This document shows, one piece after another, positions 1 through 18,260 of a stretch of DNA of 18,260 bases. How positions within the stretch are numbered: the first letter of the stretch is position 1; each line of letters starts with the position of its first letter. Below the pieces are notes generated by a model. The model was given only the letters and a program-made list of their open reading frames with translations, searched no databases and was not told where the DNA came from. The position numbers were made by a program, and so were the translations under genes. The stretch comes from a virus (Duplodnaviria; Heunggongvirae; Uroviricota; Caudoviricetes), in the IMG/VR virus record IMGVR_UViG_3300039366_000282, positions 1 through 18,260 of that record; one strand, written 5' to 3'.

Positions 1-2631
1 TACAGCGGTATCTGGGACGGAACGTTTAAGCCAGCATACAGCAACAACATGGCCTGGTGTCTGTGGGATATGCTGACCCACCCGCGCTACGGCATGGGTA
101 AACGTCTTGGTGCGGCGGATGTGGACAAATGGGCGCTGTATGTCATCGGCCAGAATTGCGACCAGTCGGTGCCGGACGGTTTTGGTGGCACGGAGCCGCG
201 CATTTCCTGTAATGCCTACCTGACCACACAGCGTAAGGCGTGGGATGTTCTCAGTGATTTCTGCTCGGCGATGCGCTGTATGCCGGTATGGAACGGGCAG
301 ACGCTGACGTTCGTGCAGGACCGACCGTCGGATAAGGTGTGGACCTATAACCGCAGTAATGTGGTGATGCCGGATGATGGCGCGCCGTTCCGCTACAGCT
401 TCAGCGCCCTGAAGGACCGCCATAATGCCGTTGAGGTGAACTGGATTGACCCGGATAACGGCTGGGAGACGGCGACAGAGCTTGTGGAGGACACGCAGGC
501 CATTGCCCGTTACTGTCGTAACGTCACGAAGATGGATGCCTTTGGCTGTACCAGCCGGGGGCAGGCACACCGCGCCGGGCTGTGGCTGATTAAAACGGAG
601 CTACTGGAAACGCAGACCGTGGACTTCAGCGTGGGTGCAGAAGGGCTTCGCCATGTACCGGGGGATGTCATTGAAATCTGTGATGATGACTATGCGGGGA
701 TCAGCATCGGCGGGCGCGTGCTGGCGGTGAACAGCCAGACGCGGACACTGACGCTCGACCGTGAAATCACGCTGCCATCCTCCGGTACCACGCTGATAAG
801 CCTGGTTGACGGAAGTGGTAATCCGGTCAGCGTGGAGGTTCAGTCCGTCACCGACGGACTTAAGGTGAAAGTGAATCGGGTTCCTGACGGCGTTGCAGAA
901 TACAGTGTGTGGGGGCTGAAGTTGCCGACGTTGCGTCAGCGCCTGTTCCGCTGTGTGAGTATCCGTGAGAACGATGACGGCACGTATGCCATCACTGCCG
1001 TGCAGCATGTACCGGAAAAAGAAGCCATCGTGGATAACGGGGCGCACTTTGACGGCGACCAGAGCGGCACGGTGAATGGTGTCACGCCGCCAGCGGTGCA
1101 GCACCTGACCGCCGAAGTCACCGCAGACAGCGGGGAATACCAGGTGCTGGCGCGCTGGGATACGCCGAAGGTGGTGAAGGGCGTGAGCTTCCTGCTTCGC
1201 CTGACCGTGGCAGCGGATGACGGCAGTGAGCGGCTGGTCAGCACGGCCAGGACGACGGAAAACACATACCGCTTCAGGCAGCTGGCGCTGGGAAACTACA
1301 GGCTGACAGTCCGGGCGGCAAATGCGTGGGGACAGCAGGGCGATCCGGCATCGGTATCGTTCCGGATTGCCGCACCGGCAGCACCGTCGCGGATTGAGCT
1401 GACGCCGGGCTATTTTCAGATAACCGCCACGCCGCATCTTGCCGTTTATGACCCGACGGTACAGTTTGAGTTCTGGTTCTCGGAAAAGCGGGTTGCTGAT
1501 ATCAGACAGGTTGAAACCACAGCCCGCTATCTTGGCACGGCGCTGTACTGGATAGCCGCCAGTACCAATATCAAACCGGGTCGTGATTATTACTTTTATA
1601 TCCGCAGTGTGAACACCGTTGGCAAATCGGCATTCGTGGAGGCTGTCGGTCGGGCGAGCGATGATGCGGAAGGTTACCTGGATTTTTTCAAAGGCCAGAT
1701 AACCGAATCCCATCTCGGCAAGGAGCTGCTGGAAAAAGTCGAGCTGACGGAGGATAACGCCAGCAGACTGGAGGAGTTTTCGAAAGAGTGGAAAGACGCC
1801 AACGATAAATGGAATGCCATGTGGGGCGTCAAAATTGAGCAGACCGAAGACGGCAGGCATTATGTCGCGGGGCTTGGCCTCAGCATGGAGGATACGGAGG
1901 AAGGCAAACTGAGCCAGTTCCTGGTTGCCGCTAACCGTATCGCGTTTATTGATCCGTCTAATGGCAACACAAGACCAATGTTTGTTGGTCAGGGCGATCA
2001 GATATTCATGAACGACGTGTTCCTGAAACGCCTGACGGCTCCGACCATTACCAGCGGCGGTAATCCTCCGGCATTTTCCCTGACACCGGACGGGCGGCTG
2101 ACGGCGAAAAATGCCGATATCAGCGGTAACGTGAATGCGAACTCCGGGACGCTCAACAACGTCACGATTAACGAGAACTGTCGGGTTCTGGGAAAATTGT
2201 CCGCCAACCAGATTGAAGGCGATCTCGTTAAAACAGTGGGCAAAGCTTTCCCCCGGGACTCCCGTGCACCGGAGCGGTGGCCATCAGGGACCATTACCGT
2301 CAGGATTTATGACGATCAGCCGTTTGACCGGCAGATTGTTATTCCGGCGGTGGCATTCAGCGGCGCTAAACATGAGAGAGAGCATACTGATATTTACTCC
2401 TCATGCCGTCTGATAGTGCGGAAAAACGGTGCTGAAATTTATAACCGTACCGCGCTGGATAATACGCTGATTTACAGTGGCGTTATTGATATGCCTGCCG
2501 GTCACGGTCACATGACGCTGGAGTTTTCGGTGTCAGCATGGCTGGTAAATGACTGGTATCCCACTGCGAGCATCAGCGATTTGCTGGTTGTGGTGATGAA
2601 GAAAGCCACTGCAGGCATCACTATTAGCTGA
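1..2631 (+). CDS. J: Tail tip / host-specificity protein J, C-terminal ~877 aa (5' end lies upstream of the window)
   Basis: Frame 1 is open from nt 1 with no stop before the first Met at 49; the translated product matches the C-terminal two thirds of phage lambda J as recalled from memory; stop TGA at 2629-2631; gene order J-lom-stf follows. Confidence 0.9.
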
Positions 2632-2649
2632 ATTTTATAACCCAGATAC

Positions 2650-2676
2650 GGGCGCCAGAAATGGCGCCTTTTTTAT
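2650..2676 (+). terminator. Rho-independent terminator after J
   Basis: GGCGCCA-GAAA-TGGCGCC perfect 7-bp GC-rich stem followed by TTTTTTATT, starting 19 nt after the J stop. Confidence 0.55.
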
Positions 2677-2698
2677 TGCAGAAAAGCGAGAGGTAATT

Positions 2699-3298
2699 AT
2701 GCGTAAATTATGTGCTGTTATTCTGTCCGCAGTAGTCTGGCTGGTTGCCGCTGGTACGCCAGCGAGCGCAGCAGAGCATCAGTCCACACTAAGCGCCGGG
2801 TATCTTCAGACCCATACTGATATGCCAGGCAGCGATGACCTGAAGGGCATTAATGTGAAATACCGTTATGAATTTACGGACACGCTGGGGCTGGTGACGT
2901 CATTCAGTTATGCCAATGCCAAAGATGAGCAAAAAACGCATTACAGCGATACCCGCTGGCATGAAGATTCAGTGCGTAACCGCTGGTTCAGCATGATGGC
3001 GGGGCCATCTGTACGCGTGAATGAATGGTTCAGTGCTTATGCGATGGCGGGTATGGCTTACAGCCGTGTGTCGACCTTCTCCGGGGATTATCTCCGCGTA
3101 ACTGACAACAAGGGGAAAACGCACGATGTGCTGACCGGAAGTGATGACGGTCGCCACAGCAACACGTCTCTGGCGTGGGGGGCTGGCGTGCAGTTTAACC
3201 CGACCGAATCCGTGGCCATTGACCTTGCTTATGAAGGTTCCGGCAGTGGTGACTGGCGCACTGACGGTTTCATCGTGGGTGTCGGTTATAAATTCTGA
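2699..3298 (+). CDS. lom: Lom outer-membrane protein (Ail/Lom family beta-barrel)
   Basis: 199-aa ORF with N-terminal signal peptide (MRKLCAVILSAVVWLVAAGTPASAA), C-terminal ...GVGYKF typical of OMP barrels; matches lambda Lom from memory; RBS GAGAGG 7 nt upstream of ATG; position immediately downstream of J as in lambda. Confidence 0.85.
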   Translation: MRKLCAVILSAVVWLVAAGTPASAAEHQSTLSAGYLQTHTDMPGSDDLKGINVKYRYEFTDTLGLVTSFSYANAKDEQKTHYSDTRWHEDSVRNRWFSMMAGPSVRVNEWFSAYAMAGMAYSRVSTFSGDYLRVTDNKGKTHDVLTGSDDGRHSNTSLAWGAGVQFNPTESVAIDLAYEGSGSGDWRTDGFIVGVGYKF

Positions 3299-3325
3299 TT
3301 AGCCAGGTAACACAGTGTTATGACA

Positions 3326-3351
3326 GCCCGCCGGTTCAGGCGGGCTTTTTT
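3326..3351 (+). terminator. Rho-independent terminator after lom
   Basis: GCCCGCC-GGTTCA-GGCGGGC stem-loop followed by TTTTTT. Confidence 0.55.
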
Positions 3352-3362
3352 GTGGAGTGGAT

Positions 3363-5738
3363 ATGGCAGCAGTAAAAATCTCAGGTGTGCTGAAAGATGG
3401 TGCGGGAAAACCAATACAGAACTGCACTATTCAACTGAAGGCAAAGCGTAACAGCACCACGGTACTGGTGAACACGGTGGCCTCTGAAAATCCGGATGAA
3501 GCCGGGCGTTACAGCATGGATGTTGAGTATGGCCAGTACAGCGTTATCCTGCTTGTTGAAGGTTTTCCGCCTTCACATGCCGGAACCATTACCGTCTATG
3601 AAGGTTCCAGACCAGGTACGCTGAATGATTTTCTCGGTGCCATGACGGAAGATGATGTCATGCCGGAGGCATTGCGTCGTTTTGAGGAAATGGTGGAAGA
3701 AGCGGCACGCAACGCCGAAGCCGCCTCTCAGAGCGCAGCGGCGGCAAAGAAATCCGAAACTGCAGCGGCATCATCGAAGAACGCGGCGAAAACCTCAGAA
3801 ACGAATGCAGCTAATAGTGCACAGGCGGCAGCGACCTCACAGACTGCATCAGAAAACTCCGCGACAGCAGCCAAAAAATCAGAAACCAACGCGAAAAATA
3901 GCGAGACAGCCGCAAAGACGAGCGAAACCAACGCAAAGTCCAGCCAGACGGCAGCGAAAACCAGCGAAACGAATGCCAAAGCCAGTGAAACTGCGGCGAA
4001 AAGCAGTCAGGATGCAGCAGCCGAAAGCGAGAGCGCGGCAGCCGGTTCTGCGACTTCAGCTGCTGGATCAGCAACTGCTGCGGCTAACAGTCAGAAAGCA
4101 GCGAAGACGAGTGAAACTAACGCAAAGTCCAGCCAGACGGCAGCGAAGACCAGCGAAACGAATGCCAAAGCCAGCGAAACTGCGGCGAAAAGCAGTCAGG
4201 ATGCAGCAGCCGAAAGCGAGAGTGCTGCAGCTGGTTCTGCAAGCGCGGCTGCTGCTTCTGCCACTGCATCAGCTAACAGTCAAAAAGCAGCAAAAACCAG
4301 TGAAACCAACGCAAAGGTGAGCGAAACAGCGGCTGCGAACTCAGCGAAAGCATCGGCAGCAAGCCAGACGGCAGCTAAAGCAAGCGAAGATGCAGCCAGA
4401 GAGTACGCAAGCCAGGCTGCGGAGCCGTATAAATATGTCTTACAGCCGCTGCCTGATGTGTGGATACCATTTAACGATTCGCTGGATATGATTACGGGCT
4501 TTTCGCCGTCATATAAAAAGATTGTTATTGGTGATGATGAAATAACGATGCCTGGCGACAAGGTTGTTAAGTTTAAACGCGCATCGAAAGCAACCTATAT
4601 TAATAAATCTGGTGTGCTGACAGAGGCTGCCATTGACGAGCCACGGTTTGAACGTGATGGCCTGCTTATTGAGGGGCAAAGAACGAACTACATGCTCAAT
4701 TCGGAAAGCCCTGCCAGTTGGGGGCGATCGTCAAATATGGATGTTCCCGAAACCGGGACGGATAGTTTTGGTTTTACCTATGGAAAGTTTGTCTGTAACG
4801 ATTCTCTGATTGGGCAAACCTCAGCCATTAATATGGCATCAATTGCTGCAACAAAGTCAGTTGATGTCTCAGGCGATAATAAATACGTGACAACCTCATG
4901 TCGTTTTAAAACAGAACTGCAGGTAAGGTTGCGTATCCGATTTGATAAATATGACGGTAGCGCAACAACTTTTCTTGGTGATGTGTATATTGATACACAA
5001 ACGCTTGAAATTAATATGACAGGCGGCGCTGCCTCAAGGATTACAGCGAGAGTCAGAAAGGACGAAGTTATCGGATGGATTTTTGCAGAGGCAACAATTC
5101 AGGCAATTGATGGGGAGTTAAAAATAGGTTCTCAGATACAGTATTCTCCTAAGCAGGGCGGGGCAACCGTATCTGGTGACTATATTTATCTGGCCACCCC
5201 ACAAGTAGAAAATGGGCCTTGTGTATCATCTTTTATTATATCAGGAACGACGGCGGCGACCCGCGCAAGCGATATAGTCACAGTTCCCATTAAGAATAAT
5301 CTTTATAATCTTCCTTTTACGGTTCTTTGTGAGGTACATAAGAACTGGTATAAAACGCCAAATGCAGCACCGCGTGTTTTTGATACCGGCGGTCATCAAA
5401 CCGGAGCGGCTATTATTCTTGGCTTCGGTTCTTCAGCAGATTACGACGGATTTCCTTATTGCGATATTGGTGGGTCTAACAGACGGATAAACGAAAATGC
5501 ATCACTTGAAAAAATGGTTATGGGGATGCGTGTAAAGTCTGATCAGTCTACATGCGCAGTAAGTAACGGGCGTATATCCAGCGAAACAAAAACCACATGG
5601 TCCTGTATTCAGAACACCGCAATTATCCGTATTGGAGGCCAGACTACAGCCGGGTTACGTCATTTATTTGGTCATGTAAGGAATTTCAGAATATGGCACA
5701 AGGCATTGACTGATGCTCAGGTGGGGGAGTCAATCTAA
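3363..5738 (+). CDS. stf: Side tail fibre protein: lambda Stf-like N-terminus, heptad-repeat shaft, divergent AT-rich C-terminal domain
   Basis: N-terminus MAAVKISGVLKDGAGKPIQNCTIQLKAKRNSTTV... matches lambda Stf from memory; ATG at 3363 preferred over track GTG 3357 (GGAG 5 nt upstream); long Ala/Ser/Thr/Lys heptad region (KTSETNA/KSSQTAA...); C-terminal ~430 aa encoded by visibly more AT-rich DNA, ending in a LamG-like motif (..VRNFRIWHKALTDAQV..). Confidence 0.8.
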   Translation: MAAVKISGVLKDGAGKPIQNCTIQLKAKRNSTTVLVNTVASENPDEAGRYSMDVEYGQYSVILLVEGFPPSHAGTITVYEGSRPGTLNDFLGAMTEDDVMPEALRRFEEMVEEAARNAEAASQSAAAAKKSETAAASSKNAAKTSETNAANSAQAAATSQTASENSATAAKKSETNAKNSETAAKTSETNAKSSQTAAKTSETNAKASETAAKSSQDAAAESESAAAGSATSAAGSATAAANSQKAAKTSETNAKSSQTAAKTSETNAKASETAAKSSQDAAAESESAAAGSASAAAASATASANSQKAAKTSETNAKVSETAAANSAKASAASQTAAKASEDAAREYASQAAEPYKYVLQPLPDVWIPFNDSLDMITGFSPSYKKIVIGDDEITMPGDKVVKFKRASKATYINKSGVLTEAAIDEPRFERDGLLIEGQRTNYMLNSESPASWGRSSNMDVPETGTDSFGFTYGKFVCNDSLIGQTSAINMASIAATKSVDVSGDNKYVTTSCRFKTELQVRLRIRFDKYDGSATTFLGDVYIDTQTLEINMTGGAASRITARVRKDEVIGWIFAEATIQAIDGELKIGSQIQYSPKQGGATVSGDYIYLATPQVENGPCVSSFIISGTTAATRASDIVTVPIKNNLYNLPFTVLCEVHKNWYKTPNAAPRVFDTGGHQTGAAIILGFGSSADYDGFPYCDIGGSNRRINENASLEKMVMGMRVKSDQSTCAVSNGRISSETKTTWSCIQNTAIIRIGGQTTAGLRHLFGHVRNFRIWHKALTDAQVGESI
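3906..4283 (+). repeat. 189-bp (63-codon) near-identical in-frame tandem duplication inside the tail-fibre shaft
   Basis: acgcaaagtccagccagacggcagcgaa... occurs at 3931 and again at 4120 (period 189 bp) with only a few substitutions; partial further units flank it. Confidence 0.85.
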
Positions 5739-6019
5739 TGAAAGATTTAACACTCAAATTTCCCGACAGGGCCGACTTTTCGGCCTTTATGGAGAGCATT
5801 GGCTATTATGATGACGAGTTGATGCAGGATGATATTCTTATTGACGTGATAGGTAACGTGTACAAAGAAACCGGAGAACTGACTGAAGATGGCGAACCGG
5901 TATGTGTTAAGGAAGACGGATATTTTGTAAACGTGCGCATCATTAATGATTCGCAAATATCGTCATTATTCGATGAATACGTGGTTGCTGTTGAGCATCA
6001 ACTTCGTGGCTGGATGTGA
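5738..6019 (+). CDS. Hypothetical 93-aa acidic protein, translationally coupled to the tail-fibre gene
   Basis: ATG overlaps the stf stop (TAATG at 5736-5740); GGGGGAG 8 nt upstream; no family recognised. Confidence 0.5.
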   Translation: MKDLTLKFPDRADFSAFMESIGYYDDELMQDDILIDVIGNVYKETGELTEDGEPVCVKEDGYFVNVRIINDSQISSLFDEYVVAVEHQLRGWM

Positions 6020-6028
6020 GGAAGAAAA

Positions 6029-7069
6029 ATGGCTACATCGACAGTAATTCCTGATGACATCAAAACGCTAAAATCCGACGTTAGCAAATTAAAAAACGAT
6101 CAAGGAAGCTACGCAACAAAATTATATGTAGACAGCAAAGATGAAATCGTTGGTGACTGGTCTGCTTCATGGTATCAGCAGGTATTGCCAACTAGCGGAG
6201 CTATATTTGGGAGAAAACTCCGCTCAACTCACAGGACGGCAGGTGTTGAGGATGCGTATTGCGAACTATACCTCAAAAAATGGATAGACAGTCCAGGTAA
6301 CGCAATGGCGCGCCTTAACCTGAACGATAACGGGACAAACATTTGCTGGGACTTTACCAACCTTTATGGCGGTACGATGATTTTTCCCGGTGACAGCGGA
6401 TACCTCAAAATGGGTAACTGCCTTATGTCATACAGCAAGCGTGGAAGTAACGCGCTTATTAAATTTGATTACACCGACACATTACAGATCAAATATGCCA
6501 ATCATGGGTCAACCATGACATTAAACACACAGGGAACCGCTTATGCTGGTGTTACTGCTCAATTGTGGGGCAACACCAGCCGTCCTGTTGTTTATGAAGT
6601 CGGTGTTGATGGTGGCGCTTATATGTTCTATGCGCAGAAAAATACCGATAACACCTATATGTTAAGCGTTAATGGTGCATGTCATGCCACCGCATTTAAC
6701 CAGCATTCCGACCGGGATCTGAAAGACAACATTCAGGTGATCGATAATGCAACCGACCGCATCCGTAAAATGAACGGCTATACATACACGCTTAAAGAAA
6801 ACGGTATGCCCTATGCTGGTGTCATTGCACAGGAAGCTCTGGAAGCAATCCCAGAAGTTGTAGGTTCCGCAATGAAATATCAGGACGGTGCAAGCGGATC
6901 GGAAGGTGAAGAAGGTGAACGTTATTACACAGTAGATTATTCTGGTGTTACTGGCTTGCTTGTTCAGGTAGCCAGAGAGTCAGACGACAGAATAACAGCA
7001 CTGGAAGAAGAAAACGCAGAATTAAGACAAAGATTATCTGCAATTGAGGCGGCGCTTGCGTCTAAATAA
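6029..7069 (+). CDS. Tail fibre/tailspike-like protein with C-terminal intramolecular chaperone (peptidase S74-type) domain
   Basis: RBS GAGGAAG before ATG; C-terminal region contains ..NQHSDRDLKDNIQVIDNATDRIRKMNGYTYTLKENG..YAGVIAQEALEAIPEVV.. followed by a coiled-coil tail (ALEEENAELRQRLSAIEAA), matching the SD-x-R-LK-x-NI self-cleaving chaperone signature of phage fibres as recalled. Confidence 0.65.
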   Translation: MATSTVIPDDIKTLKSDVSKLKNDQGSYATKLYVDSKDEIVGDWSASWYQQVLPTSGAIFGRKLRSTHRTAGVEDAYCELYLKKWIDSPGNAMARLNLNDNGTNICWDFTNLYGGTMIFPGDSGYLKMGNCLMSYSKRGSNALIKFDYTDTLQIKYANHGSTMTLNTQGTAYAGVTAQLWGNTSRPVVYEVGVDGGAYMFYAQKNTDNTYMLSVNGACHATAFNQHSDRDLKDNIQVIDNATDRIRKMNGYTYTLKENGMPYAGVIAQEALEAIPEVVGSAMKYQDGASGSEGEEGERYYTVDYSGVTGLLVQVARESDDRITALEEENAELRQRLSAIEAALASK

Positions 7070-7075
7070 TATTAA

Positions 7076-7098
7076 GGGGCCGAGCGCCCCGTTTTATT
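7076..7098 (+). terminator. Rho-independent terminator after the fibre module
   Basis: GGGGC-CGAGC-GCCCC hairpin followed by GTTTTATT, 7 nt after the stop at 7069. Confidence 0.55.
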
Positions 7099-7111
7099 GG
7101 GTAGGATGAAA

Positions 7112-7399
7112 ATGGATATAACACCTTTTCTTCATGCGCTTTGTGCTGTGGCTGCGCAGGTACTGGTTGGTTTTTTTACCGGAAACTGGGCTTACGGGGC
7201 GATAGCCGGTTGTACATTCTTCATTGCGCGGGAACACACCCAGGCAGAATATCGCTGGATTGAAATGTTCGGGCATGGCAAGCGGATTAACATGCCGTGG
7301 TGGGGCGGTTTTGATCCACGTGCATGGGATGTGGCAAGCCTGATGGATTTTGCTGTGCCGGTGGTGGCGTGTCTGCTGATCTGGATGTTGATCCGTTAA
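7112..7399 (+). CDS. Small hydrophobic (predicted membrane) protein, ~96 aa, unknown function
   Basis: ORF with two strongly hydrophobic stretches (ALCAVAAQVLVGFFTGNWAYGAIAGCTFFIA and FAVPVVACLLIWMLI); AGGA 5 nt upstream of ATG 7112 (track start 7097 is TTG; 7106 is an alternative ATG). Confidence 0.45.
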   Translation: MDITPFLHALCAVAAQVLVGFFTGNWAYGAIAGCTFFIAREHTQAEYRWIEMFGHGKRINMPWWGGFDPRAWDVASLMDFAVPVVACLLIWMLIR

Positions 7400-7747
7400 A
7401 TATAAAAAGTAAAAAGCCGCAGTAACTTGTCATGATAGGATACTGCGGCTGGCTGGTTAACTTTCGATAGTGCGAGTATTGAATGATTTCCAGCCGTTAC
7501 CGATTTTATATAACTGCAGTGGAATTATTCAACACACAGGCAAAACGGAATAAGCTGAGAAAAAAGCGTGCTTACCCAATCTGGGGTAAATCACGTCTGA
7601 ATGACACCTGAAAACAGGTGGTGGCCTCAAGAAGGCTTGGAATATTCTTCTTTAATGTTATGTAATTTATTGATTTTTCGTGTACGATTTTAAGACATTT
7701 ATTCCAAGAAAAATTTTTAACTCTTTGATTTTTCGACTCTGTATCAT

Positions 7748-7809
7748 CGGTCTCGAAAACCGGAGTAGGGGCAACTCTACCGGGGGTTCAAATCCCCCTC
7801 TCTCCGCCA
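7748..7809 (+). tRNA. Partial tRNA-Ser(CGA) (serU-type), 3' 62 nt only, without 5' acceptor/D-arm; att-core duplicate at the prophage boundary
   Basis: Anticodon stem-loop CCGGT-CTCGAAA-ACCGG (anticodon CGA), long variable arm, T-arm GGGGG-TTCAAAT-CCCCC, 3' acceptor strand TCTCTCC + G + CCA; no matching 5' strand (GGAGAGA...) upstream; matches E. coli serU 3' portion from memory. Confidence 0.75.
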
Positions 7810-8087
7810 ATCATTCAACAAAATCAATCACTTACAAAGCATTTTTGATTTTGTCGTGCATAAATCCCTGCATTAAAATTCCTTTCTCTCGCTCAATTTT
7901 TCTTACTACTGATGCTGTTTTTTACCATTTTGCCGCGCGTCGGGCATCCACTTTTATGCTCTCGAGTTCACACTCTTAACAACAACTTAGCCATTCCCCC
8001 GTCTCTGATGACAAAACAGTTGAACTTCAATTGTTCCAAACGGATCCTGTGAAGATATATCAAAGGAAATGGATTGTTGGAGGATGG

Positions 8088-8924
8088 ATGAAAAGAAGTG
8101 AAATCAGGAAAGCACTGGAAGCATGGTTTGATGTGGAACGCTATGAGGCGATAGAGAAACTCACCTTACAGCAGTTTTATGTTGAGGTTGAGCGGCGCAT
8201 CTTGGCTTACAGAATGTTGTTGAGCCGGAACACCATACCTACCTTTAACCGATTAATGCTGGATGATTACCGCAACAAGATCCTCAGCGGTGAAATCTTT
8301 TTCAGTGGTGATACTGAGACCATTGGATATGAGCTTGCCAGAACCTATGCGGTAAACCCTACGACAAGAAGCCACGCGCAATTTTATGCGAAAACTCTGT
8401 CATTAACCGAAGCCACGCCTGAACTCTCTGGGTTAAGCCAGTCTGAATTTCTGTCCGAATATCTGAAAGAGACATCCCTTAATAATCTTTCACGCATTAC
8501 TGTCGATATTCATCTGGAAGAAGCATCAACCGAAGAGATCATTGAACATCTGAAAGTGCTGATCCCTCAATGGAAGAGGCAGCTTAAGATGACGTCTCCA
8601 GCTCCAAGAGAGTATCGTTTCGGCAAAAGCACGTTCAGAAAAATTATTGAATATCGTCTTATCCCGATGATGGACCTGATCTTCTGGGGAGAAGATAACG
8701 GCATTAAAATCCCGCTTTCACTGATTTCCTCGTTGCTTCATGAGGACAGCGACAACGATCGTGATGAAGGAATGCTCAAGGCAACAGATTACCCGTTAGC
8801 AATGGCTTTTCTGACGGATGCGAGCTATCTGAAATCGCTTGAAGATTACATGATGGAAAACAACCACTTGAAAGACTCCCCTGTTGAAAAGCATGTAGAA
8901 GACGACAGGAATAAGAAAAAATAA
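8088..8924 (+). CDS. Hypothetical protein (278 aa from ATG 8088)
   Basis: Long ORF; track start 8031 is TTG; GGAGGA lies just upstream of ATG 8088; no family recognised. Confidence 0.5.
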   Translation: MKRSEIRKALEAWFDVERYEAIEKLTLQQFYVEVERRILAYRMLLSRNTIPTFNRLMLDDYRNKILSGEIFFSGDTETIGYELARTYAVNPTTRSHAQFYAKTLSLTEATPELSGLSQSEFLSEYLKETSLNNLSRITVDIHLEEASTEEIIEHLKVLIPQWKRQLKMTSPAPREYRFGKSTFRKIIEYRLIPMMDLIFWGEDNGIKIPLSLISSLLHEDSDNDRDEGMLKATDYPLAMAFLTDASYLKSLEDYMMENNHLKDSPVEKHVEDDRNKKK

Positions 8925-9140
8925 GCCAAGTAAAAAGGGTTACGTTCGCTCCGTGCGAACGTGATCGCATCCAGTGTCAACCGTTATCTTTCCATCCGTG
9001 CCCCTTCGAATTTTTCAAAAAAAACTTATTTGAACGTCCCTAAATTGTCATAAGCAAAATCGCTATCATTGTTCACGTCGAAACAACATAGAGAAAAGCG
9101 AAATCTCATAGAGATTACTTACAATAATAGAGGACAGACA

Positions 9141-9359
9141 ATGAAAGAAAATAATGAAACCAGCGTAAAACGATTTATCCGCGTTCCTGATGTTTTAAAT
9201 CGAGTGGGATTTAGTCGCACGACTTTATATGAACGTATTAAGGAAGGAAACTTTCCAGACAGAGTAAAAATAGGGCCAAGATGTGTCGCCTTTGTCGAAA
9301 GTGAGATTGATGAATGGATTGAAGCGGCTATTCGAAACTCACGCCAGAACGCAGCATAA
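9141..9359 (+). CDS. AlpA-family phage/island transcriptional regulator (small HTH)
   Basis: 72-aa product ..FIRVPDVLNRVGFSRTTLYERIKEGNFPDRVKIGPRCVAFVESEIDEWIE.. matches the AlpA/prophage CP4-57 regulator pattern from memory; RBS AGAGGA before ATG 9141. Confidence 0.7.
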   Translation: MKENNETSVKRFIRVPDVLNRVGFSRTTLYERIKEGNFPDRVKIGPRCVAFVESEIDEWIEAAIRNSRQNAA

Positions 9360-9440
9360 AAACAGAAACAAGATCTCGTGTCGAACAGATATCTGTTCGC
9401 TCAGGGCATCTTATTATCCTAAACAATAATGGAGAAAAAT

Positions 9441-9731
9441 ATGAAGATAGAGCTTATTACGACAAAACAGTTTATTGAACAAGCCGAATGTTATTTCAGG
9501 CGCTATATGGACGGATTGCGGAGGAATGCACCAGATGATTTTTATTATTTTCTCAACAATAAATACAATATGAATGACATTATGGAAAGTATCATTAAAA
9601 AAACGAGATATCATTTTTACGATGACACAGAAGAAAACCAAAGGAATCGGATTTATGGAGAAGTAAGCCACTGTAAGGTAAAACAACACCTTCGTCAGCT
9701 TTGGATTATCTATAAGTGTGTATACCGCTAA
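9441..9731 (+). CDS. Hypothetical small protein (96 aa)
   Basis: ORF with GGAGA 5 nt upstream of ATG 9441 (track start 9429 also possible); AT-rich; no recognised family. Confidence 0.4.
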   Translation: MKIELITTKQFIEQAECYFRRYMDGLRRNAPDDFYYFLNNKYNMNDIMESIIKKTRYHFYDDTEENQRNRIYGEVSHCKVKQHLRQLWIIYKCVYR

Positions 9732-9783
9732 TATTTATACAAATATTTTGCTATTCCAATATTAAACTAAAGAGGAAATAAAA

Positions 9784-10080
9784 ATGAATACATTTAAAAA
9801 TAAAACTACTAAAATCTTTTATGTTGTGTCCTTGCATATCTATGCGGAGCTTTTTAACTCAAAGGATAAAACGACCAGTAATATGATTATAACGCATGTA
9901 ATGGATCATGAGTTTGTTTGTAAGCTAATCGATCTGGCGATGAGAAATGCTGAAAAGCATCTTCTGAAAAAAGCATGGAAAAAGAACGCGGCTGAAAAAC
10001 TATCTGAGGTGGATTTTAAAGAGGTTAGGCAGGCATTAGCCAAAATGCACTACACTGTTCTGGCGGAATCAATATGTTGA
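9784..10080 (+). CDS. Hypothetical small protein (98 aa)
   Basis: ORF preceded by strong RBS AAAGAGGAAATAAAA-ATG; no recognised family. Confidence 0.4.
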   Translation: MNTFKNKTTKIFYVVSLHIYAELFNSKDKTTSNMIITHVMDHEFVCKLIDLAMRNAEKHLLKKAWKKNAAEKLSEVDFKEVRQALAKMHYTVLAESIC

Positions 10081-10152
10081 TATGTTCTGGTGTCTATCTG
10101 CCCCTTCTTGGGGCTGATAACAAATATTATTTTTCTATCCAAGGAGCAAAAA

Positions 10153-10395
10153 ATGACTGATGAATTTCATGTGATGTATATGTATAAAAAAATCCAAGCG
10201 GAAGCCGTAACTACTGACATCAAAACACTTGAACAGCTTTTGAAAAAGTTCAGGAGCGTTGTCAACGAACGTCGTGAAGAATACTATCAGGAGATTGGTG
10301 AGAAAAAAGCGCATAAGTTGAAAATGAAAAGATTACAAAGAATGCTTGAGAAAATGGCGTGTGACCGAGTCTCGCCAGAAGATCTCATTGACTGA
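10153..10395 (+). CDS. Hypothetical small charged/helical protein (80 aa)
   Basis: RBS AAGGAG 6 nt upstream of ATG 10153 (track ORF starts earlier at 10090 without an RBS); product lysine/glutamate-rich. Confidence 0.4.
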   Translation: MTDEFHVMYMYKKIQAEAVTTDIKTLEQLLKKFRSVVNERREEYYQEIGEKKAHKLKMKRLQRMLEKMACDRVSPEDLID

Positions 10396-10443
10396 TAAGT
10401 GTTCTGTATAATAACTTATCTATATAAAAACATGGAGGTGGTT

Positions 10444-10833
10444 ATGGGCTGGGAGCTTCACATAGTAAGAACGGAACATTGGTTCGATAGCGCAAGTGTT
10501 CCAATCAGTAGTGAAGAATGGCTCCAGCTTGTTAATGATGATAAAGAACTATCCATAGATAACAAGAACGGTGATTTTTTCGCCATATGGAGTGGTCAAA
10601 GTGAACTCGATGAACCTTGGCTTGACTGGAGTGATGGAAGAATTTCAACAAAACATCCTGACGAAGCCCTTTACTGTAAAATGTTGCAGATAGCTGAGAA
10701 GCTACATGCTGTAGTCGTTGATGAGGATGATCACAAATATTCGCTACCAAGTGACCTGATGAATCCTTCATGGGCGAATTCATCACTGACTGATAAAAAA
10801 CAAACTTTATGGAAAAGGTTGTTTTCAAAATAG
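10444..10833 (+). CDS. Hypothetical protein (129 aa, Trp/Asp-rich)
   Basis: RBS GGAGGTGG before ATG 10444 (MGWELHIVRTEHW...); track ORF starts at 10399. Confidence 0.45.
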   Translation: MGWELHIVRTEHWFDSASVPISSEEWLQLVNDDKELSIDNKNGDFFAIWSGQSELDEPWLDWSDGRISTKHPDEALYCKMLQIAEKLHAVVVDEDDHKYSLPSDLMNPSWANSSLTDKKQTLWKRLFSK

Positions 10834-11139
10834 TTTTGTCAAGTATTCAGGGAATAGCAATGGCACGCCGAATTGATCTTCATGAAATTGTTAACGCTCT
10901 CAACGGGAGCTTTGTTAGTCGAAACAACGACTTTAGAAGATACGGGGCTATTGGGCAGTTAAAATCATTGGCTATCTGTATTAGCTCAGACTTGATCTGG
11001 TGGTTTTCACTGGTAGCACACTATCAAATCTGACAGTCTGCTATGAGCGAGGAGCGGAAGTTAGTACCTCCGATGCTATAGCGCAGCGTTCTTAATTATG
11101 TAAAAATATTCTACCATTCAAGTAAAGTAAGTGAAAACA

Positions 11140-12057
11140 ATGGAATTTAAACTTGATCTAAAATCCAATGCTTTAGATAGTTTTAATGAAGCCATCAAAA
11201 AATTCCAGCAAGGAGAAAATGGAGATTATAAAGCTTTCAAGTTTGCTATACTACATTTGTCTCATTGTTTTGAGTTGACGTTGAAAATGTATATTCAAAC
11301 ATTAGACGAAAACTTGATTTTTTCAAAATGCTACAGAGCAGTAATAGAGCGTGCCAAAAGTGACAAAGTCAATCTTATTGAAGCTTTTTATAAAATGGAG
11401 GCTGAAGAATTCGACTTTGAAGAACTTATTAAAGGACATAAAAATCCTCATACTATTACTTTGGATCAAGCAATATCGATAGCTACACATGAAAAGTGTA
11501 GCATAACCTCAGTGGACTTAGTTGATAAAGAGTTACTAGATGATATCGCTTGGATGAAAGATCTTAGAAATTCAATTGAGCATTACGAATTCTCGTTTAC
11601 TATTAAATATGTTCGTCTGGCAATGGGGCGTTTGGTCAGAGGGTTGGCTGAGTTCTCTGATATATTTGGTTTATACGATCTAGATAAAGAAGTTTCTAAG
11701 GAAATATCTAATTCCTATAATATACTTTCTGACGAATATGAGCATAATGTTCATGAAGGTTATCTTGATGTAGCTGATGCTAGAAAAGCAGCATTTCTTG
11801 GGGTTAGACCAAAGTTTTTTGAGTTAGTTAATTGGAAAGAATATATCTGCGATTACTGTGGTCATGAGACAATGATTCAAAATAACGATTCTACTTCAGG
11901 ATATCGTTGTACGTATTGCGGTGCCGAAGACTCAGGCTCAATTGAAGTCACATGTGATGTTTGTGGTGCTGAATGGCCTGAAGAGGAAATGAGTTCTTGG
12001 CTTGGGGAGGGGACTAACACTTGTCCTGACTGTAGAGATATTAGCAACAAACCATGA
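11140..12057 (+). CDS. HEPN-like (R-x4-H) domain protein with C-terminal four-CxxC zinc-ribbon region; candidate abortive-infection/RNase effector
   Basis: 305 aa from ATG 11140 (track GTG 11131 alternative); helical N-terminal region ending in ..WMKDLRNSIEHYEF.. (R-N-x3-H at nt 11566-11583); C-terminus carries CDYC, CTYC, CDVC, CPDC pairs; RBS weak. Confidence 0.55.
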   Translation: MEFKLDLKSNALDSFNEAIKKFQQGENGDYKAFKFAILHLSHCFELTLKMYIQTLDENLIFSKCYRAVIERAKSDKVNLIEAFYKMEAEEFDFEELIKGHKNPHTITLDQAISIATHEKCSITSVDLVDKELLDDIAWMKDLRNSIEHYEFSFTIKYVRLAMGRLVRGLAEFSDIFGLYDLDKEVSKEISNSYNILSDEYEHNVHEGYLDVADARKAAFLGVRPKFFELVNWKEYICDYCGHETMIQNNDSTSGYRCTYCGAEDSGSIEVTCDVCGAEWPEEEMSSWLGEGTNTCPDCRDISNKP

Positions 12058-12326
12058 CTAAGATTAATCCTTGATTGAAGATGCATTCTTGTCCGCCTCT
12101 CATGTTTTATAATGTATAATGCTTCTGGCATTATAGCGTGAGAGGCGGAAGATATTGTTAACCGAATTGGCAAGCCTAATTTATAACATTATTGCTAATA
12201 TGGAGGAATAGATTTCTGTTCATCCGCTTACATGGAGTATATACTGTAAACCTTACATCCTTTGAATAAACGGGATGGGAGGCGTCCATCCTGTTTAAGA
12301 TCTCCATCATAAAGATTAAAAATTTC

Positions 12327-12851
12327 TTATTCTTCTGAAGTAAGCATCTTCTCCTGATGGGGGTGATACTTATATGCATAATTAAAGAGGGTCAGATCTA
12401 GTTCAAACGTTTCTCGCATACCATCCATCGTTACGGACGTATTCAGTAATCCACGACGGGCCAGAGATTCTACACCCGGTTCAGGATCATCAAGCCTATT
12501 CATTTGTCCCCATGTCATAACAGAACCACCATGCGTCACAAAGTGCATGACTACTTCTTTTTCTCTTCCAGTCAGAGAATTATAAAGCGTTGCCAGTCGT
12601 TTTTCTGCAACTGCCTCTCCCTTGCGGGTAATAATTCGCAGATATAATCCTCCCGCAATAATCTTTACAACCGGAAAAATAATAACAAAAGAAAACAGAG
12701 TCAGTACATAATCGCGAAGAATAAGATAACAGGTAACTCCTGCGATTCCGGAGACAAATATTGCGATGTTAATGCTGAAGTCTTTCTCCGAATAAACACG
12801 ATCAAACATTTTTTCAAGAAATTCTGTCACGATTTCATTCCTTGTTAACAC
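12327..12851 (-). CDS. Hypothetical membrane protein (two predicted TM helices near N-terminus, soluble C-terminal domain)
   Basis: Minus-strand ORF; hydrophobic segments FSINIAIFVSGIAGVTCYLIL and LTLFSFVIIFPVVKIIAGGLYL; start ambiguous (GTG 12851 or ATG 12809, neither with a clear SD). Confidence 0.45.
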   Translation of the reverse strand: MLTRNEIVTEFLEKMFDRVYSEKDFSINIAIFVSGIAGVTCYLILRDYVLTLFSFVIIFPVVKIIAGGLYLRIITRKGEAVAEKRLATLYNSLTGREKEVVMHFVTHGGSVMTWGQMNRLDDPEPGVESLARRGLLNTSVTMDGMRETFELDLTLFNYAYKYHPHQEKMLTSEE

Positions 12852-13283
12852 TAAAGATGCTCGAGTGGGTATGAATATACCGCAATAGTGCGGGAGGATT
12901 TCATTAGTGTCCCATCAAAATCTGGCTTGAACTGGCTATTGAGTCGCTAATCATTATAAATTTTAGCTGTCAATACTACCATAATAAATAGCAGCATTCT
13001 CAAGAGTTGTGGCGAACGCAACAAAACTCTCCCCAACAACCCGCTTGTAAAGATGCTTTTATACTTCTAACGTCCGCTCTTGGCACGGAGTTGCCTGTCA
13101 AATTAGGTTTAGATCTGTGCGATAGCTGTGTCAGGTCAAATCTGAGCTAATAGAGCTATCGATACCGGCGTCACTTCGATGAGGTTTTCTCTCATAGCCG
13201 AGAGCGACACCCTCTCTTCGCACGTAGGATTTTCTTTGGGAGAGAACAAAAACCGCCAAATTTGGTTGACGGCTTTATTGTGA

Positions 13284-13688
13284 TCAGAGCGCGAAGTCTT
13301 CCAGCGTTTTACCAGCTTCGATAGCAGCAGCGATCGCTTTAGGAGTACGGCCTTGACCTGTCCAAGTCTGCTCATTACCATTTTCATCTGTATATTTGTA
13401 TTTAGCAGGACGAGGAGCACGAGTTGATTTGGCTTTAGGCTGGGATGAACTAACAGCAGCAAGGAGTTCTGCCGGATCAATGCCATCTTCTAACAGTTTC
13501 TGGCGGAAGGCTTCCAGTTTAGCCTGACGTTCTTCTTGTTCTTTACGGGCTGAATTTTCTTCCTCACGGCGATCTTCAACGACAGCAGAGAGCTTTTCCA
13601 GCATCTCTTCCAGAGTTGTCAGATCTGTTTCACGAGCATGTGCGCGAAGTGTACGAATATTGTTCAGTGCCTTGAGAGCTTCACTCAT
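13284..13688 (-). CDS. H-NS family nucleoid-associated protein (island-encoded H-NS/StpA paralog)
   Basis: 134-aa product [28 protein letters not shown].. with C-terminal DNA-binding motif [12 protein letters not shown] and ..[12 protein letters not shown]..; matches E. coli H-NS/StpA from memory. Confidence 0.85.
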
Positions 13689-13844
13689 AGTATGTCATCC
13701 GGTGTTTTAAAATGGGCGATTAATAAAAATAATGCTTACGGTGATGTTGGAAAAATCAAAAAAACAGTCAGTAAATAATATAGTAAACATTATCGTTTAA
13801 GCAATCTAATACATCTCATTTCACACGAATAACATAGGAGTGCT

Positions 13845-14324
13845 TTAAAGAGACATTTTCCTGCGCTTCTGGCTTGATGGCTCGAACTCTGACGAGATGC
13901 GAGATAGCTGGTCAAGACTGTATTCAATTGAACGCTGGAACTCAACAGCGGCTTCTGTGCGTTGTTTTATGACCAAGGCTACTATTTCTTCATCACTCTT
14001 TTCTGAAATAGCCTTACGGTATAACACGCGTTCGTTAAATAAATCGAGATTTCCTGATGATTTGGCTGATGTGTTAGCTTTTGAACTGCTGATAGGATTT
14101 AGCTCATCAATAAAGTATTCAATAAGCGATTCTCTCTTTTTATCCAGCCTGCGAAGTTCGGTATGTGCGGACTTAAATTTCTGAGCTTTTATCAATGGAA
14201 TATCATCAGAACGCAGTTTGCGATATTCATTTCTGTATTCTTCTATCGGAATATGGTTTTTTAGTTCTTTGACTGTATTTACGTATTCGATTAAATCACT
14301 GTTGTCTGTTTTTACTTTTCTCAT
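13845..14324 (-). CDS. Hypothetical protein (159 aa, charged/helical)
   Basis: Minus-strand ORF with GAGG 9 nt upstream of ATG 14324; no recognised family. Confidence 0.45.
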   Translation of the reverse strand: MRKVKTDNSDLIEYVNTVKELKNHIPIEEYRNEYRKLRSDDIPLIKAQKFKSAHTELRRLDKKRESLIEYFIDELNPISSSKANTSAKSSGNLDLFNERVLYRKAISEKSDEEIVALVIKQRTEAAVEFQRSIEYSLDQLSRISSEFEPSSQKRRKMSL

Positions 14325-14600
14325 AAGAAATACCTCGTAGATAAAATAGTTGATATATTTATATTACGAGATATGGTGCAGGTGTCAAATTTATGGGGCT
14401 GGGCGCTATTTTTGTATTTTACTTTTAGCTACTGTTTCTTTTGAGAAGAACCGAGAGTTAAATGTGCCGTTCTTAGTCAGTATCTTAGCGTCCACTAATA
14501 ATTTTAACCGTTCTTCATCGGTTCTCTTAGCCGCTAATTTTTTCACCTTTTTTGTCAGATCTTCAATATCTATTATTTACATCCTTATCTTTTAAGTTGT

Positions 14601-15401
14601 TTAAACAATCTGAGGTGTTTTATACTGTTCAAAAATAAGATTTCCTGAATATGTATAAATTTCTATTTTTCCTACTTTACCATCAGTGCCTTTTATCGAG
14701 AAACGAATTAATCTTTCATTATAATATTTTTCTAACAAGTCTGGTCGTTCAGTAAAATATCTTGATTTTGTTGAGCGATCTTTCAGATAGTCGCAGCTTG
14801 AACAAACCTGCTTTTTGAAATCCTTCTCAGATAAACCACTTTCTTTTATTTTTAAAGAAATAAAAGCCTTTAAAGGTCGTTCATATTCATCTCTTTCTTT
14901 TGCTTTGCGTATTTGTTCTTCTTTCTTGCGCTGTTCTTCAATACGGTAAAGTCTGCCTTGTTCTTCCTGCGCTCGTATTATATCCTCTTGAATCATTTTA
15001 CTGATGATTGAGGCAGGAACAACACTGATACCTTCAGACCACCCCTGATAAGGATTATTGTTTTGTATATTTCGGACTGTAGCAGATATTCTGTCTATAT
15101 CCAGTTCTTTATCAAAGGAAACAATGCGTTGTCTGTTTTCTTTTGATATGAGCTTAGCCGTGTTTACCGGGGATTCCAGACCCTTTAATTTGAATGTAGC
15201 TACGGCACTGTTGCGACTTCTATAATATAATGCTTGTTTCTTATCTCCAATATAACATTCAAGGTAAGAGAAAATCTTAAACTCCTGAATGCCAAATGTT
15301 TCCTCAAGCATGGTCATCTGCTCAGCCAATATATTTAGTATATCACTCTTGGATAGTTTTTCGTGGAGCTTAATCTCAAGCGAACCGGGTAGTTTTTTCA
15401 T
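14601..15401 (-). CDS. Hypothetical protein (266 aa), second gene of minus-strand operon
   Basis: Minus-strand ORF; AAGGA 7 nt upstream of ATG 15401; 27-bp gap to the upstream gene; central lysine/glutamate-rich helical segment; no recognised family. Confidence 0.5.
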   Translation of the reverse strand: MKKLPGSLEIKLHEKLSKSDILNILAEQMTMLEETFGIQEFKIFSYLECYIGDKKQALYYRSRNSAVATFKLKGLESPVNTAKLISKENRQRIVSFDKELDIDRISATVRNIQNNNPYQGWSEGISVVPASIISKMIQEDIIRAQEEQGRLYRIEEQRKKEEQIRKAKERDEYERPLKAFISLKIKESGLSEKDFKKQVCSSCDYLKDRSTKSRYFTERPDLLEKYYNERLIRFSIKGTDGKVGKIEIYTYSGNLIFEQYKTPQIV

Positions 15402-15428
15402 TGTTATTTCCTTGTTGTTGTTATTTTA

Positions 15429-16163
15429 TCAGGATACTTTCTGCATATGAGAGTCGGCGTCAACAGCGTTTCTTCTTGCTTCCTCATTTTCCTTTGTTCT
15501 TTTATATACTTTTCGTGGTTTATCAATATGTATGCTGTTATTTGTATTAGGAACAGCATTATTCTTTTTCTTCTTACTGAAAACAAATGCGTCAGTATAG
15601 ATTTCTTTGGTCTCAGTTTCTAAGGATAGGGTTCTTCTTTCACTTTTTGACATAGCTGAATAACTTTCTGGATACTGTTCTATTTCTGCGCAAAGATTGC
15701 GAGCGTTGCTCAACTGTTCTTTACGTTTCTGATCCAGTTGGTGACTCATTCCTTTAGCGAAAATGTTAGAGTTGATATAGAGATGACCATGATGCTCGAC
15801 GAGTATTCCTTTCTGTCTGAGTTTTTTAAAAATGTTAGACATATTACCGGAAGCGATGTTCAGTGCTTTACACAGCGATGATTGCGAAAGATTGATCAGA
15901 TTTCCAAACTCCATATACTCCAGAATATAGGTTAATACACGGAATTCATTCTTGGATATGTCAAGATCAGAGAAGACACGAAAGTTGGAAGTAAAAGCAA
16001 ATACATAAGGTTGTGAAAACGATATAGCTTTATCTTCCTCAGAAGAAATAACTGTCGTTGATTTTATTTCTTTGTTTTGTAGCAAGCGTCTTGCGATATC
16101 AATCTTTTGTTCTGTAGTTAATGATTCAAATAAGTGTAATAGATCAGCATCTGGTGTATTCAT
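15429..16163 (-). CDS. Winged-helix DNA-binding protein, RepL-like (putative replication initiator or regulator)
   Basis: 244 aa from ATG 16163 (track start 16226 would lie upstream of the predicted promoter); segment ..ISKNEFRVLTYILEYMEFGNLINLSQSSLCKALNIASGNMSNIFKKLRQKGILVEHHGHLYINSNIFAKG.. resembles RepL-type wHTH proteins as recalled; repeated palindromes upstream. Confidence 0.5.
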   Translation of the reverse strand: MNTPDADLLHLFESLTTEQKIDIARRLLQNKEIKSTTVISSEEDKAISFSQPYVFAFTSNFRVFSDLDISKNEFRVLTYILEYMEFGNLINLSQSSLCKALNIASGNMSNIFKKLRQKGILVEHHGHLYINSNIFAKGMSHQLDQKRKEQLSNARNLCAEIEQYPESYSAMSKSERRTLSLETETKEIYTDAFVFSKKKKNNAVPNTNNSIHIDKPRKVYKRTKENEEARRNAVDADSHMQKVS

Positions 16164-16197
16164 ATTATTCTCTCTTATTATTTTTGTTATATATATT

Positions 16198-16226
16198 TTA
16201 ATACTATGCAAAAAAGTGAAAGTCAA
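16198..16226 (-). promoter_or_regulatory. Putative sigma70 promoter for the minus-strand operon (TTGACT-17-TATTAA)
   Basis: On the minus strand, -35 TTGACT (16221-16226) and -10 TATTAA (16198-16203) are separated by 17 nt, about 35 nt upstream of ATG 16163. Confidence 0.4.
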
Positions 16227-16287
16227 TAGTAGAACTATAAATAAAATAGGAAGTATATTCTTATGACAATGTTATATGTTAAAAAAA

Positions 16288-16371
16288 CTATGTTCGAACA
16301 TAGATCTTGCTATGTTCGAACATAGGACGGATCTATGTTTGAACATAGGAGTTTGCTATGTTCGAACATAG
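16288..16371. promoter_or_regulatory. Array of four 16-bp palindromes CTATGTTCGAACATAG (one with a single mismatch) at 22-23-bp spacing; putative operator/iteron array
   Basis: Perfect palindromes at 16288-16303, 16310-16325, 16356-16371 and CTATGTTTGAACATAG at 16333-16348; located 60-150 bp upstream of the predicted promoter of the RepL-like gene. Confidence 0.6.
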
Positions 16372-16627
16372 GAAAAAAAGTTGTGAAGCCGCGATTTTAC
16401 TGGTCCGGGACTATGCTTATAATTAAATAATTAGTAAGAAGTTAAGAGAGTCCAGTTTTACTTTTGCGTTATGTTTTAGTGGTTTTACAGGGGGTATTGT
16501 ATTCCTTAATAACTGCTATCAGCGAAGTGATTGTTTCGAACAATCACGAACCGCTGCTTTTATTGCGAGAGCTTAATTAAGATTTCTTTTGTTTTATTAG
16601 CGTCTACGACGCGATCTTTTTTTGGAT

Positions 16628-16790
16628 AAATCCATCATTAACAGGGGCAAGCCCTGTCCAGCAAAGTGATTGTTGCCAACAATCACGAAGTGCTGCTACT
16701 AAGGATATAGTTTTCCTATGTGTTTAAGAGCAAATGCTATATGTCAGAGGGAATATCATGTTCGCATAGGATCTGAATTCTAACTTGGTG
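16628..16790 (+). repeat. Copy 1 of a ~160-bp non-coding direct repeat module
   Basis: aaatccatcattaacaggggcaagccctgtccagcaaagtgattgttgccaacaatcacgaagtgctgctactaagg... recurs at 17124 at roughly 90% identity (period 496 bp); contains the palindrome GTGATTGTT-GCC-AACAATCAC. Confidence 0.8.
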
Positions 16791-17123
16791 GAGGGAATGA
16801 TCTTTATACTGATCGCTTTGTTGTCCATTGATAAAATATTAATGCATTATAGCTGAACAAGGAAAATAGTTTTATACCAGTATTAGGGGCGTAGCCGTGC
16901 GCCAGCACAATGTATGTATTTTCAAAAAAATAATTGAATGTATCAGGTAAAAATAAATATCAATAAATGTAAGTAAGAGTGTTCTGTAAACTGTTAATAA
17001 ACCGCACAGGAAGTGTGGTAAGGATTTGGGATCTGAAAGATAACACATATAACCATCTTCACGCTTAAAGCTCTTATAACTGATTACAGGCAGTAATTTA
17101 TATGGGAAAAATTATTAATTGAA

Positions 17124-17286
17124 AAATCCATCATTAACAGGGACAAGCCCTGTCCAGCAAAGTGATTGTTGGCAACAATCACGAAGTGCTGCTACTAAAG
17201 ATATAGTTTTCCTATACGTTTAAGAGCAAATGCTATATGTCAGATGGGGAATGCTATGTTTAAAAATAGGATCCGAATTAAAAGTT
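17124..17286 (+). repeat. Copy 2 of the ~160-bp non-coding direct repeat module
   Basis: Near-identical to 16628-16790; palindrome GTGATTGTT-GGC-AACAATCAC at 17162-17182; hairpin CAGGG-ACAAG-CCCTG. Confidence 0.8.
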
Positions 17287-17520
17287 AAAAGGAAAATAGA
17301 TCTGACTATGAGCGAATACATTCGCTTATTAGCTCATAGTAGTAAAATAAAATACAAAATGTCAGTTTTAGGGCGTAGCCGTGCATAAGCACAGAGATAA
17401 AAATCTTTTCAAAAAGAAGTTTAATAATAAGAAGTAAAATCATTAATAAATGAAAATATATTTGATTTTTACACTTGCGATAGAGTATTAAACAGTAATA
17501 AATAAAAAAAGGAAAATATA

Positions 17521-17790
17521 ATGAATAATATCAAAATGATCACACTCTTCCATCCACATGACAAAACACCATTTATGATCTGTATTGTAAACACAGTAGA
17601 AGATACAGAACTTGGATTGAAATTAACTCTTGAAAACGGCAACAGCATTTGTGTCAATAACTATGACCATTATCTGTTATCAGAGTCTGTAAGTCGTTGT
17701 GATAAAGACAGGGTGAAAAATATTTATATCCGTTTGGTTTCAGAACTCACACAGATGAGTGAAGAAACTATAAAATCACAGATGTTATAA
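17521..17790 (+). CDS. Hypothetical small protein (89 aa)
   Basis: ORF with RBS AGGAAAATATA-ATG; possible promoter TTGATT-18-TATTAA at 17462-17491; no recognised family. Confidence 0.4.
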   Translation: MNNIKMITLFHPHDKTPFMICIVNTVEDTELGLKLTLENGNSICVNNYDHYLLSESVSRCDKDRVKNIYIRLVSELTQMSEETIKSQML

Positions 17791-17873
17791 AACATCTATA
17801 AAAGCATAATAAATATTTTTGATATTACGATTAGTTGCATGGTATTAAATAAAAACAATAACAGGAAAATATC

Positions 17874-18260
17874 ATGAGAAAAATAAAAACAAAAATCTAC
17901 TTGCCTACAGCTTTAACAGGAAACATGGATAAACACTATATCCCTGTTTTAGAGGATTTAAGAAAAACGATATACAGCGACAGAATGTTATCAAGGCTTG
18001 CAGATAGCGGCAATATTGTTATCCATAGTTCAGTTGGGTATCCGGTTGCTAAGTATAAAAACACGGGGATTAGCATAGGCATAGAACCATTAAATCCGAT
18101 GATAAGACAAGATCTGACTCTTGGATATATCGTGGTAGTCAGAAACGGAAAAGCATCACAGGAGATTAATGGTTTACTTAACAGGTCATTGCCAAAAGCG
18201 ATAAGCACTTTTAAGGACCATATTAATGAATATGAAGCAGCAAAAAGTAAAATGCGATAA
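17874..18260 (+). CDS. Hypothetical protein (128 aa)
   Basis: ORF with RBS CAGGAAAATATC-ATG (same context as the preceding gene); stop TAA at the window end. Confidence 0.4.
   Translation: MRKIKTKIYLPTALTGNMDKHYIPVLEDLRKTIYSDRMLSRLADSGNIVIHSSVGYPVAKYKNTGISIGIEPLNPMIRQDLTLGYIVVVRNGKASQEINGLLNRSLPKAISTFKDHINEYEAAKSKMR

What the first reader, a model, noticed from the sequence alone, without database searches (positions are those of the whole stretch)
3363..5738. Mosaic side tail fibre: lambda-like N-terminus joined to an AT-rich C-terminal domain with a LamG-like end
The first third matches the lambda Stf anchor and the middle is a heptad-repeat shaft. From about nt 4440 the coding DNA becomes AT-rich and the protein is unrelated to lambda Stf, ending in ..GLRHLFGHVRNFRIWHKALTDAQVGE, which resembles the C-terminal strand of LamG/concanavalin-like lectin domains. 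This suggests a horizontally swapped receptor-binding module and a different host receptor.
Basis: partly seen in the sequence, partly recalled or inferred. Interest (0 to 1): 0.5.

Follow-up and report, generated by a model that had tools for sequence, protein, structure and literature searches.

The report
Mosaic prophage side tail fibre, lectin-like end
This is an ordinary, widely shared E. coli prophage side-tail-fibre gene: a lambda-type anchor and coiled-coil shaft joined to a common, already catalogued two-domain lectin-like end module that always travels with a small partner gene and usually with a second, exchangeable fibre gene.

Summary
ORF 3363-5738 (791 aa) has a lambda Stf collar (PF08400, E 6e-67), then 36 unbroken Ala/Ser-rich heptads. 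At about residue 358 (nt ~4434) GC falls from 0.54 to 0.44 and similarity to lambda ends.

It is not rare. 373 of 5,426 complete E. coli genomes hold at least 80% of 3357-7100 (module, partner and second-fibre genes). Related modules occur in 219 phage records from unrelated families. A 64%-identical copy in phage IrisVonRoten Gp22 is published as a "galectin-like domain".

In 85 of 85 loci a ~90-aa acidic gene starts at the module's stop codon. Most loci then carry a second fibre gene with a conserved N-terminal peptide and an otherwise unrelated body (here 346 aa with an S74 chaperone).

Best reading: Stf is the proximal part of a two-part fibre. Its lectin-like end probably binds surface glycan and carries the distal fibre. 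Both functions are inferred. Interest is low to moderate.

The parts
3363..5738 (+). stf: side tail fibre protein, 791 aa from the ATG at 3363 (the mechanical ORF starts at GTG 3357)
   Evidence: Full-length match to phrog_1419 'tail protein'. 99.9% identical copies are annotated in RefSeq E. coli genomes.
3369..3758 (+). Lambda-type N-terminal collar/anchor domain (PF08400 phage_tail_N)
   Evidence: E 5.9e-67. 83% DNA identity to lambda stf over 3369-3715. In Ur-lambda, Stf residues 1-91 form the collar on the tail tip (PMC12617516).
3663..4430 (+). Ala/Ser/Thr/Glu/Lys-rich shaft of 36 uninterrupted heptads, a presumed trimeric coiled coil
   Evidence: lag-7 autocorrelation 0.48 vs 0.186 +/- 0.022. 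The equivalent Ur-lambda region (residues 102-393) is a coiled coil (PMC12617516).
3904..4396 (+). 189-nt (63-aa) tandem repeat, 2.2-2.6 copies, inside the shaft. It explains the 728-aa versus 791-aa allele lengths.
   Evidence: Alleles of 728 aa with an identical C-terminal module are.
4434..5735 (+). Mobile 434-aa C-terminal module, AT-rich, predicted as two jelly-roll domains. It is always at the C-terminus in homologues.
4434..4673 (+). Conserved N-terminal segment of the module (PLPDVWIPFNDSL ... EPRFERDGLLIEGQRTN). It serves as the recombination junction and is a candidate conserved interface.
   Evidence: mean pairwise identity 0.65-0.89 among 18 non-redundant modules
4665..5267 (+). 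Central jelly-roll domain that matches NCBIfam NF048003 'GTA_spike_fiber'. It contains the most variable stretch (residues 458-617).
   Evidence: 49 bits against a cut-off of 36. Rcc01080 E 7.9e-7 and 2.6e-35 with a profile. pLDDT is about 90 or more for module residues ~90-260, except one 10-residue block at 78.
5275..5735 (+). C-terminal LamG-like (Laminin_G_3 / concanavalin-like) domain. The Pfam-aligned strands lie at about 5565-5723. A second variable stretch covers residues 678-757.
   Evidence: Lower model confidence here (pLDDT 47-88).
5738..6019 (+). 93-aa acidic partner protein (pI 4.05). Its ATG overlaps the stf stop codon (TAATG). Function unknown.
   Evidence: A homologue lies immediately downstream of the module in 83 of 83 loci plus 2 of 2 distant phages. 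phrog_1361, unknown function. No Pfam or NCBIfam hit.
6029..7069 (+). Second (distal) fibre protein, 346 aa, with the conserved N-terminal peptide MATSTVIPDDIKTLK. A Peptidase_S74 intramolecular chaperone lies at residues 227-278 (nt 6707-6862).
   Evidence: PF13884, E 4.8e-14; phrog_4563; conserved N-terminal motif across families

Best explanation
ORF 3363-5738 encodes the proximal subunit of a two-component lambdoid side tail fibre.

Shown here:
- It has a lambda-type collar domain, which anchors the fibre to the tail tip.
- A shaft of 36 heptads follows, with a 63-aa tandem duplication.
- At residue ~358 there is a recombination junction to a 434-aa module. The model predicts two concanavalin-A/LamG-like jelly-roll domains.
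- The module is homologous to the RcGTA head-spike fibre Rcc01080, to the tail-fibre-holding baseplate wedge proteins of Pseudomonas phages Pa193 and E217, and to the published 'galectin-like' end of IrisVonRoten Gp22.
- The module is the first gene segment of an AT-rich cassette. Next comes a translationally coupled 93-aa acidic protein. Usually a second fibre gene follows, whose first ~16 residues are conserved and whose body is freely exchangeable.

Inferred:
- The trimeric shaft presents three lectin-like modules.
- Their variable patches (residues 458-617 and 678-757) bind a variable surface polysaccharide (O-antigen or capsule) for first, reversible adsorption.
- Their conserved parts, possibly with the 93-aa protein, hold the N-terminal peptide of the distal fibre. 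After self-cleavage of its S74 chaperone, that fibre supplies a second binding specificity.
- The Ala/Ser heptad shaft, shared by fibres of several phage families, supplies the homology that lets the whole cassette be swapped between phages.
For: Domain calls: PF08400; NF048003 above its cut-off; Laminin_G_3 in 19 of 38 homologues and sub-threshold in this protein.

Sequence homology to solved entries: Rcc01080 2.6e-35, Pa193 gp46 3.5e-15, E217 gp45 4.4e-15, gp17 tail fibre of 9occ 8.5e-11.

Function of relatives: Rcc01080 binds the capsule polysaccharide (PMC7296036, PMC10218006). Pa193 gp46 is the protein the trimeric tail fibre attaches to (PMC11456595). For IrisVonRoten Gp22, the published structure prediction has the distal receptor-binding fibre Gp24 attached, and its galectin-like end is proposed as an extra receptor-binding domain (10.1101/2024.09.12.612763). 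Gp22 is 63.7% identical over the module.

Mosaic junction.

Synteny: the small partner is present in 85 of 85 loci.

Distal fibres: the motif M[AV]T.T[VT]IP.DI..LK is conserved on otherwise unrelated fibres of 234, 245, 340, 346, 574 and 576 aa; a near variant (MTTYTNIPQDITKLK) heads a 586-aa fibre.

Independence of variation: the module's variable-region types reassort with distal-fibre types, so their variation is not explained by the partner fibre.

Conserved and variable map of the module.
Against: No binding or assembly experiment exists for this module in any E. coli phage.

The AlphaFold model is only moderately confident outside the central domain (pLDDT 47-88; pTM 0.53; 38-sequence alignment). 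Coordinates could not be inspected, so which surfaces vary is unknown.

In Pa193 gp46 the fibre-attachment loop (residues 80-113) lies outside the region homologous to this module (residues 200-449). That precedent for docking is therefore indirect.

In about 20 of 83 loci no second fibre follows the small gene. There the module must work without one, or those prophages are decayed.

The 93-aa protein could not be modelled (pLDDT 58.8), so its role as adaptor or chaperone is open.

This protein alone does not reach the Pfam LamG gathering score.
Confidence: 0.6

Rival explanations
1. The module is the only receptor-binding tip of Stf. The 93-aa protein is merely its folding chaperone, a functional analogue of lambda Tfa. 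The 346-aa protein is an independent fibre that attaches elsewhere or is a leftover.
For: The module is always C-terminal. It has a lectin-like fold, and its relative Rcc01080 binds capsule (PMC10218006). The small gene stays when the second fibre gene is absent (about 20 loci), as expected for a module-specific chaperone. The 93-aa gene sits where tfa sits in lambda.
Against: Distal fibres with unrelated bodies keep the same N-terminal ~16-residue peptide wherever they follow this module, across lambdoid, T1-like, T5-like and Queuovirinae phages. That is best explained by docking on a conserved partner encoded next to them. The published AlphaFold-Multimer model of IrisVonRoten places Gp24 on Gp22 (10.1101/2024.09.12.612763). 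There is no similarity between the 93-aa protein and lambda Tfa.
Confidence: 0.2
2. The module is a purely structural branching adaptor that holds the distal fibre and does not bind any host receptor itself.
For: Sequence homology to the Pa193 gp46 and E217 gp45 baseplate wedge proteins, which carry tail fibres (PMC11456595). A conserved docking-type peptide is present on distal fibres.
Against: Two long stretches of the module are hypervariable between alleles that share near-identical flanks. That variation reassorts independently of the distal fibre type. This pattern is typical of receptor-contacting surfaces and is unnecessary for an adaptor that binds a conserved peptide. Loci without a distal fibre keep an intact module. 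The closest characterised relative binds polysaccharide (PMC10218006).
Confidence: 0.12
3. The module is an enzyme, a GH16-like glycanase or lyase with the concanavalin fold, that degrades O-antigen or capsule rather than just binding it.
Confidence: 0.05

Closest known systems
Lambda (Ur-lambda) side tail fibre Stf with its assembly protein Tfa
   Same: Same position after J and lom. The N-terminal collar domain (PF08400) is homologous at about 85% over the first ~120 aa. The same kind of Ala/Ser heptad coiled-coil shaft follows (PMC12617516).
   Different: The C-terminal half is unrelated. There is no gp37-like distal domain and no similarity to orf-314. There is no Tfa. Instead a 93-aa unrelated partner and a second fibre gene follow. 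The receptor is therefore unlikely to be OmpC.
IrisVonRoten (Bas32, T5-like) lateral tail fibre: proximal Gp22, small Gp23, T-shaped distal Gp24
   Same: The last 434 aa of Gp22 are 63.7% identical to the window module. The same three-gene order is present with a homologous 92-aa middle gene (E 3e-20). The distal fibre starts with the same peptide motif. The authors describe the Gp22 end as a 'galectin-like domain' and possible extra receptor-binding domain, with Gp24 attached to Gp22 (10.1101/2024.09.12.612763).
   Different: The N-terminal anchor is T5-type, not lambda-type. The distal fibre is a 574-aa dual-domain T-shaped protein with no detectable similarity to the 346-aa protein here beyond the N-terminal peptide.
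RcGTA head spike fibre Rcc01080 (NCBIfam NF048003, PDB 6TB9 chain F3)
   Same: Sequence homology covers the conserved N-terminal segment plus the central jelly roll (E 7.9e-7 single sequence, 2.6e-35 with a profile). The NCBIfam model scores above its cut-off. Rcc01080 binds capsule polysaccharide (PMC10218006).
   Different: Rcc01080 is a 325-aa monomer on the capsid vertices, held by an N-terminal Ile/Leu-Gly repeat peptide. Its alignment stops before the LamG-like end of the window module. Only residues 2-10 are resolved experimentally (PMC7296036).
Pa193 gp46 and E217 gp45 baseplate wedge proteins of Pseudomonas PB1-like myophages (PDB 9B45, 8ENV)
   Same: They are the closest solved structures by sequence profile (E ~4e-15) and the top Foldseek PDB match over ~380-400 columns. 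Pa193 gp46 carries the trimeric tail fibre (PMC11456595).
   Different: They are baseplate components, not fibre ends. About 14% identity. The fibre-attachment loop of gp46 lies outside the homologous region.
Laminin_G_3 / concanavalin A-like lectin-glucanase superfamily (PF13385), including CBM40, pentraxins and the BoNT Hcn domain
   Different: This protein scores below the Pfam gathering threshold (16.9-19.5 against 27.6 bits). No ligand or metal site could be assessed.

Membership tests
Lambda-type side tail fibre (Stf) | N-terminal prophage tail fibre collar domain (PF08400) | tested here: met
   E 5.9e-67, 224 bits against a cut-off of 26.6, residues 5-134
Lambda-type side tail fibre (Stf) | Gene located directly after J and lom in a lambdoid tail module | tested here: met
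   J domains at 49-2631 and Ail/Lom at 2699-3298. Same order as lambda.
Lambda-type side tail fibre (Stf) | Heptad-periodic proximal coiled-coil shaft | tested here: met
   Lag-7 autocorrelation 0.48 vs 0.186 +/- 0.022. Coiled-coil geometry itself was not modelled.
Lambda-type side tail fibre (Stf) | Lambda-type distal receptor-binding domain plus Tfa assembly protein | tested here: not met
   No similarity to lambda orf-314. No Tfa homologue downstream: the 93-aa protein has no hit to Tfa, and the window diverges from EC28 at ~7390, before the tfa remnant present there.
LamG / Laminin_G_3 (concanavalin A-like lectin-glucanase superfamily) | Pfam PF13385 match at or above the gathering score | tested here: not met
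   16.9 bits (E 0.007) for the module and 19.5 bits (E 0.0012) for the last 162 aa, against a cut-off of 27.6. Homologues P0155, P0273, P0169 and P0299 reach 30-40 bits.
LamG / Laminin_G_3 (concanavalin A-like lectin-glucanase superfamily) | Beta-sandwich jelly-roll fold superposable on family members | tested here: met
LamG / Laminin_G_3 (concanavalin A-like lectin-glucanase superfamily) | Carbohydrate or metal-binding site on the concave face or loops | not testable with these tools
GTA head spike fibre domain (NCBIfam NF048003 / Rcc01080) | HMM match above the curated cut-off | tested here: met
   49 bits against a cut-off of 36, residues 437-637 matched to profile 1-181 of 182
GTA head spike fibre domain (NCBIfam NF048003 / Rcc01080) | Significant sequence homology to Rcc01080 itself | tested here: met
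   phmmer E 7.9e-7. Family profile E 2.6e-35.
GTA head spike fibre domain (NCBIfam NF048003 / Rcc01080) | N-terminal Ile/Leu-Gly repeat peptide that plugs into a capsid penton base protein (head location) | tested here: not met
   The domain here follows a tail-fibre shaft. No such peptide is seen in the translation, and the context is J-lom-stf.
GTA head spike fibre domain (NCBIfam NF048003 / Rcc01080) | Binding to capsular polysaccharide | not testable with these tools
   Shown only for Rcc01080 (PMC10218006).
Two-component lateral fibre of the IrisVonRoten Gp22/Gp23/Gp24 type | Proximal fibre ends in the homologous lectin-like module | tested here: met
   63.7% identity over 434 aa (H48)
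Two-component lateral fibre of the IrisVonRoten Gp22/Gp23/Gp24 type | Homologous ~90-aa gene directly after the module | tested here: met
   83 of 83 loci plus 2 distant phages
Two-component lateral fibre of the IrisVonRoten Gp22/Gp23/Gp24 type | Distal fibre gene with the conserved N-terminal peptide | tested here: met
   MATSTVIPDDIKTLK here against MVTKTVIPTDITKLK in Gp24
Two-component lateral fibre of the IrisVonRoten Gp22/Gp23/Gp24 type | Physical attachment of the distal fibre to the proximal fibre | not testable with these tools
   Only single chains can be modelled here. The published evidence is an AlphaFold-Multimer prediction (10.1101/2024.09.12.612763).

The most novel reading that the evidence does not exclude
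The 434-aa lectin-like module, its obligatory 93-aa partner and the conserved ~16-residue N-terminal peptide of the downstream fibre may together form a universal plug-and-socket system. Unrelated phage families (lambdoid, T1-like, T5-like, Queuovirinae and possibly rV5-like) would use it to exchange distal fibre tips while keeping a second, independently varying glycan-binding site on the socket. The 93-aa protein would be a so far undescribed structural adaptor rather than a chaperone.
Probability: 0.3. Interest if true: 0.55.

Novelty: already known. Interest (0 to 1): 0.28.

Why it matters
Side tail fibres set the first step of host recognition, so their modules matter for predicting prophage and phage host range and for engineering lambda-based delivery particles.

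This allele adds nothing new as such. The gene is common, its domains are already in NCBIfam, PHROGs and Pfam, and a close homologue's lectin-like end is described in the BASEL work.

Two by-products of the check are more useful:
- A precise, naturally used fusion point at about residue 358, which carries the motif LQPLPDVWIPF.
- The invariable linkage to a 93-aa gene, together with a conserved docking-type peptide on exchangeable distal fibres.

Anyone transplanting this receptor module would probably need to move the small gene with it, and perhaps the distal fibre too.

Tried and rejected
- AlphaFold of the 93-aa partner with 38 close homologues gave pLDDT 58.8. That is too poor for a fold search, so none was run on it.
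- The afdb50 fold library was unavailable. BFVD was used instead.
- Pfam and NCBIfam find nothing for the 93-aa protein. It has no BLASTP similarity to lambda Tfa.
- The branched LtfA/LtfB fibres of DT57C were considered as a model. LtfA ends in an S74 chaperone, not this module, so it is a different architecture.
- The Eligo lambda-chimera paper was checked for this module or for a required accessory gene. Neither is mentioned.
- A literature search for LamG, tail fibre and O-antigen gave nothing relevant.
- A local alignment meant to pin the junction to a residue failed. The Ala/Ser heptads align with the shafts of unrelated fibres, so the boundary rests on the 30-residue identity profile.
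- An enzymatic (GH16-like) reading was considered and set aside (see rivals).
- ARAGORN finds no tRNA in the window.
Full report
**1. What is at 3363-5738**

The window carries the end of a lambdoid tail module.
- The 3' part of J lies at 49-2631, with Phage-tail_3, Ig_J and the GpJ C-terminal receptor domain.
- An Ail/Lom gene lies at 2699-3298.
- The ORF in question follows.

The mechanical ORF starts at GTG 3357. The ATG at 3363 gives MAAVKISG..., collinear with lambda Stf MAVKISG. The quoted C-terminal peptide is present.

**2.

- *Anchor.* PF08400 'prophage tail fibre N-terminal' covers residues 5-134 (E 5.9e-67). The first ~120 residues are nearly identical to lambda, and DNA homology runs 3369-3715 at 83%. 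In Ur-lambda these residues form the collar that fixes the fibre to the tail tip. Residues 102-393 there are a trimeric coiled coil (PMC12617516).
- *Shaft.* Residues ~101-356 are 36 uninterrupted heptads (KTSETNA, KSSQTAA ...). Residue identity at lag 7 is 0.48 against 0.186 +/- 0.022 in shuffles, with equal peaks at lags 14, 21 and 28. TRF finds periods of 21, 42 and 189 nt. The 189-nt unit (63 aa) is present in 2.2-2.6 copies at 3904-4396. This explains why the commonest database alleles with an identical C-terminus are 728 aa, that is 791 minus 63.
- *Compositional break.* GC is 0.542 up to 4433 and 0.438 from 4434 to the stop. The lambda C-terminal part (orf-314) shows no similarity.

**3. 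The break is a true module boundary**

I computed a 30-residue identity profile against full-length relatives.
- Other E. coli Stf alleles share the N-terminus and residues 361-450 at 83-100%. They fall to 13-40% in residues 451-600.
- Proteins with unrelated N-termini are unrelated up to residue ~360 and 83-100% identical from there to the end. These include VogelGryff and ESCO3 of the Queuovirinae and fibres with P2-type PF03406/PF12571 N-termini.

In 88 representatives of 50%-identity clusters whose BLASTP match spans the module, the homologous ~430 residues end within about a dozen residues of the protein's C-terminus, usually within 0-6. The family is large. It has 2,019 clusters at E <= 1e-3 and 219 phage records, including lambdoid phages, T1-like Drexlerviridae, T5-like Markadamsvirinae, rV5-like Vequintavirinae, Dhillonvirus and Queuovirinae.

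Several of these unrelated fibres also have SETNAK-type heptads just upstream of the module. This gives a plausible homology substrate for the swaps (inference).

**4. What the module is**

- NCBIfam NF048003 'GTA_spike_fiber' matches residues 437-637 at 49 bits, above its cut-off of 36.
- The only PDB sequence hit of the single protein is the RcGTA head spike fibre Rcc01080 (E 7.9e-7).
- With a profile of 14 distant modules the PDB hits are stronger: Rcc01080 2.6e-35, Pa193 gp46 'baseplate wedge 2' 3.5e-15, E217 gp45 4.4e-15, and a gp17 tail fibre (9occ) 8.5e-11.
- Rcc01080 is unresolved in the cryo-EM map apart from residues 2-10. It binds the Rhodobacter capsule polysaccharide (PMC7296036, PMC10218006).
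- Pa193 gp46 is the wedge protein that holds the trimeric tail fibre (PMC11456595).
- Pfam Laminin_G_3 matches the last 53 residues of the window protein to profile positions 98-150 of 151.
- 19 of 38 aligned homologues match Laminin_G_3 (best E 3.9e-10). In six homologues checked individually, the match covers the last ~110 residues, and four of them score 30-40 bits.
- NCBI names such paralogues 'LamG-like jellyroll fold domain-containing protein'.

An AlphaFold2 model of the 434 residues used 38 sequences of 30-92% identity. It is all-beta with mean pLDDT 76. pLDDT is about 90 or more across most of the central domain (one 10-residue block at 78) and 47-88 in the flanks.
- Foldseek adds two-domain matches to Pa193 gp46, E217 gp45, a tandem galectin and laminin LG pairs.
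- It also matches viral proteins labelled 'Concanavalin A-like lectin/glucanases superfamily' or 'LamG-like jellyroll' over 420-470 columns.

I conclude that the module is two tandem concanavalin-like jelly rolls. The claim for the second domain rests mainly on Pfam.

**5. It is common and already catalogued**

- 373 of 5,426 complete E. coli genomes hold at least 80% of 3357-7100, several at 99.9% identity.
- PHROG 1419 is a full-length profile of this protein (793/793).
- PGAP annotates it as 'prophage tail fiber N-terminal domain-containing protein'. Where the repeat region is frameshifted, PGAP calls it a pseudogene plus a 'phage head spike fiber domain-containing protein'.
- The T5-like phage IrisVonRoten has the module at 63.7% identity at the end of Gp22.
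[quoted passage not shown] They place the T-shaped O16-associated fibre Gp24 on Gp22 (10.1101/2024.09.12.612763).

**6.

The stop codon of stf overlaps the ATG of a 93-aa acidic ORF (TAATG; pI 4.05). This ORF belongs to phrog_1361, of unknown function.

I fetched 80 viral contigs with a profile of distant modules and added three phage loci. All 83 have a homologue of this small ORF starting within a few bases of the module's stop (E 1e-7 to 1e-62). Two further distant cases do too: rV5-like nomo (E 7e-20) and Seuratvirus SA126VB (E 1.4e-26).

Most loci then carry a second fibre gene.
- Bodies of 234, 245, 340, 346, 574 and 576 aa begin with the peptide M[AV]T.T[VT]IP.DI..LK; a 586-aa fibre begins with a near variant, MTTYTNIPQDITKLK. 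Between the size classes, similarity beyond this peptide is weak or undetectable (E ~1e-6 or no hit).
- Here the body is 346 aa with a Peptidase_S74 intramolecular chaperone at residues 227-278.
- About 20 loci lack the second fibre. In these the small gene is followed directly by a ~100-aa membrane protein, which also follows the cassette here.

Low GC extends over all three genes (0.44, 0.42, 0.45), consistent with transfer as one cassette.

**7. Conserved and variable map**

I compared 18 non-redundant modules. Values are mean pairwise identity in 20-residue bins.

| Residues | Mean pairwise identity | Character |
|---|---|---|
| 358-437 | 0.65-0.89 | conserved |
| 458-617 | 0.29-0.51 | variable |
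| 618-677 | 0.60-0.68 | intermediate |
| 678-757 | 0.34-0.42 | variable |
| 758-791 | about 0.75 | conserved |

Types of the two variable stretches combine freely with different distal-fibre types. For example, the window's type occurs with 234-aa and 346-aa fibres. The variation therefore does not track the partner fibre. The partner's contact peptide is itself conserved.

**8. Interpretation**

Shown:
- The mosaic architecture.
- The homologies.
- The predicted lectin-like fold.
- The abundance.
- The three-gene synteny.
- The conserved N-terminal peptide of the distal fibres.

Inferred:
- The variable faces of the jelly rolls bind variable surface glycans, by analogy with Rcc01080 and from the pattern of variation.
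- The conserved parts, perhaps with the 93-aa protein, hold the distal fibre. This follows from the conserved peptide, from the Pa193 gp46 precedent and from the published IrisVonRoten prediction.

Three rivals remain open and are scored separately: sole receptor-binding tip plus chaperone, pure adaptor, and enzyme. The role of the 93-aa protein is unresolved, because its model was unusable (pLDDT 58.8).

**9. Verdict**

However, the feature is a common, already annotated Stf variant, and it is the proximal half of a two-part fibre rather than a simple swapped tip.

Novelty is 'already known'. Interest is low to moderate. It is slightly raised by the strictly linked small gene and the conserved docking-type peptide, which none of the papers I read analyses as such.

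Noticed in passing
window 5738-6019 (+): A 93-aa acidic ORF (pI 4.05) has a start codon that overlaps the stf stop (TAATG). A homologue sits in this exact position after every one of 85 examined copies of the module, in five or more phage families. It has no Pfam or NCBIfam family and belongs to phrog_1361, 'unknown function'. AlphaFold gave only pLDDT 58.8.
   Followed up: partly
window 6029-7069 (+): This is a second fibre gene of 346 aa with a Peptidase_S74 self-cleaving chaperone (residues 227-278; predicted cleavage before S227 in HSDRDLK). Its first ~16 residues (MATSTVIPDDIKTLKS) are conserved on otherwise unrelated fibres that follow this module in T1-like, T5-like, Queuovirinae and lambdoid phages. 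That suggests a shared docking peptide.
   Followed up: partly
window 7106-7399 (+): A ~97-aa hydrophobic protein (MKMDITPFLHALCAVAAQ...; phrog_1443, unknown function) follows the fibre cassette here and in most related prophage loci. In loci that lack the second fibre it comes directly after the 93-aa gene. It may be a membrane 'moron' or exclusion protein.
   Followed up: no
window 3904-4396 (+): A 189-nt (63-aa) tandem repeat lies inside the stf shaft. Alleles differ by one unit (728 aa against 791 aa). In some RefSeq genomes (for example EC28) PGAP splits the gene into a pseudogene plus a 'phage head spike fiber domain-containing protein', probably because of errors or slippage in this repeat.
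   Followed up: partly
window 3652-4320 (+) and 3728-4561 (-): Long alternative-frame and antisense ORFs (222, 83, 87 and 93 aa) lie inside the repeat region. They are most likely by-products of the low-complexity GCN/AAR-rich sequence, like the annotated orf206b inside lambda stf.
   Followed up: no
window ~7390-7810: Collinearity with the EC28 prophage (98.2%) ends at 7390, so the tfa remnant and DNA invertase found there are missing here. At 7755-7806 there is a tRNA/tmRNA-like 3' end fragment (weak Rfam tmRNA hit at 7781-7798, E 1e-4; ARAGORN finds no gene). It looks like an attachment-site remnant at the border of the next element.
   Followed up: partly
window 7748-18260: A separate AT-rich (GC 0.37) island is 100% identical to chromosomal segments of several E. 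coli genomes. It encodes a RepL replication/maintenance protein, H-NS family proteins, DUF6387 and DUF4756 proteins and many hypotheticals. No complete E. coli genome in the collection holds 80% or more of the whole 18-kb window in one place. The junction at 7000-8600 does exist, for example in strain GN02100 at 97.6%.
   Followed up: partly
L086 (phage nomo) 324-5095: In rV5-like phages the module ends a 1,479-aa fibre. The small partner is longer (110 aa) and the next gene lacks the conserved N-terminal peptide. The 'socket' may therefore be used without a plugged-in fibre in that family.
   Followed up: no

What the first reader, a model, noticed from the sequence alone, without database searches (positions are those of the whole stretch)
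5736..7069. Extra fibre module: TAATG-coupled small ORF and a second fibre-like protein with a self-cleaving chaperone signature
The 93-aa ORF starts on the stop codon of stf (TAATG), implying translational coupling. The next gene ends in SDRDLKDNI...coiled coil, the signature of the intramolecular chaperone domain that is autoproteolytically removed from trimeric fibres and tailspikes. Two receptor-binding proteins in one lambdoid tail locus suggest a branched or dual-specificity fibre. In lambda the gene after stf is tfa, so the 93-aa protein may be a non-canonical assembly factor or adaptor.
Basis: partly seen in the sequence, partly recalled or inferred. Interest (0 to 1): 0.45.

Follow-up and report, generated by a model that had tools for sequence, protein, structure and literature searches.

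The report
Two-part side tail fibre cassette
The prophage's side tail fibre gene is followed by a small, uncharacterised partner gene and by a second, self-cleaving fibre gene; this three-gene host-recognition cassette is common and shared by many coliphage families, and only the small protein's role is unknown.

Summary
The next gene (6029-7069, 346 aa) carries a Peptidase_S74 intramolecular-chaperone domain (E 4.8e-14) with the Ser227/Lys232 motif.

The module is not rare. It lies in 484 of 5,426 complete E. coli genomes and is 98% identical in phages Tritos, 2G7b, HannyBb and PhiR63_1. Its distal part is 94% identical in the virulent Nonagvirus ESCO3.

The same gene order (lectin-headed fibre, ~92-aa protein, S74 fibre) occurs in Drexlerviridae, Queuovirinae and T5-like phages. 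In IrisVonRoten the outer genes are Gp22 and Gp24, published as proximal and distal fibre. The small gene also occurs in Dhillonvirus, and in Vequintavirus, where no distal fibre follows.

The small protein always abuts a fibre gene with a lectin-like C-terminal head, whether or not a distal fibre follows. It is therefore tied to stf, not to the S74 fibre. It has no Pfam or NCBIfam family, no gene fusions and no informative fold match.

Most likely it is an assembly partner of the lectin head. The 346-aa protein would be an optional distal fibre that docks through a conserved N-terminal peptide (TVIPxDIxxLK). Whether the small protein acts as a chaperone or as a joint subunit is unresolved.

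This is an ordinary module containing one uncharacterised component.

The parts
3357..5738 (+). stf, the proximal side tail fibre (793-aa ORF from GTG; probable start ATG 3363). It has a lambda-type N-terminal attachment domain, an Ala/Ser/Thr-rich repeat shaft and a lectin-like C-terminal head.
   Evidence: PF08400 phage_tail_N covers aa 5-134 (E 5.9e-67). phrog_1419 matches full length. PDB 9e7m 'tail fiber protein' matches aa 5-97 (E 1.4e-49). NF048003 GTA_spike_fiber covers aa 437-637 (49 bits, cut-off 36).
5256..5735 (+). The last 160 aa of Stf, a lectin-like head ending ...RHLFGHVRNFRIWHKALTDAQVGESI. This segment always travels with the small ORF.
   Evidence: There is a sub-threshold Laminin_G_3 match (E 0.0066) at about aa 737-789. 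tblastn finds the head in 205 phage records with the same taxon spread as the small protein, which is in 183 records. Homologous heads are described as 'galectin-like' in IrisVonRoten Gp22 (PMC11990801) and as 'lectin-like head D69', seen by cryo-EM at the fibre end in EmilHeitz (PMC12143355).
5736..5740 (+). TAATG stop/start overlap between stf and orf93.
   Evidence: Read directly from the sequence. The overlap is TAATG or ATGA in all 195 related loci in which the upstream fibre end could be read.
5738..6019 (+). orf93, a 93-aa acidic protein (pI about 4.05, 10.7 kDa). It is an uncharacterised partner of the lectin-headed fibre. Conserved motifs are L-x-D-x-I-G, G-Y-F-V-N-x-R and P-x-R-x-W-A.
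   Evidence: phrog_1361 E 1.3e-45. No Pfam or NCBIfam family matches. Only 52 representative clusters exist among 1.84 billion proteins; family-length matches are stand-alone proteins of about 60-150 aa, and two long proteins match only short repeated stretches. The AF2 model has pLDDT 86.9 and an alpha/beta fold. No informative fold match was found. dN/dS is about 0.24.
6029..7069 (+). The 346-aa distal fibre precursor, made of an N-terminal docking peptide, a receptor-binding body and the S74 intramolecular chaperone.
   Evidence: phrog_4563 'tail fiber protein' matches full length (E 3.1e-220). Its aa 92-342 also match the C-terminal tips of 1210-1567-aa single-chain fibres (phrog_6578, phrog_5668). 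PF13884 matches.
6029..6103 (+). Conserved N-terminal peptide MATSTVIPDDIKTLKSDVSKLKNDQ, the inferred docking element. Distal fibres with unrelated bodies share it.
   Evidence: The same N-terminus (M-x-T-x-T-V-I-P-x-D-I-x-x-L-K) heads the 346-aa and 234-aa prophage alleles, swan01 (224 aa), JenP1 and ESCO3 (351 aa), and, less exactly, IrisVonRoten Gp24 (574 aa) and FFH1 (580 aa). A more divergent form (TNIPKDITNLK) is in VogelGryff (388 aa).
6707..7066 (+). Intramolecular chaperone (Peptidase_S74) domain, aa 227-346. The predicted autocleavage is N-terminal of Ser227 (codon 6707-6709), with Lys232 (6722-6724) as the dyad partner. A C-terminal coiled coil follows.
   Evidence: PF13884 covers aa 227-278, starting at profile position 1. 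The domain aligns with the chaperone domain of PDB 6f45. Assigning the Ser/Lys dyad rests on published work on endosialidase and T5 pb1 chaperone domains, recalled from my own knowledge.
7076..7098 (+). Terminator-like hairpin (GGGGCCGAGCGCCCC followed by a T-run) that closes the stf-orf93-fibre unit.

Best explanation
The locus encodes a two-part side tail fibre.

Stf is the proximal fibre. Its lambda-type N-terminus binds the tail tip, and its C-terminus carries a lectin-like head.

orf93 is made in step with Stf through the TAATG overlap. It is a dedicated partner of that head. Most likely it is an assembly or folding factor that fills the genomic slot lambda gives to tfa. It may or may not stay on the fibre.

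The 346-aa protein is an optional, exchangeable distal fibre. Its C-terminal S74 domain would drive trimer folding and then cut itself off before Ser227, leaving a mature protein of about 226 aa. Its conserved N-terminal ~15-25 residues (TVIPxDIxxLK, then a coiled coil) would dock it onto the head region of Stf, with or without orf93.

The finished fibre would offer two binding parts: the lectin heads at the joint and the distal tip. Both probably bind surface glycans such as O-antigen.

Shown here: gene anatomy, domain assignments, strict synteny and the modular exchange pattern. Inferred: physical attachment, cleavage, the role of orf93 and the receptors.
For: S74 domain and motif.

Stf N-terminal attachment domain.

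Lectin-like head: plus published models and cryo-EM of homologous heads (PMC11990801, PMC12143355).

The same three-gene order occurs in four phage groups:
- lambdoid phages (Tritos);
- Queuovirinae: Nonagvirus ESCO3 and JenP1 and Seuratvirus VogelGryff;
- Drexlerviridae (swan01);
- T5-like phages (IrisVonRoten; FFH1).
Every third gene tested by Pfam carries PF13884 (IrisVonRoten, VogelGryff, ESCO3, swan01 and the 234-aa prophage allele; swan01 scores 21.8 bits, just under the 22-bit cut-off), and the third genes share the N-terminal peptide.

orf93 homologues follow a lectin-type fibre end, with overlapping stop and start, in 195 of 210 loci; the other 15 were too short or did not fit the motif pattern.

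Homologues persist where no distal fibre exists: phage 21, PhiR40_1, JeffSchatz, and metagenomic loci L008 and L009. They keep the conserved motifs there, except that the Vequintavirus form lacks the C-terminal R-x-W.

In Vequintavirus the head and the small gene are present or absent together: 35 of 120 genomes have both. One published alternative allele of that fibre, in MaxBurger, ends in an S74 chaperone instead (PMC12143355). This fits the small protein supplying the folding help that S74 supplies elsewhere.

Head, small protein and distal body recombine independently (identity table).

The unit lies between terminator-like hairpins.
Against: No experiment or complex model places orf93 on or off the fibre.

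The published IrisVonRoten Gp22 trimer was modelled with high confidence without the orf93 homologue Gp23. A chaperone is therefore not needed for prediction, though that says little about folding in the cell.

Small-protein clades track presence or absence of the distal fibre: 78/78 and 27/27 with a distal fibre, 45/46 and 45/45 without. This could instead point to a direct orf93-distal fibre contact.

How the distal fibre attaches is assumed in the literature, not demonstrated.
Confidence: 0.5

Rival explanations
1. orf93 is a structural joint subunit, a 'knee' adaptor. It stays bound to the lectin heads in the virion and forms the socket that accepts the N-terminal strands of the distal fibre. 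Its role would resemble that of T4 gp35 between the proximal and distal half-fibres.
For: The docking peptide is only about 15-25 aa before the coiled coil. That is too short to be a folded domain, so it needs a partner surface. orf93 is predicted to have an exposed antiparallel beta-sheet.

The unit 'small gene plus first 45-75 nt of the distal gene' is inherited together, while the head upstream and the binding body downstream are swapped.

Small-protein clade predicts distal-fibre presence in 195 of 196 evaluable loci, even though heads can be 91% identical across that divide.

Translational coupling would give 1:1 stoichiometry with Stf.
Against: orf93 homologues with all conserved motifs intact persist in the lineages without a distal fibre, apart from the Vequintavirus form, which has lost the C-terminal motif. 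The family's core function therefore cannot be docking.

Adjacent genes in closely related prophages are co-inherited anyway, so the clade correlation may be linkage alone.

No extra density next to the lectin head was reported for EmilHeitz. However, the maps were 7-9 Å, and that phage has a divergent small protein and no distal fibre.
Confidence: 0.3
2. The 346-aa protein is an independent short fibre. It attaches somewhere other than Stf (tail tip, J or collar), so the locus encodes two separate fibres rather than one composite fibre.
For: No attachment has been shown. Some phages carry separate long and short fibres (PMC11990801).
Against: The protein has no recognisable tail-attachment domain. 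Only a short conserved peptide precedes the coiled coil.

That peptide is conserved across phage families whose tail tips are unrelated (lambdoid, T1-like, 9g-like, T5-like). The only things those loci share are the lectin head and the small protein.

The gene was found only directly downstream of the head and small-gene pair.
Confidence: 0.1
3. orf93 has nothing to do with fibres. It would be a moron, anti-defence or regulatory gene that happens to sit in the tail operon.
For: It has no family, no informative fold, and is small and acidic.
Against: It overlaps the stop codon of a lectin-headed fibre gene wherever that end could be read, in temperate and virulent phages of several unrelated lineages. 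In Vequintavirus it is gained and lost together with the head. Morons are normally flanked by their own promoter and terminator, and none lies between stf and orf93.
Confidence: 0.05
4. orf93 and the 346-aa ORF are joined by TGA readthrough into a 443-aa fusion. They are in the same frame, separated only by TGA and three codons.
For: The next gene is in the same frame, with a 9- or 12-nt spacer, in all 196 evaluable loci.
Against: The stop is TAA in many lineages. Some spacers hold a second in-frame stop (TAAGGATAGCAGATG in 37 loci; TGAGGGAGATAAATG in one). The spacer is a Shine-Dalgarno sequence. No fused homologue exists among 1.84 billion proteins. The same-frame rule also holds where the next gene is the unrelated membrane protein.
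Confidence: 0.02

Closest known systems
Lateral tail fibre locus of T5-like phage IrisVonRoten (Bas32): Gp22, Gp23 and Gp24 (PMC11990801)
   Same: The gene order is identical: a fibre with a lectin or galectin-like C-terminal head, a ~92-aa protein overlapping its stop, then 9 nt and a distal fibre with the TVIPxDIxxLK N-terminus and an S74 chaperone domain. The heads are 77% identical over the last 160 aa and the small proteins 39%.
   Different: Attachment to the tail differs: a T5 collar-type N-terminus there, a lambda PF08400 N-terminus here. The distal fibre there is a 574-aa 'T-shaped' protein with two binding domains; here it is a 346-aa protein with a different body (22% identity). The paper models Gp22 and Gp24 separately and does not discuss Gp23.
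Lambda stf-tfa (side tail fibre plus Tfa assembly chaperone)
   Same: The Stf N-terminal attachment domain is the same (PF08400; PDB 9e7m match). A small gene immediately follows stf in the late operon.
   Different: The Stf C-terminus here is a lectin-like head rather than the lambda Stf tip. orf93 has no similarity to Tfa or Caudo_TAP. A third fibre gene is present.
Branched lateral fibres LtfA/LtfB of T5-like phages DT57C and DT571/2 (PMC4728585, PMC10713586)
   Same: Two fibre proteins are encoded. The second is attached through the first, each can hold a receptor-binding part, and S74 chaperone domains are used.
   Different: In DT57C both proteins end in S74. No small gene between them is mentioned in the passages read, and the locus itself was not inspected. 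LtfB docks through a 45-aa N-terminus related to phiEco32 gp15 onto an internal region of LtfA. Here the proximal fibre ends in a lectin head, a small protein intervenes, and the docking peptide is different.
Peptidase_S74 intramolecular chaperone domains (K1F endosialidase, T5 pb1 L-shaped fibre)
   Same: The C-terminal domain scores above the Pfam threshold. It has the S-D-x-x-x-K motif at its start and a trailing helix.
   Different: The carrier is a very short fibre (about 226 aa when mature) that lacks its own tail-attachment domain.
Vequintavirus fibre with lectin-like head D69 (EmilHeitz RBP_10; PMC12143355)
   Same: It has a homologous head (about 52% identity) followed by an orf93 homologue. 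[quoted passage not shown]
   Different: The carrier is a myovirus baseplate fibre of 1479 aa. No distal fibre gene follows. The small protein is longer (110 aa) and lacks the C-terminal R-x-W motif.

Membership tests
Peptidase_S74 / intramolecular chaperone of fibres and tailspikes (346-aa protein) | Match to the family profile above the curated threshold | tested here: met
   PF13884 scores 52.8 bits against a cut-off of 22, E 4.8e-14, over aa 227-278 and profile positions 1-57 of 58.
Peptidase_S74 / intramolecular chaperone of fibres and tailspikes (346-aa protein) | Catalytic Ser at the domain start with Lys five residues downstream (S-x4-K) | tested here: met
   S227-D-R-D-L-K232 sits at profile position 1. 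The assignment of the dyad comes from published endosialidase work, recalled from my own knowledge.
Peptidase_S74 / intramolecular chaperone of fibres and tailspikes (346-aa protein) | C-terminal position after a fibre body, followed by a helical coiled-coil tail | tested here: met
   The domain is the last 120 aa, and the heptad-rich helix spans about aa 322-346. The preceding body matches the fibre tips of phrog_6578 and phrog_5668.
Peptidase_S74 / intramolecular chaperone of fibres and tailspikes (346-aa protein) | Autoproteolytic release of the domain after trimerisation | not testable with these tools
   This needs SDS-PAGE or mass spectrometry of wild type against an S227A mutant.
Lambda-type side tail fibre (Stf) | N-terminal tail-attachment domain | tested here: met
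   PF08400 E 5.9e-67. PDB 9e7m tail fibre protein matches aa 5-97 with E 1.4e-49.
Lambda-type side tail fibre (Stf) | Position directly after J and lom in a lambdoid late operon | tested here: met
   J fragment at 49-2631, Ail/Lom at 2699-3298 (PF06316, E 1.5e-127), then stf. The order is the same in Tritos and in E. coli prophages.
Tfa / Caudo_TAP tail fibre assembly chaperones (orf93) | Sequence membership in a Tfa, gpU, gp38 or Caudo_TAP family | tested here: not met
   No Pfam or NCBIfam hit for orf93. Across 22 family members scanned down to E = 1, no family matched more than one member. orf93 may work like a Tfa, but it is not a member.
Tfa / Caudo_TAP tail fibre assembly chaperones (orf93) | Gene immediately downstream of the fibre gene whose C-terminus it serves, and co-varying with that C-terminal type | tested here: met
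   It overlaps the stop of a lectin-headed fibre gene in all 195 loci in which that end could be read, out of 210. The head and the small gene are gained and lost together in Vequintavirus. Their taxon distributions are near-identical.
IrisVonRoten-type two-part lateral fibre (proximal lectin-headed fibre plus distal S74 fibre) | Homologous head, homologous small protein and shared distal-fibre N-terminus, in the same order | tested here: met
IrisVonRoten-type two-part lateral fibre (proximal lectin-headed fibre plus distal S74 fibre) | Physical attachment of the distal fibre to the proximal fibre | not testable with these tools
   Both structure-prediction jobs were single-chain, and no complex could be modelled. 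In the literature the attachment is assumed, not shown.
Concanavalin/LamG-type lectin domain (Stf C-terminal head) | Profile match above threshold | tested here: inconclusive
   Laminin_G_3 scores E 0.0066 and 17 bits against a cut-off of 27.6, covering only the last ~50 residues. The related NF048003 GTA_spike_fiber domain is met upstream of it at aa 437-637 (49 bits, cut-off 36). The head itself was not modelled here.
DT57C-type branched LtfA/LtfB fibre | LtfB-type N-terminus related to phiEco32 gp15, docking on an internal LtfA region | not tested
   No sequence comparison was run. From the paper's description the design differs.

The most novel reading that the evidence does not exclude
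The ~92-aa protein founds a new class of fibre-joint protein. It stays on the lectin heads and forms a universal socket for a short N-terminal plug (TVIPxDIxxLK). Unrelated distal fibres could then be swapped onto lambda-like, T1-like, 9g-like and T5-like phages alike, giving a natural, portable 'plug-and-socket' system for changing host range.
Probability: 0.3. Interest if true: 0.6.

Novelty: new member of a known kind. Interest (0 to 1): 0.35.

Why it matters
Side and lateral tail fibres decide which O-antigen or capsule types a coliphage can get past. This cassette lies in about 9% of complete E. coli genomes (484 of 5,426) and in several phage families used as models and for therapy.

If the docking rule is confirmed, it would give a simple recipe for retargeting lambda-based delivery particles and lytic siphoviruses. 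The rule has three parts: a lectin head, the small protein and the N-terminal plug. Only the distal gene would need exchanging.

The small protein is the one component nobody has examined, although it is strictly conserved next to the head. As a genome feature, however, this instance is ordinary: near-identical copies are already in public phage and prophage records.

Tried and rejected
1. Stop-codon readthrough joining orf93 to the fibre. Rejected because the stop type varies, some spacers hold a second in-frame stop, and no fused homologues exist.

2. Function of orf93 from homology. Pfam, NCBIfam and PDB sequence searches gave nothing; PHROGs gave only unknown-function families. An exhaustive HMMER search of 1.84 billion representatives found 52 clusters, with no fusion at family length.

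4. Columns in the small protein that separate lineages with and without a distal fibre. None was found.

5. Searching the big protein database with the 40-aa docking peptide. It returned only fragments.

6. The search for related loci with the divergent alignment failed because no stretch was conserved enough. Single-protein queries were used instead.

7. Virion proteomics in the literature. The AKFV33 study analysed only four large gel bands, so it says nothing about the small protein. The Salmonella T5-like fibre-swap paper concerns pb3/pb4 and is not relevant.

8. The lambda-delivery engineering preprint says nothing on this stf type.

Full report
**What is in the window.** Bases 1-7400 are the end of a lambdoid late operon. 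In order they hold a J fragment (49-2631), lom (2699-3298; PF06316, E 1.5e-127), stf (3357-5738), a 93-aa ORF (5738-6019), a 346-aa ORF (6029-7069), a terminator-like hairpin (7076-7090) and a small membrane-protein gene. The stop of stf and the start of the 93-aa ORF overlap as TAATG (5736-5740), with GGGGGAG 8 nt upstream. The 346-aa ORF starts 9 nt after the TGA of the small ORF, behind GAGGAAG. Terminator-like hairpins flank stf-orf93-fibre at 3325-3346 and 7076-7090; a weaker pattern match lies inside the third gene at 6437-6457.

Pfam places Peptidase_S74 at aa 227-278 of the 346-aa protein (E 4.8e-14; 52.8 bits against a cut-off of 22). The domain starts exactly at S227 of HSDRDLKDNI, with K232 five residues on. 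That is the Ser/Lys arrangement known from endosialidase and T5 pb1 chaperone domains (my own knowledge). A heptad-rich helix ends the protein. PHROGs calls the whole protein a tail fibre (phrog_4563, E 3.1e-220). Its aa 92-342 also match the C-terminal tips of 1210-1567-aa single-chain fibres, so it is a fibre tip encoded as a separate gene.

**The 93-aa ORF is a real gene.**
- phrog_1361 matches it end to end (E 1.3e-45).
- Homologues reach down to about 33% identity.
- Median dN/dS is about 0.24 among 22 close variants.

**How common it is.** Window 5300-7450 is 98% identical to phages Tritos, PhiR63_1, HannyBb and 2G7b. From the stf head to most of the third gene it is 94% identical to the virulent Nonagvirus ESCO3. 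In E. coli, 484 of 5,426 complete genomes hold at least 80% of it. This is one of the standard stf alleles of E. coli lambdoid prophages, and it has moved between temperate and virulent phages.

**The cassette across phage families.** tblastn with the small protein finds 183 phage records:
- lambdoid phages, including classical phage 21;
- Drexlerviridae;
- Dhillonvirus;
- Queuovirinae;
- T5-like phages;
- Vequintavirus.

The last 160 aa of Stf find 205 records with the same taxon spread. I inspected annotated loci from each group except Dhillonvirus, two metagenomic contigs and 209 IMG/VR loci.

In 195 of the 210 IMG/VR-scan positions a fibre end of the type ...RHLFGHxRNxRxWHKxLTDxQ... could be read next to the small ORF, and in each it overlaps the start as TAATG or ATGA. 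The remaining 15 were too short or did not fit the pattern used. That C-terminus gives a sub-threshold Laminin_G_3 match (E 0.0066). Just upstream is an above-threshold GTA head-spike-fibre domain. The homologous region has been described as a 'galectin-like' head in IrisVonRoten Gp22 (PMC11990801). It has also been described as 'lectin-like head D69', confirmed by low-resolution cryo-EM at the distal end of an EmilHeitz fibre (PMC12143355).

**The third gene is optional and modular.** Where present, it begins 9 or 12 nt after the small ORF with M-x-T-x-T-V-I-P-x-D-I-x-x-L-K. Every such gene tested by Pfam carries PF13884 (swan01 scores 21.8 bits, just under the 22-bit cut-off). The bodies, however, are unrelated:
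- 346 aa here;
- a 234-aa allele in other prophages;
- 224 aa in swan01;
- 351 aa in JenP1 and ESCO3;
- 388 aa in VogelGryff;
- 574-586 aa 'T-shaped' fibres in IrisVonRoten-type phages.

It is absent in phage 21, PhiR40_1, ev243-type prophages, JeffSchatz-type Vequintaviruses and two metagenomic loci. In all of these the small gene is retained.

In Vequintavirus the head and the small gene are present together in 35 of 120 genomes and absent together in the rest. One published alternative allele of that fibre, in MaxBurger, ends in an S74 domain.

An identity table shows that head, small protein and distal body recombine independently. PhiR40_1 and VogelGryff have heads 90-91% identical to this one, but small proteins only 42% identical.

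**What the small protein is.** It has no Pfam or NCBIfam family and no PDB relative. Only 52 representative clusters exist among 1.84 billion proteins. All family-length matches are stand-alone proteins of about 60-150 aa, so there is no fusion to suggest a partner.

**Mechanism.** Three observations bear on the small protein's role:
1. It is always coupled to the lectin head.
2. It persists without a distal fibre.
3. In Vequintavirus the head plus small gene alternates with an S74 ending on the same fibre.

From these, the function common to the whole family must concern the head. The most economical reading is an assembly or folding partner in the slot lambda gives to tfa, although it is not a member of any Tfa family.

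The 346-aa protein is best read as a plug-in distal fibre. The S74 domain would fold the trimer and cut itself off before Ser227. The short conserved N-terminus would dock on the head region. That peptide is the only feature the otherwise unrelated distal fibres share, and the head plus small protein are the only features the recipient loci share.

In phage 21 and EmilHeitz the lectin head is itself the fibre end. It is therefore probably a binding domain in its own right, and the composite fibre would carry two binding parts.

A real alternative is that the small protein stays on the fibre as the socket for the docking peptide. Two observations favour it. First, the small gene and the first 45-75 nt of the distal gene are inherited as a unit. 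Second, small-protein clade predicts distal-fibre presence: 78/78 and 27/27 with, 45/46 and 45/45 without. Simple linkage can explain both.

I could not model the complex, because both structure-prediction jobs were single-chain. The literature I could search has not modelled or discussed the small protein. The BASEL authors modelled Gp22 and Gp24 separately.

**Rejected idea.** The small ORF and the next gene are in the same frame in all 196 evaluable loci, which suggested readthrough. It fails because stops are TGA or TAA, some spacers contain a second in-frame stop, the rule also holds when the next gene is the unrelated membrane protein, and no fused protein exists.

**Comparison with known systems.**
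- Closest is the IrisVonRoten Gp22-Gp23-Gp24 locus. It has the same order, a homologous head and small protein and the same docking peptide, but a different tail-attachment end and distal body.
- Lambda stf-tfa shares only the N-terminal domain and the 'small gene after stf' logic.
- The DT57C LtfA/LtfB branched fibre is a different design: both proteins end in S74 and use a phiEco32 gp15-type dock, and the passages read mention no small gene.

**Verdict.** The S74 call and the overlap are confirmed. The 'dual fibre' idea is reasonable and has published precedent. The small protein belongs with stf rather than with the S74 fibre. The module is common and already present in public phage records, so novelty is low. 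The exception is the small protein family, whose role as chaperone or joint subunit is open and easy to test.

Noticed in passing
window 6017-6031, and the same junction in loci L013-L223: In all 196 evaluable related loci, the gene after the small ORF starts 9 or 12 nt past its stop and in the same reading frame. This holds even where that gene is the unrelated membrane protein. It looks like a conserved Shine-Dalgarno and recombination joint rather than readthrough.
   Followed up: yes
window 7112-7399 (+): A 95-aa protein (phrog_1443) sits just behind the terminator-like hairpin; its phage 21 homologue is annotated with two transmembrane segments. It follows the fibre module in every lambdoid version inspected, with or without a distal fibre (phage 21 CPT_21_24, PhiR40_1, Tritos). 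It may be an independently expressed moron; its function is unknown.
   Followed up: partly
window 8000-18260: This stretch is not tail genes but a separate island. It holds DUF6387 (8031-8924), an AlpA regulator (9069-9359), two H-NS-like genes (10090-10395 on + and 13284-13688 on -), DUF4756 (13845-14324 on -) and a RepL/HTH_36-like protein (15429-16226 on -). No tRNA gene was found in the window.
   Followed up: partly
L004 4020-5060 (phage PhiR47_1); L025, L057, L081: In the isolated phage PhiR47_1 the distal fibre gene is split by an in-frame TAG inside the chaperone domain. Several prophage copies are truncated. The distal fibre therefore seems dispensable, or decays, in some lineages.
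   Followed up: no
window 3357-5738, about aa 105-350 of Stf: The Stf shaft is an Ala/Ser/Thr-rich repeat (…AAKTSETNAKSSQTAAK…) with an internal duplication of roughly 75 aa. It throws up long spurious ORFs in other frames and on the opposite strand (for example 3652-4320 on + and 3728-4074 on -).
   Followed up: no
GenBank records MG0656xx ('Campylobacter phage') and OR84xxxx ('Listeria phage', 'Salmonella phage' fragments): Records labelled as Campylobacter or Listeria phages carry coliphage fibre modules that are 76-100% identical to coliphage sequences. They look like mislabelled or contaminated entries.
   Followed up: no
L002 (Nonagvirus ESCO3) against window 5300-6997: A temperate lambdoid prophage and a virulent queuosine-modified Nonagvirus share 94% nucleotide identity across the fibre head, small gene and distal fibre. 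This indicates recent horizontal exchange of the cassette between lifestyles.
   Followed up: partly
loci L013-L223: Small-protein sequence type predicts whether a distal fibre gene follows (195 of 196 evaluable loci), although the upstream heads can be 91% identical across that divide. It is unclear whether this reflects function or only linkage.
   Followed up: partly

What the first reader, a model, noticed from the sequence alone, without database searches (positions are those of the whole stretch)
7670..7859. Prophage right junction: tRNA-Ser(CGA) 3' fragment flanked by three TTGATTTT(T)CG repeats
Only the 3' 62 nt of a serU-type tRNA-Ser are present (7748-7809); the 5' acceptor strand and D-arm are missing. 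This is the signature of an att-core duplicate left when a phage integrates into a tRNA gene, which places the prophage end here and predicts the intact tRNA and integrase at the far left end, outside this window. The motif TTGATTTTTCG(T/A) occurs at 7670 and 7725 on the phage side and as TTGATTTTGTCG at 7846 on the island side; these may be integrase arm-type sites or a target-site preference. Because island DNA starts directly after the core, the locus looks like a tandem or composite integration hotspot.
Basis: partly seen in the sequence, partly recalled or inferred. Interest (0 to 1): 0.55.

Follow-up and report, generated by a model that had tools for sequence, protein, structure and literature searches.

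The report
Prophage right end in serU tRNA
This is the ordinary right-hand junction (attR) of a lambda-like prophage that inserted into the E. coli serU tRNA-Ser gene, just upstream of a genomic island already sitting there; the repeated TTGATTTT motif is most likely a pair of IHF bending sites, not integrase arm sites.

Summary
Window 7748-7809 is exactly the 3' 62 nt of E. coli serU tRNA-Ser(CGA), and no 5' half exists anywhere in the window. Lambdoid tail genes (J, lom, stf) lie to the left and the serU genomic island to the right. Prophage-free strains match the window at 100.0% from base 7748 onward and have an intact serU there. Viral contigs carry the contiguous attP: this P arm, the 62 nt, the P' arm and int.

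The TTGATTTTTCG repeats are real and conserved, but they match the IHF consensus (WATCAANNNNTTR on the minus strand). Three phage lineages have IHF-like matches at the same positions. The better arm-type candidates are five copies of CTTGGAATA: two in the window at 7636 and 7700, and three next to int. This word changes with the integrase lineage while its positions stay fixed. The third motif (7845) belongs to the island and is also present in prophage-free strains.

About 950 of 5426 complete E. coli genomes carry this P arm, and 45 have the same tandem junction. serU is a published prophage and island hotspot. The finding is ordinary and already known.

The parts
1..2631 (+). C-terminal part of the lambdoid tail tip protein J (the gene runs off the left edge of the window)
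   Evidence: Pfam hits Phage-tail_3, Ig_J, Phage_Tail_Tip and Ig_GpJ_C. Annotated as gpJ in the homologous locus.
2699..3298 (+). Lom/Ail outer-membrane protein gene of the prophage
   Evidence: Pfam Ail_Lom, E=1.5e-127.
3357..7069 (+). Side tail fibre genes (stf-like 3357-5738, small ORF 5738-6019, tail-fibre domain protein 6029-7069). These are the last structural genes before attR, as in lambda.
   Evidence: Pfam phage_tail_N and Peptidase_S74. RefSeq names in GN02100.
7415..7508 (+). Hairpin (7415-7450) followed by a ~68-nt segment found near the right end of many lambdoid phages. It is phage DNA distal to the att arm.
   Evidence: Inverted repeat I3. Matches to HK97, phiP27, Stx2 phages and others over query positions 1-68.
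7633..7747 (+). P arm of the phage attachment site (the phage side of attR)
   Evidence: In diverged serU prophages, homology starts at about 7633. The arm is contiguous with the core, P' arm and int in viral contigs L033, L049, L056 and L066. It is present in 949 of 5426 complete E. coli genomes.
7636..7646 (+). P1, candidate integrase arm-type site CTTGGAATATT
   Evidence: Only two CTTGGAATA in the window against 0.14 expected. Invariant in 6 P-arm variants. It is the top repeated 8-mer of the reconstructed attP, with 5 copies at fixed positions.
7663..7675 (-). H1, candidate IHF site AATCAATAAATTA.
   Evidence: Perfect WATCAANNNNTTR match. A match with <=1 mismatch sits at the same position and strand in Chris1, KpF5 and the O55 prophage.
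7698..7708 (-). P2, candidate arm-type site in inverted orientation (TTTATTCCAAG, the reverse complement of CTTGGAATAAA)
   Evidence: It forms a 20-nt inverted repeat with P1 (I4).
7718..7730 (-). H2, candidate IHF site AATCAAAGAGTTA.
   Evidence: Perfect consensus match. Across variants the N positions change while the consensus positions are kept.
7748..7809 (+). The 3' 62 nt of serU tRNA-Ser(CGA), i.e. the att core duplicate at attR. The anticodon loop is 7752-7758. The strand exchange is mapped to 7748-7766.
   Evidence: Identity to K-12 serU. All attL and attP copies of this phage type carry G and C where the window has A7767 and T7778, which is the host version.
7810..8087 (+). Left end of the serU genomic island (non-coding).
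   Evidence: Identical in prophage-free strains..
8088..18260 (+). Body of the serU island: DUF6387 protein (8088-8924), H-NS-like protein (13284-13688, minus strand), a gene annotated RepL in identical genomes, and others. It continues beyond the window.
   Evidence: Pfam DUF6387 and Histone_HNS. RefSeq annotation of the identical DNA in strain 3-72.

Best explanation
The region is the attR junction of a lambda-like prophage that integrated by tyrosine-integrase site-specific recombination into serU, the tRNA-Ser(CGA) gene. The phage attP carries its own copy of the last 62 nt of the tRNA. Recombination in or near the anticodon stem-loop rebuilds an intact, chimeric serU at the left end, next to int. 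It displaces the host's original 3' 62 nt to the right end, which is what the window shows at 7748-7809. The 115 bp to the left (7633-7747) are the phage P arm. Its layout resembles lambda: arm-type Int site P1 (7636-7646), IHF site H1 (7663-7675), inverted arm-type site P2 (7698-7708) and IHF site H2 (7718-7730), followed by the core. The matching P' arm (an IHF-like site right after CCA, then three tandem CTTGGAATA sites overlapping the 3' end of int) lies outside the window at the other prophage end. The DNA to the right of CCA is the left end of the serU genomic island. That island uses a different integrase and a 14-nt core at the 3' tip of the same tRNA, so the locus is a tandem array: serU, prophage, 62-nt fragment, island, 14-nt repeat, native flank. 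What is shown: the junction, the empty site, contiguous attP forms, the marker that bounds the crossover, and the conservation and covariation of the motifs. What is inferred: which proteins bind which motif, and the exact cleavage positions.
For: (1) The fragment equals serU positions 29-90, and no 5' half exists in the window.
(2) In GN02100, the closest complete genome with the prophage, the order is: mtfA, intact serU, tyrosine integrase (frameshifted), a DUF4224 protein, a ~44 kb lambdoid prophage, J-lom-stf, the 62-nt fragment, the island, the island integrase, CCCTCTCTCCGCCA, the native flank and zinT.
(3) Empty site: strains 3-72, Es_ST80_L1, 8178 and others are 100.0% identical to window 7748-18260. 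They have intact serU directly followed by the island.
(4) Contiguous attP (a window-like P arm, the 62 nt, the P' arm and int) occurs in viral contigs L033, L049, L056-58 and L066. It also occurs in the complete phages Chris1, KpF5 and P7641, whose integrases are 57-60% identical to the E. coli one.
(5) Crossover marker: every attL and attP copy of the E. coli type has G..C in the variable arm. The window fragment and K-12 have A..T.
(6) Arm-type sites: an unbiased k-mer scan finds the most repeated 8-mer at the same five positions (-172, -108 inverted, +47, +57, +70 from CCA) in all lineages. The word is lineage-specific: CTTGGAAT, TTGGTATA or TGAGAAAA. Only 0-3 of 2000 shuffles reach the observed count.
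(7) IHF: there are 6 perfect consensus matches in the window against 1.46 expected, and 3 of them lie within 172 bp at the junction. Matches with <=1 mismatch recur at -146, -91 and +3 on the same strands across lineages.
(8) Invariant columns are enriched in the four predicted sites: 37 of 48 versus 24 of 67, Fisher p=1.3e-5.
(9) GenBank KU052038 (phage SerU-LTIIb) annotates the same 62-nt pseudo-tRNA-Ser at its attR.
Against: The left end of this particular prophage is outside the window. No complete genome in the collection contains the whole window, so its intact serU and integrase are inferred from relatives. No binding or recombination experiment exists here. AT-rich DNA matches the IHF consensus easily, and in Klebsiella phages H2 (KpF5, P7641) and H1 (P7641) fall below the <=1-mismatch cut. 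The site boundaries used in the enrichment test were chosen after seeing the sequences, and the aligned P arms are related by descent. The integrase in GN02100 is frameshifted, so some of these prophages are fixed.
Confidence: 0.88

Rival explanations
1. The TTGATTTTTCG repeats are the integrase arm-type binding sites, or binding sites for the excisionase.
For: There are two exact 11-nt direct copies on the phage side, 55 nt apart. Both are conserved among E. coli P-arm variants.
Against: No matching triplet exists in the P' arm next to int, and only a partial TGATTTTT at +36 is not conserved in other lineages. The conserved part is TAAnnnnTTGATTTT, which is the IHF consensus. IHF-like matches recur at these positions in lineages whose integrase N-terminal regions and arm words differ. 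A different word, CTTGGAATA, shows the 2+3 distribution and the lineage-specific covariation expected of arm-type sites. Lambda Xis sites are adjacent tandem repeats, not 55 nt apart (textbook knowledge).
Confidence: 0.08
2. The tRNA fragment is a decayed pseudogene or a deletion scar, and the island DNA to the right is cargo of the same prophage. On this reading the prophage does not end here.
For: The island is AT-rich mobile DNA directly abutting phage DNA. No integrase is visible in the window.
Against: The island follows an intact serU without any prophage in 340 complete genomes, and at 100% identity to the window in several. The same P arm plus 62 nt is followed by the native yodB flank in other strains. 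The fragment boundary is the same base in independent phages. The island has its own integrase and its own 14-nt direct repeat.
Confidence: 0.02
3. The elements arrived in the reverse order: the prophage integrated first, and the island later inserted into the 14-nt tip of the displaced 62-nt fragment rather than into the intact gene.
For: The island's 14-nt core (CCCTCTCTCCGCCA) is present in both the intact serU and the fragment, so the structure alone does not fix the order.
Against: The identical island (100.0% over 10.5 kb) sits next to intact serU in prophage-free strains. Island-only genomes (340) far outnumber tandem ones (45). The prophages next to the island vary in their tail-fibre regions. 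Together these fit repeated, recent phage insertions into island-bearing strains.
Confidence: 0.1

Closest known systems
Lambdoid prophages integrated at serU in E. coli (phage SerU-LTIIb, GenBank KU052038; effector- and Stx-carrying prophages at serU in STEC)
   Same: Same target gene and same 62-nt displaced tRNA fragment. The P arm is the same (93.8% identical in SerU-LTIIb), and tail fibre genes come just before attR. serU is listed as a prophage and Stx-phage site in PMC8767318, PMC8065619 and PMC7067040.
   Different: In SerU-LTIIb and the STEC examples fetched here, the fragment is followed by the native yodB flank. In the window it is followed by the serU island. The tail-fibre module of the window's prophage is a mosaic not found whole in any complete genome searched.
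Bacteriophage lambda attP (P1-H1-P2-X1X2F-H2-core-H'-P'1P'2P'3), and the tRNA-targeting relatives P22 (thrW) and HP1
   Same: There are two arm-type sites in the P arm and three tandem ones in the P' arm. IHF-consensus sites are interleaved (two in the P arm, one in the P' arm). The integrase is a tyrosine recombinase, and int lies next to the P' arm. The comparison with the lambda layout rests on textbook knowledge.
   Different: The core lies in a tRNA anticodon stem-loop, and attP carries 62 nt of tRNA, so the P' sites sit about 50 bp further from the crossover than in lambda. P2 is inverted relative to P1. No Xis or Fis sites were identified. The P' sites overlap the 3' end of the int coding sequence. 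None of this was tested biochemically.
serU island (PAI-CFT073-serU, PAI VII536; encodes Hfp/H-NSB, H-NST and TcpC)
   Same: The DNA right of 7809 is the left end of this island family. It inserts at the serU 3' tip and encodes DUF6387 and an H-NS-like protein, plus a gene annotated RepL in the identical DNA of strain 3-72 (PMC7545054, PMC7074111).
   Different: The window's variant is only about 97% identical to the GN02100 tcpC-bearing version at its left end (the 1.6 kb compared, window 7000-8600). In the strain that matches the window exactly, it carries other cargo further on: a restriction endonuclease, DotA/TraY and a reverse transcriptase. tcpC itself is not within the window.

Membership tests
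attR junction of a tRNA-integrating temperate phage | A 3' tRNA fragment identical to the target gene, with no 5' half | tested here: met
   62 of 62 nt identical to K-12 serU positions 29-90. No tRNA is called and no 5' half is found.
attR junction of a tRNA-integrating temperate phage | An intact copy of the tRNA plus an integrase at the other end of the element | tested here: inconclusive
   Met in the closest complete genome GN02100 and in about 50 attL loci with the same integrase. The window's own left end is outside the data, and no genome in the collection holds the whole window.
attR junction of a tRNA-integrating temperate phage | An empty site exists, with homology breaking at the core | tested here: met
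   100.0% identity from 7748 to 18260 in strains with intact serU and no prophage.
attR junction of a tRNA-integrating temperate phage | A contiguous attP (P arm, core, P' arm, int) exists in phage or viral genomes | tested here: met
   L033, L049, L056-58, L066, and the phages Chris1, KpF5 and P7641.
attR junction of a tRNA-integrating temperate phage | Excision and circularisation on induction | not testable with these tools
   Needs PCR across attP and attB after induction. Contiguous attP contigs are only indirect support.
Lambda-type attP architecture (arm-type Int sites plus IHF sites) | A repeated arm-type word in both arms, distinct from the core, that covaries with the integrase | tested here: met
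   Five copies at fixed positions in four attPs, with a lineage-specific word; 0-3 of 2000 shuffles reach the count. The integrase N-terminal regions diverge most.
Lambda-type attP architecture (arm-type Int sites plus IHF sites) | IHF consensus sites between the arm-type sites and the core | tested here: met
   Perfect matches at 7663-7675 and 7718-7730, with positional conservation across lineages. This is sequence evidence only.
Lambda-type attP architecture (arm-type Int sites plus IHF sites) | Demonstrated protein binding and a requirement for recombination | not testable with these tools
   No biochemical data. No paper on this integrase's att site was found in the library searches.
serU genomic island family | Inserted at the 3' end of serU and flanked by a direct repeat of the tRNA tip, with its own integrase | tested here: met
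   In GN02100 there is a 14-nt CCCTCTCTCCGCCA repeat and an integrase at the far end. The far end of the window's own island is outside the window.
serU genomic island family | Encodes the H-NS homologue Hfp/H-NSB (and TcpC in the UPEC versions) | tested here: inconclusive
   A full-length H-NS-like ORF lies at 13284-13688. tcpC is not in the window and is not annotated in the first 25 kb of the identical island in strain 3-72.

The most novel reading that the evidence does not exclude
Three kinds of DNA that can follow serU all carry a similar (A/T)TCAAnnACTTA element near the CCA: the native flank and the phage P' arms 3 nt after it, the island left end 13 nt after it. The phage-borne tRNA half also carries a compensated G-C pair in the variable arm. 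This might mean that elements targeting serU are selected to preserve something beyond the tRNA sequence itself, such as a 3'-processing or IHF-dependent expression signal. Lysogeny would then subtly re-tune the tRNA. Separately, vestigial copies of this P arm sit inside phages that use other integrases (the O26 Rac-site prophage; ev099 and mEp332). That might mean att arms move between phages as modules when integration specificity is swapped.
Probability: 0.12. Interest if true: 0.35.

Novelty: already known. Interest (0 to 1): 0.12.

Why it matters
It matters little beyond annotation. The result fixes the right boundary of a prophage at base 7809, with the strand exchange mapped to 7748-7766. 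It separates the prophage from the adjacent serU island. It also shows that the apparent "tRNA pseudogene" is a normal by-product of integration. The comparative map of the att site (P1-H1-P2-H2-core-H'-P'1-3) for the serU-specific integrase family is a useful, testable annotation. It could help prophage-boundary callers, and it corrects the assignment of the repeated motif.

Tried and rejected
- ARAGORN and Rfam at gathering threshold found no RNA gene in the window. The permissive Rfam scan gave only tRNA-like partial hits.
- I looked for the source genome, but no complete E. coli genome holds more than 60% of the window in one place. The prophage's own left end therefore could not be inspected.
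- The phage-database hits ev099, mEp332 and PhiR70_1 looked like free-phage attP. They turned out to be a fossil attR (P arm, 62 nt, then K-12 native flank) lying 2.4 kb from an integrase.
- The 'phage' records vB_EcoS-689R5 and 606R7 are prophage predictions that include host flanks, so they give attL, not attP.
- The O26 RM10386 hit, where the P arm stops inside the anticodon loop, first suggested a secondary-site crossover. Alignment showed a vestigial arm fused at a GAAA(A)CCG microhomology to a Rac-type right end.
- A k-mer scan of the reconstructed island att region found no convincing arm-type repeats. Only the 10-nt palindrome containing motif 3 stood out.
- The promoter and terminator scan around the junction was not above shuffle expectation.
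- The 2016 paper describing the SerU-LTIIb prophage is not in the searchable library, so only its GenBank annotation is cited.

Full report
**Observation**

Window 7748-7809 on the + strand reads CGGTCTCGAAAACCGGAGTAGGGGCAACTCTACCGGGGGTTCAAATCCCCCTCTCTCCGCCA. It is identical to positions 29-90 of serU tRNA-Ser(CGA) of E. coli K-12. The base before it (T7747) differs from the tRNA (C). Identity therefore begins at the second base of the anticodon stem. The anticodon loop CTCGAAA is 7752-7758.

ARAGORN finds no tRNA in the window, and Rfam finds nothing at gathering threshold. A permissive Rfam scan gives only partial tRNA-like hits over the fragment. The 28-nt 5' half of serU is absent from the whole window even with 3 mismatches allowed.

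TTGATTTTTCG occurs exactly at 7670 and 7725. The third copy is TTGATTTTGTCG and starts at 7845, not 7846. The window-wide count of the 11-mer is not significant on its own. The two exact copies are, however, the cores of an 18-nt direct repeat 55 nt apart.

**Surroundings**

To the left lie lambdoid tail genes: the J C-terminus, lom, an stf-type fibre, and a fibre protein with an S74 chaperone domain. To the right is AT-rich island DNA encoding a DUF6387 protein and an H-NS-like protein, with a gene annotated RepL in the identical DNA of strain 3-72.

The closest complete genome that has the junction is E. coli GN02100, 97.6% identical over 7000-8600. It shows the whole arrangement:
- mtfA;
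- intact serU;
- a tyrosine integrase (frameshifted) and a DUF4224 protein;
- a ~44 kb lambdoid prophage ending in J-lom-stf;
- the 62-nt fragment;
- the island, here carrying tcpC, with its own integrase at the far end;
- the 14-nt repeat CCCTCTCTCCGCCA, the native flank and zinT.

ARAGORN calls the left-end gene as tRNA-Ser(CGA).

**Empty site and free form**

Several complete genomes (3-72, Es_ST80_L1, 8178, DEF10 and others) match the window at 100.0% identity from exactly base 7748 to 18260. In strain 3-72 that stretch begins inside an intact serU that follows mtfA, with the island directly after it and no prophage.

A scan of viral contigs with the integrase gave about 50 attL loci. It also gave several contigs in which a P arm like the window's, the 62 nt, the P' arm and int are contiguous: L033, L049, L056-58 and L066. 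This is the attP form.

Three complete phages carry the same 62 nt in the same arrangement: Citrobacter Chris1 and Klebsiella KpF5 and P7641. Their integrases are 57-60% identical to the E. coli one.

GenBank KU052038 (phage SerU-LTIIb) annotates the same 62-nt pseudo-tRNA-Ser at its right end, there followed by yodB.

**Where the crossover is**

Every attL and attP copy of the E. coli phage type has AGTGGGGGCAACTCCACC in the variable arm, a compensated G-C pair. K-12, the prophage-free strains and the window fragment have AGTAGGGGCAACTCTACC. The host version therefore ends up at attR and the phage version at attL. This places the strand exchange 5' of A7767, within 7748-7766: the anticodon stem-loop and the three bases after it. 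That agrees with the known preference of many tRNA-targeting integrases for the anticodon loop (my own knowledge; Williams 2002, not re-read here).

**The repeated motifs**

An unbiased k-mer scan of four attP sequences found that the most repeated 8-mer lies at the same five positions in every lineage. The positions, counted from the CCA, are about -172 (direct), -108 (inverted), +47, +57 and +70 (direct). The word differs by lineage:
- E. coli: CTTGGAAT
- Chris1: TTGGTATA
- Klebsiella phages: TGAGAAAA

Only 0-3 of 2000 shuffles reach the observed count. In the window the two P-arm copies are at 7636-7644 (+) and 7700-7708 (-). These are the only two CTTGGAATA in 18 kb, against 0.14 expected. 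The three P' copies overlap the 3' end of int. A 2+3 distribution that covaries with the integrase is what arm-type sites look like in lambda.

The window has 6 perfect matches against 1.46 expected, and three of them lie within 172 bp at the junction. Matches with at most one mismatch recur at -146, -91 and +3 on the same strands in E. coli variants and Chris1, and partly in the Klebsiella phages (KpF5 keeps -145 and +3, P7641 only +3).

In an alignment of six E. coli P-arm variants the invariant blocks are:
- GCTTGGAATATTCT
- TGATTTTTC
- ATTTATTCCAA
- TAA....TTGATTTT

Invariant columns are enriched in the four predicted sites: 37 of 48 versus 24 of 67, Fisher p=1.3e-5. Two caveats apply. The site limits were set after inspection, and the sequences are related by descent.

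The inferred layout is P1-H1-P2(inverted)-H2-core/tRNA-H'-P'1-P'2-P'3. This is a lambda-like design stretched on the P' side by the tRNA 3' half. Which protein binds where is inference only.

**The third motif and the island**

TTGATTTTGT (7845-7854) pairs with ACAAAATCAA (7818-7827) as a perfect 10-nt inverted repeat. It lies in DNA that is identical in prophage-free strains. It therefore belongs to the island's left arm and has no part in this phage's att site. A k-mer scan of the island's reconstructed att region showed no clear arm-type repeats, so its role is unresolved.

The island is the published serU island family: PAI-CFT073-serU and PAI VII536, encoding Hfp and H-NST (PMC7545054, PMC7074111). 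tcpC is not in the window. The exact-match island in strain 3-72 carries different distal cargo.

**How common it is**

Counts among 5426 complete E. coli genomes:

| Feature | Genomes |
|---|---|
| This P arm present | 949 |
| Intact serU directly followed by the island | 340 |
| P arm, fragment, island junction as in the window | 45 |

The literature lists serU as a site for lambdoid, effector-carrying and Stx prophages. It also records strains with both an integrative element and a prophage at serU (PMC8767318, PMC8065619, PMC7067040).

**Verdict**

The main interpretation is supported: a prophage attR in serU, in tandem with an island. The side suggestion about arm-type sites is replaced by a better-supported assignment, IHF-like sites, with CTTGGAATA as the arm-type word. 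Nothing here departs from known biology, so interest is low and the novelty class is 'already known'.

Noticed in passing
L004 (phage ev099) 2850-3520; L005 (mEp332); PhiR70_1 (H28): Three sequenced free lambdoid phages carry a fossil attR: the serU-type P arm, the 62-nt fragment, then at least 260 bp of K-12-type chromosomal flank. It lies 2.4 kb from their integrase, next to an AraC-type regulator and transposase remnants. This looks like bacterial DNA captured by imprecise excision and then kept.
   Followed up: partly
L017 1428-1800 and L019 (E. coli O26 RM10386, Rac/ttcA-site prophage): A prophage at the Rac site carries a vestigial copy of the serU-type P arm, near-identical (a few substitutions and two 1-nt indels) to window 7441-7758. 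It ends inside the anticodon loop (…GGTCTCGAAA|CCCGTAGCC…). It is fused at a GAAA(A)CCG microhomology to a second hairpin-plus-68-nt module and a Rac-type arm with GGGGCAAAA repeats.
   Followed up: partly
window 7415-7508: A hairpin (AGCCGCAGTA…TACTGCGGCT) is followed by a ~68-nt segment that is 95-100% conserved near the right ends of many lambdoid phages with different integrases (HK97, HK106, mEp460, phiP27, many Stx2 phages). Its function is unknown, and Rfam has no match.
   Followed up: no
L002 15846-15935; about 50 loci among L020-L082: Lysogens of this phage type express a chimeric serU in which a variable-arm A-U pair is replaced by G-C (a compensated double change carried by attP). 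A more distant integrase lineage (L093) keeps A-U.
   Followed up: partly
window 7810-7834; L002 15936-15950; L007 (K-12 flank); L010, L011: Near the CCA, the native flank (TATCAATGACTTA), the phage P' arms (ATTCAATCACTTA, ATTCAAACACTTA) and the island left end (AATCAATCACTTA) all carry a similar IHF-consensus-like element. It starts 3 nt after the CCA in the native flank and the phage arms, and 13 nt after it in the island. It is unclear why the unrelated elements and the host share it.
   Followed up: no
L054 (IMGVR_UViG_2698536484_000010), reverse strand, upstream of the 62 nt: The E. coli-type P' arm and int are preceded by a different P arm, containing TGAGAAAA-like words, whose identity to the tRNA extends 4 nt further (GGACCGG…). 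This suggests two different serU prophages in tandem.
   Followed up: no
L066, reverse strand, P' arm: One attP variant has four rather than three tandem CTTGGAATATTTT repeats. Another (L071) has two. The copy number of the putative P' arm sites therefore varies.
   Followed up: no
window 7680-7979: A 99-aa GTG ORF spans the P arm, the tRNA fragment and the island DNA. It is an artefact of the junction, not a gene.
   Followed up: yes

Follow-up and report, generated by a model that had tools for sequence, protein, structure and literature searches.

An AT-rich stretch beside a lambdoid prophage is probably the tRNA-proximal third of the Escherichia coli serU island, with a differing cargo set

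The serU island and its known relatives

The serU island of E. coli was published by Williamson and Free in 2005 and was treated again by Müller et al. in 2010 (PMC2814080). In the literature it is a 23-kb element of 38% GC that encodes the H-NS homologues Hfp (also called H-NSB) and H-NST (PMC2814080, PMC7074111) and that is related to ROD21 but has another integrase and insertion site. A review likewise distinguishes its integrase from that of the EARL islands (PMC7074111). The latter, the Enterobacteriaceae-associated ROD21-like islands, which include ROD21, IE3, and ICEKp258.2 (PMC6035254), use Asn-tRNA genes as insertion sites; their P4-like integrase is beside the tRNA and their recombination directionality factor (RDF) at the far end. 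A further parallel is offered by the "stealth" H-NS homologues of plasmids, such as Sfh of R27/pSf-R27 (PMC7074111), where an AT-rich mobile element encodes an H-NS paralogue of full length, which joins host H-NS in heteromers.

Here we analyze an 18,260-nucleotide stretch of DNA (the window), in which positions 7810-18260 are very probably (we estimate about 0.9) the first 10.5 kb, or tRNA-proximal third, of the published serU island: an integrative, mobilisable, EARL-related element whose cargo set differs from that of the described versions. The initial annotation had treated this DNA as an anonymous element, a view that gives way to the match with the islands of uropathogenic strains 536 and CFT073 (PMC2814080). 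Those islands, too, lie between mtfA and zinT, inserted into the serU 3′ end, and they share the 14-bp repeat, the backbone order, and a GC content of about 37-38%. The gene order is that of strain 536, where Hfp was defined, and seven backbone proteins (DUF6387, AlpA, hyp96, hyp98, H-NST, Hfp, and DUF4756) match their counterparts at 92-97% identity.

With the EARL islands this element has in common an RDF plus DUF6387 end module, a MobQ relaxase and TraD, type-4 pilin/PilV, full-length and truncated H-NS homologues in opposite orientation, DUF4756, a SEN1990-type winged-helix-turn-helix (wHTH) protein, low GC, and conflict-system cargo (TIR, restriction or other). It differs in having serU as its tRNA and in its orientation, with the RDF end against the tRNA and the integrase at the opposite end. 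Unlike the Sfh plasmids, the serU island is chromosomal and also encodes an antagonist (H-NST) beside the silencer.

Insertion site, extent, and composition

The boundary with the prophage is set by one short feature.
7748-7809, plus strand: displaced 3′ 62 nt of serU, tRNA-Ser(CGA), spanning anticodon stem to CCA

This fragment recurs unchanged as the 3′ part of the whole serU gene in NZ_CP031215, and it doubles as the prophage attR and the tRNA-side att of the island, which begins directly after it at 7810. ARAGORN found no complete tRNA in the window. The direct-repeat core of the island, the 14-bp sequence CCCTCTCTCCGCCA, is at 7796-7809 and recurs ~165 bp past the distal integrase in three genomes. 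In GN02100 the order is mtfA, serU, phage integrase, a 44-kb lambdoid prophage, J, lom, stf, the tRNA fragment, and DUF6387; the fragment is without the two compensatory variable-arm changes present in the complete serU beside the phage integrase. Positions 1-7390 of the window are 96.5% identical to phage 2G7b. The 62-nt fragment lies where it does because the lambdoid prophage integrated later into the same tRNA gene, displacing the island. On entry, the prophage supplied a new 3′ tRNA half and pushed the original 62 nt, with the attached island, to its own right end. The junction occurs in 21 complete genomes, and most island carriers are without the prophage. Thus, the earlier description of the island as abutting the prophage holds for adjacency but not for a lasting association, since the two adjoin only because both target serU.

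The segment 7748-18260 is 100% identical in 10 complete genomes. In one of these (NZ_CP031215), the identical island lies between a complete serU, adjoining mtfA, and zinT, has the 14-bp repeat at both ends, and measures 36.9 kb versus the published 23 kb. Beyond 18260 this copy encodes a MobQ relaxase, TraD, and type-4 pilin/PilV, with a gene for a tyrosine integrase at its distal end. Because the window ends at 18260, the integrase, the relaxase, and the far att site are known only from identical copies in other genomes. In the 100% identical sequence, RefSeq annotates no integrase within 7810-18260, in agreement with the initial annotation, which had proposed that the element is degenerate or that its integrase lies farther on. 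The second proposal fits the NZ_CP031215 copy, and the first does not, given the intact backbone ORFs, integrase, relaxase, and 14-bp repeats. The backbone order is DUF6387, AlpA, two small ORFs, hnsT, cargo, hfp, DUF4756, hyp266, wHTH, a long gap, hyp89, and hyp128. Comparison at serU places an island of this type in 536, SCU-124, and NZ_CP031215. The hfp-DUF4756 module is found in 642 of 5426 complete E. coli genomes, 10 of which have the present allele.

Composition sets the island apart, as had been judged by eye. GC is 0.369 for 7811-18260 (36.9%) and 0.360 for 9401-18260, versus 0.552 for the J/lom part (1-4500) and 0.491 for the core chromosome (40 kb adjoining the identical island in NZ_CP031215); GC of 500-bp windows differs with a Mann-Whitney p of 5.8e-17. 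The island-core tetranucleotide distance is 0.037, whereas core 10-kb chunks reach 0.0155 at most. The drop in gene density noted earlier is also seen (65% coding in the island part, ~97% in the prophage part), and the genes are mostly unrecognisable, with 8 of the 14 annotated ones lacking a Pfam family. All 14 annotated ORFs of the island part, backbone ORFs included, are intact. The region is therefore not conserved core DNA of host-typical composition: it is accessory in E. coli and AT-rich, at a tRNA site beside a prophage end, consistent with the horizontal acquisition suggested earlier.

Gene content from the end module to the long gap

The first part of the island holds the end module, the H-NS pair, and the cargo.
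8088-8924, plus strand: DUF6387 protein, 278 aa (Pfam DUF6387, E 8.2e-52), 97.5% identical to strain 536
9141-9359, plus strand: AlpA-family small HTH protein, 72 aa (Phage_AlpA, E 9.4e-19), 94% identical to strain 536
9441-9731 and 9784-10080, plus strand: backbone ORFs hyp96 and hyp98, 93-98% identical to 536 and SCU-124
10153-10395, plus strand: H-NST, 80 aa (Histone_HNS_N, E 3.6e-12), without a C-terminal domain
10396-13283: variable cargo slot of 2.9 kb between convergent hnsT and hfp
10444-10833, plus strand: hyp129, in the cargo slot
11140-12057, plus strand: protein of 305 aa, predicted to combine a HEPN domain with a double zinc ribbon at the C terminus; stand-alone mobile cargo
12327-12830, minus strand: hyp167, in the cargo slot
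13284-13688, minus strand: Hfp (H-NSB), an H-NS paralogue of full length, 134 aa (Histone_HNS_N 2.2e-24, Histone_HNS 1.3e-16)
13845-14324, minus strand: DUF4756 protein, 159 aa (Pfam DUF4756, E 1.3e-63), 95% identical to 536

The AlpA-family gene had been recognised as that of a regulator. The gene assignment stands, but the protein is more likely a putative recombination directionality factor (excisionase) than a generic regulator, because it is placed next to an att site and DUF6387 as in the RDF module of EARL islands. A conserved "843-bp gene of unknown function" beside the RDF gene in ROD21-like islands (PMC6035254) is the DUF6387 counterpart. In the EARL papers, too, AlpA is only a "putative" directionality factor. 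The AlphaFold model of the DUF6387 protein is poor (pLDDT 64). Salmonella serU-type islands also carry hyp96 and hyp98, which match only PHROG families of unknown function.

Hfp bears out the H-NS/StpA-like protein reported earlier at its position: it has both H-NS Pfam domains, aligns with solved H-NS and StpA structures, and is 92.5% identical to Hfp of strain 536 (ECP_1927), although it scores slightly under the NCBIfam H-NS/StpA equivalog cut-offs. The adjoining DUF4756 gene is a backbone gene, always beside hfp, and is listed in ICEKp258.2. By analogy, H-NST is probably an H-NS antagonist made only of the N-terminal oligomerisation domain. The allele has Ala16, Leu30, Arg60, and Arg63 and is 96% identical to the 536 protein, whose residue 16 is Val. 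Both the A16V change and the Val16 allele of uropathogenic E. coli are reported to be non-functional (PMC3897749), so the allele here, judged from its sequence, would be of the active Ala16 type. The initial annotation missed H-NST, which is half of the island's H-NS logic. It also overlooked the cargo slot, the SEN1990-type wHTH gene, and the dyad array that are described below.

The hnsT-hfp interval seems to be an exchange slot for cargo. Its DNA (10396-13283) has no match in 536, which carries DUF6404 where hyp129, the HEPN plus zinc-ribbon protein, and hyp167 lie here; SCU-124 has hyp129 plus DUF6602, and the slot is empty (74 bp) in Salmonella islands. The 305-aa protein is most likely an RNA-cleaving abortive-infection or toxin-type defence candidate. 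It matches no Pfam or NCBIfam family, and PADLOC gave a partial candidate match only. It differs from HepN/MNT toxins, AbiV, LsoA/RnlA, and the HEPN domains of Csm6/Csx1 in being outside any family, in its fused C-terminal double zinc ribbon, and in having no conserved antitoxin or partner gene beside it. The suggestion that such loci often carry defence genes is upheld for the island as a whole, where predictors recognise a type VI retron and Septu, but both lie beyond 18260, and the window itself holds only the HEPN plus zinc-ribbon candidate. The identical full copy carries the retron, Septu, and a DotA/TraY gene, whereas 536 has TcpC/TIR/macro cargo; SCU-124 carries Drt5.

The remaining features surround the widest intergenic gap (16164-17520, 1357 bp).
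14601-15401, minus strand: hyp266, 96.6% identical in SCU-124, starting 27 bp downstream of the wHTH gene
15429-16163, minus strand: SEN1990-type wHTH DNA-binding protein, 244 aa, annotated "RepL" (HTH_36 6e-5, RepL 2.7e-4)
16288-16371: four 16-bp dyads, CTATGT-N4-ACATAG, spaced 22-23 bp, between the wHTH promoter and a divergent promoter-like site
16396-16423, plus strand: divergent promoter-like site, TTTACT-16-TATAAT, from a promoter scan
16396-16565, plus strand: leader-like region with 24 invariant nt (TAATTAGTAAGAAGTTAAGAGAGT), ~70 variable nt, a 13-bp hairpin/palindrome (16520-16558), and a T-run
16625-16779 and 17121-17279: two copies of a ~155-bp module with a 21-bp palindrome, GTGATTGTT-N3-AACAATCAC, and a degenerate dyad of the CTATGT-N4-ACATAG type
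17521-17790, plus strand: backbone ORF hyp89, annotated in the identical copy
17874-18260, plus strand: backbone ORF hyp128, annotated in the identical copy; the island runs on past the window end

The 27-bp spacing makes it probable that the wHTH gene and hyp266, which co-occur in several genera, form one operon. Profile and PHROG comparisons gave no family match for hyp266, hyp89, or hyp128; homologues of the last two occupy the same position in other genera at 43-59% identity. The wHTH protein shares 98% identity with P0118, which clusters at 90% with proteins from S. Enteritidis and S. Dublin, and 95% identical copies are named "SEN1990 family wHTH" in RefSeq. Strain 536 instead has an unrelated 193-aa protein, without the array.

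The four-dyad array, which appears to be undescribed so far, lies upstream of the wHTH promoter (-35 TTGACT at 16226-16221, minus strand). Four matches are observed where 0.01 are expected. In 15 loci drawn from ~10 genera the dyads stand at equal offsets; their arms are invariant, and where the centre changes it does so symmetrically. The array is kept beside proteins of 56-61% identity despite unalignable flanks and is absent at 11 unrelated loci. Given this adjacency and conservation, the four dyads are most likely binding sites for the SEN1990-type protein, whose own divergent promoter region contains them. A 38-nt block of that region is invariant in 17 sequences. The hairpin at 16520-16558 is predicted in all sequences, without covariation, and the T-run is present in 6 of 16. 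A small RNA is one possibility for the region 16396-16565, which has no Rfam match; a long 5′ leader is another. The number of ~155-bp modules varies among islands, and strain 536 has one.

Alternative readings and a proposed mode of action

A degenerate, immobile remnant, its integrase lost and its genes decaying under H-NS silencing, might be suspected from a window that lacks an integrase, is 65% coding, and has a 1.36-kb gene-free gap. In addition, the prophage cuts the island off from the intact tRNA in the source genome, and relatives such as SCU-124 have many frameshifted genes in the distal half. We consider this improbable: the 14 intact ORFs and the retained att core at 7796-7809 argue against it, and among the ten genomes with a 100% identical copy, the examined one has an intact distal integrase, relaxase, and TraD and both 14-bp repeats. 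Nor is the gap a product of decay, as ~10 genera have kept its dyads and promoter block.

More doubtful still is a PICI- or P4-like phage satellite that exploits the adjoining lambdoid prophage through AlpA and a replication protein. An AlpA-family gene, direct contact with the prophage, PHROG matches of several backbone proteins, and a "RepL" gene with a repeat-rich upstream region as possible origin are all compatible with it. The layout typical of satellites, in which int adjoins alpA and a primase follows, is absent here. Moreover, most carriers have the island without the prophage, and the 36.9-kb identical copy has genes for a MobQ relaxase, TraD, and a type-4 pilus but none for capsid redirection or packaging. 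RepL barely passes its Pfam threshold (20.9 bits, cut-off 20.3), and the repeats are arranged as dyads, not as iterons in direct repeat, with a single one-mismatch DnaA-like box. ROD21 is present at one copy per chromosome, and nothing is lost on deletion of SEN1990, with copy number and excision both unchanged (PMC10655114), a result that also weighs against our own reading. The least probable reading, to which we give almost no credence, assigns the DNA to the prophage as a moron or b-region-like accessory segment; it is contiguous with the tail-fibre end of the prophage and AT-rich, as phage accessory regions often are. Similarity to phage genomes ends at ~7390-7512, however, and the tRNA fragment marks the prophage end; occurrences of the island at serU without any prophage refute this reading.

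For the serU island, Hfp, H-NST, excision, and transfer activities rest on experiments with homologues (536, EPEC IE3, ROD21, ICEKp258.2). From these close relatives, we propose that the island would be excised as a circle by its distal integrase together with the AlpA-type directionality factor, and that the relaxase may then move this circle by conjugation. Host H-NS would silence the AT-rich island DNA, and Hfp-H-NS heteromers may enlarge the silencer pool, while H-NST, without a DNA-binding domain, might co-oligomerise with H-NS and relieve silencing. The slot between convergent hnsT and hfp would exchange cargo, here the stand-alone HEPN plus zinc-ribbon defence candidate, and the SEN1990-type protein would act at its own divergent promoter region, on the four dyads conserved there. 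The AT-rich island is thus a real and mostly ordinary mobile element, equipped with an H-NS-like silencer (Hfp), an H-NS antagonist (H-NST), and a putative excision factor of its own. It is of a known type, and its novelty is a cargo set absent from the described versions.

Identity and integration site of the island

The initial annotation had described an AT-rich island running from about 7810 to the end of the window, lower in gene density than the prophage end to its left. The shift is real and large. GC content falls from 0.55 at 1-4500 (J, lom, and the start of the tail fiber gene) to 0.369 at 7811-18260 and 0.360 from 9401 on, compared with 0.491 in core DNA (40 kb) bordering an island of identical sequence, and in 500-bp windows the GC of the island lies below that of the core (Mann-Whitney p 5.8e-17). 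The tetranucleotide distance to the core is 0.037 for the island, versus a maximum of 0.0155 among 10-kb chunks of the core itself and 0.0146 for the prophage part. Coding density likewise drops, being ~97% for the prophage part and 65% for the island part, which includes a single 1357-bp gap without genes. The AlpA-family gene claimed at 9141-9359 is matched by its profile (E 9.4e-19), and no integrase lies inside the window, as had been noted. The gene described as H-NS/StpA-like is a full-length paralog with both H-NS domains, and a second, truncated homolog at 10153-10395 had been overlooked. Nor is the region conserved core genome. Only 642 of the 5426 complete E. coli genomes searched contain its hfp-DUF4756 module, which is chromosomal in every case, and the island is therefore accessory DNA.

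Features of the window
7748-7809: 3′ part of serU, containing the island att core (7796-7809)
8088-8924: DUF6387 gene, excision end of the island
9141-9359: AlpA gene, excision end of the island
10153-10395, plus strand: hnsT, encoding the truncated H-NS homolog H-NST
11140-12057, plus strand: hyp305, encoding a 305-aa predicted HEPN and zinc-ribbon protein
12327-12830, minus strand: hyp167, an unnamed open reading frame
13284-13688, minus strand: hfp, encoding the H-NS paralog Hfp
15429-16163, minus strand: wHTH gene, in a backbone operon with hyp266, DUF4756, and hfp
16288-16371: four dyads
16396-16423: divergent promoter-like site

A megablast search of the window against the 5426 complete E. 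coli genomes recovered positions 7748-18260 at 100% identity in 10 genomes, and variants covering 63-73% of this interval in hundreds more. In NZ_CP031215, a complete genome with an identical island, the island starts within a complete tRNA-Ser(CGA) gene, serU, adjoining mtfA and the yersiniabactin island. From there it runs onward to a restriction endonuclease, a DotA/TraY protein, and an HTH and reverse transcriptase pair, followed by a MobQ relaxase, TraD, type-4 pilin, a PilV shufflon adhesin, an ATP-grasp gene, and an integrase pseudogene. At the far end are an ATPase and HNH pair and an intact tyrosine integrase, after which comes zinT. The tRNA ends with 14 nt, CCCTCTCTCCGCCA, that are repeated ~165 bp past the distal integrase, and the same is true of the comparison strains SCU-124 and 536. 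The far copy of this repeat falls outside the window. When the far end of the island was searched with 28 nt of the tRNA end, no match emerged, the true repeat being 14 bp only. The whole element in NZ_CP031215 comprises 36,866 bp at 37.4% GC.

Published descriptions identify the element as the serU island. Müller et al. described a serU island in strain 536 that is 23 kb long, has 38% GC, is flanked by repeats, and encodes Hfp (PMC2814080), and a review adds that the serU island also encodes H-NST and is a relative of ROD21 with another integrase and integration site (PMC7074111). Like the serU islands of ExPEC, the island described here occupies the serU 3′ site with repeats and encodes a 134-aa Hfp and an ~80-aa H-NST at ~38% GC (0.369 in the window, 0.374 for the whole element). 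From serU on, the gene order is identical to that of strain 536, with protein identities of 97.5% for DUF6387, 94.4% for AlpA, 92.7% for hyp96, 94.9% for hyp98, 96.2% for H-NST, 92.5% for Hfp (ECP_1927 in 536), and 95.0% for DUF4756. In Salmonella the backbone uses the same tRNA-Ser(CGA) site adjoining mtfA, and in Pectobacterium, Mangrovibacter, and their relatives it is found at tRNA-Thr(CGT) and tRNA-Ser(TGA). We consider it highly probable (roughly 0.9) that the window carries an island of the published serU type. The island type, the H-NS pair, and the kinship with ROD21 are already in the literature; what is new is the cargo variant, present in 10 complete genomes. Searches of Pfam, NCBIfam, PADLOC, and PHROGs gave nothing informative for the unnamed open reading frames hyp96, hyp98, hyp129, hyp167, hyp266, hyp89, and hyp128, and an Rfam search of 7400-18260 (E<=1) returned spurious matches only, to the tRNA fragment and two microRNA models.

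The boundary with the prophage reveals the order in which the two elements arrived. ARAGORN predicted no tRNA in the window, and the fragment at 7748-7809, which is identical to serU from the anticodon stem to CCA, was recognized by comparison with other genomes alone. In the prophage-bearing strain GN02100 the order is mtfA, a complete serU, a phage integrase, a 44-kb lambdoid prophage whose end genes are J, lom, and tail fiber genes, the tRNA fragment, and DUF6387. The variable-arm stem of its complete serU (GTGGGG...CTCCAC; locus L026, 5346-5435) differs by two compensatory substitutions from the GTAGGG...CTCTAC found both in the window fragment and in the serU of prophage-free strains. It follows that the 3′ half completing the present tRNA was brought by the phage and that the window fragment is the original chromosomal 3′ end. 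Therefore, the island came first, and the prophage inserted later between tRNA and island. Positions 1-7390 are 96.5% identical to phage 2G7b, and the prophage-island junction is present in 21 complete genomes. At 7796-7809 the 14-bp att core of the island has been retained. This tandem shows a single tRNA gene accumulating elements, with the phage-borne tRNA half distinguishable from the original.

Two details of the prophage part concern its tail fibers. The gene at 3357-5738 has an extreme AT skew (up to 0.58) at 3860-4400 because of 42-bp and 189-bp tandem repeats, whose translation in the side tail fiber is a repeat rich in Ala, Ser, Thr, Lys, and Glu (AAKTSETNAK...). A second tail fiber protein, encoded at 6029-7069 immediately before the prophage end, carries the intramolecular chaperone domain Peptidase_S74 at its C terminus.

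The H-NS pair and its cargo slot

The 80-aa product of the gene at 10153-10395 contains Histone_HNS_N alone, with no other H-NS domain, and corresponds to H-NST; hnsT and hfp are convergent. H-NST is an antagonist of H-NS whose activity is abolished by the substitution A16V, and the Val16 allele of UPEC is non-functional (PMC3897749). In functional H-NST of the EPEC type, Ala16, Leu30, and Arg60, together with Arg63, are needed for anti-silencing and DNA binding (PMC3897749, PMC7074111). All four residues are present in the window protein. Residue 16 is Val in strain 536 and Ala in nine other homologs from related islands. Given its Ala16 allele, we predict that the window H-NST actively antagonizes H-NS.

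The serU island with Hfp and H-NST is an established case in which mobile DNA comes with a silencer and an anti-silencer of its own. By analogy with close homologs, H-NS would silence the AT-rich DNA of the island, and H-NST would relieve this silencing. Hfp would form heteromers with H-NS and share its targets, in keeping with the Hfp-H-NS heteromers and common targets described previously (PMC2814080). Unlike the UPEC type strains with their inactive Val16 protein, carriers of the present island pair an Ala16 H-NST with Hfp and may de-repress H-NS targets. The presence of an active-type allele in a serU island is a modest, testable addition to this picture.

Between hnsT and hfp lie 2.9 kb without a counterpart in strain 536. 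This slot is empty (74 bp) in the Salmonella islands, holds DUF6404 in 536 and hyp129 with DUF6602 in SCU-124, and in the window is occupied by hyp129, hyp305, and hyp167. We infer that cargo is exchanged both between hnsT and hfp and in a distal region, and that conflict systems gather at these sites, a view that is likewise a modest and testable addition.

The hyp305 product has 74 homologs of conserved length, scattered over Gammaproteobacteria and metagenomes, in which an RNxxEH motif and four CxxC pairs are invariant. The AlphaFold model is confident (pLDDT 88), and the protein has the Rx4-6H catalytic motif within a four-helix up-and-down core by which HEPN proteins are recognized. The first 87 residues also match the PADLOC candidate family PDC-S64 (E 1.6e-16). 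Homologous genes are located by the CI repressor gene of a P2/186-like prophage, in small islets, or, adjoining tra genes, with a transposase on one side and an integrase on the other, and no conserved neighbor was found in the contexts examined. These features point to a stand-alone HEPN RNase whose zinc-ribbon tail might serve as a sensor or nucleic-acid binder, and hyp305 is most likely a defense or toxin-type gene. A two-gene system of hyp305 and hyp167 was also considered and rejected, as the genes are convergent and hyp167 is missing in all four other hyp305 contexts examined.

The hyp167 protein itself, which has no family hits, is hydrophobic in its N-terminal half and ends in a C-terminal stretch, LTGREKEVVMHF..., that we take to resemble HTH proteins of the LuxR/GerE type. 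Its gene is restricted to the cargo variant of the window and elsewhere is unlinked to the HEPN gene.

The dyad array upstream of the wHTH gene

The 1357-bp gap is not junk. Four 16-bp dyads at 16288-16371 (CTATGTTCGAACATAG, with one variant; pattern CTATGT-N4-ACATAG) are arranged 22-23 bp apart, giving 4 matches to the pattern versus 0.01 expected. At 15 loci from ~10 genera, four dyads occupy the same offsets of -208, -185, -162, and -140 from the wHTH start. The array is located upstream of the wHTH gene in L011-L025, L029, L031, and L033-L035, and the pattern was not found in 11 unrelated loci. The dyad arms are invariant, and the centers vary symmetrically (TTCGAA, TTTAAA, TGCGCA). Even two metagenomic homologs (56-61% protein identity) retain four dyads with their spacing in surrounding DNA that is unalignable. 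One array-bearing locus, L011 (JAEYGZ010000029.1), is a 3.8-kb contig labeled 'MAG: Bacillota bacterium' that has a 100% identical wHTH gene and array, and is most likely an enterobacterial contig that was binned wrongly.

The array sits between two promoters or promoter-like sites. On one side is the wHTH promoter (-35 TTGACT, 17-bp spacer), which is conserved in the alignment. On the other is the divergent site TTTACT-16-TATAAT at 16396-16423, inside a block of 38 nt without variation in 17/17 sequences. Within 16396-16565, the divergent site is followed by 24 invariant nt, ~70 variable nt, and then a 13-bp hairpin or palindrome with a T-run, the latter in 6/16 loci only. RNAalifold analysis of the putative divergent transcript yielded the invariant terminal hairpin alone, with zero compensatory pairs; because this hairpin is invariant, covariation cannot separate an RNA element from a DNA site. 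Although it gave neither an Rfam match nor covariation, 16396-16565 may encode a small RNA or leader that has escaped annotation.

Farther along, a module of ~155 bp comprising the hairpin palindrome and a degenerate dyad is duplicated (16625-16779 and 17121-17279), and its copy number differs among islands. Palindrome-2 modules (GTGATTGT-N5-ACAATCAC) number from 2 to 5 between islands (L023 of Enterobacter and L024 of Citrobacter, upstream of wHTH), so the gap grows or shrinks by whole units of ~150-330 bp.

The wHTH protein is annotated as RepL (PF05732), with a threshold-level match (20.9 bits versus a cut-off of 20.3, E 2.7e-4) and no NCBIfam match. It shares 98% identity with a protein that, at the 90% level, clusters with members from S. 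Enteritidis and S. Dublin and is therefore a close ortholog of SEN1990, a protein of ROD21. Deletion of SEN1990 in ROD21 left copy number and excision unchanged, and SEN1990 has <19% identity with RepL proteins (PMC10655114). A replication origin in the gap was set aside as the leading idea. The repeats are dyads, there is just one DnaA-like box, with one mismatch, and ROD21 is without autonomous replication. The 'RepL' of strain 536 (193 aa), tried as a homolog, is unrelated to the wHTH protein in sequence and has no dyad array upstream.

We tentatively propose, at slightly less than even odds, that the four dyads are the DNA target of SEN1990-family wHTH proteins, with one dimer per dyad. 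The wHTH protein would bind the array and control a divergent promoter pair, one member serving the wHTH-hyp266 operon and the other a conserved leader or sRNA with an invariant 24-nt 5′ end, directed toward hyp89 and hyp128. Work on SEN1990 found no DNA target, and the text of that paper has no mention of a palindrome, binding site, inverted repeat, or autoregulation (PMC10655114). The array is a concrete candidate operator for regulators of the SEN1990 type and hence a modest, testable addition. If the proposal is true, a self-contained regulatory switch is common to serU-type and ROD21-like islands across Enterobacterales.

Mobility and defense content

ROD21-like (EARL) islands carry a putative directionality factor and an accompanying 843 bp gene of unknown function (PMC6035254). 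The DUF6387 and AlpA genes at the excision end correspond to this EARL pair. The predicted structure of DUF6387 (pLDDT 64, <50 at residues 68-147) was too poor for a fold search. In the identical copy, beyond the window, the distal end carries an intact tyrosine integrase, which together with the AlpA-type factor would excise the island, judging from close homologs. On the model of ROD21, for which conjugative transfer is reported (PMC3976249), the MobQ relaxase, TraD, and pilus genes would permit the island to transfer by conjugation.

The possibility of a phage-inducible chromosomal island or P4-like satellite was weighed and judged very unlikely. Such satellites have an integrase by alpA, then primase and replication genes, over ~10-15 kb, with genes that redirect the packaging of a helper phage. 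Here, a 36.9-kb element has its integrase at one end and alpA at the other, and primase and packaging genes are absent, with conjugative relaxase and pilus genes instead. Like EARL islands, the island has a MobQ/MobA relaxase, TraD, and type-4 pilin/PilV (as shown by the annotation of the identical copy beyond the window), and like many of them it has full-length and truncated H-NS homologs in opposite orientations, an arrangement that is common there but not universal. However, its insertion site is not that of EARL islands, being tRNA-Ser(CGA) with a 14-bp repeat. Moreover, EARL islands have a P4-like integrase beside the tRNA and the recombination directionality factor (RDF) with its conserved gene opposite, whereas here the RDF and DUF6387 abut the tRNA and the integrase is at the far end. 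According to a review, the serU-island integrase is also distinct from that of EARL islands (PMC7074111).

Defense genes had been expected in the island from its position. For the island as a whole this was borne out, and inside the window the HEPN candidate alone answers to it. In the identical copy, PADLOC identified a type VI retron (HTH_VI 4.8e-26, RT_VI 2.3e-70; L001 41471-42845) and a Septu system (PtuA 9.5e-174, PtuB 1.8e-102; L002 4272-8269), both beyond 18260. Also past this point are Drt5 in SCU-124 and, in 536, TcpC along with another TIR protein and one with a macro domain. The Septu pair of NZ_CP031215 is located between the integrase pseudogene and the intact integrase, a position which suggests that a small second element became attached at the distal end.

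Searching the literature for the serU island in connection with a retron, Septu, or defense brought up nothing specific. Across strains, the cargo of the hnsT-hfp slot and the distal region is of the defense type (HEPN with zinc ribbon, DUF6602, type VI retron, Septu, Drt5, and TcpC/TIR). 'Pathogenicity islands' of this kind are thereby recast as carriers of defense, the TIR protein TcpC included.

What the first reader, a model, noticed from the sequence alone, without database searches (positions are those of the whole stretch)
9441..10833. Cluster of four small co-directional ORFs with strong RBS downstream of the AlpA-like gene
Four ORFs of 80-129 aa with good Shine-Dalgarno motifs and 48-81-bp spacing lie between the AlpA-like regulator and the HEPN-like gene; none matches a family I recognise. 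Small proteins at such positions are often regulators, anti-defence proteins or antitoxin-like partners, and one could be the cognate immunity or partner of the HEPN-like protein.
Basis: inference. Interest (0 to 1): 0.45.

Follow-up and report, generated by a model that had tools for sequence, protein, structure and literature searches.

The report
Known island module containing hnsT
The four small genes are real. They belong to an already described E. coli genomic island (the serU island): one is the known H-NS antagonist H-NST, the other three are conserved proteins of unknown function, and none is the partner of the neighbouring HEPN-like gene.

Summary
The four ORFs (9441-9731, 9784-10080, 10153-10395, 10444-10833, + strand) are real genes. 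RefSeq annotates them at these coordinates, each has a Shine-Dalgarno site, and all are under purifying selection. They lie in a 37%-GC serU-type genomic island (related to ROD21/EARL islands), directly downstream of the AlpA-type excision factor.

- **ORF3** is hnsT, the 80-aa truncated H-NS antagonist characterised in EPEC and UPEC. This allele keeps Ala16, Leu30, Arg60 and Arg63.
- **ORF1 and ORF2** (c2415/c2414 in CFT073, SEN1997/SEN1996 in ROD21) are uncharacterised. I find they are distant paralogues of one small island-specific family, present in two to four tandem copies in the islands examined, after the excision-factor gene.
- **ORF4** is an optional acidic alpha/beta protein with a confident model but no significant fold match. 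It follows hnsT in about 40% of E. coli islands and in Brenneria. It also occurs alone in other genera, as a class-1 integron cassette, and near an Rhs toxin.
- **The HEPN-like gene** is unrelated hot-spot cargo. It is in 24 of 5426 genomes, against about 510 for ORF1-3, and it travels with the convergent 167-aa gene.

Verdict: a known module, one known regulator and three conserved unknowns. The HEPN-partner idea is not supported.

The parts
7748..7809 (+). The 3' 62 nt of tRNA-Ser (serU), i.e. the att direct repeat that marks the left end of the island. To its left is lambdoid prophage tail DNA at 50% GC.
   Evidence: Identity to the serU-island genomes starts at 7748. In L001 the complete tRNA-Ser corresponds to window 7720-7809. 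ARAGORN finds no complete tRNA in the window. Sequence read. GC content is 50.4% left of the junction and 37.0% right of it.
8088..8924 (+). DUF6387 gene, the roughly 840-bp gene of unknown function that accompanies the excision factor in EARL/serU islands (SEN1999 homologue).
   Evidence: Pfam PF19924, E = 8.2e-52. Described in PMC6035254 and PMC3198454 Table 1.
9141..9359 (+). AlpA-family recombination directionality factor (SEN1998 homologue).
   Evidence: Pfam PF05930, E = 9.4e-19. Excision-factor function shown for SEN1998 in PMC8844411.
9441..9731 (+). ORF1. 96 aa, pI 9.0. Equivalent to c2415 and SEN1997. Member of a small island-specific family and a distant paralogue of ORF2.
   Evidence: only 16 representatives among 1.84 billion. 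Paralogy. Locus-tag equivalence.
9784..10080 (+). ORF2. 98 aa, pI 9.3. Equivalent to c2414 and SEN1996. Same family as ORF1. It sits immediately upstream of hnsT in all eight non-Brenneria island types examined that carry hnsT.
   Evidence: (dN/dS 0.07-0.16).
10095..10119 (+). GC-rich palindrome or hairpin TATCT-GCCCC-TTCTT-GGGGC-TGATA, 15 nt after the ORF2 stop codon. Possibly a terminator, attenuator or mRNA-stabilising stem; function not shown.
   Evidence: The 15-nt core is exact in every fetched locus that has ORF2, except L021, which has a single C-to-T change that would keep a G-U pair. It occurs once per locus and is absent elsewhere. The spacer folds at -21.2 kcal/mol, z = -2.6.
10153..10395 (+). 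ORF3 = hnsT, encoding H-NST. This is H-NS truncated to its N-terminal oligomerisation domain and acts as a dominant-negative H-NS antagonist.
   Evidence: PF22470 above threshold and no PF00816 domain. 91% identical to the E2348/69 allele and 94% to the CFT073 allele. A16, L30, R60 and R63 are present. Literature.
10444..10833 (+). ORF4. 129 aa, pI 4.7. Alpha/beta protein of unknown function and an optional member of the module.
10896..10917 (+). Hairpin GCTCTCAACGGGAGC followed by TTTGTT, a possible weak terminator after ORF4. It is shared only with the closest island type.
   Evidence: scan; present in L022, absent in L020, L021 and Brenneria.
11140..12830 (.). Context, not part of the module. 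A two-gene cargo cassette: the HEPN-like gene (11140-12057 +, with an RNSIEH motif) and a convergent 167-aa membrane protein gene (12327-12830 -).
   Evidence: (PADLOC candidate PDC-S64, 1.6e-16).
13284..13688 (-). Context. hfp/hnsB, the full-length island-encoded H-NS paralogue, opposite in orientation to hnsT.
   Evidence: PF22470 plus PF00816. Literature.

Best explanation
**What it is.** The cluster is the conserved accessory block that follows the excision-factor gene at the tRNA-proximal end of a serU-type genomic island. This island type is a relative of the ROD21-like 'EARL' islands of Enterobacteriaceae. The gene order is att - DUF6387 - AlpA excision factor - ORF1 - ORF2 - hnsT - ORF4, then a variable cargo slot, then the oppositely oriented full-length H-NS paralogue hfp.

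**ORF3.** It encodes H-NST, consisting of only the N-terminal coiled-coil oligomerisation domain of H-NS. From published work on near-identical alleles, it forms mixed oligomers with host H-NS that lack a DNA-binding domain. These poison H-NS filaments and bridges and so relieve silencing of AT-rich DNA. It also binds some regulatory DNA itself. This allele carries Ala16, so it is of the active (EPEC) type rather than the inactive Val16 (CFT073) type.

**ORF1 and ORF2.** They are two diverged copies of one small, basic, probably all-helical protein family that is confined to these islands.

**ORF4.** It is an acidic, self-contained alpha/beta protein, most likely a protein-binding module.

**Shown versus inferred.** Shown: gene identity, conservation, synteny, the ORF1/ORF2 paralogy, and independence from the HEPN-like gene. 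Taken from the literature: the H-NST mechanism. Inferred only: that the six genes are co-transcribed, and that ORF1, ORF2 and ORF4 act, like H-NST, as host-directed factors helping the island to be expressed or established.
For: **Island identity.**
- Window 7748-18260 is 100% identical to serU-adjacent islands in 10 complete genomes.
- The island is 37% GC.
- CFT073 and E2348/69, the strains in which H-NST was characterised, have the same DUF6387-AlpA-ORF1-ORF2-hnsT order.
- The ROD21 table equates SEN1997/SEN1996 with c2415/c2414.

**H-NST.**
- PF22470 at 46.5 bits with no C-terminal domain.
- Published EPEC hnsT primers match the ends of ORF3.
- 91-94% identity to characterised alleles, with A16, L30, R60 and R63 present.
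- Function is described in PMC3897749, PMC7074111 and PMC5647153.

**Coding status.** dN/dS is well below 1 for all four ORFs.

**ORF1/ORF2 paralogy.**
- The ORF1-family HMM and the ORF2-family HMM each hit the same 108-aa ORF of a Yersinia-type island, at E = 2.1e-6 and 1e-5, in a database of 725 six-frame ORFs.
- Iteration from either start converges on 22-25 ORFs, all lying between the AlpA gene and hnsT. The next unrelated ORF scores E > 0.1.
- A control search with ORF4 does not drift.
- Shuffle z-scores are 10.5, 8.0 and 5.2. The alignment is colinear.

**Modularity.** The excision factor and DUF6387 differ strongly between serU-type and asnW-type islands (67% and 40% aa identity), while ORF1, ORF2 and hnsT stay at 84-97%.

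**Possible operon.** The scan reports no terminator-like site from the AlpA gene through ORF4, and only one promoter-like site on the + strand there, inside hnsT.
Against: - No expression data were available, so co-transcription with the excision factor is unproven.
- A conserved GC-rich hairpin after ORF2 could split the block into two transcripts.
- Nothing assigns a biochemical function to ORF1, ORF2 or ORF4. There are no Pfam, NCBIfam, PADLOC or PDB relatives. The ORF2 model is unusable (pLDDT 51).
- ROD21 has ORF1 and ORF2 but no hnsT listed. ORF4 occurs alone in other genera. So the four genes are not an obligate functional unit.
- Direct profile-profile comparison of ORF1 with ORF2 is not significant. 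Their homology rests on an intermediate sequence.
Confidence: 0.85

Rival explanations
1. One reading: one of the small ORFs is the cognate antitoxin or immunity partner of the downstream HEPN-like protein.
For: Physical proximity only. ORF4 ends 306 bp upstream of the HEPN-like gene, on the same strand. HEPN toxins commonly have small partners (general knowledge).
Against: - The HEPN-like gene is in 24 of 5426 genomes, against 212-521 for the ORFs.
- Fourteen of those 24 have the HEPN-like gene outside this island. In the two inspected, it is paired with the convergent 167-aa gene and has none of the four ORFs beside it.
- The slot it occupies holds other cargo in sister islands: a Ser/Thr kinase, DUF6602, DUF6404, a PIN protein, or SLATT plus a nucleotidyltransferase.
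- None of the ORFs matches a known antitoxin family.
Confidence: 0.03
2. ORF1, ORF2 and/or ORF4 are anti-defence or establishment proteins, for example inhibitors of restriction or other immunity. On this reading they are expressed together with the excision factor when the island excises and enters a new host, by analogy with the small-ORF arrays in plasmid leading regions and phage early regions.
For: - They form a co-directional array of small AT-rich ORFs next to the att site and excision factor, with variable copy number and content between islands. There are two paralogues here, three ORF1/ORF2-family copies plus a 78-aa ORF in the Yersinia-type island, and four small ORFs (two of them recovered as family members) in Brenneria.
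- ORF1 evolves faster than the others, with dN/dS up to 0.52.
- ORF4 is acidic, with pI 4.7, and is independently mobile. It is an integron cassette in one plasmid and a lone gene in several other genera.
Against: - No similarity to any known anti-defence family.
- No homologue of ORF2 or ORF4 in 50,697 phage records.
- None of the E. coli matches is on a plasmid record of the RefSeq E. coli set.
- ORF2 is very strongly conserved (dN/dS about 0.1), unlike typical arms-race proteins.
Confidence: 0.2
3. ORF4 is an orphan immunity-type or inhibitor protein that binds and neutralises a toxin or other protein unrelated to the HEPN-like gene. It would resemble the immunity genes that accumulate downstream of polymorphic toxins.
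For: - A 32%-identical homologue (E = 2e-9) lies three genes downstream of an Rhs/YD-repeat toxin in Paenibacillus. That toxin's C-terminus resembles the EC869-type CDI nuclease.
- The conserved core shows no catalytic-looking motif.
- The gene is autonomous and mobile.
Against: - Only one toxin-linked example, and it is not the gene immediately after the toxin.
- All fold matches are weak. Foldseek finds nothing at E <= 0.001.
- No Pfam Imm family matches.
- In the other contexts examined no toxin gene is evident next to it.
Confidence: 0.12
4. ORF1 and ORF2 are Hha-like co-modulators that bind H-NS, Hfp or H-NST and tune silencing.
For: They are small (11-12 kDa), basic (pI 9.0-9.3) and predicted helical. 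They are encoded beside two H-NS-family genes. Plasmids such as R27 also encode H-NS and Hha paralogues together (general knowledge).
Against: - No similarity to Hha: no PF05321 hit at E <= 1 and hhalign probability 0.2%.
- No similarity to the H-NS N-terminal domain.
- ROD21 keeps ORF1 and ORF2 without hnsT.
Confidence: 0.1
5. Some of the ORFs are not real genes but chance reading frames in AT-rich DNA.
For: They are short, and three of them have no annotated function.
Against: dN/dS is 0.05-0.52 for all four. Full-length homologues exist across genera at 50-97% aa identity. Shine-Dalgarno sites are present. RefSeq annotates them.
Confidence: 0.01

Closest known systems
H-NST of EPEC E2348/69 (island IE3) and UPEC CFT073/536 (serU island), described by Williamson & Free 2005 and Levine et al. 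2014
   Same: ORF3 is 80 aa and 91% (EPEC) or 94% (CFT073) identical. It has the same domain content: the H-NS N-terminal domain only. The flanking genes are the same. A16, L30, R60 and R63 are conserved.
   Different: It differs by a few substitutions (T2, V19, I23 and others). It carries Ala16 like the active EPEC protein, although it sits in a serU-type island like the inactive Val16 CFT073 protein. The activity of this allele has not been tested.
SEN1997/SEN1996 of Salmonella Enteritidis island ROD21, and c2415/c2414 of the CFT073 serU island
   Same: These are orthologues of ORF1 and ORF2, with the same position directly after the excision-factor gene. Published identity between ROD21 and CFT073 is 95%. 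Window versus CFT073 is 93% and 95%.
   Different: The literature lists them only as hypothetical proteins. In ROD21 they are followed by a SLATT plus nucleotidyltransferase cargo and no hnsT is listed. That they are paralogues of each other is a new observation made here.
[quoted passage not shown] 2018
   Same: An excision factor plus a roughly 840-bp gene next to att. Low GC. A full-length and a truncated hns paralogue in opposite orientation. A RepL/SEN1990-family gene.
   Different: This island is inserted at serU, not at an Asn-tRNA gene. The literature treats the serU island as a relative with a different integrase. The integrase end lies outside the window.
SirA (4tps) and the ZipA C-terminal domain (1f47): small alpha/beta protein- or peptide-binding domains
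Phage-encoded H-NS inhibitors T7 gp5.5 and T4 Arn (recalled from general knowledge; gp5.5 is also mentioned in PMC3897749)
   Same: Small acidic proteins of mobile elements that target H-NS. ORF4 is acidic (pI 4.7) and is encoded next to an H-NS antagonist.
   Different: No sequence or fold similarity was found. This is an analogy, not a tested relationship.

Membership tests
H-NST (truncated H-NS antagonist) | About 80 aa, homologous to the N-terminal dimerisation/oligomerisation domain of H-NS | tested here: met
   PF22470, E = 3.6e-12, 46.5 bits against a cut-off of 24.5, covering residues 1-78. 91% and 94% identical to the E2348/69 and CFT073 proteins.
H-NST (truncated H-NS antagonist) | No C-terminal H-NS DNA-binding domain | tested here: met
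   No PF00816 hit, and the protein ends at residue 80. The island's full-length paralogue has both domains.
H-NST (truncated H-NS antagonist) | Residues required for activity: Ala16, Leu30 and Arg60 (and Arg63) | tested here: met
   All four are present. Their importance is described in PMC3897749 and PMC7074111. CFT073 has Val16.
H-NST (truncated H-NS antagonist) | Forms hetero-oligomers with H-NS and derepresses H-NS-silenced promoters (proU, bgl, LEE) | not testable with these tools
   Requires pull-down and reporter assays.
serU island / EARL (ROD21-like) genomic islands | Insertion at a tRNA gene with a direct repeat of its 3' end | tested here: met
   The 3' 62 nt of tRNA-Ser lie at 7748-7809, at the GC-content break. 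This is the serU site, not the Asn-tRNA site of EARL in the strict sense.
serU island / EARL (ROD21-like) genomic islands | AlpA-type excision factor with an adjacent gene of about 840 bp and unknown function, next to one att site | tested here: met
   PF05930 and PF19924 hits at 9141-9359 and 8088-8924. Described.
serU island / EARL (ROD21-like) genomic islands | Tyrosine integrase at the other end of the island | not tested
   The other end of the island lies outside the window. It was not followed in L001.
serU island / EARL (ROD21-like) genomic islands | Low G+C (35.7-39.2% for EARL; 38% reported for the serU island) | tested here: met
   37.0% for 7748-18260, against 50.4% for the flank. 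Literature values.
Toxin-antitoxin or immunity partner of the HEPN-like gene | Partner gene is co-inherited with the toxin gene wherever the toxin occurs | tested here: not met
   24 genomes have the HEPN-like gene, but only 10 have it next to the ORFs. In the two other copies inspected it travels with the 167-aa gene instead.
Toxin-antitoxin or immunity partner of the HEPN-like gene | Partner matches a known antitoxin family (for example an MNT nucleotidyltransferase) or is translationally coupled to the toxin gene | tested here: not met
   No such family hit. There is a 306-bp gap containing a hairpin between ORF4 and the HEPN-like gene.
Hha/YmoA family (considered for ORF1 and ORF2) | Sequence or profile similarity to Hha | tested here: not met
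   No PF05321 hit at E <= 1.
Polymorphic-toxin immunity proteins (considered for ORF4) | Encoded immediately downstream of a toxin domain, or matching a described Imm family | tested here: inconclusive
   One distant homologue lies three genes after an Rhs toxin. No Imm family hit. The other contexts show no toxin.
Thioredoxin superfamily (the RefSeq label on some ORF4 homologues) | Thioredoxin fold with a CxxC motif, or an HMM match | tested here: not met
   No Pfam or NCBIfam hit even at E <= 10. ORF4 has a single Cys and no CxxC. No thioredoxin appears among the fold matches.

The most novel reading that the evidence does not exclude
The island may carry a multi-part host-takeover kit rather than a single anti-silencer. 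On this reading the ORF1/ORF2 family and ORF4 would be new classes of small proteins. With H-NST, they would act on nucleoid proteins or host defences when the excision factor is expressed. ORF4 would be an acidic decoy or binding protein, useful enough on its own to have been captured as an integron cassette and scattered across Proteobacteria and Firmicutes.
Probability: 0.12. Interest if true: 0.6.

Novelty: already known. Interest (0 to 1): 0.28.

Why it matters
The locus itself is ordinary: it is a described island, and its best-understood gene is already characterised.

Three points are still worth following up:
- **Active-type H-NST allele.** This serU-type island carries the Ala16 form, which could affect H-NS-silenced virulence and accessory genes in the host strain.
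- **ORF1 and ORF2.** They are present in about 10% of complete E. coli genomes and in ROD21-type islands of Salmonella, Klebsiella, Citrobacter and Yersinia. They form a single uncharacterised family tightly linked to the excision factor. They are the obvious candidates for unexplored steps in island excision, establishment or silencing control.
- **ORF4.** It defines an unannotated protein family with a confident fold model and unusually promiscuous genomic contexts, including an integron cassette.

Separately, the slot between hnsT/ORF4 and hfp is a cargo hot-spot that collects defence-like genes.

Tried and rejected
1. **ORF2 as a ribbon-helix-helix regulator** (from reading the sequence). 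The AF2 model is all-helical with pLDDT 51, which is unusable. PDB profile searches find nothing. Not supported.
2. **Direct ORF1-versus-ORF2 profile comparison.** hhalign probability is 0.5%. Homology appeared only through an intermediate sequence and iterative HMM searches.
3. **ORF1/ORF2 family versus Hha and versus the H-NS N-terminal domain.** No relation.
5. **ORF1 profile against 1.84 billion representative proteins.** Only 16 hits, and the single long one is a spurious TPR kinase.
6. **Rfam over the whole window.** No family.
7. **Promoter and terminator scan.** Fewer promoter-like sites than in shuffles, so it is uninformative about operon structure.
8. **The unannotated 57-aa ORF at 10860-11033.** Its start codon is AAG in the closest sister island, so it is not conserved as coding.
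9. **Phage records.** No ORF2 or ORF4 homologue. The strong PHROG hits to ORF1 and ORF2 are to families of unknown function and add nothing about function.
10. **The RefSeq label 'thioredoxin domain-containing protein' on some ORF4 homologues.** No HMM, motif or fold support.
11. **Literature search for c2412-c2415 and SEN1996/SEN1997.** No functional data beyond table entries.
Full report
**Observation.** The window is E. coli DNA. Positions 7748-18260 are 100% identical to a chromosomal island that lies next to tRNA-Ser (serU) in ten complete genomes.

- ORF1, 9441-9731, 96 aa
- ORF2, 9784-10080, 98 aa
- ORF3, 10153-10395, 80 aa
- ORF4, 10444-10833, 129 aa

Each has a good Shine-Dalgarno site: GGAG, AAGAGGAA, AAGGAG and GGAGGTGG. 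The spacers are 81, 52, 72 and 48 bp.

All four are under purifying selection when compared with relatives from other E. coli islands, Enterobacter, Brenneria and more distant genera. dN/dS is 0.21-0.52 for ORF1, 0.07-0.16 for ORF2, 0.06-0.39 for ORF3 and 0.05-0.36 for ORF4. The ORFs are genes.

**What the locus is.** The island has 37.0% G+C against 50.4% for the lambdoid prophage tail genes to its left. The junction at 7748-7809 is the 3' 62 nt of tRNA-Ser, i.e. the att repeat.

The gene order is as follows:
- att
- DUF6387 (8088-8924)
- AlpA-family gene (9141-9359)
- ORF1, ORF2, ORF3, ORF4
- HEPN-like gene (11140-12057)
- convergent 167-aa gene (12327-12830, - strand)
- full-length H-NS paralogue (13284-13688, - strand)
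- DUF4756
- a 266-aa gene
- RepL/SEN1990-family gene

This is the published serU island of uropathogenic E. coli. [quoted passage not shown] Features of these islands:
- The AlpA protein is the recombination directionality factor.
- A gene of about 840 bp and unknown function accompanies it.
- Many islands carry a full-length and a truncated hns homologue in opposite orientation (PMC6035254, PMC7074111, PMC8844411, PMC2814080).

CFT073 (serU island) and E2348/69 (island IE3) both show the order DUF6387-AlpA-ORF1-ORF2-ORF3.

**ORF3 is hnsT.**
- It matches the H-NS N-terminal domain model PF22470 above the curated threshold (46.5 bits against 24.5).
- It has no C-terminal DNA-binding domain, whereas the 134-aa paralogue at 13284-13688 has both domains.
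- The published cloning primers for EPEC hnsT match its two ends almost exactly.
- It is 91% identical to the E2348/69 protein and 94% to the CFT073 protein.

Published work on these alleles shows several things:
- H-NST antagonises H-NS-mediated repression of proU and bgl by forming mixed oligomers.
- It induces LEE expression in EHEC.
- It binds LEE regulatory DNA.
- It depends on Ala16, Leu30, Arg60 and Arg63.
- The CFT073 protein, with Val16, is inactive.
- Truncated H-NS peptides of this kind block DNA bridging in vitro.

The window's allele has Ala16, Leu30, Arg60 and Arg63. I therefore predict it is of the active type. That is an inference from sequence.

**ORF1 and ORF2.** They have no Pfam, NCBIfam or PADLOC match, and only unannotated PHROGs. 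Their homologues are confined to Enterobacterales:
- ORF1: E. coli, Salmonella, Citrobacter (including C. rodentium), Klebsiella and Kluyvera.
- ORF2: E. coli, Salmonella, Klebsiella, Raoultella and Yersinia.

A profile of ORF1 searched against 1.84 billion representative proteins finds only 16 sequences. In the literature they appear only as hypothetical proteins: c2415/c2414 in CFT073 and SEN1997/SEN1996 in ROD21. Searches for those tags gave no functional data.

One new point emerged. In a Yersinia-type island the excision-factor gene is followed by ORFs of 108, 78 and 96 aa, then ORF2, then hnsT. In Brenneria it is followed by four small ORFs, then hnsT and ORF4. The evidence that these belong to one family is as follows:
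- The ORF1-family HMM and the ORF2-family HMM each hit the 108-aa ORF directly, at E = 2.1e-6 and 1e-5, in a database of all 725 six-frame ORFs of the fetched loci.
- Iterating from either start converges on 22-25 ORFs. Every one lies between the AlpA gene and hnsT. No unrelated ORF comes in.
- A control search started from ORF4 does not drift.
- Shuffle tests give z = 10.5 for ORF2 against the 108-aa ORF, 8.0 for the 108-aa against the 96-aa ORF, and 5.2 for ORF1 against the 108-aa ORF.
- The alignment is colinear over the whole length, with shared N-terminal, central and C-terminal motifs.

So ORF1 and ORF2 are distant paralogues of one small, basic (pI 9.0 and 9.3) family that forms tandem arrays after the excision-factor gene. 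A direct ORF1-ORF2 profile comparison alone is not significant. The ORF2 structure model is too poor to use (pLDDT 51, all-helical). I found no relation to Hha or to the H-NS N-terminal domain.

**ORF4.** This protein is acidic (pI 4.7). It gives a confident model (pLDDT 85.8, pTM 0.78) with the order strand-helix-four strands-helix-strand and a disordered C-terminal tail.

The best fold matches are weak:
- Foldseek against PDB and against viral models gives nothing at E <= 0.001.

ORF4 is optional. It is in 212 of 5426 complete E. coli genomes, against 505 for hnsT and 521 for ORF1+ORF2. It is absent from the CFT073 island, truncated in E2348/69 and reduced to a remnant in Enterobacter.

Where an island has it, it follows hnsT at about 50 bp, in E. 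coli and in Brenneria. It also occurs on its own in unrelated contexts:
- In Photorhabdus, Xenorhabdus, Erwinia and Pantoea chromosomes.
- On Pantoea megaplasmids.
- At 28-33% identity in three further places:
  - the first cassette of a class-1 integron on a P. aeruginosa plasmid, there with a signal peptide;
  - three genes downstream of an Rhs toxin in Paenibacillus;
  - after a two-component system in Variovorax.

None of these homologues has a Pfam match. The conserved core shows no catalytic-looking motif. I read ORF4 as a self-sufficient binding protein of unknown target. The immunity-like and decoy-like readings stay open, at low probability.

**Relation to the HEPN-like gene.** The HEPN-like gene carries an RNSIEH motif, and its N-terminus matches the PADLOC candidate PDC-S64. 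It is found in only 24 of 5426 genomes.
- Ten of these are the genomes that share this exact island.
- Two of the other fourteen were inspected. In both the gene lies next to the pao operon and an e14-like remnant. It is accompanied by the same convergent 167-aa gene and by none of the four small ORFs.

In sister islands the slot between hnsT/ORF4 and hfp holds various cargo:
- a Ser/Thr kinase plus a hypothetical gene;
- a DUF6602 gene;
- a DUF6404 gene;
- a PIN-domain gene;
- a 169-aa gene;
- nothing at all;
- in ROD21, a SLATT plus nucleotidyltransferase pair.

The HEPN-like gene is therefore hot-spot cargo with its own partner. The proposal that one of the small ORFs is its cognate immunity or antitoxin is not supported.

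**How the block is organised.** The excision factor and DUF6387 proteins differ strongly between serU-type and asnW-type islands (67% and 40% identity), while ORF1, ORF2 and hnsT remain 84-97% identical. The block therefore moves between att/excision-factor backbones as a module.

ROD21 keeps ORF1 and ORF2 without hnsT. C. rodentium-type islands have ORF1-ORF2-hnsT and then hfp directly. The four genes are thus not an obligate unit.

The pattern scan reports no terminator-like site from the AlpA gene through ORF4, and only one promoter-like site on the + strand there, inside hnsT. That scan is weak evidence. A GC-rich palindrome lies 15 nt after the ORF2 stop codon (10095-10119). Its 15-nt core is conserved in every fetched locus that has ORF2, across genera, with one C-to-T change in L021 that would keep a G-U pair. 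It may be a terminator, an attenuator or a stabilising stem.

**Verdict.**
- The cluster is real, but it is an already described island module.
- One gene is a characterised regulator, and three are conserved proteins of unknown function.
The specific HEPN-partner idea is not supported.
- What is new here is modest: the ORF1/ORF2 paralogy, the wide and odd distribution of the ORF4 family, and the Ala16 (active-type) hnsT allele in a serU-type island.

Noticed in passing
window 7400-7809: The window holds only the 3' 62 nt of tRNA-Ser (7748-7809), preceded by lambdoid prophage tail genes (gpJ, Lom-like, tail fibre; 1-7400; 50% GC). In the ten genomes with the identical island, the left flank is instead mtfA plus the complete tRNA. 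This suggests a prophage and the island sit in tandem at serU in the source genome.
   Followed up: partly
window 11140-12830; L002 5081-6771; L003 4081-5771: The HEPN-like gene (RNSIEH motif; C-terminal CxxC zinc-ribbon-like repeats; PADLOC candidate PDC-S64) and the convergent 167-aa protein, which appears to have two transmembrane segments, move together as a 1.7-kb cassette. The cassette is found in this island's cargo slot and beside paoABCD (one plasmid-borne copy). It may be a two-gene defence or toxin system.
   Followed up: partly
window 10834-13283 and the equivalent slot in L018-L022, L004, L027 and L032: The stretch between hnsT/ORF4 and the oppositely oriented hfp gene is a variable cargo hot-spot. 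In different islands it holds the HEPN-like pair, a Ser/Thr kinase, DUF6602, DUF6404, a PIN-domain gene, a 249-aa gene, a 169-aa gene or nothing. In ROD21 it holds a SLATT plus nucleotidyltransferase pair.
   Followed up: partly
window 10095-10119: GC-rich palindrome TATCTGCCCCTTCTTGGGGCTGATA just after ORF2. Its 15-nt core is conserved in every fetched locus with ORF2, although the rest of the spacer varies and carries insertions. One locus (L021) has a C-to-T change that would keep a G-U pair in RNA. No function is known.
   Followed up: partly
L028 3947-4309 (P. aeruginosa plasmid CP080283): A 33%-identical relative of ORF4 is the first gene cassette of a class-1 integron, lying between intI1 and aacA4. 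It carries an N-terminal signal peptide that the enterobacterial proteins lack.
   Followed up: partly
L029 99-4345 (Paenibacillus cellulosilyticus): A 32%-identical relative of ORF4 lies three genes downstream of an Rhs/YD-repeat protein. That protein's C-terminus weakly matches the EC869-type CDI nuclease toxin domain. This is a hint of an immunity-like role, from a single case.
   Followed up: partly
L014 2677-7381 (Erwinia rhapontici): Here the ORF4 homologue directly follows an 842-aa protein whose N-terminus looks Hsp70-like by eye, and a 578-aa protein. Neither neighbour was analysed.
   Followed up: no
L032 3506-3922 and plasmid-labelled record CP088875: Some ORF4 homologues are labelled 'thioredoxin (domain-containing protein)' in public records. 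I found no HMM, motif or fold support for this label.
   Followed up: yes
window 10860-11033: An unannotated 57-aa ORF follows ORF4. Its ATG is AAG in the closest sister island, so it is probably not a gene. The 217 bp after ORF4 are nevertheless shared with that island type and contain a hairpin plus TTTGTT.
   Followed up: yes
window 10198-10200 (codon 16 of hnsT), compared with L018: This serU-type island encodes Ala16 in H-NST, the residue needed for activity. The serU island of CFT073 encodes the inactive Val16. serU islands therefore differ in whether their anti-silencer should work.
   Followed up: partly
L008, L016, L007, L019 and L017 (ORF4 homologues): Several ORF4 copies are split by frameshifts or truncated: Pantoea varia, Photorhabdus noenieputensis, E2348/69 and Enterobacter adelaidei. 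This is consistent with a dispensable accessory gene.
   Followed up: partly
window 15429-16226 (- strand): RepL/SEN1990-family gene. The ROD21 homologue is reported to be a winged-helix regulator rather than a replication protein (PMC10655114).
   Followed up: no

Follow-up and report, generated by a model that had tools for sequence, protein, structure and literature searches.

A HEPN–zinc-ribbon protein encoded in a variable cargo slot of an E. coli island is a candidate single-gene defense effector

The 18,260-nt stretch of viral DNA analyzed here (the window) carries the tail end of a lambdoid prophage at positions 49–7400 (J, Lom, and Stf genes) and, from position 7748 on, matches a tRNA-Ser-linked island of E. 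coli NZ_CP031215 with 100% identity. GC content is 0.32–0.40 over positions 9000–13000 compared to 0.50–0.62 in the first 4.5 kb, in agreement with an earlier reading of the sequence (the original prediction) that placed an AT-rich island beside a prophage boundary. The island encodes a 305-residue protein with a HEPN domain and C-terminal zinc ribbons (HEPN-ZnR; Table 1), which has the same CDS coordinates in the RefSeq entry for NZ_CP031215, where it is WP_021531400.1 and is named 'hypothetical protein'. An alternative GTG start lies at 11131; the ATG is used by RefSeq and all homologs. On the + strand 5' of the gene, scanning for promoters revealed no convincing sigma-70 site, and neither Rfam RNA families nor tRNAs were detected in the window. 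An imperfect hairpin (inverted repeat I5; 18-nt arms, 83% complementary, 22-nt loop), uncalled by a simple terminator scan, separates HEPN-ZnR from a convergent gene and possibly acts as a bidirectional terminator. As anticipated, the convergent gene encodes a membrane protein with two transmembrane helices (hydrophobic segments at residues ~27–45 and 48–70), and this 2-TM protein matched no Pfam or PADLOC family.

Table 1. Features of the HEPN-ZnR locus in the window, and alternative cargos of the same slot
Feature	Coordinates	Strand	Basis
HEPN-ZnR gene	11140..12057	+	ORF list, RefSeq CDS, homolog clusters
HEPN helices α1–α2, aa 1–56	11140..11307	+	DSSP helices 7–26, 31–55; NALDSFNEA and KFAILHLSHxxELxLK motifs
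Variable helical insertion in HEPN domain, aa 57–128	11308..11523	+	Entropy, partial absence in relatives
HEPN helices α3–α4, aa 129–176, bearing catalytic-type motif	11524..11667	+	
Rx4H HEPN motif, R143-N144-S-I-E-H148	11566..11583	+	Direct sequence reading, conservation, hhalign to HEC-08
Linker, aa 177–232, largely one long helix, with L-x-DEY motif	11668..11835	+	DSSP helix 187–219
Zinc ribbon 1, aa 233–263, C237/C240 and C257/C260	11836..11928	+	Cys conservation, profile matches, β strands
Zinc ribbon 2 and C-terminal tail, aa 264–305, C272/C275 and C295/C298	11929..12054	+	Cys conservation
Imperfect hairpin between convergent genes	12092..12149	.	Inverted repeat I5
Convergent 2-TM protein gene, 174 aa from GTG	12327..12851	-	ORF list; RefSeq: 167 aa, 12327–12830
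Left slot boundary element, one inverted-repeat arm	11018..11065	.	EC28 divergence, inverted repeat I1
Right slot boundary element, other inverted-repeat arm	13067..13152	.	EC28 similarity, inverted repeats I1, I2
EC28 slot cargo: DUF6602 protein			PADLOC PD-DExK E=2e-25; NucC E=4e-18
MS14386 slot cargo: Ser/Thr kinase and unknown 153-aa gene			Kinase PADLOC PD-T4-6 E=3e-47
MCJCHV-1 slot cargo: unknown 249-aa gene			No PADLOC match

Proteins of the HEPN superfamily have metal-independent RNase activity, with a composite active site at the dimer interface. Single-sequence searches of Pfam, NCBIfam, and the PDB with the window protein returned nothing significant, only sub-threshold zinc-ribbon noise, and family-level searches were needed because these single-protein searches were uninformative. 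AlphaFold2, supplied with the family alignment, gave a model (pLDDT 87.6, pTM 0.76) in which the N-terminal domain is helical, residues 187–219 form one long helix, and short β hairpins span the CxxC region. The all-α, up-down helical bundle that is one hallmark of HEPN proteins is present in this model, HepT/MNT structures ranked among the top structural matches, and the top PDB template was SO_3166 (5YEP). The other hallmark, an Rx4–6H motif with a polar residue after the arginine, is present as R143-N144-x3-H148. Structure prediction and profile comparison, through the predicted helical fold and the conserved Rx4H motif, thus bear out the original HEPN assignment. The four CxxC pairs fall within the final 70 residues and form two ribbons; DSSP assigned β strands at residues 245–247 and 255–257 of the first, and the family profile gave weak matches to the zinc ribbons of S27e and PolD-DP2 (E=4e-4 to 7e-4). 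These matches, together with the conservation of all eight cysteines, uphold the zinc-ribbon C-terminus that had been proposed.

Homologs fall into 74 clusters by a word-indexed search; these proteins are mostly ~300–320 residues long, the named ones come chiefly from Gammaproteobacteria, and not one cluster bears a functional annotation. An exhaustive profile search (E≤1e-3) widened the family to ~630 clusters (50% identity). Close homologs (26 sequences) keep N144, E147, H148, and seven of the eight cysteines without exception, and R143 is more than 90% conserved among them. In 60 relatives with ~20–50% identity, R143, N144, H148, and all eight cysteines were kept at ≥90%, as were N10, S14, K34, E45, L46, K49, and T105; the four cysteines of ribbon 1 and C275 of ribbon 2 were invariant in this set, and C272, C295, and C298 were ≥90% conserved. 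Because they are conserved across homologs, the R143/N144/H148 and CxxC features are not chance occurrences, and the R-x4-H motif read from the sequence at the outset is a genuine family trait.

Conservation was greatest in the HEPN helices (entropy 1.0–1.1, with a minimum of 1.02 in α1–α2), and in the linker residues L196, D198, E199, Y200, and E206 were invariant in the close subfamily. Entropy was highest in the HEPN insertion (1.65) and in ribbon 2 plus the tail (1.69). The insertion shows merely 62–76% identity among the nearest homologs, shorter relatives (P0072–74) lack ~32 of its residues, and the C-terminal tail varies from subgroup to subgroup. This pattern is compatible with, and no proof of, a role in specificity for the insertion and the second ribbon and tail. 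Ribbon variability does not clearly exceed that of other regions, ribbon 1 being fairly conserved, and a sensor role for the ribbons may therefore be proposed by analogy only.

Where does this protein belong among cataloged families? Against PADLOC models, the best match was the candidate family PDC-S64 (E=1.6e-16, 58 bits). At E≤0.001, this match covers just residues 3–87, the HEPN α1–α2 region, against model positions 2–88 of 339, and PADLOC coverage rules might not call the window protein because these residues alone align significantly. Neither Pfam DUF3644 (PF12358) nor the PADLOC HEC-08 HMM matched the window protein itself at E≤10. The validated defense protein HEC-08, a DUF3644 protein according to its authors, also has no direct Pfam DUF3644 match at E≤0.001.

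Multiple comparisons place the window protein in one lineage with HEC-08, the sequence of which was taken from Table S2 of Payne et al. 2024. First, BLASTP between the two proteins was not significant, their identity being too low, but hhalign of the family profile (A2) against HEC-08 gave a probability of 96.4% and E=1.2e-9 over 245 columns. This alignment places R143/N144/H148 on HEC-08 R123/N124/H128, with LRN-IEH over HRNRVVH and the first zinc ribbons in register. Second, among the 60 relatives, 59 matched PDC-S64, 28–29 matched DUF3644, 20 matched PDC-S19, and 13 matched HEC-08, with best scores of 1.9e-8 for Pfam DUF3644 and 1.7e-15 for PADLOC HEC-08. Finally, HEC-08, run as a control, matched its own PADLOC model (1e-173), PADLOC DUF3644 (3e-71), and, as a cross-match, PDC-S64 (3e-8). 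Based on the profile alignment and cross-matches, the PDC-S64-like and HEC-08 families are sisters in one lineage of HEPN–zinc-ribbon proteins, within which the window protein lies nearer to PDC-S64 than to HEC-08.

The original prediction described the protein as an orphan with an undescribed architecture. The first description does not survive the ~630 clusters and the PDC-S64 match, and the second is contradicted by published work. DUF3644 is a HEPN family whose fusion to zinc ribbons was cataloged by Anantharaman et al. 2013 (PMC3710099), and this family architecture is present in the window protein as two ribbons. The distant homolog HEC-08 (E. coli WP_001313577.1, 366 residues), which has the same architecture, defends against phage, and mutation of its motif histidine, H128, abolishes defense (Payne et al. 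2024, bioRxiv 10.1101/2024.01.29.577857). The same protein, as DS-38 or 'HEP2', was validated independently by DefensePredictor, with differences of 4–5.7 logs on Bas19 and Bas25 in the plaquing table (PMC13092281). Literature searches did not find 'PDC-S64', and the protein accessions were absent from main texts; one accession, WP_063119594.1, which is identical to the window protein at 303 of 305 residues, was located solely in a supplementary table. In that table (DefensePredictor Table S10, which lists uncharacterized clusters in 3,000 E. coli strains), it has a mean log-odds of 10.1, where the stringent cutoff is 4, and is marked predicted_defensive TRUE (Science 2026, PMC13092281). Its best known-defense match was 'Retron_IX~HEPN' at 16% query coverage, and it was outside the systems cloned in that study and is a prediction only (PMC13092281). 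The architecture has therefore been known since 2013, a distant homolog has been validated twice, and a near-identical protein is on a published prediction list. The original interpretation is partly supported: it was right in kind, as a HEPN effector with ribbons and a predicted defense role, and wrong on novelty.

HEPN-ZnR resides in a variable slot of ~2 kb (11059–13072), as defined by comparison with strain EC28, which diverges from the window at 11058 and resumes similarity at 13073. The slot is bounded by two genes of the island backbone, a conserved 144-residue gene and one of the H-NS family, and the backbone includes DUF6387, AlpA, small ORFs, truncated H-NS, DUF4756, and RepL-like genes. 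Other strains carry different cargos between the same flanks (Table 1), and a protein with the working name '6602' has been validated as DS-18. We rejected AlpA, the ORFs at 9429–9731 and 9784–10080, truncated H-NS, and the 144-residue ORF as parts of a system with HEPN-ZnR, as they are conserved backbone and are present with other cargos. The upstream cluster of small ORFs is co-directional with HEPN-ZnR, as originally noted, and does not belong to the same system.

Of 5426 complete E. coli genomes, 24 (0.4%) carry, at ≥99.4% identity, a 2,051-bp cassette (11036–13086) containing HEPN-ZnR and the 2-TM gene. The chromosomal contexts of this cassette number at least two and are unrelated; one is an island at a prophage end that also has FRG, DEAD-helicase, and GIY-YIG genes. 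The slot boundary elements together form an imperfect inverted repeat. The left element recurs in 678 of the 5426 genomes; in P2-like prophages, it lies at a variable cargo locus, next to the tail-sheath gene, and the right element matches the boundary by the tail-fiber-assembly gene in P2-like prophages L024 and L026. As judged by these matches, the slot boundaries are homologous to the ends of the P2-like sheath/tail-fiber-assembly variable locus. The hotspot of Rousset et al. 2022, by comparison, is the cos-proximal P2 locus and differs from the locus described here.

The sporadic, hotspot-restricted distribution of the gene bears on the question of whether the protein is a nuclease at all. 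MtlR is a HEPN-fold regulator, and HEPN-ZnR might by the same token be a noncatalytic nucleic-acid-binding or regulatory protein with ribbons that bind DNA or RNA. We consider this extremely unlikely, given that occurrence in 0.4% of E. coli genomes fits defense cargo and not a regulator, and given that R-N-x3-H is ≥90% conserved in very divergent relatives and aligns with the required histidine of HEC-08.

The cassette also raises the possibility of a two-gene system, in which the convergent 2-TM protein would serve HEPN-ZnR as a sensor, second effector, or immunity factor. Such a partnership would account for the joint movement of both genes as a single near-identical cassette in unrelated contexts. 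A recombination breakpoint near 12245, however, divides the HEPN-ZnR and 2-TM modules, and each gene occurs without the other. No 2-TM homolog was found near the HEPN-ZnR homologs of Xenorhabdus, Rahnella, Klebsiella, Aeromonas, Pseudomonas, and Pectobacterium. Conversely, 2-TM homologs without HEPN-ZnR were found at the ends of prophages and, in the P2 locus, next to a NERD gene. Moreover, HEC-08/DS-38 functions as a single gene, and HEPN-ZnR and the 2-TM gene do not form an operon because they are convergent. Because the two genes occur independently, we largely reject the two-gene system, which seems quite unlikely, and treat the 2-TM gene as a probable independent co-cargo and no obligate partner of HEPN-ZnR.

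As in the window, HEPN-ZnR homologs elsewhere are lone cargo. The Rahnella homolog lies directly 3' of cI in a P2/186-like prophage; the Xenorhabdus homolog is in ICE cargo; the Klebsiella homolog is ICE cargo near PIN, type IIG R-M, and HNH genes; the Pseudomonas homolog follows a Cap4-nuclease/SMC-like operon, which by our own reading is Lamassu-like; the Pectobacterium homolog is at the end of a filamentous prophage; and further homologs are on conjugative plasmids. A tblastn search of 50,697 phage records found no homologs. Residence in a variable defense slot and the mobile-element and defense-island contexts of homologs argue for the defense-effector role that was originally suggested.

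Many HEPN proteins are toxins of toxin–antitoxin (TA) modules, and HEPN-ZnR could instead be an addiction toxin that stabilizes a mobile element, with an unrecognized antitoxin, rather than a protein triggered by infection. The HepT/MNT structures among the top structural matches would fit this idea, as would the Pectobacterium locus, where a gene encoding an antitoxin-like domain (Xre_MbcA_ParS_C) lies 20 nt before the homolog. Neither MNT nor any other conserved partner appears in the window or across the homolog loci, however, and the cargo region 5' of HEPN-ZnR is just ~80 bp and contains no ORF. A HEPN-MNT (HepT-MntA) type II/VII TA system in particular was rejected, as no adjacent MNT gene was found in the window or in eight homolog neighborhoods. 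RAZR, a comparable protein with HEPN and zinc-finger domains, is not toxic alone, and we regard a TA function for HEPN-ZnR as very unlikely.

Residence of homologs in the cargo regions of ICEs and plasmids also permits a function directed mainly against plasmids and conjugation, or in competition between elements, rather than against phage. Ishtar proteins, with an N-terminal DUF3644 or DUF4145 HEPN domain, provide a precedent and block the conjugative plasmid RP4 (bioRxiv 10.64898/2026.07.06.735840). The C-terminal domain of Ishtar, however, has no zinc ribbons, the slot and its boundaries are common to prophage cargo loci, and HEC-08/DS-38, which among validated relatives has the most similar architecture, is an anti-phage protein. 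A chiefly Ishtar-like role for HEPN-ZnR therefore seems unlikely.

We think that HEPN-ZnR is probably a single-protein effector, acting against phage or more broadly against mobile elements, that combines a HEPN RNase with two Cys4 ribbons. RAZR appears, by analogy, to offer the best mechanistic model. The zinc-finger domain of RAZR binds phage ring proteins, and the resulting oligomerization positions the HEPN sites (Zhang et al., Nature 2026, PMC13017515); nonspecific cleavage of ssRNA by HEPN then stops translation and aborts infection (PMC13017515). Extending this analogy, RNase activity, a defense phenotype, sensing or regulation by the ribbons, and an abortive outcome would be expected of HEPN-ZnR as well. 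Its HEPN domain would stem from the DUF3644/PDC-S64/HEC-08 lineage and is followed by the long helical linker and the two C-terminal ribbons. In an uninfected cell, the protein would be kept inactive, on the model of HEC-08/DS-38 and RAZR. Upon infection, a phage-derived protein or nucleic acid would be recognized by the zinc-ribbon region, perhaps with help from the variable HEPN insertion; recognition would rearrange a dimer or oligomer and assemble the R143/N144/H148 active site; and RNA cleavage would stop translation and abort the infection. The gene itself would be exchangeable cargo that moves among defense hotspots of prophages and genomic islands.

A bolder proposal, which we find doubtful, is that the tandem ribbons on a lever-like helix constitute a distinct logic of HEPN activation and, jointly, that the boundary repeats mark a dedicated system for exchange of defense cassettes. 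Under such a logic, the tandem C-terminal ribbons, possibly with the hypervariable insertion, would bind a phage structure or nucleic acid directly and thereby drive oligomerization and RNA cleavage; the reversed order of domains would make the activation geometry differ from that of RAZR. The boundary inverted repeats of the island slot and the P2 prophage locus would support cassette exchange between unrelated mobile elements.

If validated, the single-protein effector that we favor would be a second experimentally supported branch (PDC-S64-like) of the HEPN–zinc-ribbon single-gene defenses. It would also be an easy test case for gating of a HEPN nuclease by ribbons, being compact (305 residues), with a confident model, clear candidate catalytic residues and zinc ligands, and a natural 2-kb cassette. 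Common boundary sequences around swappable defense cargo, found in the E. coli tRNA-Ser-linked island and in P2-like prophages, should be useful for mining candidates, such as the 249-, 153-, and 167-residue genes of the same slots.

Among validated systems, HEC-08/DS-38 is the most similar by architecture. Like HEPN-ZnR, it is an E. coli accessory gene and a single gene, with an N-terminal DUF3644-type HEPN domain bearing R-N-x3-H and with C-terminal CxxC zinc ribbons; H148 of the window protein falls on its essential H128, and its best PDB template is also SO_3166 (bioRxiv 10.1101/2024.01.29.577857), the 5YEP structure common to both. HEC-08 differs in having about eight CxxC-type pairs by our reading of its sequence, compared to the two ribbons and four pairs of the window protein, which adds a HEPN insertion of roughly 70 residues and the long linker helix. 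In addition, HEC-08 is embedded in Hma systems, whereas HEPN-ZnR is in a prophage/island cargo slot. PDC-S64, and with it PDC-S19 and the PADLOC DUF3644 model, is also among the closest known systems; it resembles HEPN-ZnR as a single-gene candidate family, and HEC-08 cross-matches PDC-S64 too. Members of the EC042_2821/DUF3644 family were described in R-M operons (PMC3710099), in contrast to the stand-alone hotspot cargo studied here.

RAZR/PD-T7-4 also combines a Cys4 zinc ribbon and a divergent HEPN RNase in one protein, but its zinc finger is N-terminal, in the reverse order, and is a single finger rather than two ribbons. The HEPN domain of RAZR is of the DUF4145 type with an Rx7H motif (R146...H154), compared to Rx4H in the window protein, which matched neither the PD-T7-4 nor the DUF4145 model. 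Ishtar shares with HEPN-ZnR an N-terminal HEPN domain, a variable C-terminal domain, single-gene organization, and proximity to defense genes; its C-terminal module is a β-sheet/α-helix domain in place of the zinc ribbons of the window protein.

The cargo slot, the variable ~2-kb segment of the tRNA-Ser-linked E. coli island that holds the gene for HEPN-ZnR (a 305-aa protein with a HEPN domain and two zinc ribbons), was bracketed by imperfect inverted repeats, one 38 nt long (74%) and the other 27 nt long (85%). Sequences matching the slot boundaries also flank a variable locus of P2-like prophages that lies between the tail-sheath gene and the gene for tail-fibre assembly; the cargo there is unlike that of the window and comprises an HNH protein, a NERD protein, and unknown genes. 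The comparison suggests that the tRNA-Ser island and P2 prophages swap cassettes via these common flanks. A search of 5426 E. coli genomes recovered the left boundary element in 678.

Features of the island and of comparison loci (L-numbers, other genomes; L024 is a P2-like prophage)
Feature	Position	Strand	Description
Slot boundary elements	11018-11065 (left), 13067-13152 (right)		Imperfect inverted repeats bracketing the cargo slot
Further inverted-repeat pair	10973-10999 / 13132-13158		At the cargo slot
Convergent gene	12327-12851	-	167/174-aa protein with two transmembrane helices
Relatives of the 167/174-aa protein	L024 5082-5585; L013-L015 4001-4504; L012 4001-4504
Short H-NS-family gene	10090-10395	+	N-terminal oligomerisation domain only
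Full-length H-NS-family paralog	13284-13688	-
Direct repeat	16625-16779 and 17121-17279		~159 bp, 89% identity
Inverted copy of direct repeat	16288-16371		~85 bp

The gene convergent with that of HEPN-ZnR encodes a member of a small enterobacterial family that had no match in Pfam or PADLOC searches. Family members recur as sole cargo at prophage ends, and at the P2 sheath/tail-fibre locus a family gene is the lone cargo, adjoining a NERD-domain gene. The convergent gene may itself be a putative superinfection-exclusion or defence gene.

The AT-rich cargo slot lies between the two H-NS-family genes of the island, and the truncated H-NS could modulate island silencing. The direct repeats and their inverted copy occupy an AT-rich non-coding stretch adjoining a RepL-like gene (15429-16226) and could be iteron- or origin-like elements of the island.

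Positions 1-7747 are the tail end of a lambdoid prophage, with a J tip-attachment protein, Lom, an Stf-type tail fibre, and a Peptidase_S74 chaperone-domain protein. This prophage appears to have integrated at the tRNA-Ser site corresponding to that of E. coli NZ_CP031215, as its junction with the island at 7748 falls within the tRNA-Ser of that strain and no intact tRNA was detected across the window. Immediately left of the junction, a 65-68-nt sequence (7441-7508) is a short dispersed repeat, with two copies in opposite orientation (92% and 89% identity) in NZ_AP023209.1. This 68.5-kb record, 'plasmid' pMTY18781-4, is typed as a non-mobilizable plasmid; chromosomal genes (ecpDE, ykgJ, yagU, and paoABCD) adjoin its copy of the cassette, and it may be a chromosomal contig wrongly assigned as a plasmid.

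HEPN-ZnR homologs had other neighbours elsewhere. At a filamentous prophage end in Pectobacterium (L020), the homolog follows an Xre_MbcA_ParS_C antitoxin-like-domain gene (6658-6981) after 20 nt, and in Pseudomonas (L019) it lies 43 nt beyond a Lamassu-like operon of Cap4-nuclease, 161-aa, and SMC-like genes (3539-6958). These pairings may be lineage-specific partnerships.

Among alternative cargos of the slot, unknown genes of 249 aa (L009, 5514-6263) and 168 aa (L011, 5447-5956) gave no match in a PADLOC search and are further putative candidates. In another E. coli strain the slot holds a Ser/Thr kinase resembling PD-T4-6 (L010, 5906-8089), together with an uncharacterised gene of 153 aa, and a DUF6602 / NucC-like nuclease occupies it in another (L002, 11248-12621); a protein with the working name '6602' has been validated as DS-18 (DefensePredictor study, PMC13092281).

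Follow-up and report, generated by a model that had tools for sequence, protein, structure and literature searches.

A full-length H-NS paralogue, very probably Hfp (H-NSB), encoded on an AT-rich serU island beside a lambdoid prophage

The window, by which we mean the whole stretch of 18,260 nucleotides analysed here, divides at a tRNA gene remnant into a prophage part (1-7747) with a GC content of 50.4 % and an island part (7810-18260) with a GC content of 36.9 %, which bears out the AT-rich island proposed in the initial annotation. The remnant is the 3′ 62 nucleotides of the tRNA-Ser gene serU (7748-7809, plus strand) and was placed by alignment to Escherichia coli strains 3-72 and 536. From position 7748 onwards the window matches the serU regions of both strains, while the DNA 5′ of this junction is unrelated to them. 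The link to serU was shown by alignment because a search of the window with ARAGORN returned no complete tRNA. Positions 1-7809 carry a lambdoid prophage tail module, which ends at the junction within serU and includes the tail gene J (49-2631), Lom (2699-3298), an Stf-like fibre bearing AAKTSETNAK repeats (3357-5738) and a further fibre that has an S74 chaperone domain (6029-7069). As only the 3′ 62 nucleotides of serU are present with lambdoid prophage 5′ of them, the prophage has integrated into serU beside the island. A search with the whole window found no complete E. coli genome holding at least 80 % of it in one place, and the exact prophage-plus-island arrangement was not found among the complete E. 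coli genomes searched.

The stretch from 7748 to 18260 is 100 % identical to islands in E. coli 3-72, 8178, Es_ST80, DEF2, DEF10 and FEA3, and is also found at 100 % identity in one human and one horse isolate, the horse copy being interrupted by an IS3 element. In strain 3-72 the island immediately follows tRNA-Ser serU and lies beside mtfA, asnT and the yersiniabactin island. The order of genes is that of the serU island of strain 536, starting with a DUF6387 gene (8088-8924, plus strand; Pfam, 97 % amino acid identity to 536) and an AlpA-family regulator (9141-9359, plus strand; Pfam, 94 % amino acid identity to 536) and continuing with two small ORFs, an 80-amino acid H-NST, variable cargo and hfp. 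The minus-strand genes preceding hfp, in an order also common with 536, are DUF4756, a 266-amino acid ORF and a RepL-like gene. Cargo is the sole difference in gene order between the two islands: the neighbour of hfp in 536 is a DUF6404 gene, in whose place the window has a 305-amino acid ORF (plus strand) and a 167-amino acid ORF (minus strand) at 11140-12830. Among ten island ORFs examined with PADLOC, nothing was detected besides a partial N-terminal match of the 305-amino acid ORF, whose first 85 residues match the candidate PDC-S64 (E 1.6e-16). NCBIfam models gave no match on the island ORFs beyond H-NST, and Rfam models at gathering thresholds gave none in the window.

The H-NST gene, hnsT (10153-10395, plus strand), encodes a truncated H-NS consisting of the oligomerisation domain only, a putative H-NS antagonist, and is labelled 'hypothetical' by RefSeq in some genomes. 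Its product matches Pfam Histone_HNS_N (E 3.6e-12, 46.5 bits) and is 94 % identical to the 536 copy. The window H-NST carries Ala16, Leu30, Arg60 and Arg63, whereas the 536 copy carries Val16. For its action against H-NS, H-NST requires Ala16, Leu30, Arg60 and Arg63, the Val16 form from uropathogenic E. coli (UPEC) having been reported as non-functional (PMC3897749); judged by its residues, the window H-NST is probably active. At the other end of the island, the RepL-like gene (15429-16163, minus strand) has weak Pfam matches to RepL and HTH_36 and is named 'replication/maintenance protein RepL' by RefSeq. Upstream of it lie four tandem iteron-like palindromes of 22-23 bp with the unit CTATGTTCGAACATAG (16285-16373, minus strand). 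These belong to an AT-rich, repeat-bearing non-coding stretch 5′ of the RepL-like gene (16285-17247), which also contains three copies of a 39-nucleotide palindrome-containing unit and a 127-nucleotide direct repeat (16625-16751 and 17121-17247). This stretch may serve the island as an origin or operator.

The gene that we identify as hfp, also called hnsB, occupies positions 13284-13688 on the minus strand, running from an ATG at 13688 to a TGA at 13284 with the stop codon counted in, and has a GC content of 47.7 %. It encodes a full-length H-NS paralogue of 134 amino acids, with neither a frameshift nor an internal stop. Both Pfam H-NS domains are present, Histone_HNS_N over residues 1-78 (E 2.2e-24, 85.6 bits against a cut-off of 24.5) with Histone_HNS following at residues 95-133 (E 1.3e-16, 60.5 bits against a cut-off of 25.6), and both matches exceed chance by far, in agreement with the initial description of the locus as a complete H-NS/StpA-family protein. 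A search of PDB sequences matched 3NR7, the N-terminal oligomerisation domain of H-NS (H-NS 1-83), with an E value of 3e-24, and 2LRX, StpA's DNA-binding domain at the C-terminal end, with an E value of 8.5e-16. An H-NST-type truncated antagonist at this position was ruled out, the ORF being of full length with a DNA-binding domain. An overlapping ORF of 116 amino acids in another frame (13136-13486) was regarded as spurious since it lies inside hfp.

The DNA-binding motif, which had been described as intact, is indeed so, the core T108-W-T-G-Q-G-R-T-P116 (TWTGQGRTP) being the same in H-NS and StpA. In the N-terminal domain residues R12, R15, R19, L26, L30, L33, R54, K57, D68 and I70 are kept, as are R90, R93, P94, W109, T110 and Q112-P116 in the linker and C-terminal domain. 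The first dimerisation site is 76 % identical to that of H-NS (35 of 46 residues). The basic linker retains K87, R90, R93 and P94 and differs from H-NS by the changes of K83 to Q and K89 to T, both of which are also present in the Hfp of strain 536. The loss of these two lysines may underlie the weak DNA binding reported for Hfp.

To place the protein we used the serU region of 536 and the hns and stpA genes of K-12 as references. The window protein shares 124 of 134 residues (93 %) with Hfp of UPEC strain 536 (ECP_1927; L004:31488-31892 in the 536 serU region), 61 % with K-12 H-NS (b1237) and 54 % with K-12 StpA (b2669). The suggestion in the initial annotation that the locus may correspond to the H-NS-like protein of a serU-associated island in uropathogenic E. 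coli is thus correct, that protein being Hfp. A core H-NS orthologue was excluded by the 61 % identity and by a score of 175.6 bits against the NCBIfam H-NS equivalog NF008193, under its cut-off of 211. Similarly, an StpA orthologue was excluded by the 54 % identity, by a score of 165.9 bits against the StpA equivalog NF007656, under its cut-off of 202, and by a Thr rather than a Phe at position 21. As it falls under both equivalog cut-offs, the protein is neither the core H-NS nor the StpA orthologue. Neighbour joining of 83 H-NS homologues, taken from species-representative genomes, together with the references placed the window protein as sister to Hfp of 536 with the Enterobacter adelaidei protein next, all three lying within an accessory clade apart from core H-NS and StpA. 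The Hfp clade has been defined by more than 90 % identity (PMC7544231), and the window protein stands at 93 %. It also shares the location that marks the Hfp/H-NSB clade, on a low-GC island at a serU or asn tRNA gene and away from the hns and stpA loci. The names hnsB and hfp refer to one gene, which in E. coli sits on asnW or serU islands (Fitzgerald et al. 2020, PMC7544231). We consider it very likely that the window gene is hfp, the third paralogue of H-NS in E. coli, acquired horizontally and belonging to the serU island family. Both the gene and the island family are already known: Hfp/H-NSB was reported in 2005 and 2010 and received a family-wide phylogeny in 2020, and the exact window protein is already present in RefSeq (WP_021531398.1, H-NS family protein) in complete genomes.

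Directly upstream of hfp lies the DUF4756 gene (13845-14324, minus strand; 159 amino acids; Pfam DUF4756, E 1.3e-63). The two are separated by an AT-rich spacer of 156 nucleotides and 30.1 % GC (13689-13844, minus strand), which corresponds to where a proximal promoter has been reported in 536. This spacer is near-identical to that of 536, its T run being 4 nucleotides shorter in the window. In 536 a minor RpoS-type start site has been predicted 87 bp upstream of the hfp ATG, the principal start lies at a T 339 bp upstream, and an H-NS-binding motif lies between the -35 and -10 elements of the distal hfp promoter (PMC2814080). By alignment the equivalent of this distal promoter and start falls at 14023-14047 (minus strand), within the DUF4756 coding sequence. 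The 536 main start aligns to approximately 14023, where the flanking 30 nucleotides are the same as in 536. The H-NS-motif-like TCGATTTATT is found at 14038-14047, its single occurrence in the window, in a stretch identical to 536, and the putative -35 area differs from 536 at a few bases. A simple consensus scan found no minus-strand sigma-70 site in the hfp-DUF4756 spacer, so the assignment of the hfp promoter rests on the published mapping in 536.

Two further candidate elements were recognised by consensus matching alone. A promoter-like site 5′ of DUF4756 (14361-14388, minus strand) consists of TTGACA, a 16-nucleotide spacer and TAATAT and matches 10 of 12 consensus positions; both hexamers are kept in 536, where two spacer bases differ. 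A terminator-like hairpin with a T run (13249-13276, minus strand; 11-pair stem, 6-nucleotide loop, TTTT tail) begins 8 nucleotides past the hfp stop codon. Homology to 536 spans the segment from the promoter-like site 5′ of DUF4756 (approximately 14391) to the hfp stop codon and then ends, so the hairpin is absent from 536.

DUF4756 and hfp are adjacent in E. coli 536, ST131 4433, MRY15-117, 102651 and PA45B, and also in Enterobacter adelaidei and Citrobacter murliniae. DUF4756 lies directly 5′ of hfp in all of the E. coli, Enterobacter and Citrobacter islands examined (L004, L007 and L087-L090), where the two genes form a conserved two-gene module. The dN/dS of DUF4756 is 0.07-0.16. A search of 90 loci with our own HMM found no DUF4756 beside the Hfp-clade genes of Dickeya, Brenneria and Salmonella. 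We therefore rejected DUF4756 as an obligate or general partner of Hfp, the two being adjacent solely in the islands of E. coli, Enterobacter and Citrobacter. Both genes of the module are decaying in Citrobacter murliniae (L036:5349-6403), where the hfp orthologue is frameshifted with a stop after 56 amino acids and the DUF4756 beside it is truncated to 134 amino acids.

Megablast identified hfp homologues with at least 85 % nucleotide identity in 603 of 5,426 complete E. coli genomes (~11 %), the gene being chromosomal in every case. Divided by nucleotide identity, 10 were at ≥ 99 %, 102 at 95-99 %, 368 at 90-95 % and 123 at 80-90 %. Of the 10 genomes with an allele at ≥ 99 %, the nine observed to be 100 % identical over the surrounding 1.5 kb all label the locus as an H-NS family protein. 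The alleles at 85-87 % belong to related islands at asn-tRNA genes, which have the DUF4756-hfp module as well.

The Hfp of 536 has been characterised as a 134-amino acid H-NS-like protein, 57.7 % identical to H-NS and 52.2 % identical to StpA, encoded on a 23-kb island of 38 % GC at serU near the HPI (Mueller et al. 2009/2010, PMC2814080). The same study reported that Hfp forms heteromers with H-NS, that it is stable without H-NS, unlike StpA, and that hfp is repressed by H-NS. DNA binding by the 536 protein was weak, with EMSA shifts at 5-11 µM. It complements hns phenotypes and, in an hns background, represses bgl as well as capsule genes, acting chiefly in hns backgrounds and at low temperature; hfp single mutants of 536 showed little or no phenotype at 37 °C (PMC2814080). 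In Salmonella Hfp is a low-abundance protein, with H-NS, StpA and Hfp at a ratio of approximately 30:10:1 in S. Enteritidis. There hfp is de-repressed 16-fold in an hns mutant, and expression of hns, stpA and hilD was unaffected in an hfp single mutant (PMC7544231). Heteromer formation with H-NS and repression by H-NS are thus on record for both strain 536 and S. Enteritidis, and the window shares the conserved interface residues and promoter region. A 2020 review describes the serU island as encoding both H-NSB/Hfp and a truncated H-NST (PMC7074111).

Extrapolating from the 536 protein, Hfp would form homo-oligomers as well as mixed oligomers and filaments with chromosomal H-NS, and would bind AT-rich DNA more weakly than H-NS does. 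Since H-NS represses the hfp promoter, Hfp would be scarce while H-NS is plentiful, and would contribute further repression to some of the H-NS targets, chiefly under limiting H-NS or at low temperature. Hfp would then act as an accessory silencer, modulating the pool of H-NS and backing it up in hosts with the AT-rich island, a role that we consider very likely for the protein of this island too. The weak phenotypes of hfp single mutants suggest that its physiological contribution is modest or conditional.

Those weak phenotypes would also fit an hfp that is decaying, without function and a passive passenger of the island, a state of which the frameshifted 56-amino acid orthologue of Citrobacter murliniae with its truncated DUF4756 neighbour might be an example. 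For the window gene this is extremely improbable. Its ORF is intact and its dN/dS (Nei-Gojobori) is 0.13 against the 536 allele and 0.03-0.18 across all five alleles used for comparison, so that the gene is under purifying selection; between the serU alleles examined, the DNA-binding domain does not vary save for the last residue (L134 for I), and the gene is kept in 603 of 5,426 complete E. coli genomes. A working Hfp might also mainly oppose H-NS instead of assisting it: acting in a dominant-negative way, it would weaken the filaments of H-NS and turn on the genes of the island, any defence cargo among them. Hfp heteromerises with H-NS yet binds DNA less well, so mixed filaments could be weaker. 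We nonetheless hold such a role to be decidedly unlikely, as the DNA-binding domain of the window protein is intact, Hfp has been published to complement hns phenotypes and to give hns mutants added repression of bgl and capsule genes, a truncated protein dedicated to antagonism, H-NST (10153-10395), is already encoded on the island, and the window shows no recognisable defence system besides the partial PDC-S64 candidate match.

It is possible, if somewhat doubtful, that Hfp serves in the manner of the plasmid protein Sfh by coating the incoming AT-rich island, thus sparing the host a titration of H-NS and its fitness cost. Such a function, which is on record for Sfh (see the summaries in PMC7544231 and PMC7074111), would apply to an island that is being acquired, excised or replicated, and it overlaps with the role of accessory silencer. 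It is favoured by the low GC content of the island (36.9 %) and by the way in which hfp moves along with the mobile islands of E. coli, Enterobacter and Citrobacter, which occupy serU and asn-tRNA sites. The RepL-like gene and iteron-like repeats of the island, together with a MobQ relaxase in the island of strain 3-72, suggest in addition that the island copy number might change. Against this, Hfp is much rarer than H-NS (H-NS, StpA and Hfp at ~30:10:1 in S. Enteritidis) and binds DNA weakly, so that it would give poor relief from titration, and the island, at ~10 kb in the window and ~23 kb in 536, is small next to IncHI1 plasmids. We retain accessory silencing and back-up of H-NS as the preferred reading of Hfp.

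A host with this island would have a larger pool of H-NS-like proteins, comprising H-NS, StpA, Hfp and a probably active H-NST, which could alter the silencing of AT-rich acquired genes. Any such change in silencing would matter for reading the expression of island virulence or defence cargo. The initial annotation had gone further in suggesting that the paralogue can change silencing of the island itself, including any defence genes in it, for which we found no support, no result from the literature or from this analysis connecting Hfp with island cargo; with a single partial candidate from PADLOC, the idea of defence genes in the island is without firm support inside the window. The serU islands of other strains carry differing defence-like genes beyond the regions that match the window, including SIR2 and TIR in MRY15-117 (L088:2643-4707), TcpC/TIR/macro in 536 (L004:20919-23456), and a restriction endonuclease and an HTH and reverse transcriptase pair in 3-72 (L001:25637-26506 and 38301-39675), and the serU island family looks like a hotspot for cargo. 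One could imagine that Hfp, the Ala16 H-NST and the H-NS-repressed promoter in DUF4756 constitute a silencer/anti-silencer circuit of the island that sets the expression of its variable cargo, which would comprise the PDC-S64-like candidate in the window and restriction, RT, TIR and SIR2 genes in other serU islands; such a circuit might sense island copy number via the RepL/iteron module. We think this unlikely, and what the evidence shows is the co-location of its parts, namely hfp, hnsT, the promoter in DUF4756 and the RepL module. The value of the present finding is one of annotation, in that hfp identifies 7748-18260 as one of the EARL-related serU islands.

Among known systems, the Hfp of 536 and CFT073 (ECP_1927, ABG69928, WP_001287374.1) has the same length as the window protein, and its island shares the serU backbone, gene order and upstream DUF4756. 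The ten differences between the two proteins are Q17H, A24T, T34S, T35A, I36V, T73A, S78A, G80S, T86A and I134L. Nine of these affect the oligomerisation region and the linker, with helix 2-3 and the linker taking most of them, and the C-terminal domain is the same except for the last residue. The loci differ in the DNA 3′ of the hfp stop codon, in residue 16 of the companion H-NST (Ala in the window, Val in 536) and in the prophage that, unlike in 536, lies between the island and the 5′ part of serU in the window. The EARL/ROD21-like asn-tRNA islands of E. coli ST131 4433 and 102651 encode a full-length accessory H-NS of the Hfp clade with 84-87 % amino acid identity to the window protein (17-22 differences in 134) and share with the window a backbone of RepL ... 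DUF4756 and hfp plus small ORFs, an HTH regulator and DUF6387. They are, however, integrated beside ldtA/cobT or cbl/nac and not at serU, and a different integrase has been reported for them (PMC7074111).

Core H-NS (b1237) has the two-domain architecture and QGR motif of the window protein, which differs in being accessory, three residues shorter, and changed at C21 (to T), K83 (to Q) and K89 (to T); Hfp is also reported to bind DNA more weakly than H-NS and to be much less abundant. StpA (b2669) is 134 amino acids long like the window protein, and their C-terminal domains are closely alike, but StpA is a core protein where Hfp is island-borne, and the window protein lacks Phe21, a residue tied to the Lon sensitivity of StpA. 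Sfh, the plasmid R27 H-NS of the IncHI1 group, is like Hfp a horizontally acquired full-length H-NS paralogue, and proteins 63 % identical to the window protein are encoded on Salmonella plasmids of IncHI1 size. Unlike Hfp, Sfh is plasmid-borne, belongs to a separate clade, is abundant and has a demonstrated stealth role. H-NS2 of enteroaggregative E. coli 042 (EC042_2834, WP_001278198.1) is again a third H-NS paralogue encoded on the chromosome. It has been described as a close relative of Hfp that interacts with H-NS and Hha and is repressed by H-NS. H-NS2 has Leu at position 21 where the window protein has Thr, and its start site lies 41 nucleotides upstream of the ATG, compared with 339 nucleotides for hfp of 536. 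Strain PA45B, which is listed in the H-NS2 paper, carries an ordinary 536-type Hfp at serU.

What the first reader, a model, noticed from the sequence alone, without database searches (positions are those of the whole stretch)
13845..16371. Minus-strand three-gene operon headed by a RepL-like wHTH protein, with a near-consensus promoter and four 16-bp perfect palindromes
Genes 15429-16163 (RepL-like winged helix), 14601-15401 and 13845-14324 are co-directional with a 27-bp first gap and Shine-Dalgarno motifs. Upstream lie a TTGACT-17-TATTAA promoter and four copies of CTATGTTCGAACATAG spaced about two helical turns apart. This is either a replication/maintenance module of an integrated plasmid-like element or a tightly autoregulated module of unknown function; the two downstream proteins match nothing I recognise.
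Basis: partly seen in the sequence, partly recalled or inferred. Interest (0 to 1): 0.65.

Follow-up and report, generated by a model that had tools for sequence, protein, structure and literature searches.

The report
Plasmid-type replication origin inside genomic island
This stretch of an E. coli ROD21-like genomic island carries what looks like a complete small-plasmid replication module, an initiator gene plus its four-repeat origin. That matters because the only published study of this protein (SEN1990) concluded it has no role in replication and did not describe the origin.

Summary
Three co-directional minus-strand genes exist. Upstream lie a TTGACT-17-TATTAA promoter-like site and four 16-bp palindromes at 22/23/23-bp spacing. 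Three palindromes are perfect and one has a mismatch.

The locus lies in an EARL (ROD21-like) excisable island of E. coli. The first gene belongs to the SEN1990 family. I find it homologous (30-49% identity) to the experimentally proven Rep initiators of the pHW126 family of 2-3 kb enterobacterial plasmids (pIGRK, pIGMS31, pHW126).

The upstream DNA has the same order of elements as their mapped minimal origins: hairpins, a TCTTA-rich invariant block, an A/T tract, four dyad-symmetric repeats about 22 bp apart, a TATTGACT -35 and then rep. This non-coding origin is conserved across more than 10 genera while synonymous sites of rep are saturated. The palindrome centres change symmetrically.

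Best reading: a latent pHW126-type replicon, autoregulated, for the excised or transferred island. The two downstream proteins are orphans with no informative fold. They are variably present and not core.

Against this, deleting SEN1990 in ROD21 changed neither the island's copy number nor the amount of excised form. Replication function is therefore inferred, not shown.

Verdict: new variant of a known kind, moderate interest.

The parts
15429..16163 (-). rep: 244-aa SEN1990-family winged-helix protein, homologous to Rep initiators of pHW126-family plasmids (pIGRK RepR, pIGMS31 RepM).
   Evidence: Pfam RepL 20.9 bits and HTH_36. tblastn gives 37-49% identity to the sole rep genes of 2.3-3.1 kb plasmids. 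Alignment A1 has invariant GNLI..Q and NS.IF.KG motifs. dN/dS is 0.03-0.12. RefSeq names it 'SEN1990 family wHTH' or 'RepL'.
16198..16226 (-). Promoter-like site for rep: -35 TTGACT (16221-16226), 17-nt spacer, -10 TATTAA (16198-16203).
   Evidence: Coordinates. The TATTGACT context is conserved in all 15 island loci. The same context is shared with pIGRK, pHW126, pIGMS31 and related plasmids.
16288..16371 (.). Four 16-bp dyad-symmetric repeats (iteron-like Rep sites): three perfect CTATGTTCGAACATAG and one CTATGTTTGAACATAG, centre spacing 22/23/23 bp, starting 61 bp upstream of the -35.
   Evidence: They are conserved in number and position in 15 loci plus the Salmonella loci. The centres change symmetrically: TTCGAA, TTTAAA, TGCGCA.
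16372..16383 (-). T7 tract immediately upstream of the first repeat. It is the counterpart of the A/T tract that precedes IT1 in the plasmids.
   Evidence: Sequence. The plasmid counterparts are seen.
16414..16451 (-). Nearly invariant 38-nt block ACTCTCTTAACTTCTTACTAATTATTTAATTATAAGCA (28% GC origin core). Candidate counterpart of the plasmids' 'conserved region' (CR).
   Evidence: Column conservation is 0.95-0.99 over 15 sequences from about 10 genera. The position matches that of the plasmid TCTTA-repeat block. Sequence similarity is weak: 19/1000 and 14/1000 shuffles for the two best plasmids and not significant for the others, and the nhmmer profile missed it.
16520..16556 (-). Proximal 37-nt hairpin or extended inverted repeat: CAGCG..GTGATTGTT-loop-AACAATCAC..CGCTG. 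It sits at a fixed distance (about -385 to -430) from the rep ATG in all loci and is the analogue of the plasmids' ssi-like palindrome.
   Evidence: As ssDNA it folds at -11.3 kcal/mol, z = -4.3. The outer pair switches A-T (21 copies) to G-C (12 copies) in a compensatory way, and there are two compensatory changes in the inner stem.
16625..16751 (-). First copy of a 127-nt direct repeat. It carries distal hairpin 1 (16659-16695) followed by hairpin 2 (16641-16657, CAGGG-loop-CCCTG).
   Evidence: Fold energy is -15.8 kcal/mol, z = -4.8. There are 2-5 such units per island across loci.
17121..17247 (-). Second copy of the 127-nt repeat (94% identical). It carries hairpin 1 (17155-17191) and hairpin 2 (17137-17153).
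17254..17269 (.). Isolated fifth, degenerate Rep-site-like palindrome CTATGTTTAAAAATAG, about 87 nt upstream of a distal hairpin. The same arrangement occurs in most related loci, often with a perfect site.
14601..15401 (-). 266-aa orphan protein, 27 bp downstream of rep and probably co-transcribed with it. Function unknown.
14361..14388 (-). Promoter-like site TTGACA-16-TAATAT ahead of the DUF4756 gene. It lies inside a window-specific insertion of about 195 bp that also holds a 46-aa ORF (14406-14546).
   Evidence: The corresponding gap is only 82-83 bp in L005-L007 and L027.
13845..14324 (-). DUF4756 protein (159 aa), all-helical, function unknown. It is a frequent backbone gene of EARL islands.
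13284..13688 (-). Island-encoded H-NS paralogue, co-directional and 156 bp downstream of DUF4756. Candidate silencer of the AT-rich module while the island is integrated (inference).
   Evidence: Pfam Histone_HNS_N 2e-24 and Histone_HNS 1e-16. The same gene order is seen in the Salmonella loci and in ICEKp258.2.

Best explanation
Window 15429 to about 16560, with accessory repeats up to about 17270, is a pHW126-family-type replication module carried by an EARL (ROD21-like) excisable, mobilizable genomic island.

Proposed mechanism. Only the sequence anatomy, the homology and the conservation are shown here; all mechanistic steps are inferred from the plasmid homologues.
1. The 244-aa winged-helix Rep binds as a dimer to the four dyad-symmetric 16-bp sites. 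These sites are phased about two helical turns apart.
2. Together with the adjacent invariant AT-rich block, they form the origin.
3. The same binding represses the strong rep promoter 61 bp downstream. This autoregulation, plus silencing of the 28-35% GC region by H-NS (the island encodes its own paralogue just downstream), keeps the origin quiet while the island is integrated.
4. After excision, or after entry into a new cell as single-stranded DNA, Rep fires the origin.
5. The conserved upstream hairpins act as single-strand initiation signals for complementary-strand synthesis. This lets the circular form persist until it integrates.

The 266-aa and DUF4756 proteins are accessory cargo of unknown function, not core parts of the module.
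For: 1. Homology to proven initiators.
- tblastn finds 37-49% identity over residues about 15-170 to the rep genes of 55 plasmids, nearly all of 2.3-3.1 kb. These include pIGRK, pIGMS31 and pHW126.
- Invariant motifs are shared in alignment A1.
- RepR and RepM were shown to be required in trans, to bind IT1-4 and to autorepress (PMC6854812; bioRxiv 10.1101/2022.12.05.519187).

2. Same origin layout as the mapped minimal origins (CR + IT1-4).
- There are four repeats at about 22 bp phasing, about 125 bp upstream of the ATG. An A/T tract lies beside repeat 1, a TCTTA-rich block lies 40-70 nt upstream, and hairpins lie further upstream. The -35 is TATTGACT.
- The plasmid iterons are themselves inverted repeats: GTTATAG-ATTC-CTATAAC and AGTTATG..CATAACT.

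3. Constraint on the DNA itself.
- In 15 loci from about 10 genera the four sites keep their position.
- Their centres change symmetrically.
- Reps only 56-61% identical keep the same sites.
- The non-coding segment -300..-120 differs by only 0.08-0.16, while dS of rep is 1.3-2.9.
- Conservation falls below 0.7 upstream of -400.

4. The sites lie 61-144 bp upstream of the -35 and do not overlap the core promoter. A conserved invariant block and hairpins lie beyond them. This is more than a simple operator needs.

5. rep plus the origin is the only part always present. The downstream genes vary.

6. Hairpins.
- They fold stably as ssDNA, z = -4.3 to -5.2.
- They show compensatory changes.
- Within 44 kb of the island they occur only here.
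Against: 1. The only experiment on an orthologue was negative (ROD21 SEN1990; same 90% cluster and the same origin sequence in Salmonella loci).
- The ROD21:rpoD ratio was 1.
- The relative attP amount was unchanged in the deletion mutant (PMC10655114).
- The authors themselves note that at 3% excision a replicating subset could escape detection.

2. The same study reports a transcriptional effect on oafB. It also reports a non-significant 2-fold rise of the downstream gene in the mutant. Both fit a plain regulator.

3. The module is never seen on a plasmid in 5,426 complete E. coli genomes. In PLSDB the only full-length hit is a 4.8-Mb record.

4. Similarity of the invariant block to the plasmid CR is weak. 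A profile search did not recover it.

5. The hairpins resemble the plasmid ssi elements in arrangement, not in sequence.
Confidence: 0.55

Rival explanations
1. Domesticated transcription factor. The protein is only a winged-helix regulator, as the SEN1990 family is now annotated. It represses its own small operon through the four palindromes and modulates a few chromosomal genes such as oafB. The plasmid-like origin is an evolutionary relic with no replicative activity.
For: - Deleting SEN1990 changed neither ROD21 copy number nor the amount of excised form.
- oafB fell about 2-fold and was restored by complementation.
- The downstream gene rose 2-fold, though not significantly (PMC10655114).
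- The plasmid homologues are also autorepressors.
- No autonomous copies exist in E. coli.
Against: - A relic would not keep an invariant 38-nt block, four phased sites and fixed-position hairpins across about 10 genera while synonymous sites are saturated.
- The sites do not overlap the core promoter.
- No further copy of the palindrome exists elsewhere in the 18-kb window or in 44 kb of the island.
- The oafB effect is small. It was not statistically separated from the complemented strain.
Confidence: 0.28
2. Incompatibility or exclusion device. The integrated Rep and iteron array does not replicate the island. Instead it titrates or handcuffs incoming related replicons (sister islands or pHW126-like plasmids), protecting the resident element from competitors.
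For: - In pIGRK and pIGMS31 the IT1-4 arrays are incompatibility determinants when cloned.
- The array and rep are conserved although replication was not detected in ROD21.
Against: - The island repeats (CTATGT..ACATAG) differ from those of every small plasmid examined, so cross-reaction with known plasmids is unlikely.
- This reading does not explain the invariant block or the hairpins.
- There is no direct evidence for it.
Confidence: 0.07
3. Transfer origin (oriT). The long non-coding region upstream of rep, with its hairpins, is the island's oriT, as the ROD21 authors speculated. The wHTH protein is then a relaxosome accessory factor.
For: - The region is poorly transcribed and non-coding, and the authors suggested it as oriT.
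- Inverted repeats are typical of oriTs.
- The island has a MobQ relaxase and a TraD-like protein.
Against: - The relaxase and traD genes lie about 17 kb away. They have their own 645-bp divergent intergenic region with inverted repeats, which is the usual place for a MOBQ oriT.
- The hairpin motif is absent from that region.
- The layout matches mapped vegetative origins of homologous Rep proteins.
Confidence: 0.05
4. Partition (centromere) module. The palindrome array is a centromere bound by the wHTH protein. One of the downstream proteins would be the motor.
For: Arrays of phased repeats upstream of an autoregulated operon are typical of type Ib and type II partition loci (general knowledge).
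Against: - Neither downstream protein has an NTPase signature or fold.
- They are missing from many islands that keep rep and the repeats.
- The wHTH protein is homologous to Rep initiators of plasmids that have no partition genes.
Confidence: 0.03

Closest known systems
pHW126-family REP modules of small enterobacterial plasmids (pHW126; pIGRK RepR/IT1-4/CR/ssi; pIGMS31 RepM)
   Same: - Homologous wHTH Rep, 30-49% identity with shared invariant motifs.
- Four roughly 20-bp repeats at 22-23 bp phasing, about 125-135 bp upstream of the ATG.
- An A/T tract beside repeat 1.
- A TCTTA-rich block 40-70 nt further upstream.
- One or two hairpins beyond that.
- A TATTGACT -35.
- Very low GC.
(PMC6854812; bioRxiv 10.1101/2022.12.05.519187).
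   Different: - The module sits in a chromosomally integrated island of tens of kb, not a 2-3 kb plasmid.
- The repeats are near-perfect 16-bp palindromes with a different sequence.
- The hairpins are unrelated in sequence and are multiplied, 2-5 copies within 127-nt repeats.
- There is an extra isolated Rep-type site.
- rep is followed by accessory genes and an H-NS paralogue.
- Similarity to the plasmid CR is statistically weak.
- Autonomous replication is unproven.
SEN1990 of Salmonella Enteritidis island ROD21 (EARL family of excisable genomic islands; ICEKp258.2 is a relative)
   Same: - Same protein family. The window protein falls in the same 90%-identity cluster as the Salmonella Enteritidis and Dublin proteins, and RefSeq labels some E. 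coli copies 'SEN1990 family'.
- Same gene order: DUF6387, AlpA, H-NS, DUF4756, 263-266 aa protein, rep.
- The long upstream non-coding region was noted by the authors.
.
   Different: - The published account treats the protein as a transcription regulator. It rejects a replication role on the basis of low identity to Firmicute RepL proteins and of qPCR.
- Its text mentions neither the pHW126-family homologues nor the palindromes (0 occurrences of 'pHW126' or 'palindrom').
Firmicute RepL (Pfam PF05732; pSN2/pIM13-type plasmids)
   Same: Marginal Pfam match, 20.9 bits against a cutoff of 20.3. pHW126-like Reps are described as distant relatives of pSN2 RepL.
   Different: The SEN1990 authors report identity below 19%. 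The match barely passes the cutoff, and the origin structure was not compared here.
Integrative elements with plasmid-type replicons (SGI1 oriV/RepA; SXT/R391 and ICEBs1 replication after excision)
   Same: The concept is the same: an integrated mobile element keeps a replication function that operates only in the excised or transferred state. This rests on my own knowledge and on the reference lists.
   Different: The replicon family differs. ICEBs1 and SXT use the conjugative relaxase and oriT, and SGI1 uses an iteron RepA of another family. Here replication has not been demonstrated.

Membership tests
pHW126-like replication module | Rep protein with a central wHTH, homologous to pHW126 Rep, pIGRK RepR and pIGMS31 RepM. 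| tested here: met
   tblastn E values of 1e-12 to 4e-32 and 34-49% identity to these plasmids' rep genes. Alignment A1 has 23 invariant columns, including GNLI and NS.IF.KG.
pHW126-like replication module | Four iteron-like repeats (IT1-4) of about 20 bp with about 22-bp periodicity upstream of the rep promoter. | tested here: met
   Four 16-bp repeats at 22/23/23 bp, located 61-144 bp upstream of the -35. The number and phasing match pIGRK, pHW126, pIGMS31, pWP3-S18-CRE-02_8 and pF16KP0064-2.
pHW126-like replication module | Conserved region (CR) upstream of the iterons, characteristic of all family members. | tested here: inconclusive
   A nearly invariant 38-nt block sits at the equivalent position. 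For five of six plasmids the best local alignment includes its TCTTA-rich core; for the sixth (pIGRK) it covers the ACTCTC..TAAC start of the block. Only two are better than about 98% of shuffles (19/1000 and 14/1000). An nhmmer profile of plasmid CRs did not detect it.
pHW126-like replication module | ssi-like palindrome upstream of the CR (non-essential; prevents multimerisation). | tested here: inconclusive
   Stable conserved hairpins lie upstream, with the distal copies arranged as two hairpins as in the plasmids. There is no sequence homology, and their function is untested.
pHW126-like replication module | Strong rep promoter autorepressed by Rep. | not testable with these tools
   A promoter-like site with a conserved TATTGACT is present. 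The only data are a non-significant 2-fold rise of the downstream gene in the ROD21 mutant.
pHW126-like replication module | Supports autonomous replication (origin in cis, Rep in trans); the element is a small plasmid. | not testable with these tools
   All 197 E. coli copies are chromosomal. The ROD21 copy number was 1 and was unaffected by the deletion. No cloning test exists.
SEN1990 family / EARL (ROD21-like) genomic islands | Location in an island with the EARL backbone (DUF6387, AlpA-type RDF, H-NS paralogue, DUF4756, MobQ relaxase, TraD, type IV pilus genes) at a tRNA gene. | tested here: met
   Pfam hits in the window. A tRNA fragment lies at 7755-7806. The annotated identical locus sits next to tRNA-Ser and carries MobQ, TraD and PilV. 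The backbone is described in PMC10763509.
SEN1990 family / EARL (ROD21-like) genomic islands | Protein orthologous to SEN1990. | tested here: met
   The window protein is in the same 90% cluster as Salmonella Enteritidis and Dublin proteins. [quoted passage not shown] Residue numbering (K118-L121) matches the paper.
Firmicute RepL (PF05732) | Score above the Pfam gathering threshold over the RepL domain. | tested here: inconclusive
   The score is 20.9 bits against a cutoff of 20.3, E = 2.7e-4. It is out-scored by the generic HTH_36 model. No NCBIfam model hits.
Plasmid partition system | An NTPase (ParA, ParM or TubZ) encoded next to the centromere-binding protein. | tested here: not met
   No NTPase family or fold is found in either downstream protein.
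Anti-phage defence system | Match to a known or candidate defence family. | tested here: not met
   PADLOC gives no family for the 266-aa and DUF4756 proteins. Rep gives only a weak Csa3 wHTH-type hit (7.5e-4).

The most novel reading that the evidence does not exclude
EARL/ROD21-type genomic islands are integrative plasmids in disguise.

- They carry a complete, selectively maintained pHW126-type origin and initiator.
- This replicon is silent in the chromosome. It fires only in the excised or newly transferred circle.
- The published conclusion that SEN1990 has no replication role would then reflect the assay conditions (3% excision, H-NS-silenced locus).
- As a corollary, the puzzling low-GC cryptic pHW126-like plasmids of Enterobacteriaceae and these low-GC islands would draw on one common pool of replicons.
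- The multiplied hairpin units would be island-specific single-strand priming signals used after conjugative entry.
Probability: 0.4. Interest if true: 0.6.

Novelty: new variant of a known kind. Interest (0 to 1): 0.45.

Why it matters
ROD21, ICEKp258.2 and their relatives are excisable islands linked to virulence and to successful clones of Salmonella, Klebsiella and E. coli. How their excised form survives and spreads is unknown.

If the island carries a working plasmid-type replicon, three things follow:
- It would explain how a rarely excised, mobilizable island persists between excision and re-integration.
- It would reopen a published negative conclusion about SEN1990.
- It would give a simple, testable handle, the 16-bp palindromes and the invariant block, for manipulating island stability.

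It would also extend a poorly understood plasmid replication family, one that mixes theta-like and rolling-circle features, to large integrative elements.

If the module is only a regulator, the finding is a well-conserved but ordinary autoregulated wHTH locus.

Tried and rejected
- **Rfam.** Nothing real was found in the region. The 'mir-302' hit at 16288-16348 is just the palindromes.
- **CR homology by profile.** nhmmer with six plasmid CR regions did not find the island block. Pairwise tests were only weakly significant. I therefore do not claim CR homology.
- **DnaA boxes and IHF sites** in the intergenic region: only one-mismatch DnaA-like words and no IHF consensus. This is uninformative in AT-rich DNA.
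- **Specificity co-variation.** I expected divergent Reps (56-61% identity) to have different repeats. They have the same ones, so that test is not available within the island clade.
- **Partition, defence and oriT readings** were rejected for the reasons given under the rival explanations.
P0001 loci were used instead.


Full report
**1. What is in the sequence**

The window is E. coli chromosome. Bases 1-7400 (51% GC) encode the tail end of a lambdoid prophage. A tRNA 3' fragment lies at about 7755-7806. From about 7800 onward the DNA is a 37% GC island.

A 100% identical copy in E. coli NZ_CP031215 sits next to tRNA-Ser. It continues into a DotA/TraY-like gene, a MobQ relaxase, TraD and type IV pilus genes.

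The backbone is DUF6387, an AlpA-type excisionase, H-NS paralogues and DUF4756. This is the backbone of the EARL family of excisable islands, which includes ROD21 of Salmonella Enteritidis and ICEKp258.2 of Klebsiella ST258 (PMC10763509).

**2. Check of the observation**

The three minus-strand ORFs exist as described. The rep to 266-aa gap is 27 bp. All three genes have Shine-Dalgarno-like motifs.

The promoter-like site is TTGACT (16226-16221), 17 nt, TATTAA (16203-16198). It matches 5/6 and 4/6 of the consensus hexamers, and a strict consensus scan does not list it.

The palindrome CTATGTTCGAACATAG is perfect at 16288, 16310 and 16356. At 16333 it has one mismatch. Centre spacing is 22, 23 and 23 bp. 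Chance expectation for the five matches at <=3 mismatches is 0.08.

The third gene is 276 bp from the second and has its own promoter-like site at 14388-14361. In this window the gap contains an insertion of about 195 bp. That insertion is absent from close relatives, where the gap is 82-83 bp.

**3. Identity of the first protein**

Pfam gives a marginal RepL match (20.9 bits against a 20.3 cutoff) and generic wHTH models. [quoted passage not shown] It falls in the same 90% cluster as proteins of Salmonella Enteritidis and Dublin.

A tblastn search against 72,556 plasmids was decisive. Apart from one mislabelled 4.8-Mb record, 55 hits at 34-49% identity were found. Nearly all are in plasmids of 2.3-3.1 kb, where the homologue is the only gene besides a mobilisation gene.

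Three of these plasmids are the characterised members of the pHW126 family: pHW126, pIGRK and pIGMS31. Their Rep proteins were shown to be required in trans for replication, to bind the origin repeats, to dimerise and to repress their own promoter (PMC6854812; bioRxiv 10.1101/2022.12.05.519187).

The alignment shows 23 invariant columns. These include GNLI..Q and NS.IF.KG around the wHTH.

**4. The upstream DNA is laid out like the mapped origins of those plasmids**

In pIGRK and pIGMS31 the minimal origin is a 'conserved region' (CR) plus four roughly 20-bp iteron-like repeats with 2-nt spacers, a 22-bp period. It lies upstream of a strong rep promoter. A dispensable ssi-like palindrome lies further upstream.

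Reading those plasmids and three further relatives directly, I find that:
- the 'iterons' are themselves inverted repeats: GTTATAG-ATTC-CTATAAC in pIGMS31, AGTTATG..CATAACT in pF16KP0064-2, and GTTG.C..G.CAAC in pIGRK and pHW126;
- an A/T tract abuts repeat 1;
- a block rich in TCTTA words lies 40-70 nt upstream;
- two hairpins lie beyond that;
- the -35 is embedded in TATTGACT.

The window, read on the minus strand, shows the same order:
- hairpin, 16556-16520;
- nearly invariant block ACTCTCTTAACTTCTTACTAATTATTTAATTATAAGCA, 16451-16414;
- T7 tract;
- four palindromes, 16371-16288;
- TATTGACT -35;
- rep ATG, 125 bp after the last repeat.

**5. Evolutionary constraint**

Fifteen island loci from Escherichia, Citrobacter, Enterobacter, Brenneria, Pectobacterium, Dickeya, Buttiauxella, Mangrovibacter, Phytobacter and Symbiopectobacterium were fetched.
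- All carry four palindromes at the same positions.
- The outer arms CTATGT/ACATAG are almost invariant. The central bases change in a mostly symmetric way (TTCGAA, TTTAAA, TGCGCA), so dyad symmetry is largely preserved.
- Two metagenomic islands whose Rep is only 56-61% identical still have the same four sites.
- Salmonella loci are the same.
- Column conservation is 0.95-0.99 in the invariant block, about 0.9 in the repeats and promoter, and 0.83-0.94 in the hairpin. It falls below 0.7 upstream of -400.
- rep is under strong purifying selection, dN/dS 0.03-0.12. Synonymous divergence from the window copy to the plant-pathogen clade is saturated (dS 1.3-2.9). Yet the non-coding segment -300..-120 differs at only 8-16% of positions.

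The DNA itself is therefore under selection, and over a longer stretch than a simple operator would need. The repeats lie 61-144 bp upstream of the -35, not over the core promoter.

**6. Hairpins and extra repeats**

The 1.7-kb non-coding region (32% GC) holds three copies of a 37-nt extended inverted repeat. Two of them lie inside 127-nt direct repeats and are followed by a second hairpin.

Across loci there are 2-5 copies. The proximal copy sits at a fixed distance from rep. In an alignment of 42 copies the inner stem is invariant apart from two compensatory changes. An outer pair switches between A-T (21 copies) and G-C (12 copies). As single-stranded DNA the hairpins fold with z-scores of -4.3 to -5.2.

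An isolated fifth Rep-type site lies about 87 nt upstream of a distal hairpin in most loci.

The hairpin motif occurs nowhere else in 44 kb of the island, including the mobQ-traD intergenic region, which is the usual place for a MOBQ oriT.

These hairpins resemble the plasmids' ssi elements in arrangement. They do not resemble them in sequence.

**7. The downstream genes**

The 266-aa protein has no match in Pfam, NCBIfam, PHROGs, PADLOC or PDB sequences.
- Its family has only 43 clusters among 1.84 billion representatives.
- Distant members carry no Pfam domain.

Neither protein looks like an NTPase or a nuclease. tblastn detected the 266-aa gene in 9 of the 15 loci and DUF4756 in 11. One Pectobacterium island has a second Rep paralogue instead of the 266-aa gene. 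One metagenomic island has rep and the origin with no co-directional gene downstream.

Only rep plus the origin is the constant unit.

**8. What is published on this exact protein**

Hoppe-Elsholz et al. 2023 (PMC10655114) modelled SEN1990 as a three-stranded wHTH and found homologues in 25 EARL islands.
- They compared it only with Firmicute RepL proteins (<19% identity).
- They reported that ROD21 is present at one copy per chromosome.
- They reported that deleting SEN1990 does not change the relative amount of the excised form.
- They concluded that it is not involved in replication or maintenance.
- They saw oafB (SPI-17) fall about 2-fold and the downstream gene rise 2-fold (not significant).
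- They noted the long, poorly transcribed upstream region and guessed that it might hold oriT.
- They caution that with 3% excision a replicating subset could be missed, and that a role after conjugation was not tested.

Their text mentions neither pHW126-family plasmids nor palindromes. In the searchable library, no paper other than that study discusses SEN1990's function or links it to that family.

**9. Interpretation**

The best-supported reading (about 0.55) is a latent pHW126-type replicon of the island. A dimeric Rep would bind four phased dyad sites that, with the invariant AT-rich block, form the origin. The same binding, together with H-NS silencing of this 28-35% GC DNA, would hold the module off while the island is integrated. 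The origin would fire in the excised or newly transferred circle, with the hairpins serving as single-strand initiation signals.

Shown here are the homology, the shared architecture and the selective constraint. Binding, autoregulation, silencing and firing are inferred from the plasmid homologues.

The main rival (about 0.28) is that the protein is now only a transcription regulator and the origin is inactive. It fits the ROD21 experiments, but it explains the conservation of the whole origin poorly. Incompatibility, oriT and partition readings are weaker still (see the rival explanations).

**10. Family membership**

For the pHW126-like REP family, two features are met: Rep homology, and the four phased repeats upstream of the promoter. 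Two are inconclusive:
- the CR, where positional equivalence and invariance are clear, but sequence similarity reaches only 14-19 per 1000 shuffles for two plasmids and a profile search missed it;
- the ssi element, which is analogous but not homologous.

Autoregulation and autonomous replication cannot be tested with these tools. All 197 E. coli copies, in 186 of 5,426 complete genomes, are chromosomal.

I therefore describe the module as working like, and being related to, a pHW126-type replicon. It is a variant embedded in an integrative island rather than a plain family member.

**11. Verdict**

The locus is already annotated and its protein has been studied. What appears to be new is the link to experimentally proven Rep initiators and the recognition of a complete, strongly constrained origin next to the gene. 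This runs counter to the published functional conclusion and is directly testable with simple cloning. Interest is moderate (0.45). Novelty: new variant of a known kind.

Noticed in passing
window 1-7810: A lambdoid prophage tail region (J-like 49-2631, Lom-like 2699-3298, a side tail fibre 3357-5738 with long Ala/Ser/Thr-rich repeats, and a tail-fibre assembly-like gene) ends next to a tRNA 3' fragment (about 7755-7806). The EARL island follows directly. In NZ_CP031215 the identical island abuts an intact tRNA-Ser beside mtfA instead, so this genome seems to have prophage and island in tandem at one tRNA-Ser site.
   Followed up: partly
window 11131-12057 (+): A 308-aa protein with C-terminal CxxC pairs matches the PADLOC candidate defence family PDC-S64 (E = 1.6e-16). 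It has no Pfam family.
   Followed up: no
window 14325-14600: A window-specific insertion of about 195 bp lies between the 266-aa gene and DUF4756. It carries a 46-aa ORF (14406-14546, minus strand, GTG start) and a promoter-like TTGACA-16-TAATAT. Close relatives have only an 82-83 bp gap here.
   Followed up: partly
L013:7820-8302 (Pectobacterium colocasium island): A second Rep paralogue (38% identical to the window Rep, with the same RepL/HTH_36 Pfam pattern) sits downstream of the first rep, at the position where other islands have the 266-aa gene.
   Followed up: partly
window 16618-16648 and 17114-17144 (minus strand): Just after distal hairpin 2, the sequence GCCCCTGTTAATGATGGATTTATCCAAAAAA resembles the plasmid motif CCCTTG.TATTACTG..TTT..AAAAAA. 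In the plasmids that motif lies immediately upstream of iteron 1. It was the top, non-significant nhmmer hit (E = 0.11). This could mean that the distal 127-nt units are remnants of duplicated origins.
   Followed up: partly
window 17254-17269 and equivalent sites in L007-L019: A single extra Rep-type palindrome lies about 87 nt upstream of a distal hairpin and is conserved in most islands. It is often perfect (CTATGTTTAAACATAG) in other genera but degenerate in this window.
   Followed up: partly
window 17521-17790 (+) and 17874-18260 (+): Two small genes (89 aa and at least 128 aa) lie divergent from rep, across the non-coding region. Both are conserved in many related islands and have no family match.
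   Followed up: no
window 10090-10395 (+) and 13284-13688 (-): The island encodes two H-NS-family proteins, a full-length one and a short N-terminal-domain-only one. The same pair is seen in the Salmonella loci.
   Followed up: no

What the first reader, a model, noticed from the sequence alone, without database searches (positions are those of the whole stretch)
16288..16371. Four phased copies of the perfect palindrome CTATGTTCGAACATAG
Perfect 16-bp palindromes repeated at 22-23-bp centre-to-centre spacing are unlikely by chance and indicate cooperative binding of a dimeric DNA-binding protein on one helix face. The central GTTCGAAC also appears in the first copy of the 21-bp palindrome (gtgattgtTTCGAAcaatcac at 16527-16547), so one protein may recognise both element types.
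Basis: seen in the sequence. Interest (0 to 1): 0.5.

Follow-up and report, generated by a model that had tools for sequence, protein, structure and literature searches.

The report
Replication-origin repeats inside a genomic island
The four phased palindromes are most likely the binding repeats ("iterons") of a small-plasmid-type replication module, sitting next to its initiator gene inside a ROD21-like genomic island of E. coli; this is a known kind of module in a place where it had not been recognised.

Summary
The array is real. Palindromes lie at 16288, 16310, 16333 and 16356 (spacing 22/23/23 bp); three are perfect and one has a single C>T change. Shuffles never reach this number of matches.

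It lies 125-208 bp upstream of a winged-helix gene (15429-16163, minus strand), the E. coli counterpart of Salmonella ROD21 SEN1990, in an EARL-family island.

- **Family link:** this protein is a clear homologue of the Rep initiators of pHW126-like small plasmids (pHW126, pIGRK, pIGMS31).
- **Published origin:** their origin is a conserved region (CR) plus four 20-bp iteron-like repeats at a 22-bp period upstream of rep.
- **Shared layout:** the window has four repeats starting about -210 from the ATG, a CR-like motif 61 nt beyond them, and a CTATTGACT -35 box.
- **Conservation:** the arms CTATG/CATAG stay invariant across about ten genera, while rep synonymous sites are saturated.
- **Covariation:** the predicted recognition helix changes together with the repeat arms across the family.

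The adjacent Rep most likely binds them as dimers, for origin function and rep control. Replication of the island is inferred, and the one published knockout saw no effect. The idea that the same protein reads the 21-bp palindromes is not supported. I rate it a new member of a known kind.

The parts
16356..16371 (.). Repeat IT1 (farthest from rep, next to the CR-like block): CTATGTTCGAACATAG
   Evidence: It starts at -208 from the rep ATG in nearly all related loci.
16333..16348 (.). Repeat IT2, the variant copy: CTATGTTTGAACATAG (one C>T change)
   Evidence: The same variant sits at this position in strain ECONIH4 and in Salmonella Dublin. Other genera have TGCGCA or TTTAAA centres here.
16310..16325 (.). 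Repeat IT3: CTATGTTCGAACATAG
16288..16303 (.). Repeat IT4 (nearest rep): CTATGTTCGAACATAG
   Evidence: It ends 125 bp before the rep start codon. The same gap of 123-127 bp is seen in 45 metagenomic loci.
15429..16163 (-). rep: a 244-aa winged-helix protein, the SEN1990 homologue, annotated RepL. It is the proposed binder of the repeats.
   Evidence: Pfam RepL 20.9 bits and HTH_36. tblastn to pHW126-like plasmid Reps gives E 4e-31 to 5e-12. hhalign gives E 6e-49. dN/dS is 0.02-0.11. The AF2 secondary structure shows a wHTH at residues 71-130, at low confidence.
16198..16226 (-). Predicted rep promoter: -35 TTGACT (16226-16221), a 17-nt spacer, -10 TATTAA (16203-16198). A CATAG half-site lies in the spacer.
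   Evidence: Read from the sequence. The CTATTGACT context is unique in the window, invariant in 20 loci and shared with pIGRK and pHW126. The consensus scan did not call it, because the -10 ends in A.
16235..16249 (-). Iteron-like inverted repeat CTATTTTATTTATAG just upstream of the -35 box; a candidate Rep operator
   Evidence: Nearly invariant block in the 20-locus alignment. L024 has CTATATTTTAATATAG at the same place. In pIGMS31 the IR operators resemble the iterons (bioRxiv 10.1101/2022.12.05.519187).
16414..16452 (-). Invariant block GACTCTCTTAACTTCTTACTAATTATTTAATTATAAGCA, with the CR-like core CTCTTAACTTCTTAC at 16434-16448
   Evidence: Invariant in 18 loci and mostly kept in L024. 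The plasmid-derived pattern YTCTTANNTTCTTAY hits only here in the window. It lies 61 nt from IT1, against 58-67 nt in five plasmids.
16396..16423 (+). Promoter-like site TTTACT-16-TATAAT pointing away from rep. Its -10 lies inside the invariant block.
   Evidence: 10 of 12 matches. The -10 is conserved. Function and any equivalence to the Rep-activated P_MS4/P_RK3 promoters are not established.
16520..16558 (.). Two-tier hairpin (the 21-bp palindrome plus an outer stem CAGCG/CGCTG), about 70 nt beyond the CR-like block; a possible ssi-like element
   Evidence: single-stranded DNA dG -11.5, z -4.6; outer-stem covariation; conserved position. Further copies lie at 16659-16697 and 17155-17193.
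17254..17269 (.). Solitary degenerate iteron-like palindrome CTATGTTTAAAAATAG, inside the duplicated ~130-bp unit
   Evidence: It is a perfect CTATGTTTAAACATAG at the equivalent place in Pectobacterium, Dickeya, Salmonella and Nissle loci.

Best explanation
The four palindromes are the iteron-like Rep-binding repeats (IT1-4) of a pHW126-type replication module carried by an EARL/ROD21-family genomic island.

The module, read in the direction of rep, is:
1. hairpin(s);
2. a conserved CR-like block;
3. four 16-20-bp dyad repeats at a 22-23-bp period;
4. an AT-rich stretch with an iteron-like inverted repeat;
5. a TTGACT promoter;
6. rep (15429-16163).

Proposed mechanism:
- Dimers of the adjacent winged-helix Rep (the SEN1990 homologue) recognise the arms CTATG and CATAG of each repeat. 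The centre acts as a spacer.
- Four dimers load about two helical turns apart.
- In the plasmid relatives this complex, together with CR, is the minimal origin. It is also an incompatibility determinant and it feeds back on the rep promoter. The same roles are proposed here for the excised, circular island.

Status of each step:
- **Shown here:** the array, its conservation, the homology of the protein and of the module layout, and the covariation between protein and site.
- **Shown only in plasmid relatives (literature):** Rep dimerisation, binding to IT1-4, origin function, autoregulation and nicking.
- **Inferred:** that this Rep binds these sites, and that the island uses them to replicate.
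For: **1. Adjacency and fixed geometry.** In 20 of 20 loci retrieved through the protein, the repeats start at about -208, -185, -162 and -140 from the ATG.

**2. Selection.** The arms are invariant from Escherichia and Salmonella to Pectobacterium, Dickeya, Brenneria and Enterobacter, while rep dS is 1.3-2.9. Spacers and centres vary: 1.98 bits for the arms against 1.32 bits for the spacers. ECONIH4 keeps all four repeats although the surrounding non-coding DNA is only 82.5% identical.

**3. Homology to characterised initiators.**
- tblastn to small pHW126-like plasmids gives E 4e-31 to 5e-12.
- Profile-profile comparison gives E 6e-49 over 142 columns.
- Several of these 2.3-3.1-kb plasmids encode nothing else that could be a Rep.

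**4. Same architecture in the plasmids.**
- Four 20-bp repeats at a 22/23-bp period start 200-230 bp before the ATG.
- A CR-type motif lies 58-67 nt before IT1, against 61 nt here, and it is unique in the window.
- The -35 box has the same CTATTGACT context.

**5. Covariation of helix and arms.**
- SGNMSN goes with CTATG.
- K(K/T)(S/A)NMSV goes with GTTATG.
- KSNVSY goes with GTTATAG or GTTAT.
- KST(V/M)(S/C)K goes with GTTG(A/T)C.

**6. Site-first test.** In metagenomes, every four-copy array of this geometry with enough flank has the Rep gene 123-127 bp away, in 45 loci.

**7. Literature.**
- CR plus IT1-4 is the minimal origin.
- Rep binds IT and forms dimers.
- IT is an incompatibility determinant and modulates Prep.
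- Sources: PMC6854812; bioRxiv 10.1101/2022.12.05.519187; PMC2831885.
Against: - There are no binding data for this subfamily.
- In ROD21, deleting SEN1990 changed neither the island copy number (about 1 per chromosome) nor the amount of excised island. The only reported phenotype was lower oafB expression (PMC10655114).
- The plasmid EMSAs on IT fragments were weak (pIGMS31) or gave aggregates that the authors could not call specific (pIGRK).
- The structure model is poor (mean pLDDT 52), so the recognition-helix assignment rests on secondary structure and on alignment.
- The CR motif was derived by me from plasmid sequences. pIGRK and pHW126 themselves match it only loosely, and an nhmmer profile of the plasmid CR region did not find it.
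- No free plasmid carries the CTATG-type module, so autonomous replication of this lineage is unproven.
- Arrays persist in strains where rep is cut by IS3.
Confidence: 0.8

Rival explanations
1. The array is only a transcriptional operator. The module has been domesticated, so that the wHTH protein acts purely as a regulator of its own promoter, of the divergent promoter at 16396-16423, and of host genes such as oafB, with no replication role.
For: - The SEN1990 knockout showed no copy-number or maintenance effect but did change oafB expression (PMC10655114).
- In the plasmids, IT1-4 also modulates Prep, and Rep is an autorepressor (PMC6854812).
- The array lies between two divergent promoter-like sites.
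Against: - The whole origin layout is kept intact over deep divergence: the CR-like block at the plasmid distance, four repeats, the fixed spacing and the hairpin. A simple operator would not need all of this.
- The nearest repeat is about 60 bp upstream of the -35 box, and a separate iteron-like inverted repeat sits at the promoter itself.
- The knockout was tested only under laboratory conditions, with about 3% excision.
Confidence: 0.15
2. The array is part of the island's origin of transfer or a relaxosome accessory site. The authors of the SEN1990 study suggested that the long intergenic region might hold the unidentified oriT.
For: - The non-coding region is long, weakly transcribed and rich in hairpins (PMC10655114).
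- The island encodes a MobQ relaxase, TraD and a type IV pilus.
Against: - The relaxase gene lies about 16 kb away in NZ_CP031215, whereas oriT usually adjoins its relaxase.
- The same four-repeat arrangement occurs next to rep in non-mobilisable plasmids, and in plasmids with MOBV relaxases whose oriT lies elsewhere (PMC2831885).
- The repeat arms covary with Rep, not with a relaxase.
Confidence: 0.03
3. The array is a centromere-like partition site, or a binding array for another island protein such as AlpA or an H-NS paralogue.
For: - Arrays of phased repeats are typical of plasmid centromeres.
- The island encodes AlpA and two H-NS-family proteins.
Against: - No ParA/ParB-type gene lies in the neighbourhood.
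- Plasmids of 2.3-3 kb that lack AlpA, H-NS and partition genes have the equivalent arrays.
- Strict 123-127-bp linkage to rep and covariation with the helix point to Rep.
Confidence: 0.02

Closest known systems
REP module of pHW126-like plasmids (pHW126 of Rahnella; pIGRK and pIGMS31 of Klebsiella)
   Same: - The Rep is homologous, with a central wHTH.
- Four roughly 20-bp repeats at a 22-23-bp period start 200-230 bp before the ATG.
- A CR-type motif lies about 60 nt beyond IT1.
- The -35 context is CTATTGACT.
- Iteron-like inverted repeats lie at the promoter, and a hairpin lies beyond CR.
   Different: - The module sits in a chromosomal genomic island of more than 30 kb, not in a 2-3-kb plasmid.
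- The repeat arms are CTATG/CATAG, and most repeats are perfect palindromes.
- Rep has a 90-aa C-terminal extension unlike the plasmid tails.
- The hairpins are unrelated in sequence to the plasmid ssi and occur in 2-5 copies.
- Replication has not been demonstrated, and the ROD21 knockout was negative (PMC10655114).
SEN1990 of Salmonella ROD21 (EARL island family)
   Same: - It is the same protein family. The 90%-identity cluster of a protein 98% identical to the window's includes S. Enteritidis and S. Dublin members.
- A Salmonella Dublin locus has the identical array and gene order.
   Different: - The published work treats SEN1990 as a wHTH regulator without characterised homologues.
- It does not mention binding sites, palindromes or pHW126-like plasmids.
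Classical iteron theta replicons (Rep_3 initiators such as R6K pi and related RepA/RepE proteins)
   Same: - Phased 22-bp repeats lie upstream of a winged-helix initiator gene.
- They combine incompatibility and autoregulation.
- The authors of the pIGRK study draw the same analogy (PMC6854812).
   Different: - There is no Rep_3 domain.
- From general knowledge of those systems, their iterons are asymmetric and bound by monomers, whereas here each repeat is a dyad.
- DnaA-box matches are at chance level.
- Marine Rep_3 plasmids happen to share the arms CTATG...CATAG but have an unrelated Rep.
SGI1 replicon (an integrative mobilisable island with a plasmid-like replicon)
   Same: It is a genomic island that carries a plasmid-type replication module, which is silent in the integrated state (PMC7826253, PMC7433901; titles and abstracts seen).
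   Different: Replication of SGI1 depends on IncC helper plasmids. No sequence relationship to SGI1 was tested here.
Firmicute RepL (pSN2 family; Pfam PF05732)
   Same: There are marginal Pfam matches for the window protein and for the plasmid Reps, at 20-25 bits. A superfamily link was proposed in PMC2831885.
   Different: Identity is below 19% (PMC10655114). The score sits at the threshold, and no comparable four-repeat origin was examined here.

Membership tests
pHW126-like replication (REP) module | A Rep initiator homologous to those of pHW126, pIGRK and pIGMS31, with a central wHTH | tested here: met
   tblastn gives E 4e-31 to 5e-12 and 30-49% identity over the core. The alignment is. 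hhalign gives probability 100% and E 6e-49. A wHTH secondary-structure pattern appears at residues 71-130 (low confidence).
pHW126-like replication (REP) module | Four roughly 20-bp iteron-like repeats separated by 2-nt spacers (22-bp period) upstream of rep | tested here: met
   There are four copies with spacing 22/23/23. In a 20-mer frame the array starts at -210 from the ATG, against -200 to -230 in eight plasmids.
pHW126-like replication (REP) module | A conserved region (CR) next to IT1 that forms the minimal origin together with IT1-4 | tested here: met
   The motif YTCTTANNTTCTTAY was taken from plasmids L025, L028, L030 and L032. It occurs once in the window (16434-16448, rep strand), 61 nt from IT1, against 58-67 nt in the plasmids, and it lies in an invariant block. 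Caveats: the papers' text does not print the CR sequence, so equating my motif with their CR is an inference. pIGRK and pHW126 match it only loosely, and nhmmer did not recover it.
pHW126-like replication (REP) module | An ssi-like palindromic element beyond CR (not essential for replication; prevents multimer formation) | tested here: inconclusive
   A stable two-tier hairpin lies about 70 nt beyond the CR-like block. It has no sequence similarity to the plasmid ssi (the GAGGGGTTGGCC motif is absent) and it is present in several copies.
pHW126-like replication (REP) module | A strong sigma-70 rep promoter with nearby IR/DR operators; Rep autorepresses | tested here: inconclusive
   The sequence features are present: TTGACT-17-TATTAA, the shared CTATTGACT context, and the iteron-like inverted repeat CTATTTTATTTATAG. 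Promoter strength and autorepression cannot be tested with these tools.
pHW126-like replication (REP) module | Rep binds IT1-4 and CR, nicks the origin and supports replication in trans | not testable with these tools
   This is known only for the plasmids (PMC6854812; bioRxiv 10.1101/2022.12.05.519187; PMC2831885). The ROD21 knockout showed no replication phenotype (PMC10655114).
pHW126-like plasmids (the element as a whole) | A small autonomous plasmid of about 2-3 kb | tested here: not met
   All 737 E. coli matches are chromosomal. The island context is shown. The only PLSDB record with a close homologue is 4.8 Mb long, which is chromosome-sized. The window therefore carries the module but is not such a plasmid.
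EARL (ROD21-like) genomic islands | An island next to a tRNA gene with AlpA-type RDF, DUF6387, H-NS paralogues, a SEN1990 homologue, a MobQ relaxase, TraD and type IV pilus genes | tested here: met
   Pfam and annotation support this. Gene content matches the description of ROD21 in PMC10655114. The integrase end of this island was not examined.
Classical Rep_3 iteron replicons | An initiator with Rep_3 WH1-WH2 domains | tested here: not met
   There is no Rep3_N or Rep3_C match. The marine look-alike plasmids do have these domains.

The most novel reading that the evidence does not exclude
EARL/ROD21-family islands of Salmonella, E. coli, Pectobacterium and relatives carry a complete, selectively maintained pHW126-type replicon: a SEN1990-type Rep, a CR-like block and four CTATG-N6-CATAG iterons. 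After excision the island would replicate as a plasmid, with the iterons setting copy number and incompatibility between related islands. The negative knockout result would then reflect the rarity of excision under laboratory conditions.
Probability: 0.4. Interest if true: 0.6.

Novelty: new member of a known kind. Interest (0 to 1): 0.45.

Why it matters
- **A testable site for SEN1990.** SEN1990-type proteins are conserved in a widespread family of pathogenicity and fitness islands and have been linked to virulence. Their DNA target and their characterised relatives were reported as unknown. This analysis gives a concrete predicted binding site (CTATG-N6-CATAG, four copies).
- **A link to studied initiators.** The protein connects to an experimentally studied initiator family.
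- **A new question about the islands.** The islands may be replicative elements, as has been shown for SGI1 and several ICEs.
- **A wider range for the family.** The pHW126 replicon family would extend from cryptic mini-plasmids to chromosomal islands.
- **A specificity code.** The covariation table is a starting point for understanding how these winged-helix initiators choose their sites.

Tried and rejected
- **Rfam.** A search of 7000-18260 found nothing relevant; the array scored only as a sub-threshold miRNA-like hairpin.
- **NCBIfam.** It gave no family for Rep or its neighbours.
- **Structure.** The AlphaFold2 model from 16 sequences was poor (pLDDT 52), so I ran no fold search. A PDB sequence search found only weak HTH hits with E above 0.1.
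- **CR by profile.** An nhmmer profile of the plasmid CR region did not find the CR-like block. Its best hit (E 0.029) was at 16618-16651 in the duplicated unit. A hand-derived motif was then used instead.
- **DnaA boxes.** Matches are at chance level.
- **Phages.** The phage collection has no homologue of Rep.
- **Terminator reading.** flags IT3 and IT4 plus a T-run as a terminator-like site on the minus strand. I rejected this reading because the T-run is absent in L022, L024 and the plasmids, while the repeats remain.
- **Nissle 1917.** The Nissle 1917 island has an unrelated RepL-family protein and no array, so it gives no test of the model.
- **Left unexamined.** The 22 metagenomic loci with only a pair of palindromes, and the five viral-contig hits, were not looked at.

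Full report
**Observation.** Reading 15300-17400 and a mismatch search confirm four copies of a 16-bp palindrome at 16288, 16310, 16333 and 16356, spaced 22, 23 and 23 bp. Three copies are perfect (CTATGTTCGAACATAG). The copy at 16333 has one C>T change. None of 200 dinucleotide-preserving shuffles gives five matches at up to 3 mismatches (mean 0.08). The fifth match is a degenerate solitary copy at 17254. The 21-bp palindrome at 16527-16547 is also real, but it shares only TTCGAA with the 16-mer, not GTTCGAAC.

**Context.**
- The window joins lambdoid tail genes (1 to about 7400) to a low-GC island.
- The island encodes DUF6387, AlpA, H-NS paralogues, DUF4756, a 266-aa protein and a 244-aa winged-helix protein (15429-16163, minus strand) that PGAP calls RepL.
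- In NZ_CP031215 the same island lies beside tRNA-Ser and continues with DotA/TraY, a MobQ relaxase, TraD and a PilV shufflon pilus.
- This gene content is that of the EARL (ROD21-like) islands. The winged-helix protein belongs to the family of Salmonella SEN1990.
- A Salmonella Dublin locus has the identical array and gene order.
- The array lies 125-208 bp upstream of this gene, at the start of a 1.35-kb non-coding region.

**Conservation.**
- I retrieved loci through the protein, not through the DNA motif.
- All 15 genome loci with a homologue at 80% identity or more have exactly four palindromes. They come from Escherichia, Citrobacter, Brenneria, Pectobacterium, Dickeya, Buttiauxella, Mangrovibacter, Phytobacter, Enterobacter and Symbiopectobacterium.
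- The palindromes start at about -208, -185, -162 and -140 from the start codon.
- In the alignment of 20 upstream regions, the arms CTATG and CATAG are essentially invariant. The four central bases change, often symmetrically (TTCGAA, TTTAAA, TGCGCA, with TTCAAA and TTTGAA as intermediates), and the spacers drift.
- Over the same comparisons, rep synonymous sites are saturated (dS 1.3-2.9) while dN/dS is 0.02-0.11. Both the protein and the arms are therefore under purifying selection.
- Strain ECONIH4 keeps all four repeats, including the variant third copy, although its non-coding region is only 82.5% identical.

**Identity of the module.**
- A tblastn search of plasmids shows that the protein is related to the only plausible Rep of a group of 2.3-3.1-kb enterobacterial plasmids, at 30-49% identity over the winged-helix core and E 4e-31 to 5e-12.
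- The group includes pHW126, pIGRK and pIGMS31 and a circular 2.7-kb contig.
- Profile-profile comparison gives E 6e-49.
- These plasmids are experimentally studied. Their REP module consists of an ssi-like palindrome, a conserved region (CR), four 20-bp iteron-like repeats with 2-nt spacers (IT1-4), IR/DR operators, a strong promoter and rep.
- CR plus IT1-4 is the minimal origin.
- Rep is a dimeric wHTH protein that binds IT and the operators, represses its own promoter and, in pHW126 and pIGMS31, nicks DNA.
- IT1-4 is an incompatibility determinant. Both rolling-circle and theta intermediates are seen.
- Sources for these properties: PMC6854812; bioRxiv 10.1101/2022.12.05.519187; PMC2831885.

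The window reproduces this layout:
- four repeats in a 20-mer frame start at -210, against -200 to -230 in eight plasmids, with a 22/23-bp period;
- a CR-type motif taken from the plasmids (YTCTTANNTTCTTAY) occurs once in the window, on the rep strand, 61 nt beyond IT1, against 58-67 nt in the plasmids;
- that motif lies inside a 39-bp block that is invariant in 18 loci;
- the -35 box has the same CTATTGACT context;
- an iteron-like inverted repeat (CTATTTTATTTATAG) lies just upstream of the promoter;
- a stable hairpin lies beyond the CR-like block.

**Who binds.**
- Each plasmid repeat is also a dyad, but with different arms. Examples are AGTTATG-N6-CATAACT, AGTTGAC-N6-GTCAACT, GTTATAG-N4-CTATAAC and GTTGGT-N6-ACCAAC.
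- In an alignment of 11 Reps, the start of the predicted recognition helix sorts with the arms.

| Start of recognition helix | Repeat arm | Where seen |
|---|---|---|
| SGNMSN | CTATG | three islands, 56-100% identical |
| K(K/T)(S/A)NMSV | GTTATG | plasmids |
| KSNVSY | GTTATAG or GTTAT | plasmids |
| KST(V/M)(S/C)K | GTTG(A/T)C | plasmids |

- The closest plasmid Reps (about 48% identity in the core) also have the closest arms (TATG...CATA).
- As a site-first test, I scanned metagenome contigs for a pair of CTATG-N6-CATAG sites 6-7 bp apart, which gave 76 loci.
- Of these, 45 encode the Rep homologue, always 123-127 bp from the array.
- Eight arrays of four or more copies lack it. Two lie at contig ends. 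Four are marine Rep_3 plasmids with perfect 22-bp iterons that share the arms by coincidence. Two are unrelated tandem repeats.

**Mechanism.**
- I conclude that dimers of the adjacent Rep bind the four dyads about two helical turns apart.
- I also conclude that this block, together with the CR-like element, is the origin and copy-control region of a pHW126-type replicon embedded in the island.
- The block would also feed back on rep transcription.
- Binding and origin function are inferred from homology and covariation.
- The one relevant experiment, deletion of SEN1990 in ROD21, changed neither copy number nor the excised fraction under laboratory conditions (PMC10655114). Current replicative use is therefore uncertain, and a purely regulatory role is the main rival.

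- oriT, partition and AlpA or H-NS binding are unlikely. The same arrangement occurs in mini-plasmids that lack those functions, the relaxase gene lies about 16 kb away, and the arms track Rep.
This fails because the shared TTCGAA is the variable part of both elements.
- The 21-bp palindrome is the inner stem of a 39-nt two-tier hairpin. Its outer stem covaries (A:T in 28 and G:C in 22 of 60 unique copies) and its loop is free to vary.

**Novelty.**
- The plasmid papers do not mention genomic islands.
- The SEN1990 paper states that the protein has no characterised homologues, and it mentions neither binding sites nor pHW126-like plasmids.
- Within the literature I could search, the link is therefore new. 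The element itself is a new member of a known kind of replication module.

**Dead ends.** These were Rfam, NCBIfam, a low-confidence AF2 model, the PDB sequence search, nhmmer for CR, DnaA boxes and the phage collection.

Noticed in passing
window 16520-16558, 16659-16697, 17155-17193: Three copies of a 39-nt two-tier hairpin, CAGC[G/A]AA-GTGATTGTT-loop-AACAATCAC-GAAN[C/T]GCTG. EARL islands carry 2-5 copies. The fifth outer-stem pair covaries (A:T in 28 and G:C in 22 of 60 unique copies) and the loops vary. This suggests a structure formed in single-stranded DNA or RNA, possibly ssi-like.
   Followed up: partly
window 16625-16751 and 17121-17247; solitary palindromes at 16754-16769 and 17254-17269: A duplicated unit of about 130 bp (94% identical) ends in a solitary iteron-like palindrome that is decayed in this window. 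The palindrome is a perfect CTATGTTTAAACATAG in Pectobacterium, Dickeya and Salmonella loci, and also in the E. coli Nissle 1917 island. That island has an unrelated 193-aa RepL-family protein and no four-copy array, so the role of the solitary site is unexplained.
   Followed up: partly
window 16887-16909 and 17371-17393: The motif GGGCGTAGCC-GTGC-nnnn-GCAC-A is repeated. It has a conserved 4-bp stem and a variable loop, and it is also present in Nissle 1917 and ECONIH4. Its function is unknown.
   Followed up: no
window 16396-16423 (+) to 16600-16622 (+): A promoter-like site has its -10 inside the invariant CR-like block. A terminator-like hairpin with a T-run lies about 180 nt downstream. 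Together they could give a short non-coding transcript that runs through the CR-like block and the first hairpin.
   Followed up: no
window 1-7400 and 7755-7806: Lambdoid tail genes (J-like, Lom, side tail fibre and assembly proteins) directly abut the island. A short stretch with weak tRNA/tmRNA 3'-end-like Rfam hits lies at the junction. In NZ_CP031215 the same island borders tRNA-Ser and mtfA instead.
   Followed up: no
L039, L046, L089, L102 (marine metagenome contigs): Rep_3-type plasmids carry four perfect 22-bp iterons, CTATGACAAAACATAGCCGTTA. The arms are the same as in the window's repeats, but the initiator is unrelated, so this looks like convergence on the motif.
   Followed up: partly
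L004 (STEC1575) 1005-3000; record NZ_CP063341 (hit H11): IS3 insertions split the rep gene in some E. coli strains, while the four repeats stay perfect.
   Followed up: no
window 14601-15401 (-): A 266-aa protein without any Pfam or NCBIfam match follows rep in all close island loci, and a 276-aa ORF sits at the same position after the 61%-identical rep of L024. It could be a further module component. It carries internal stops in two strains.
   Followed up: no
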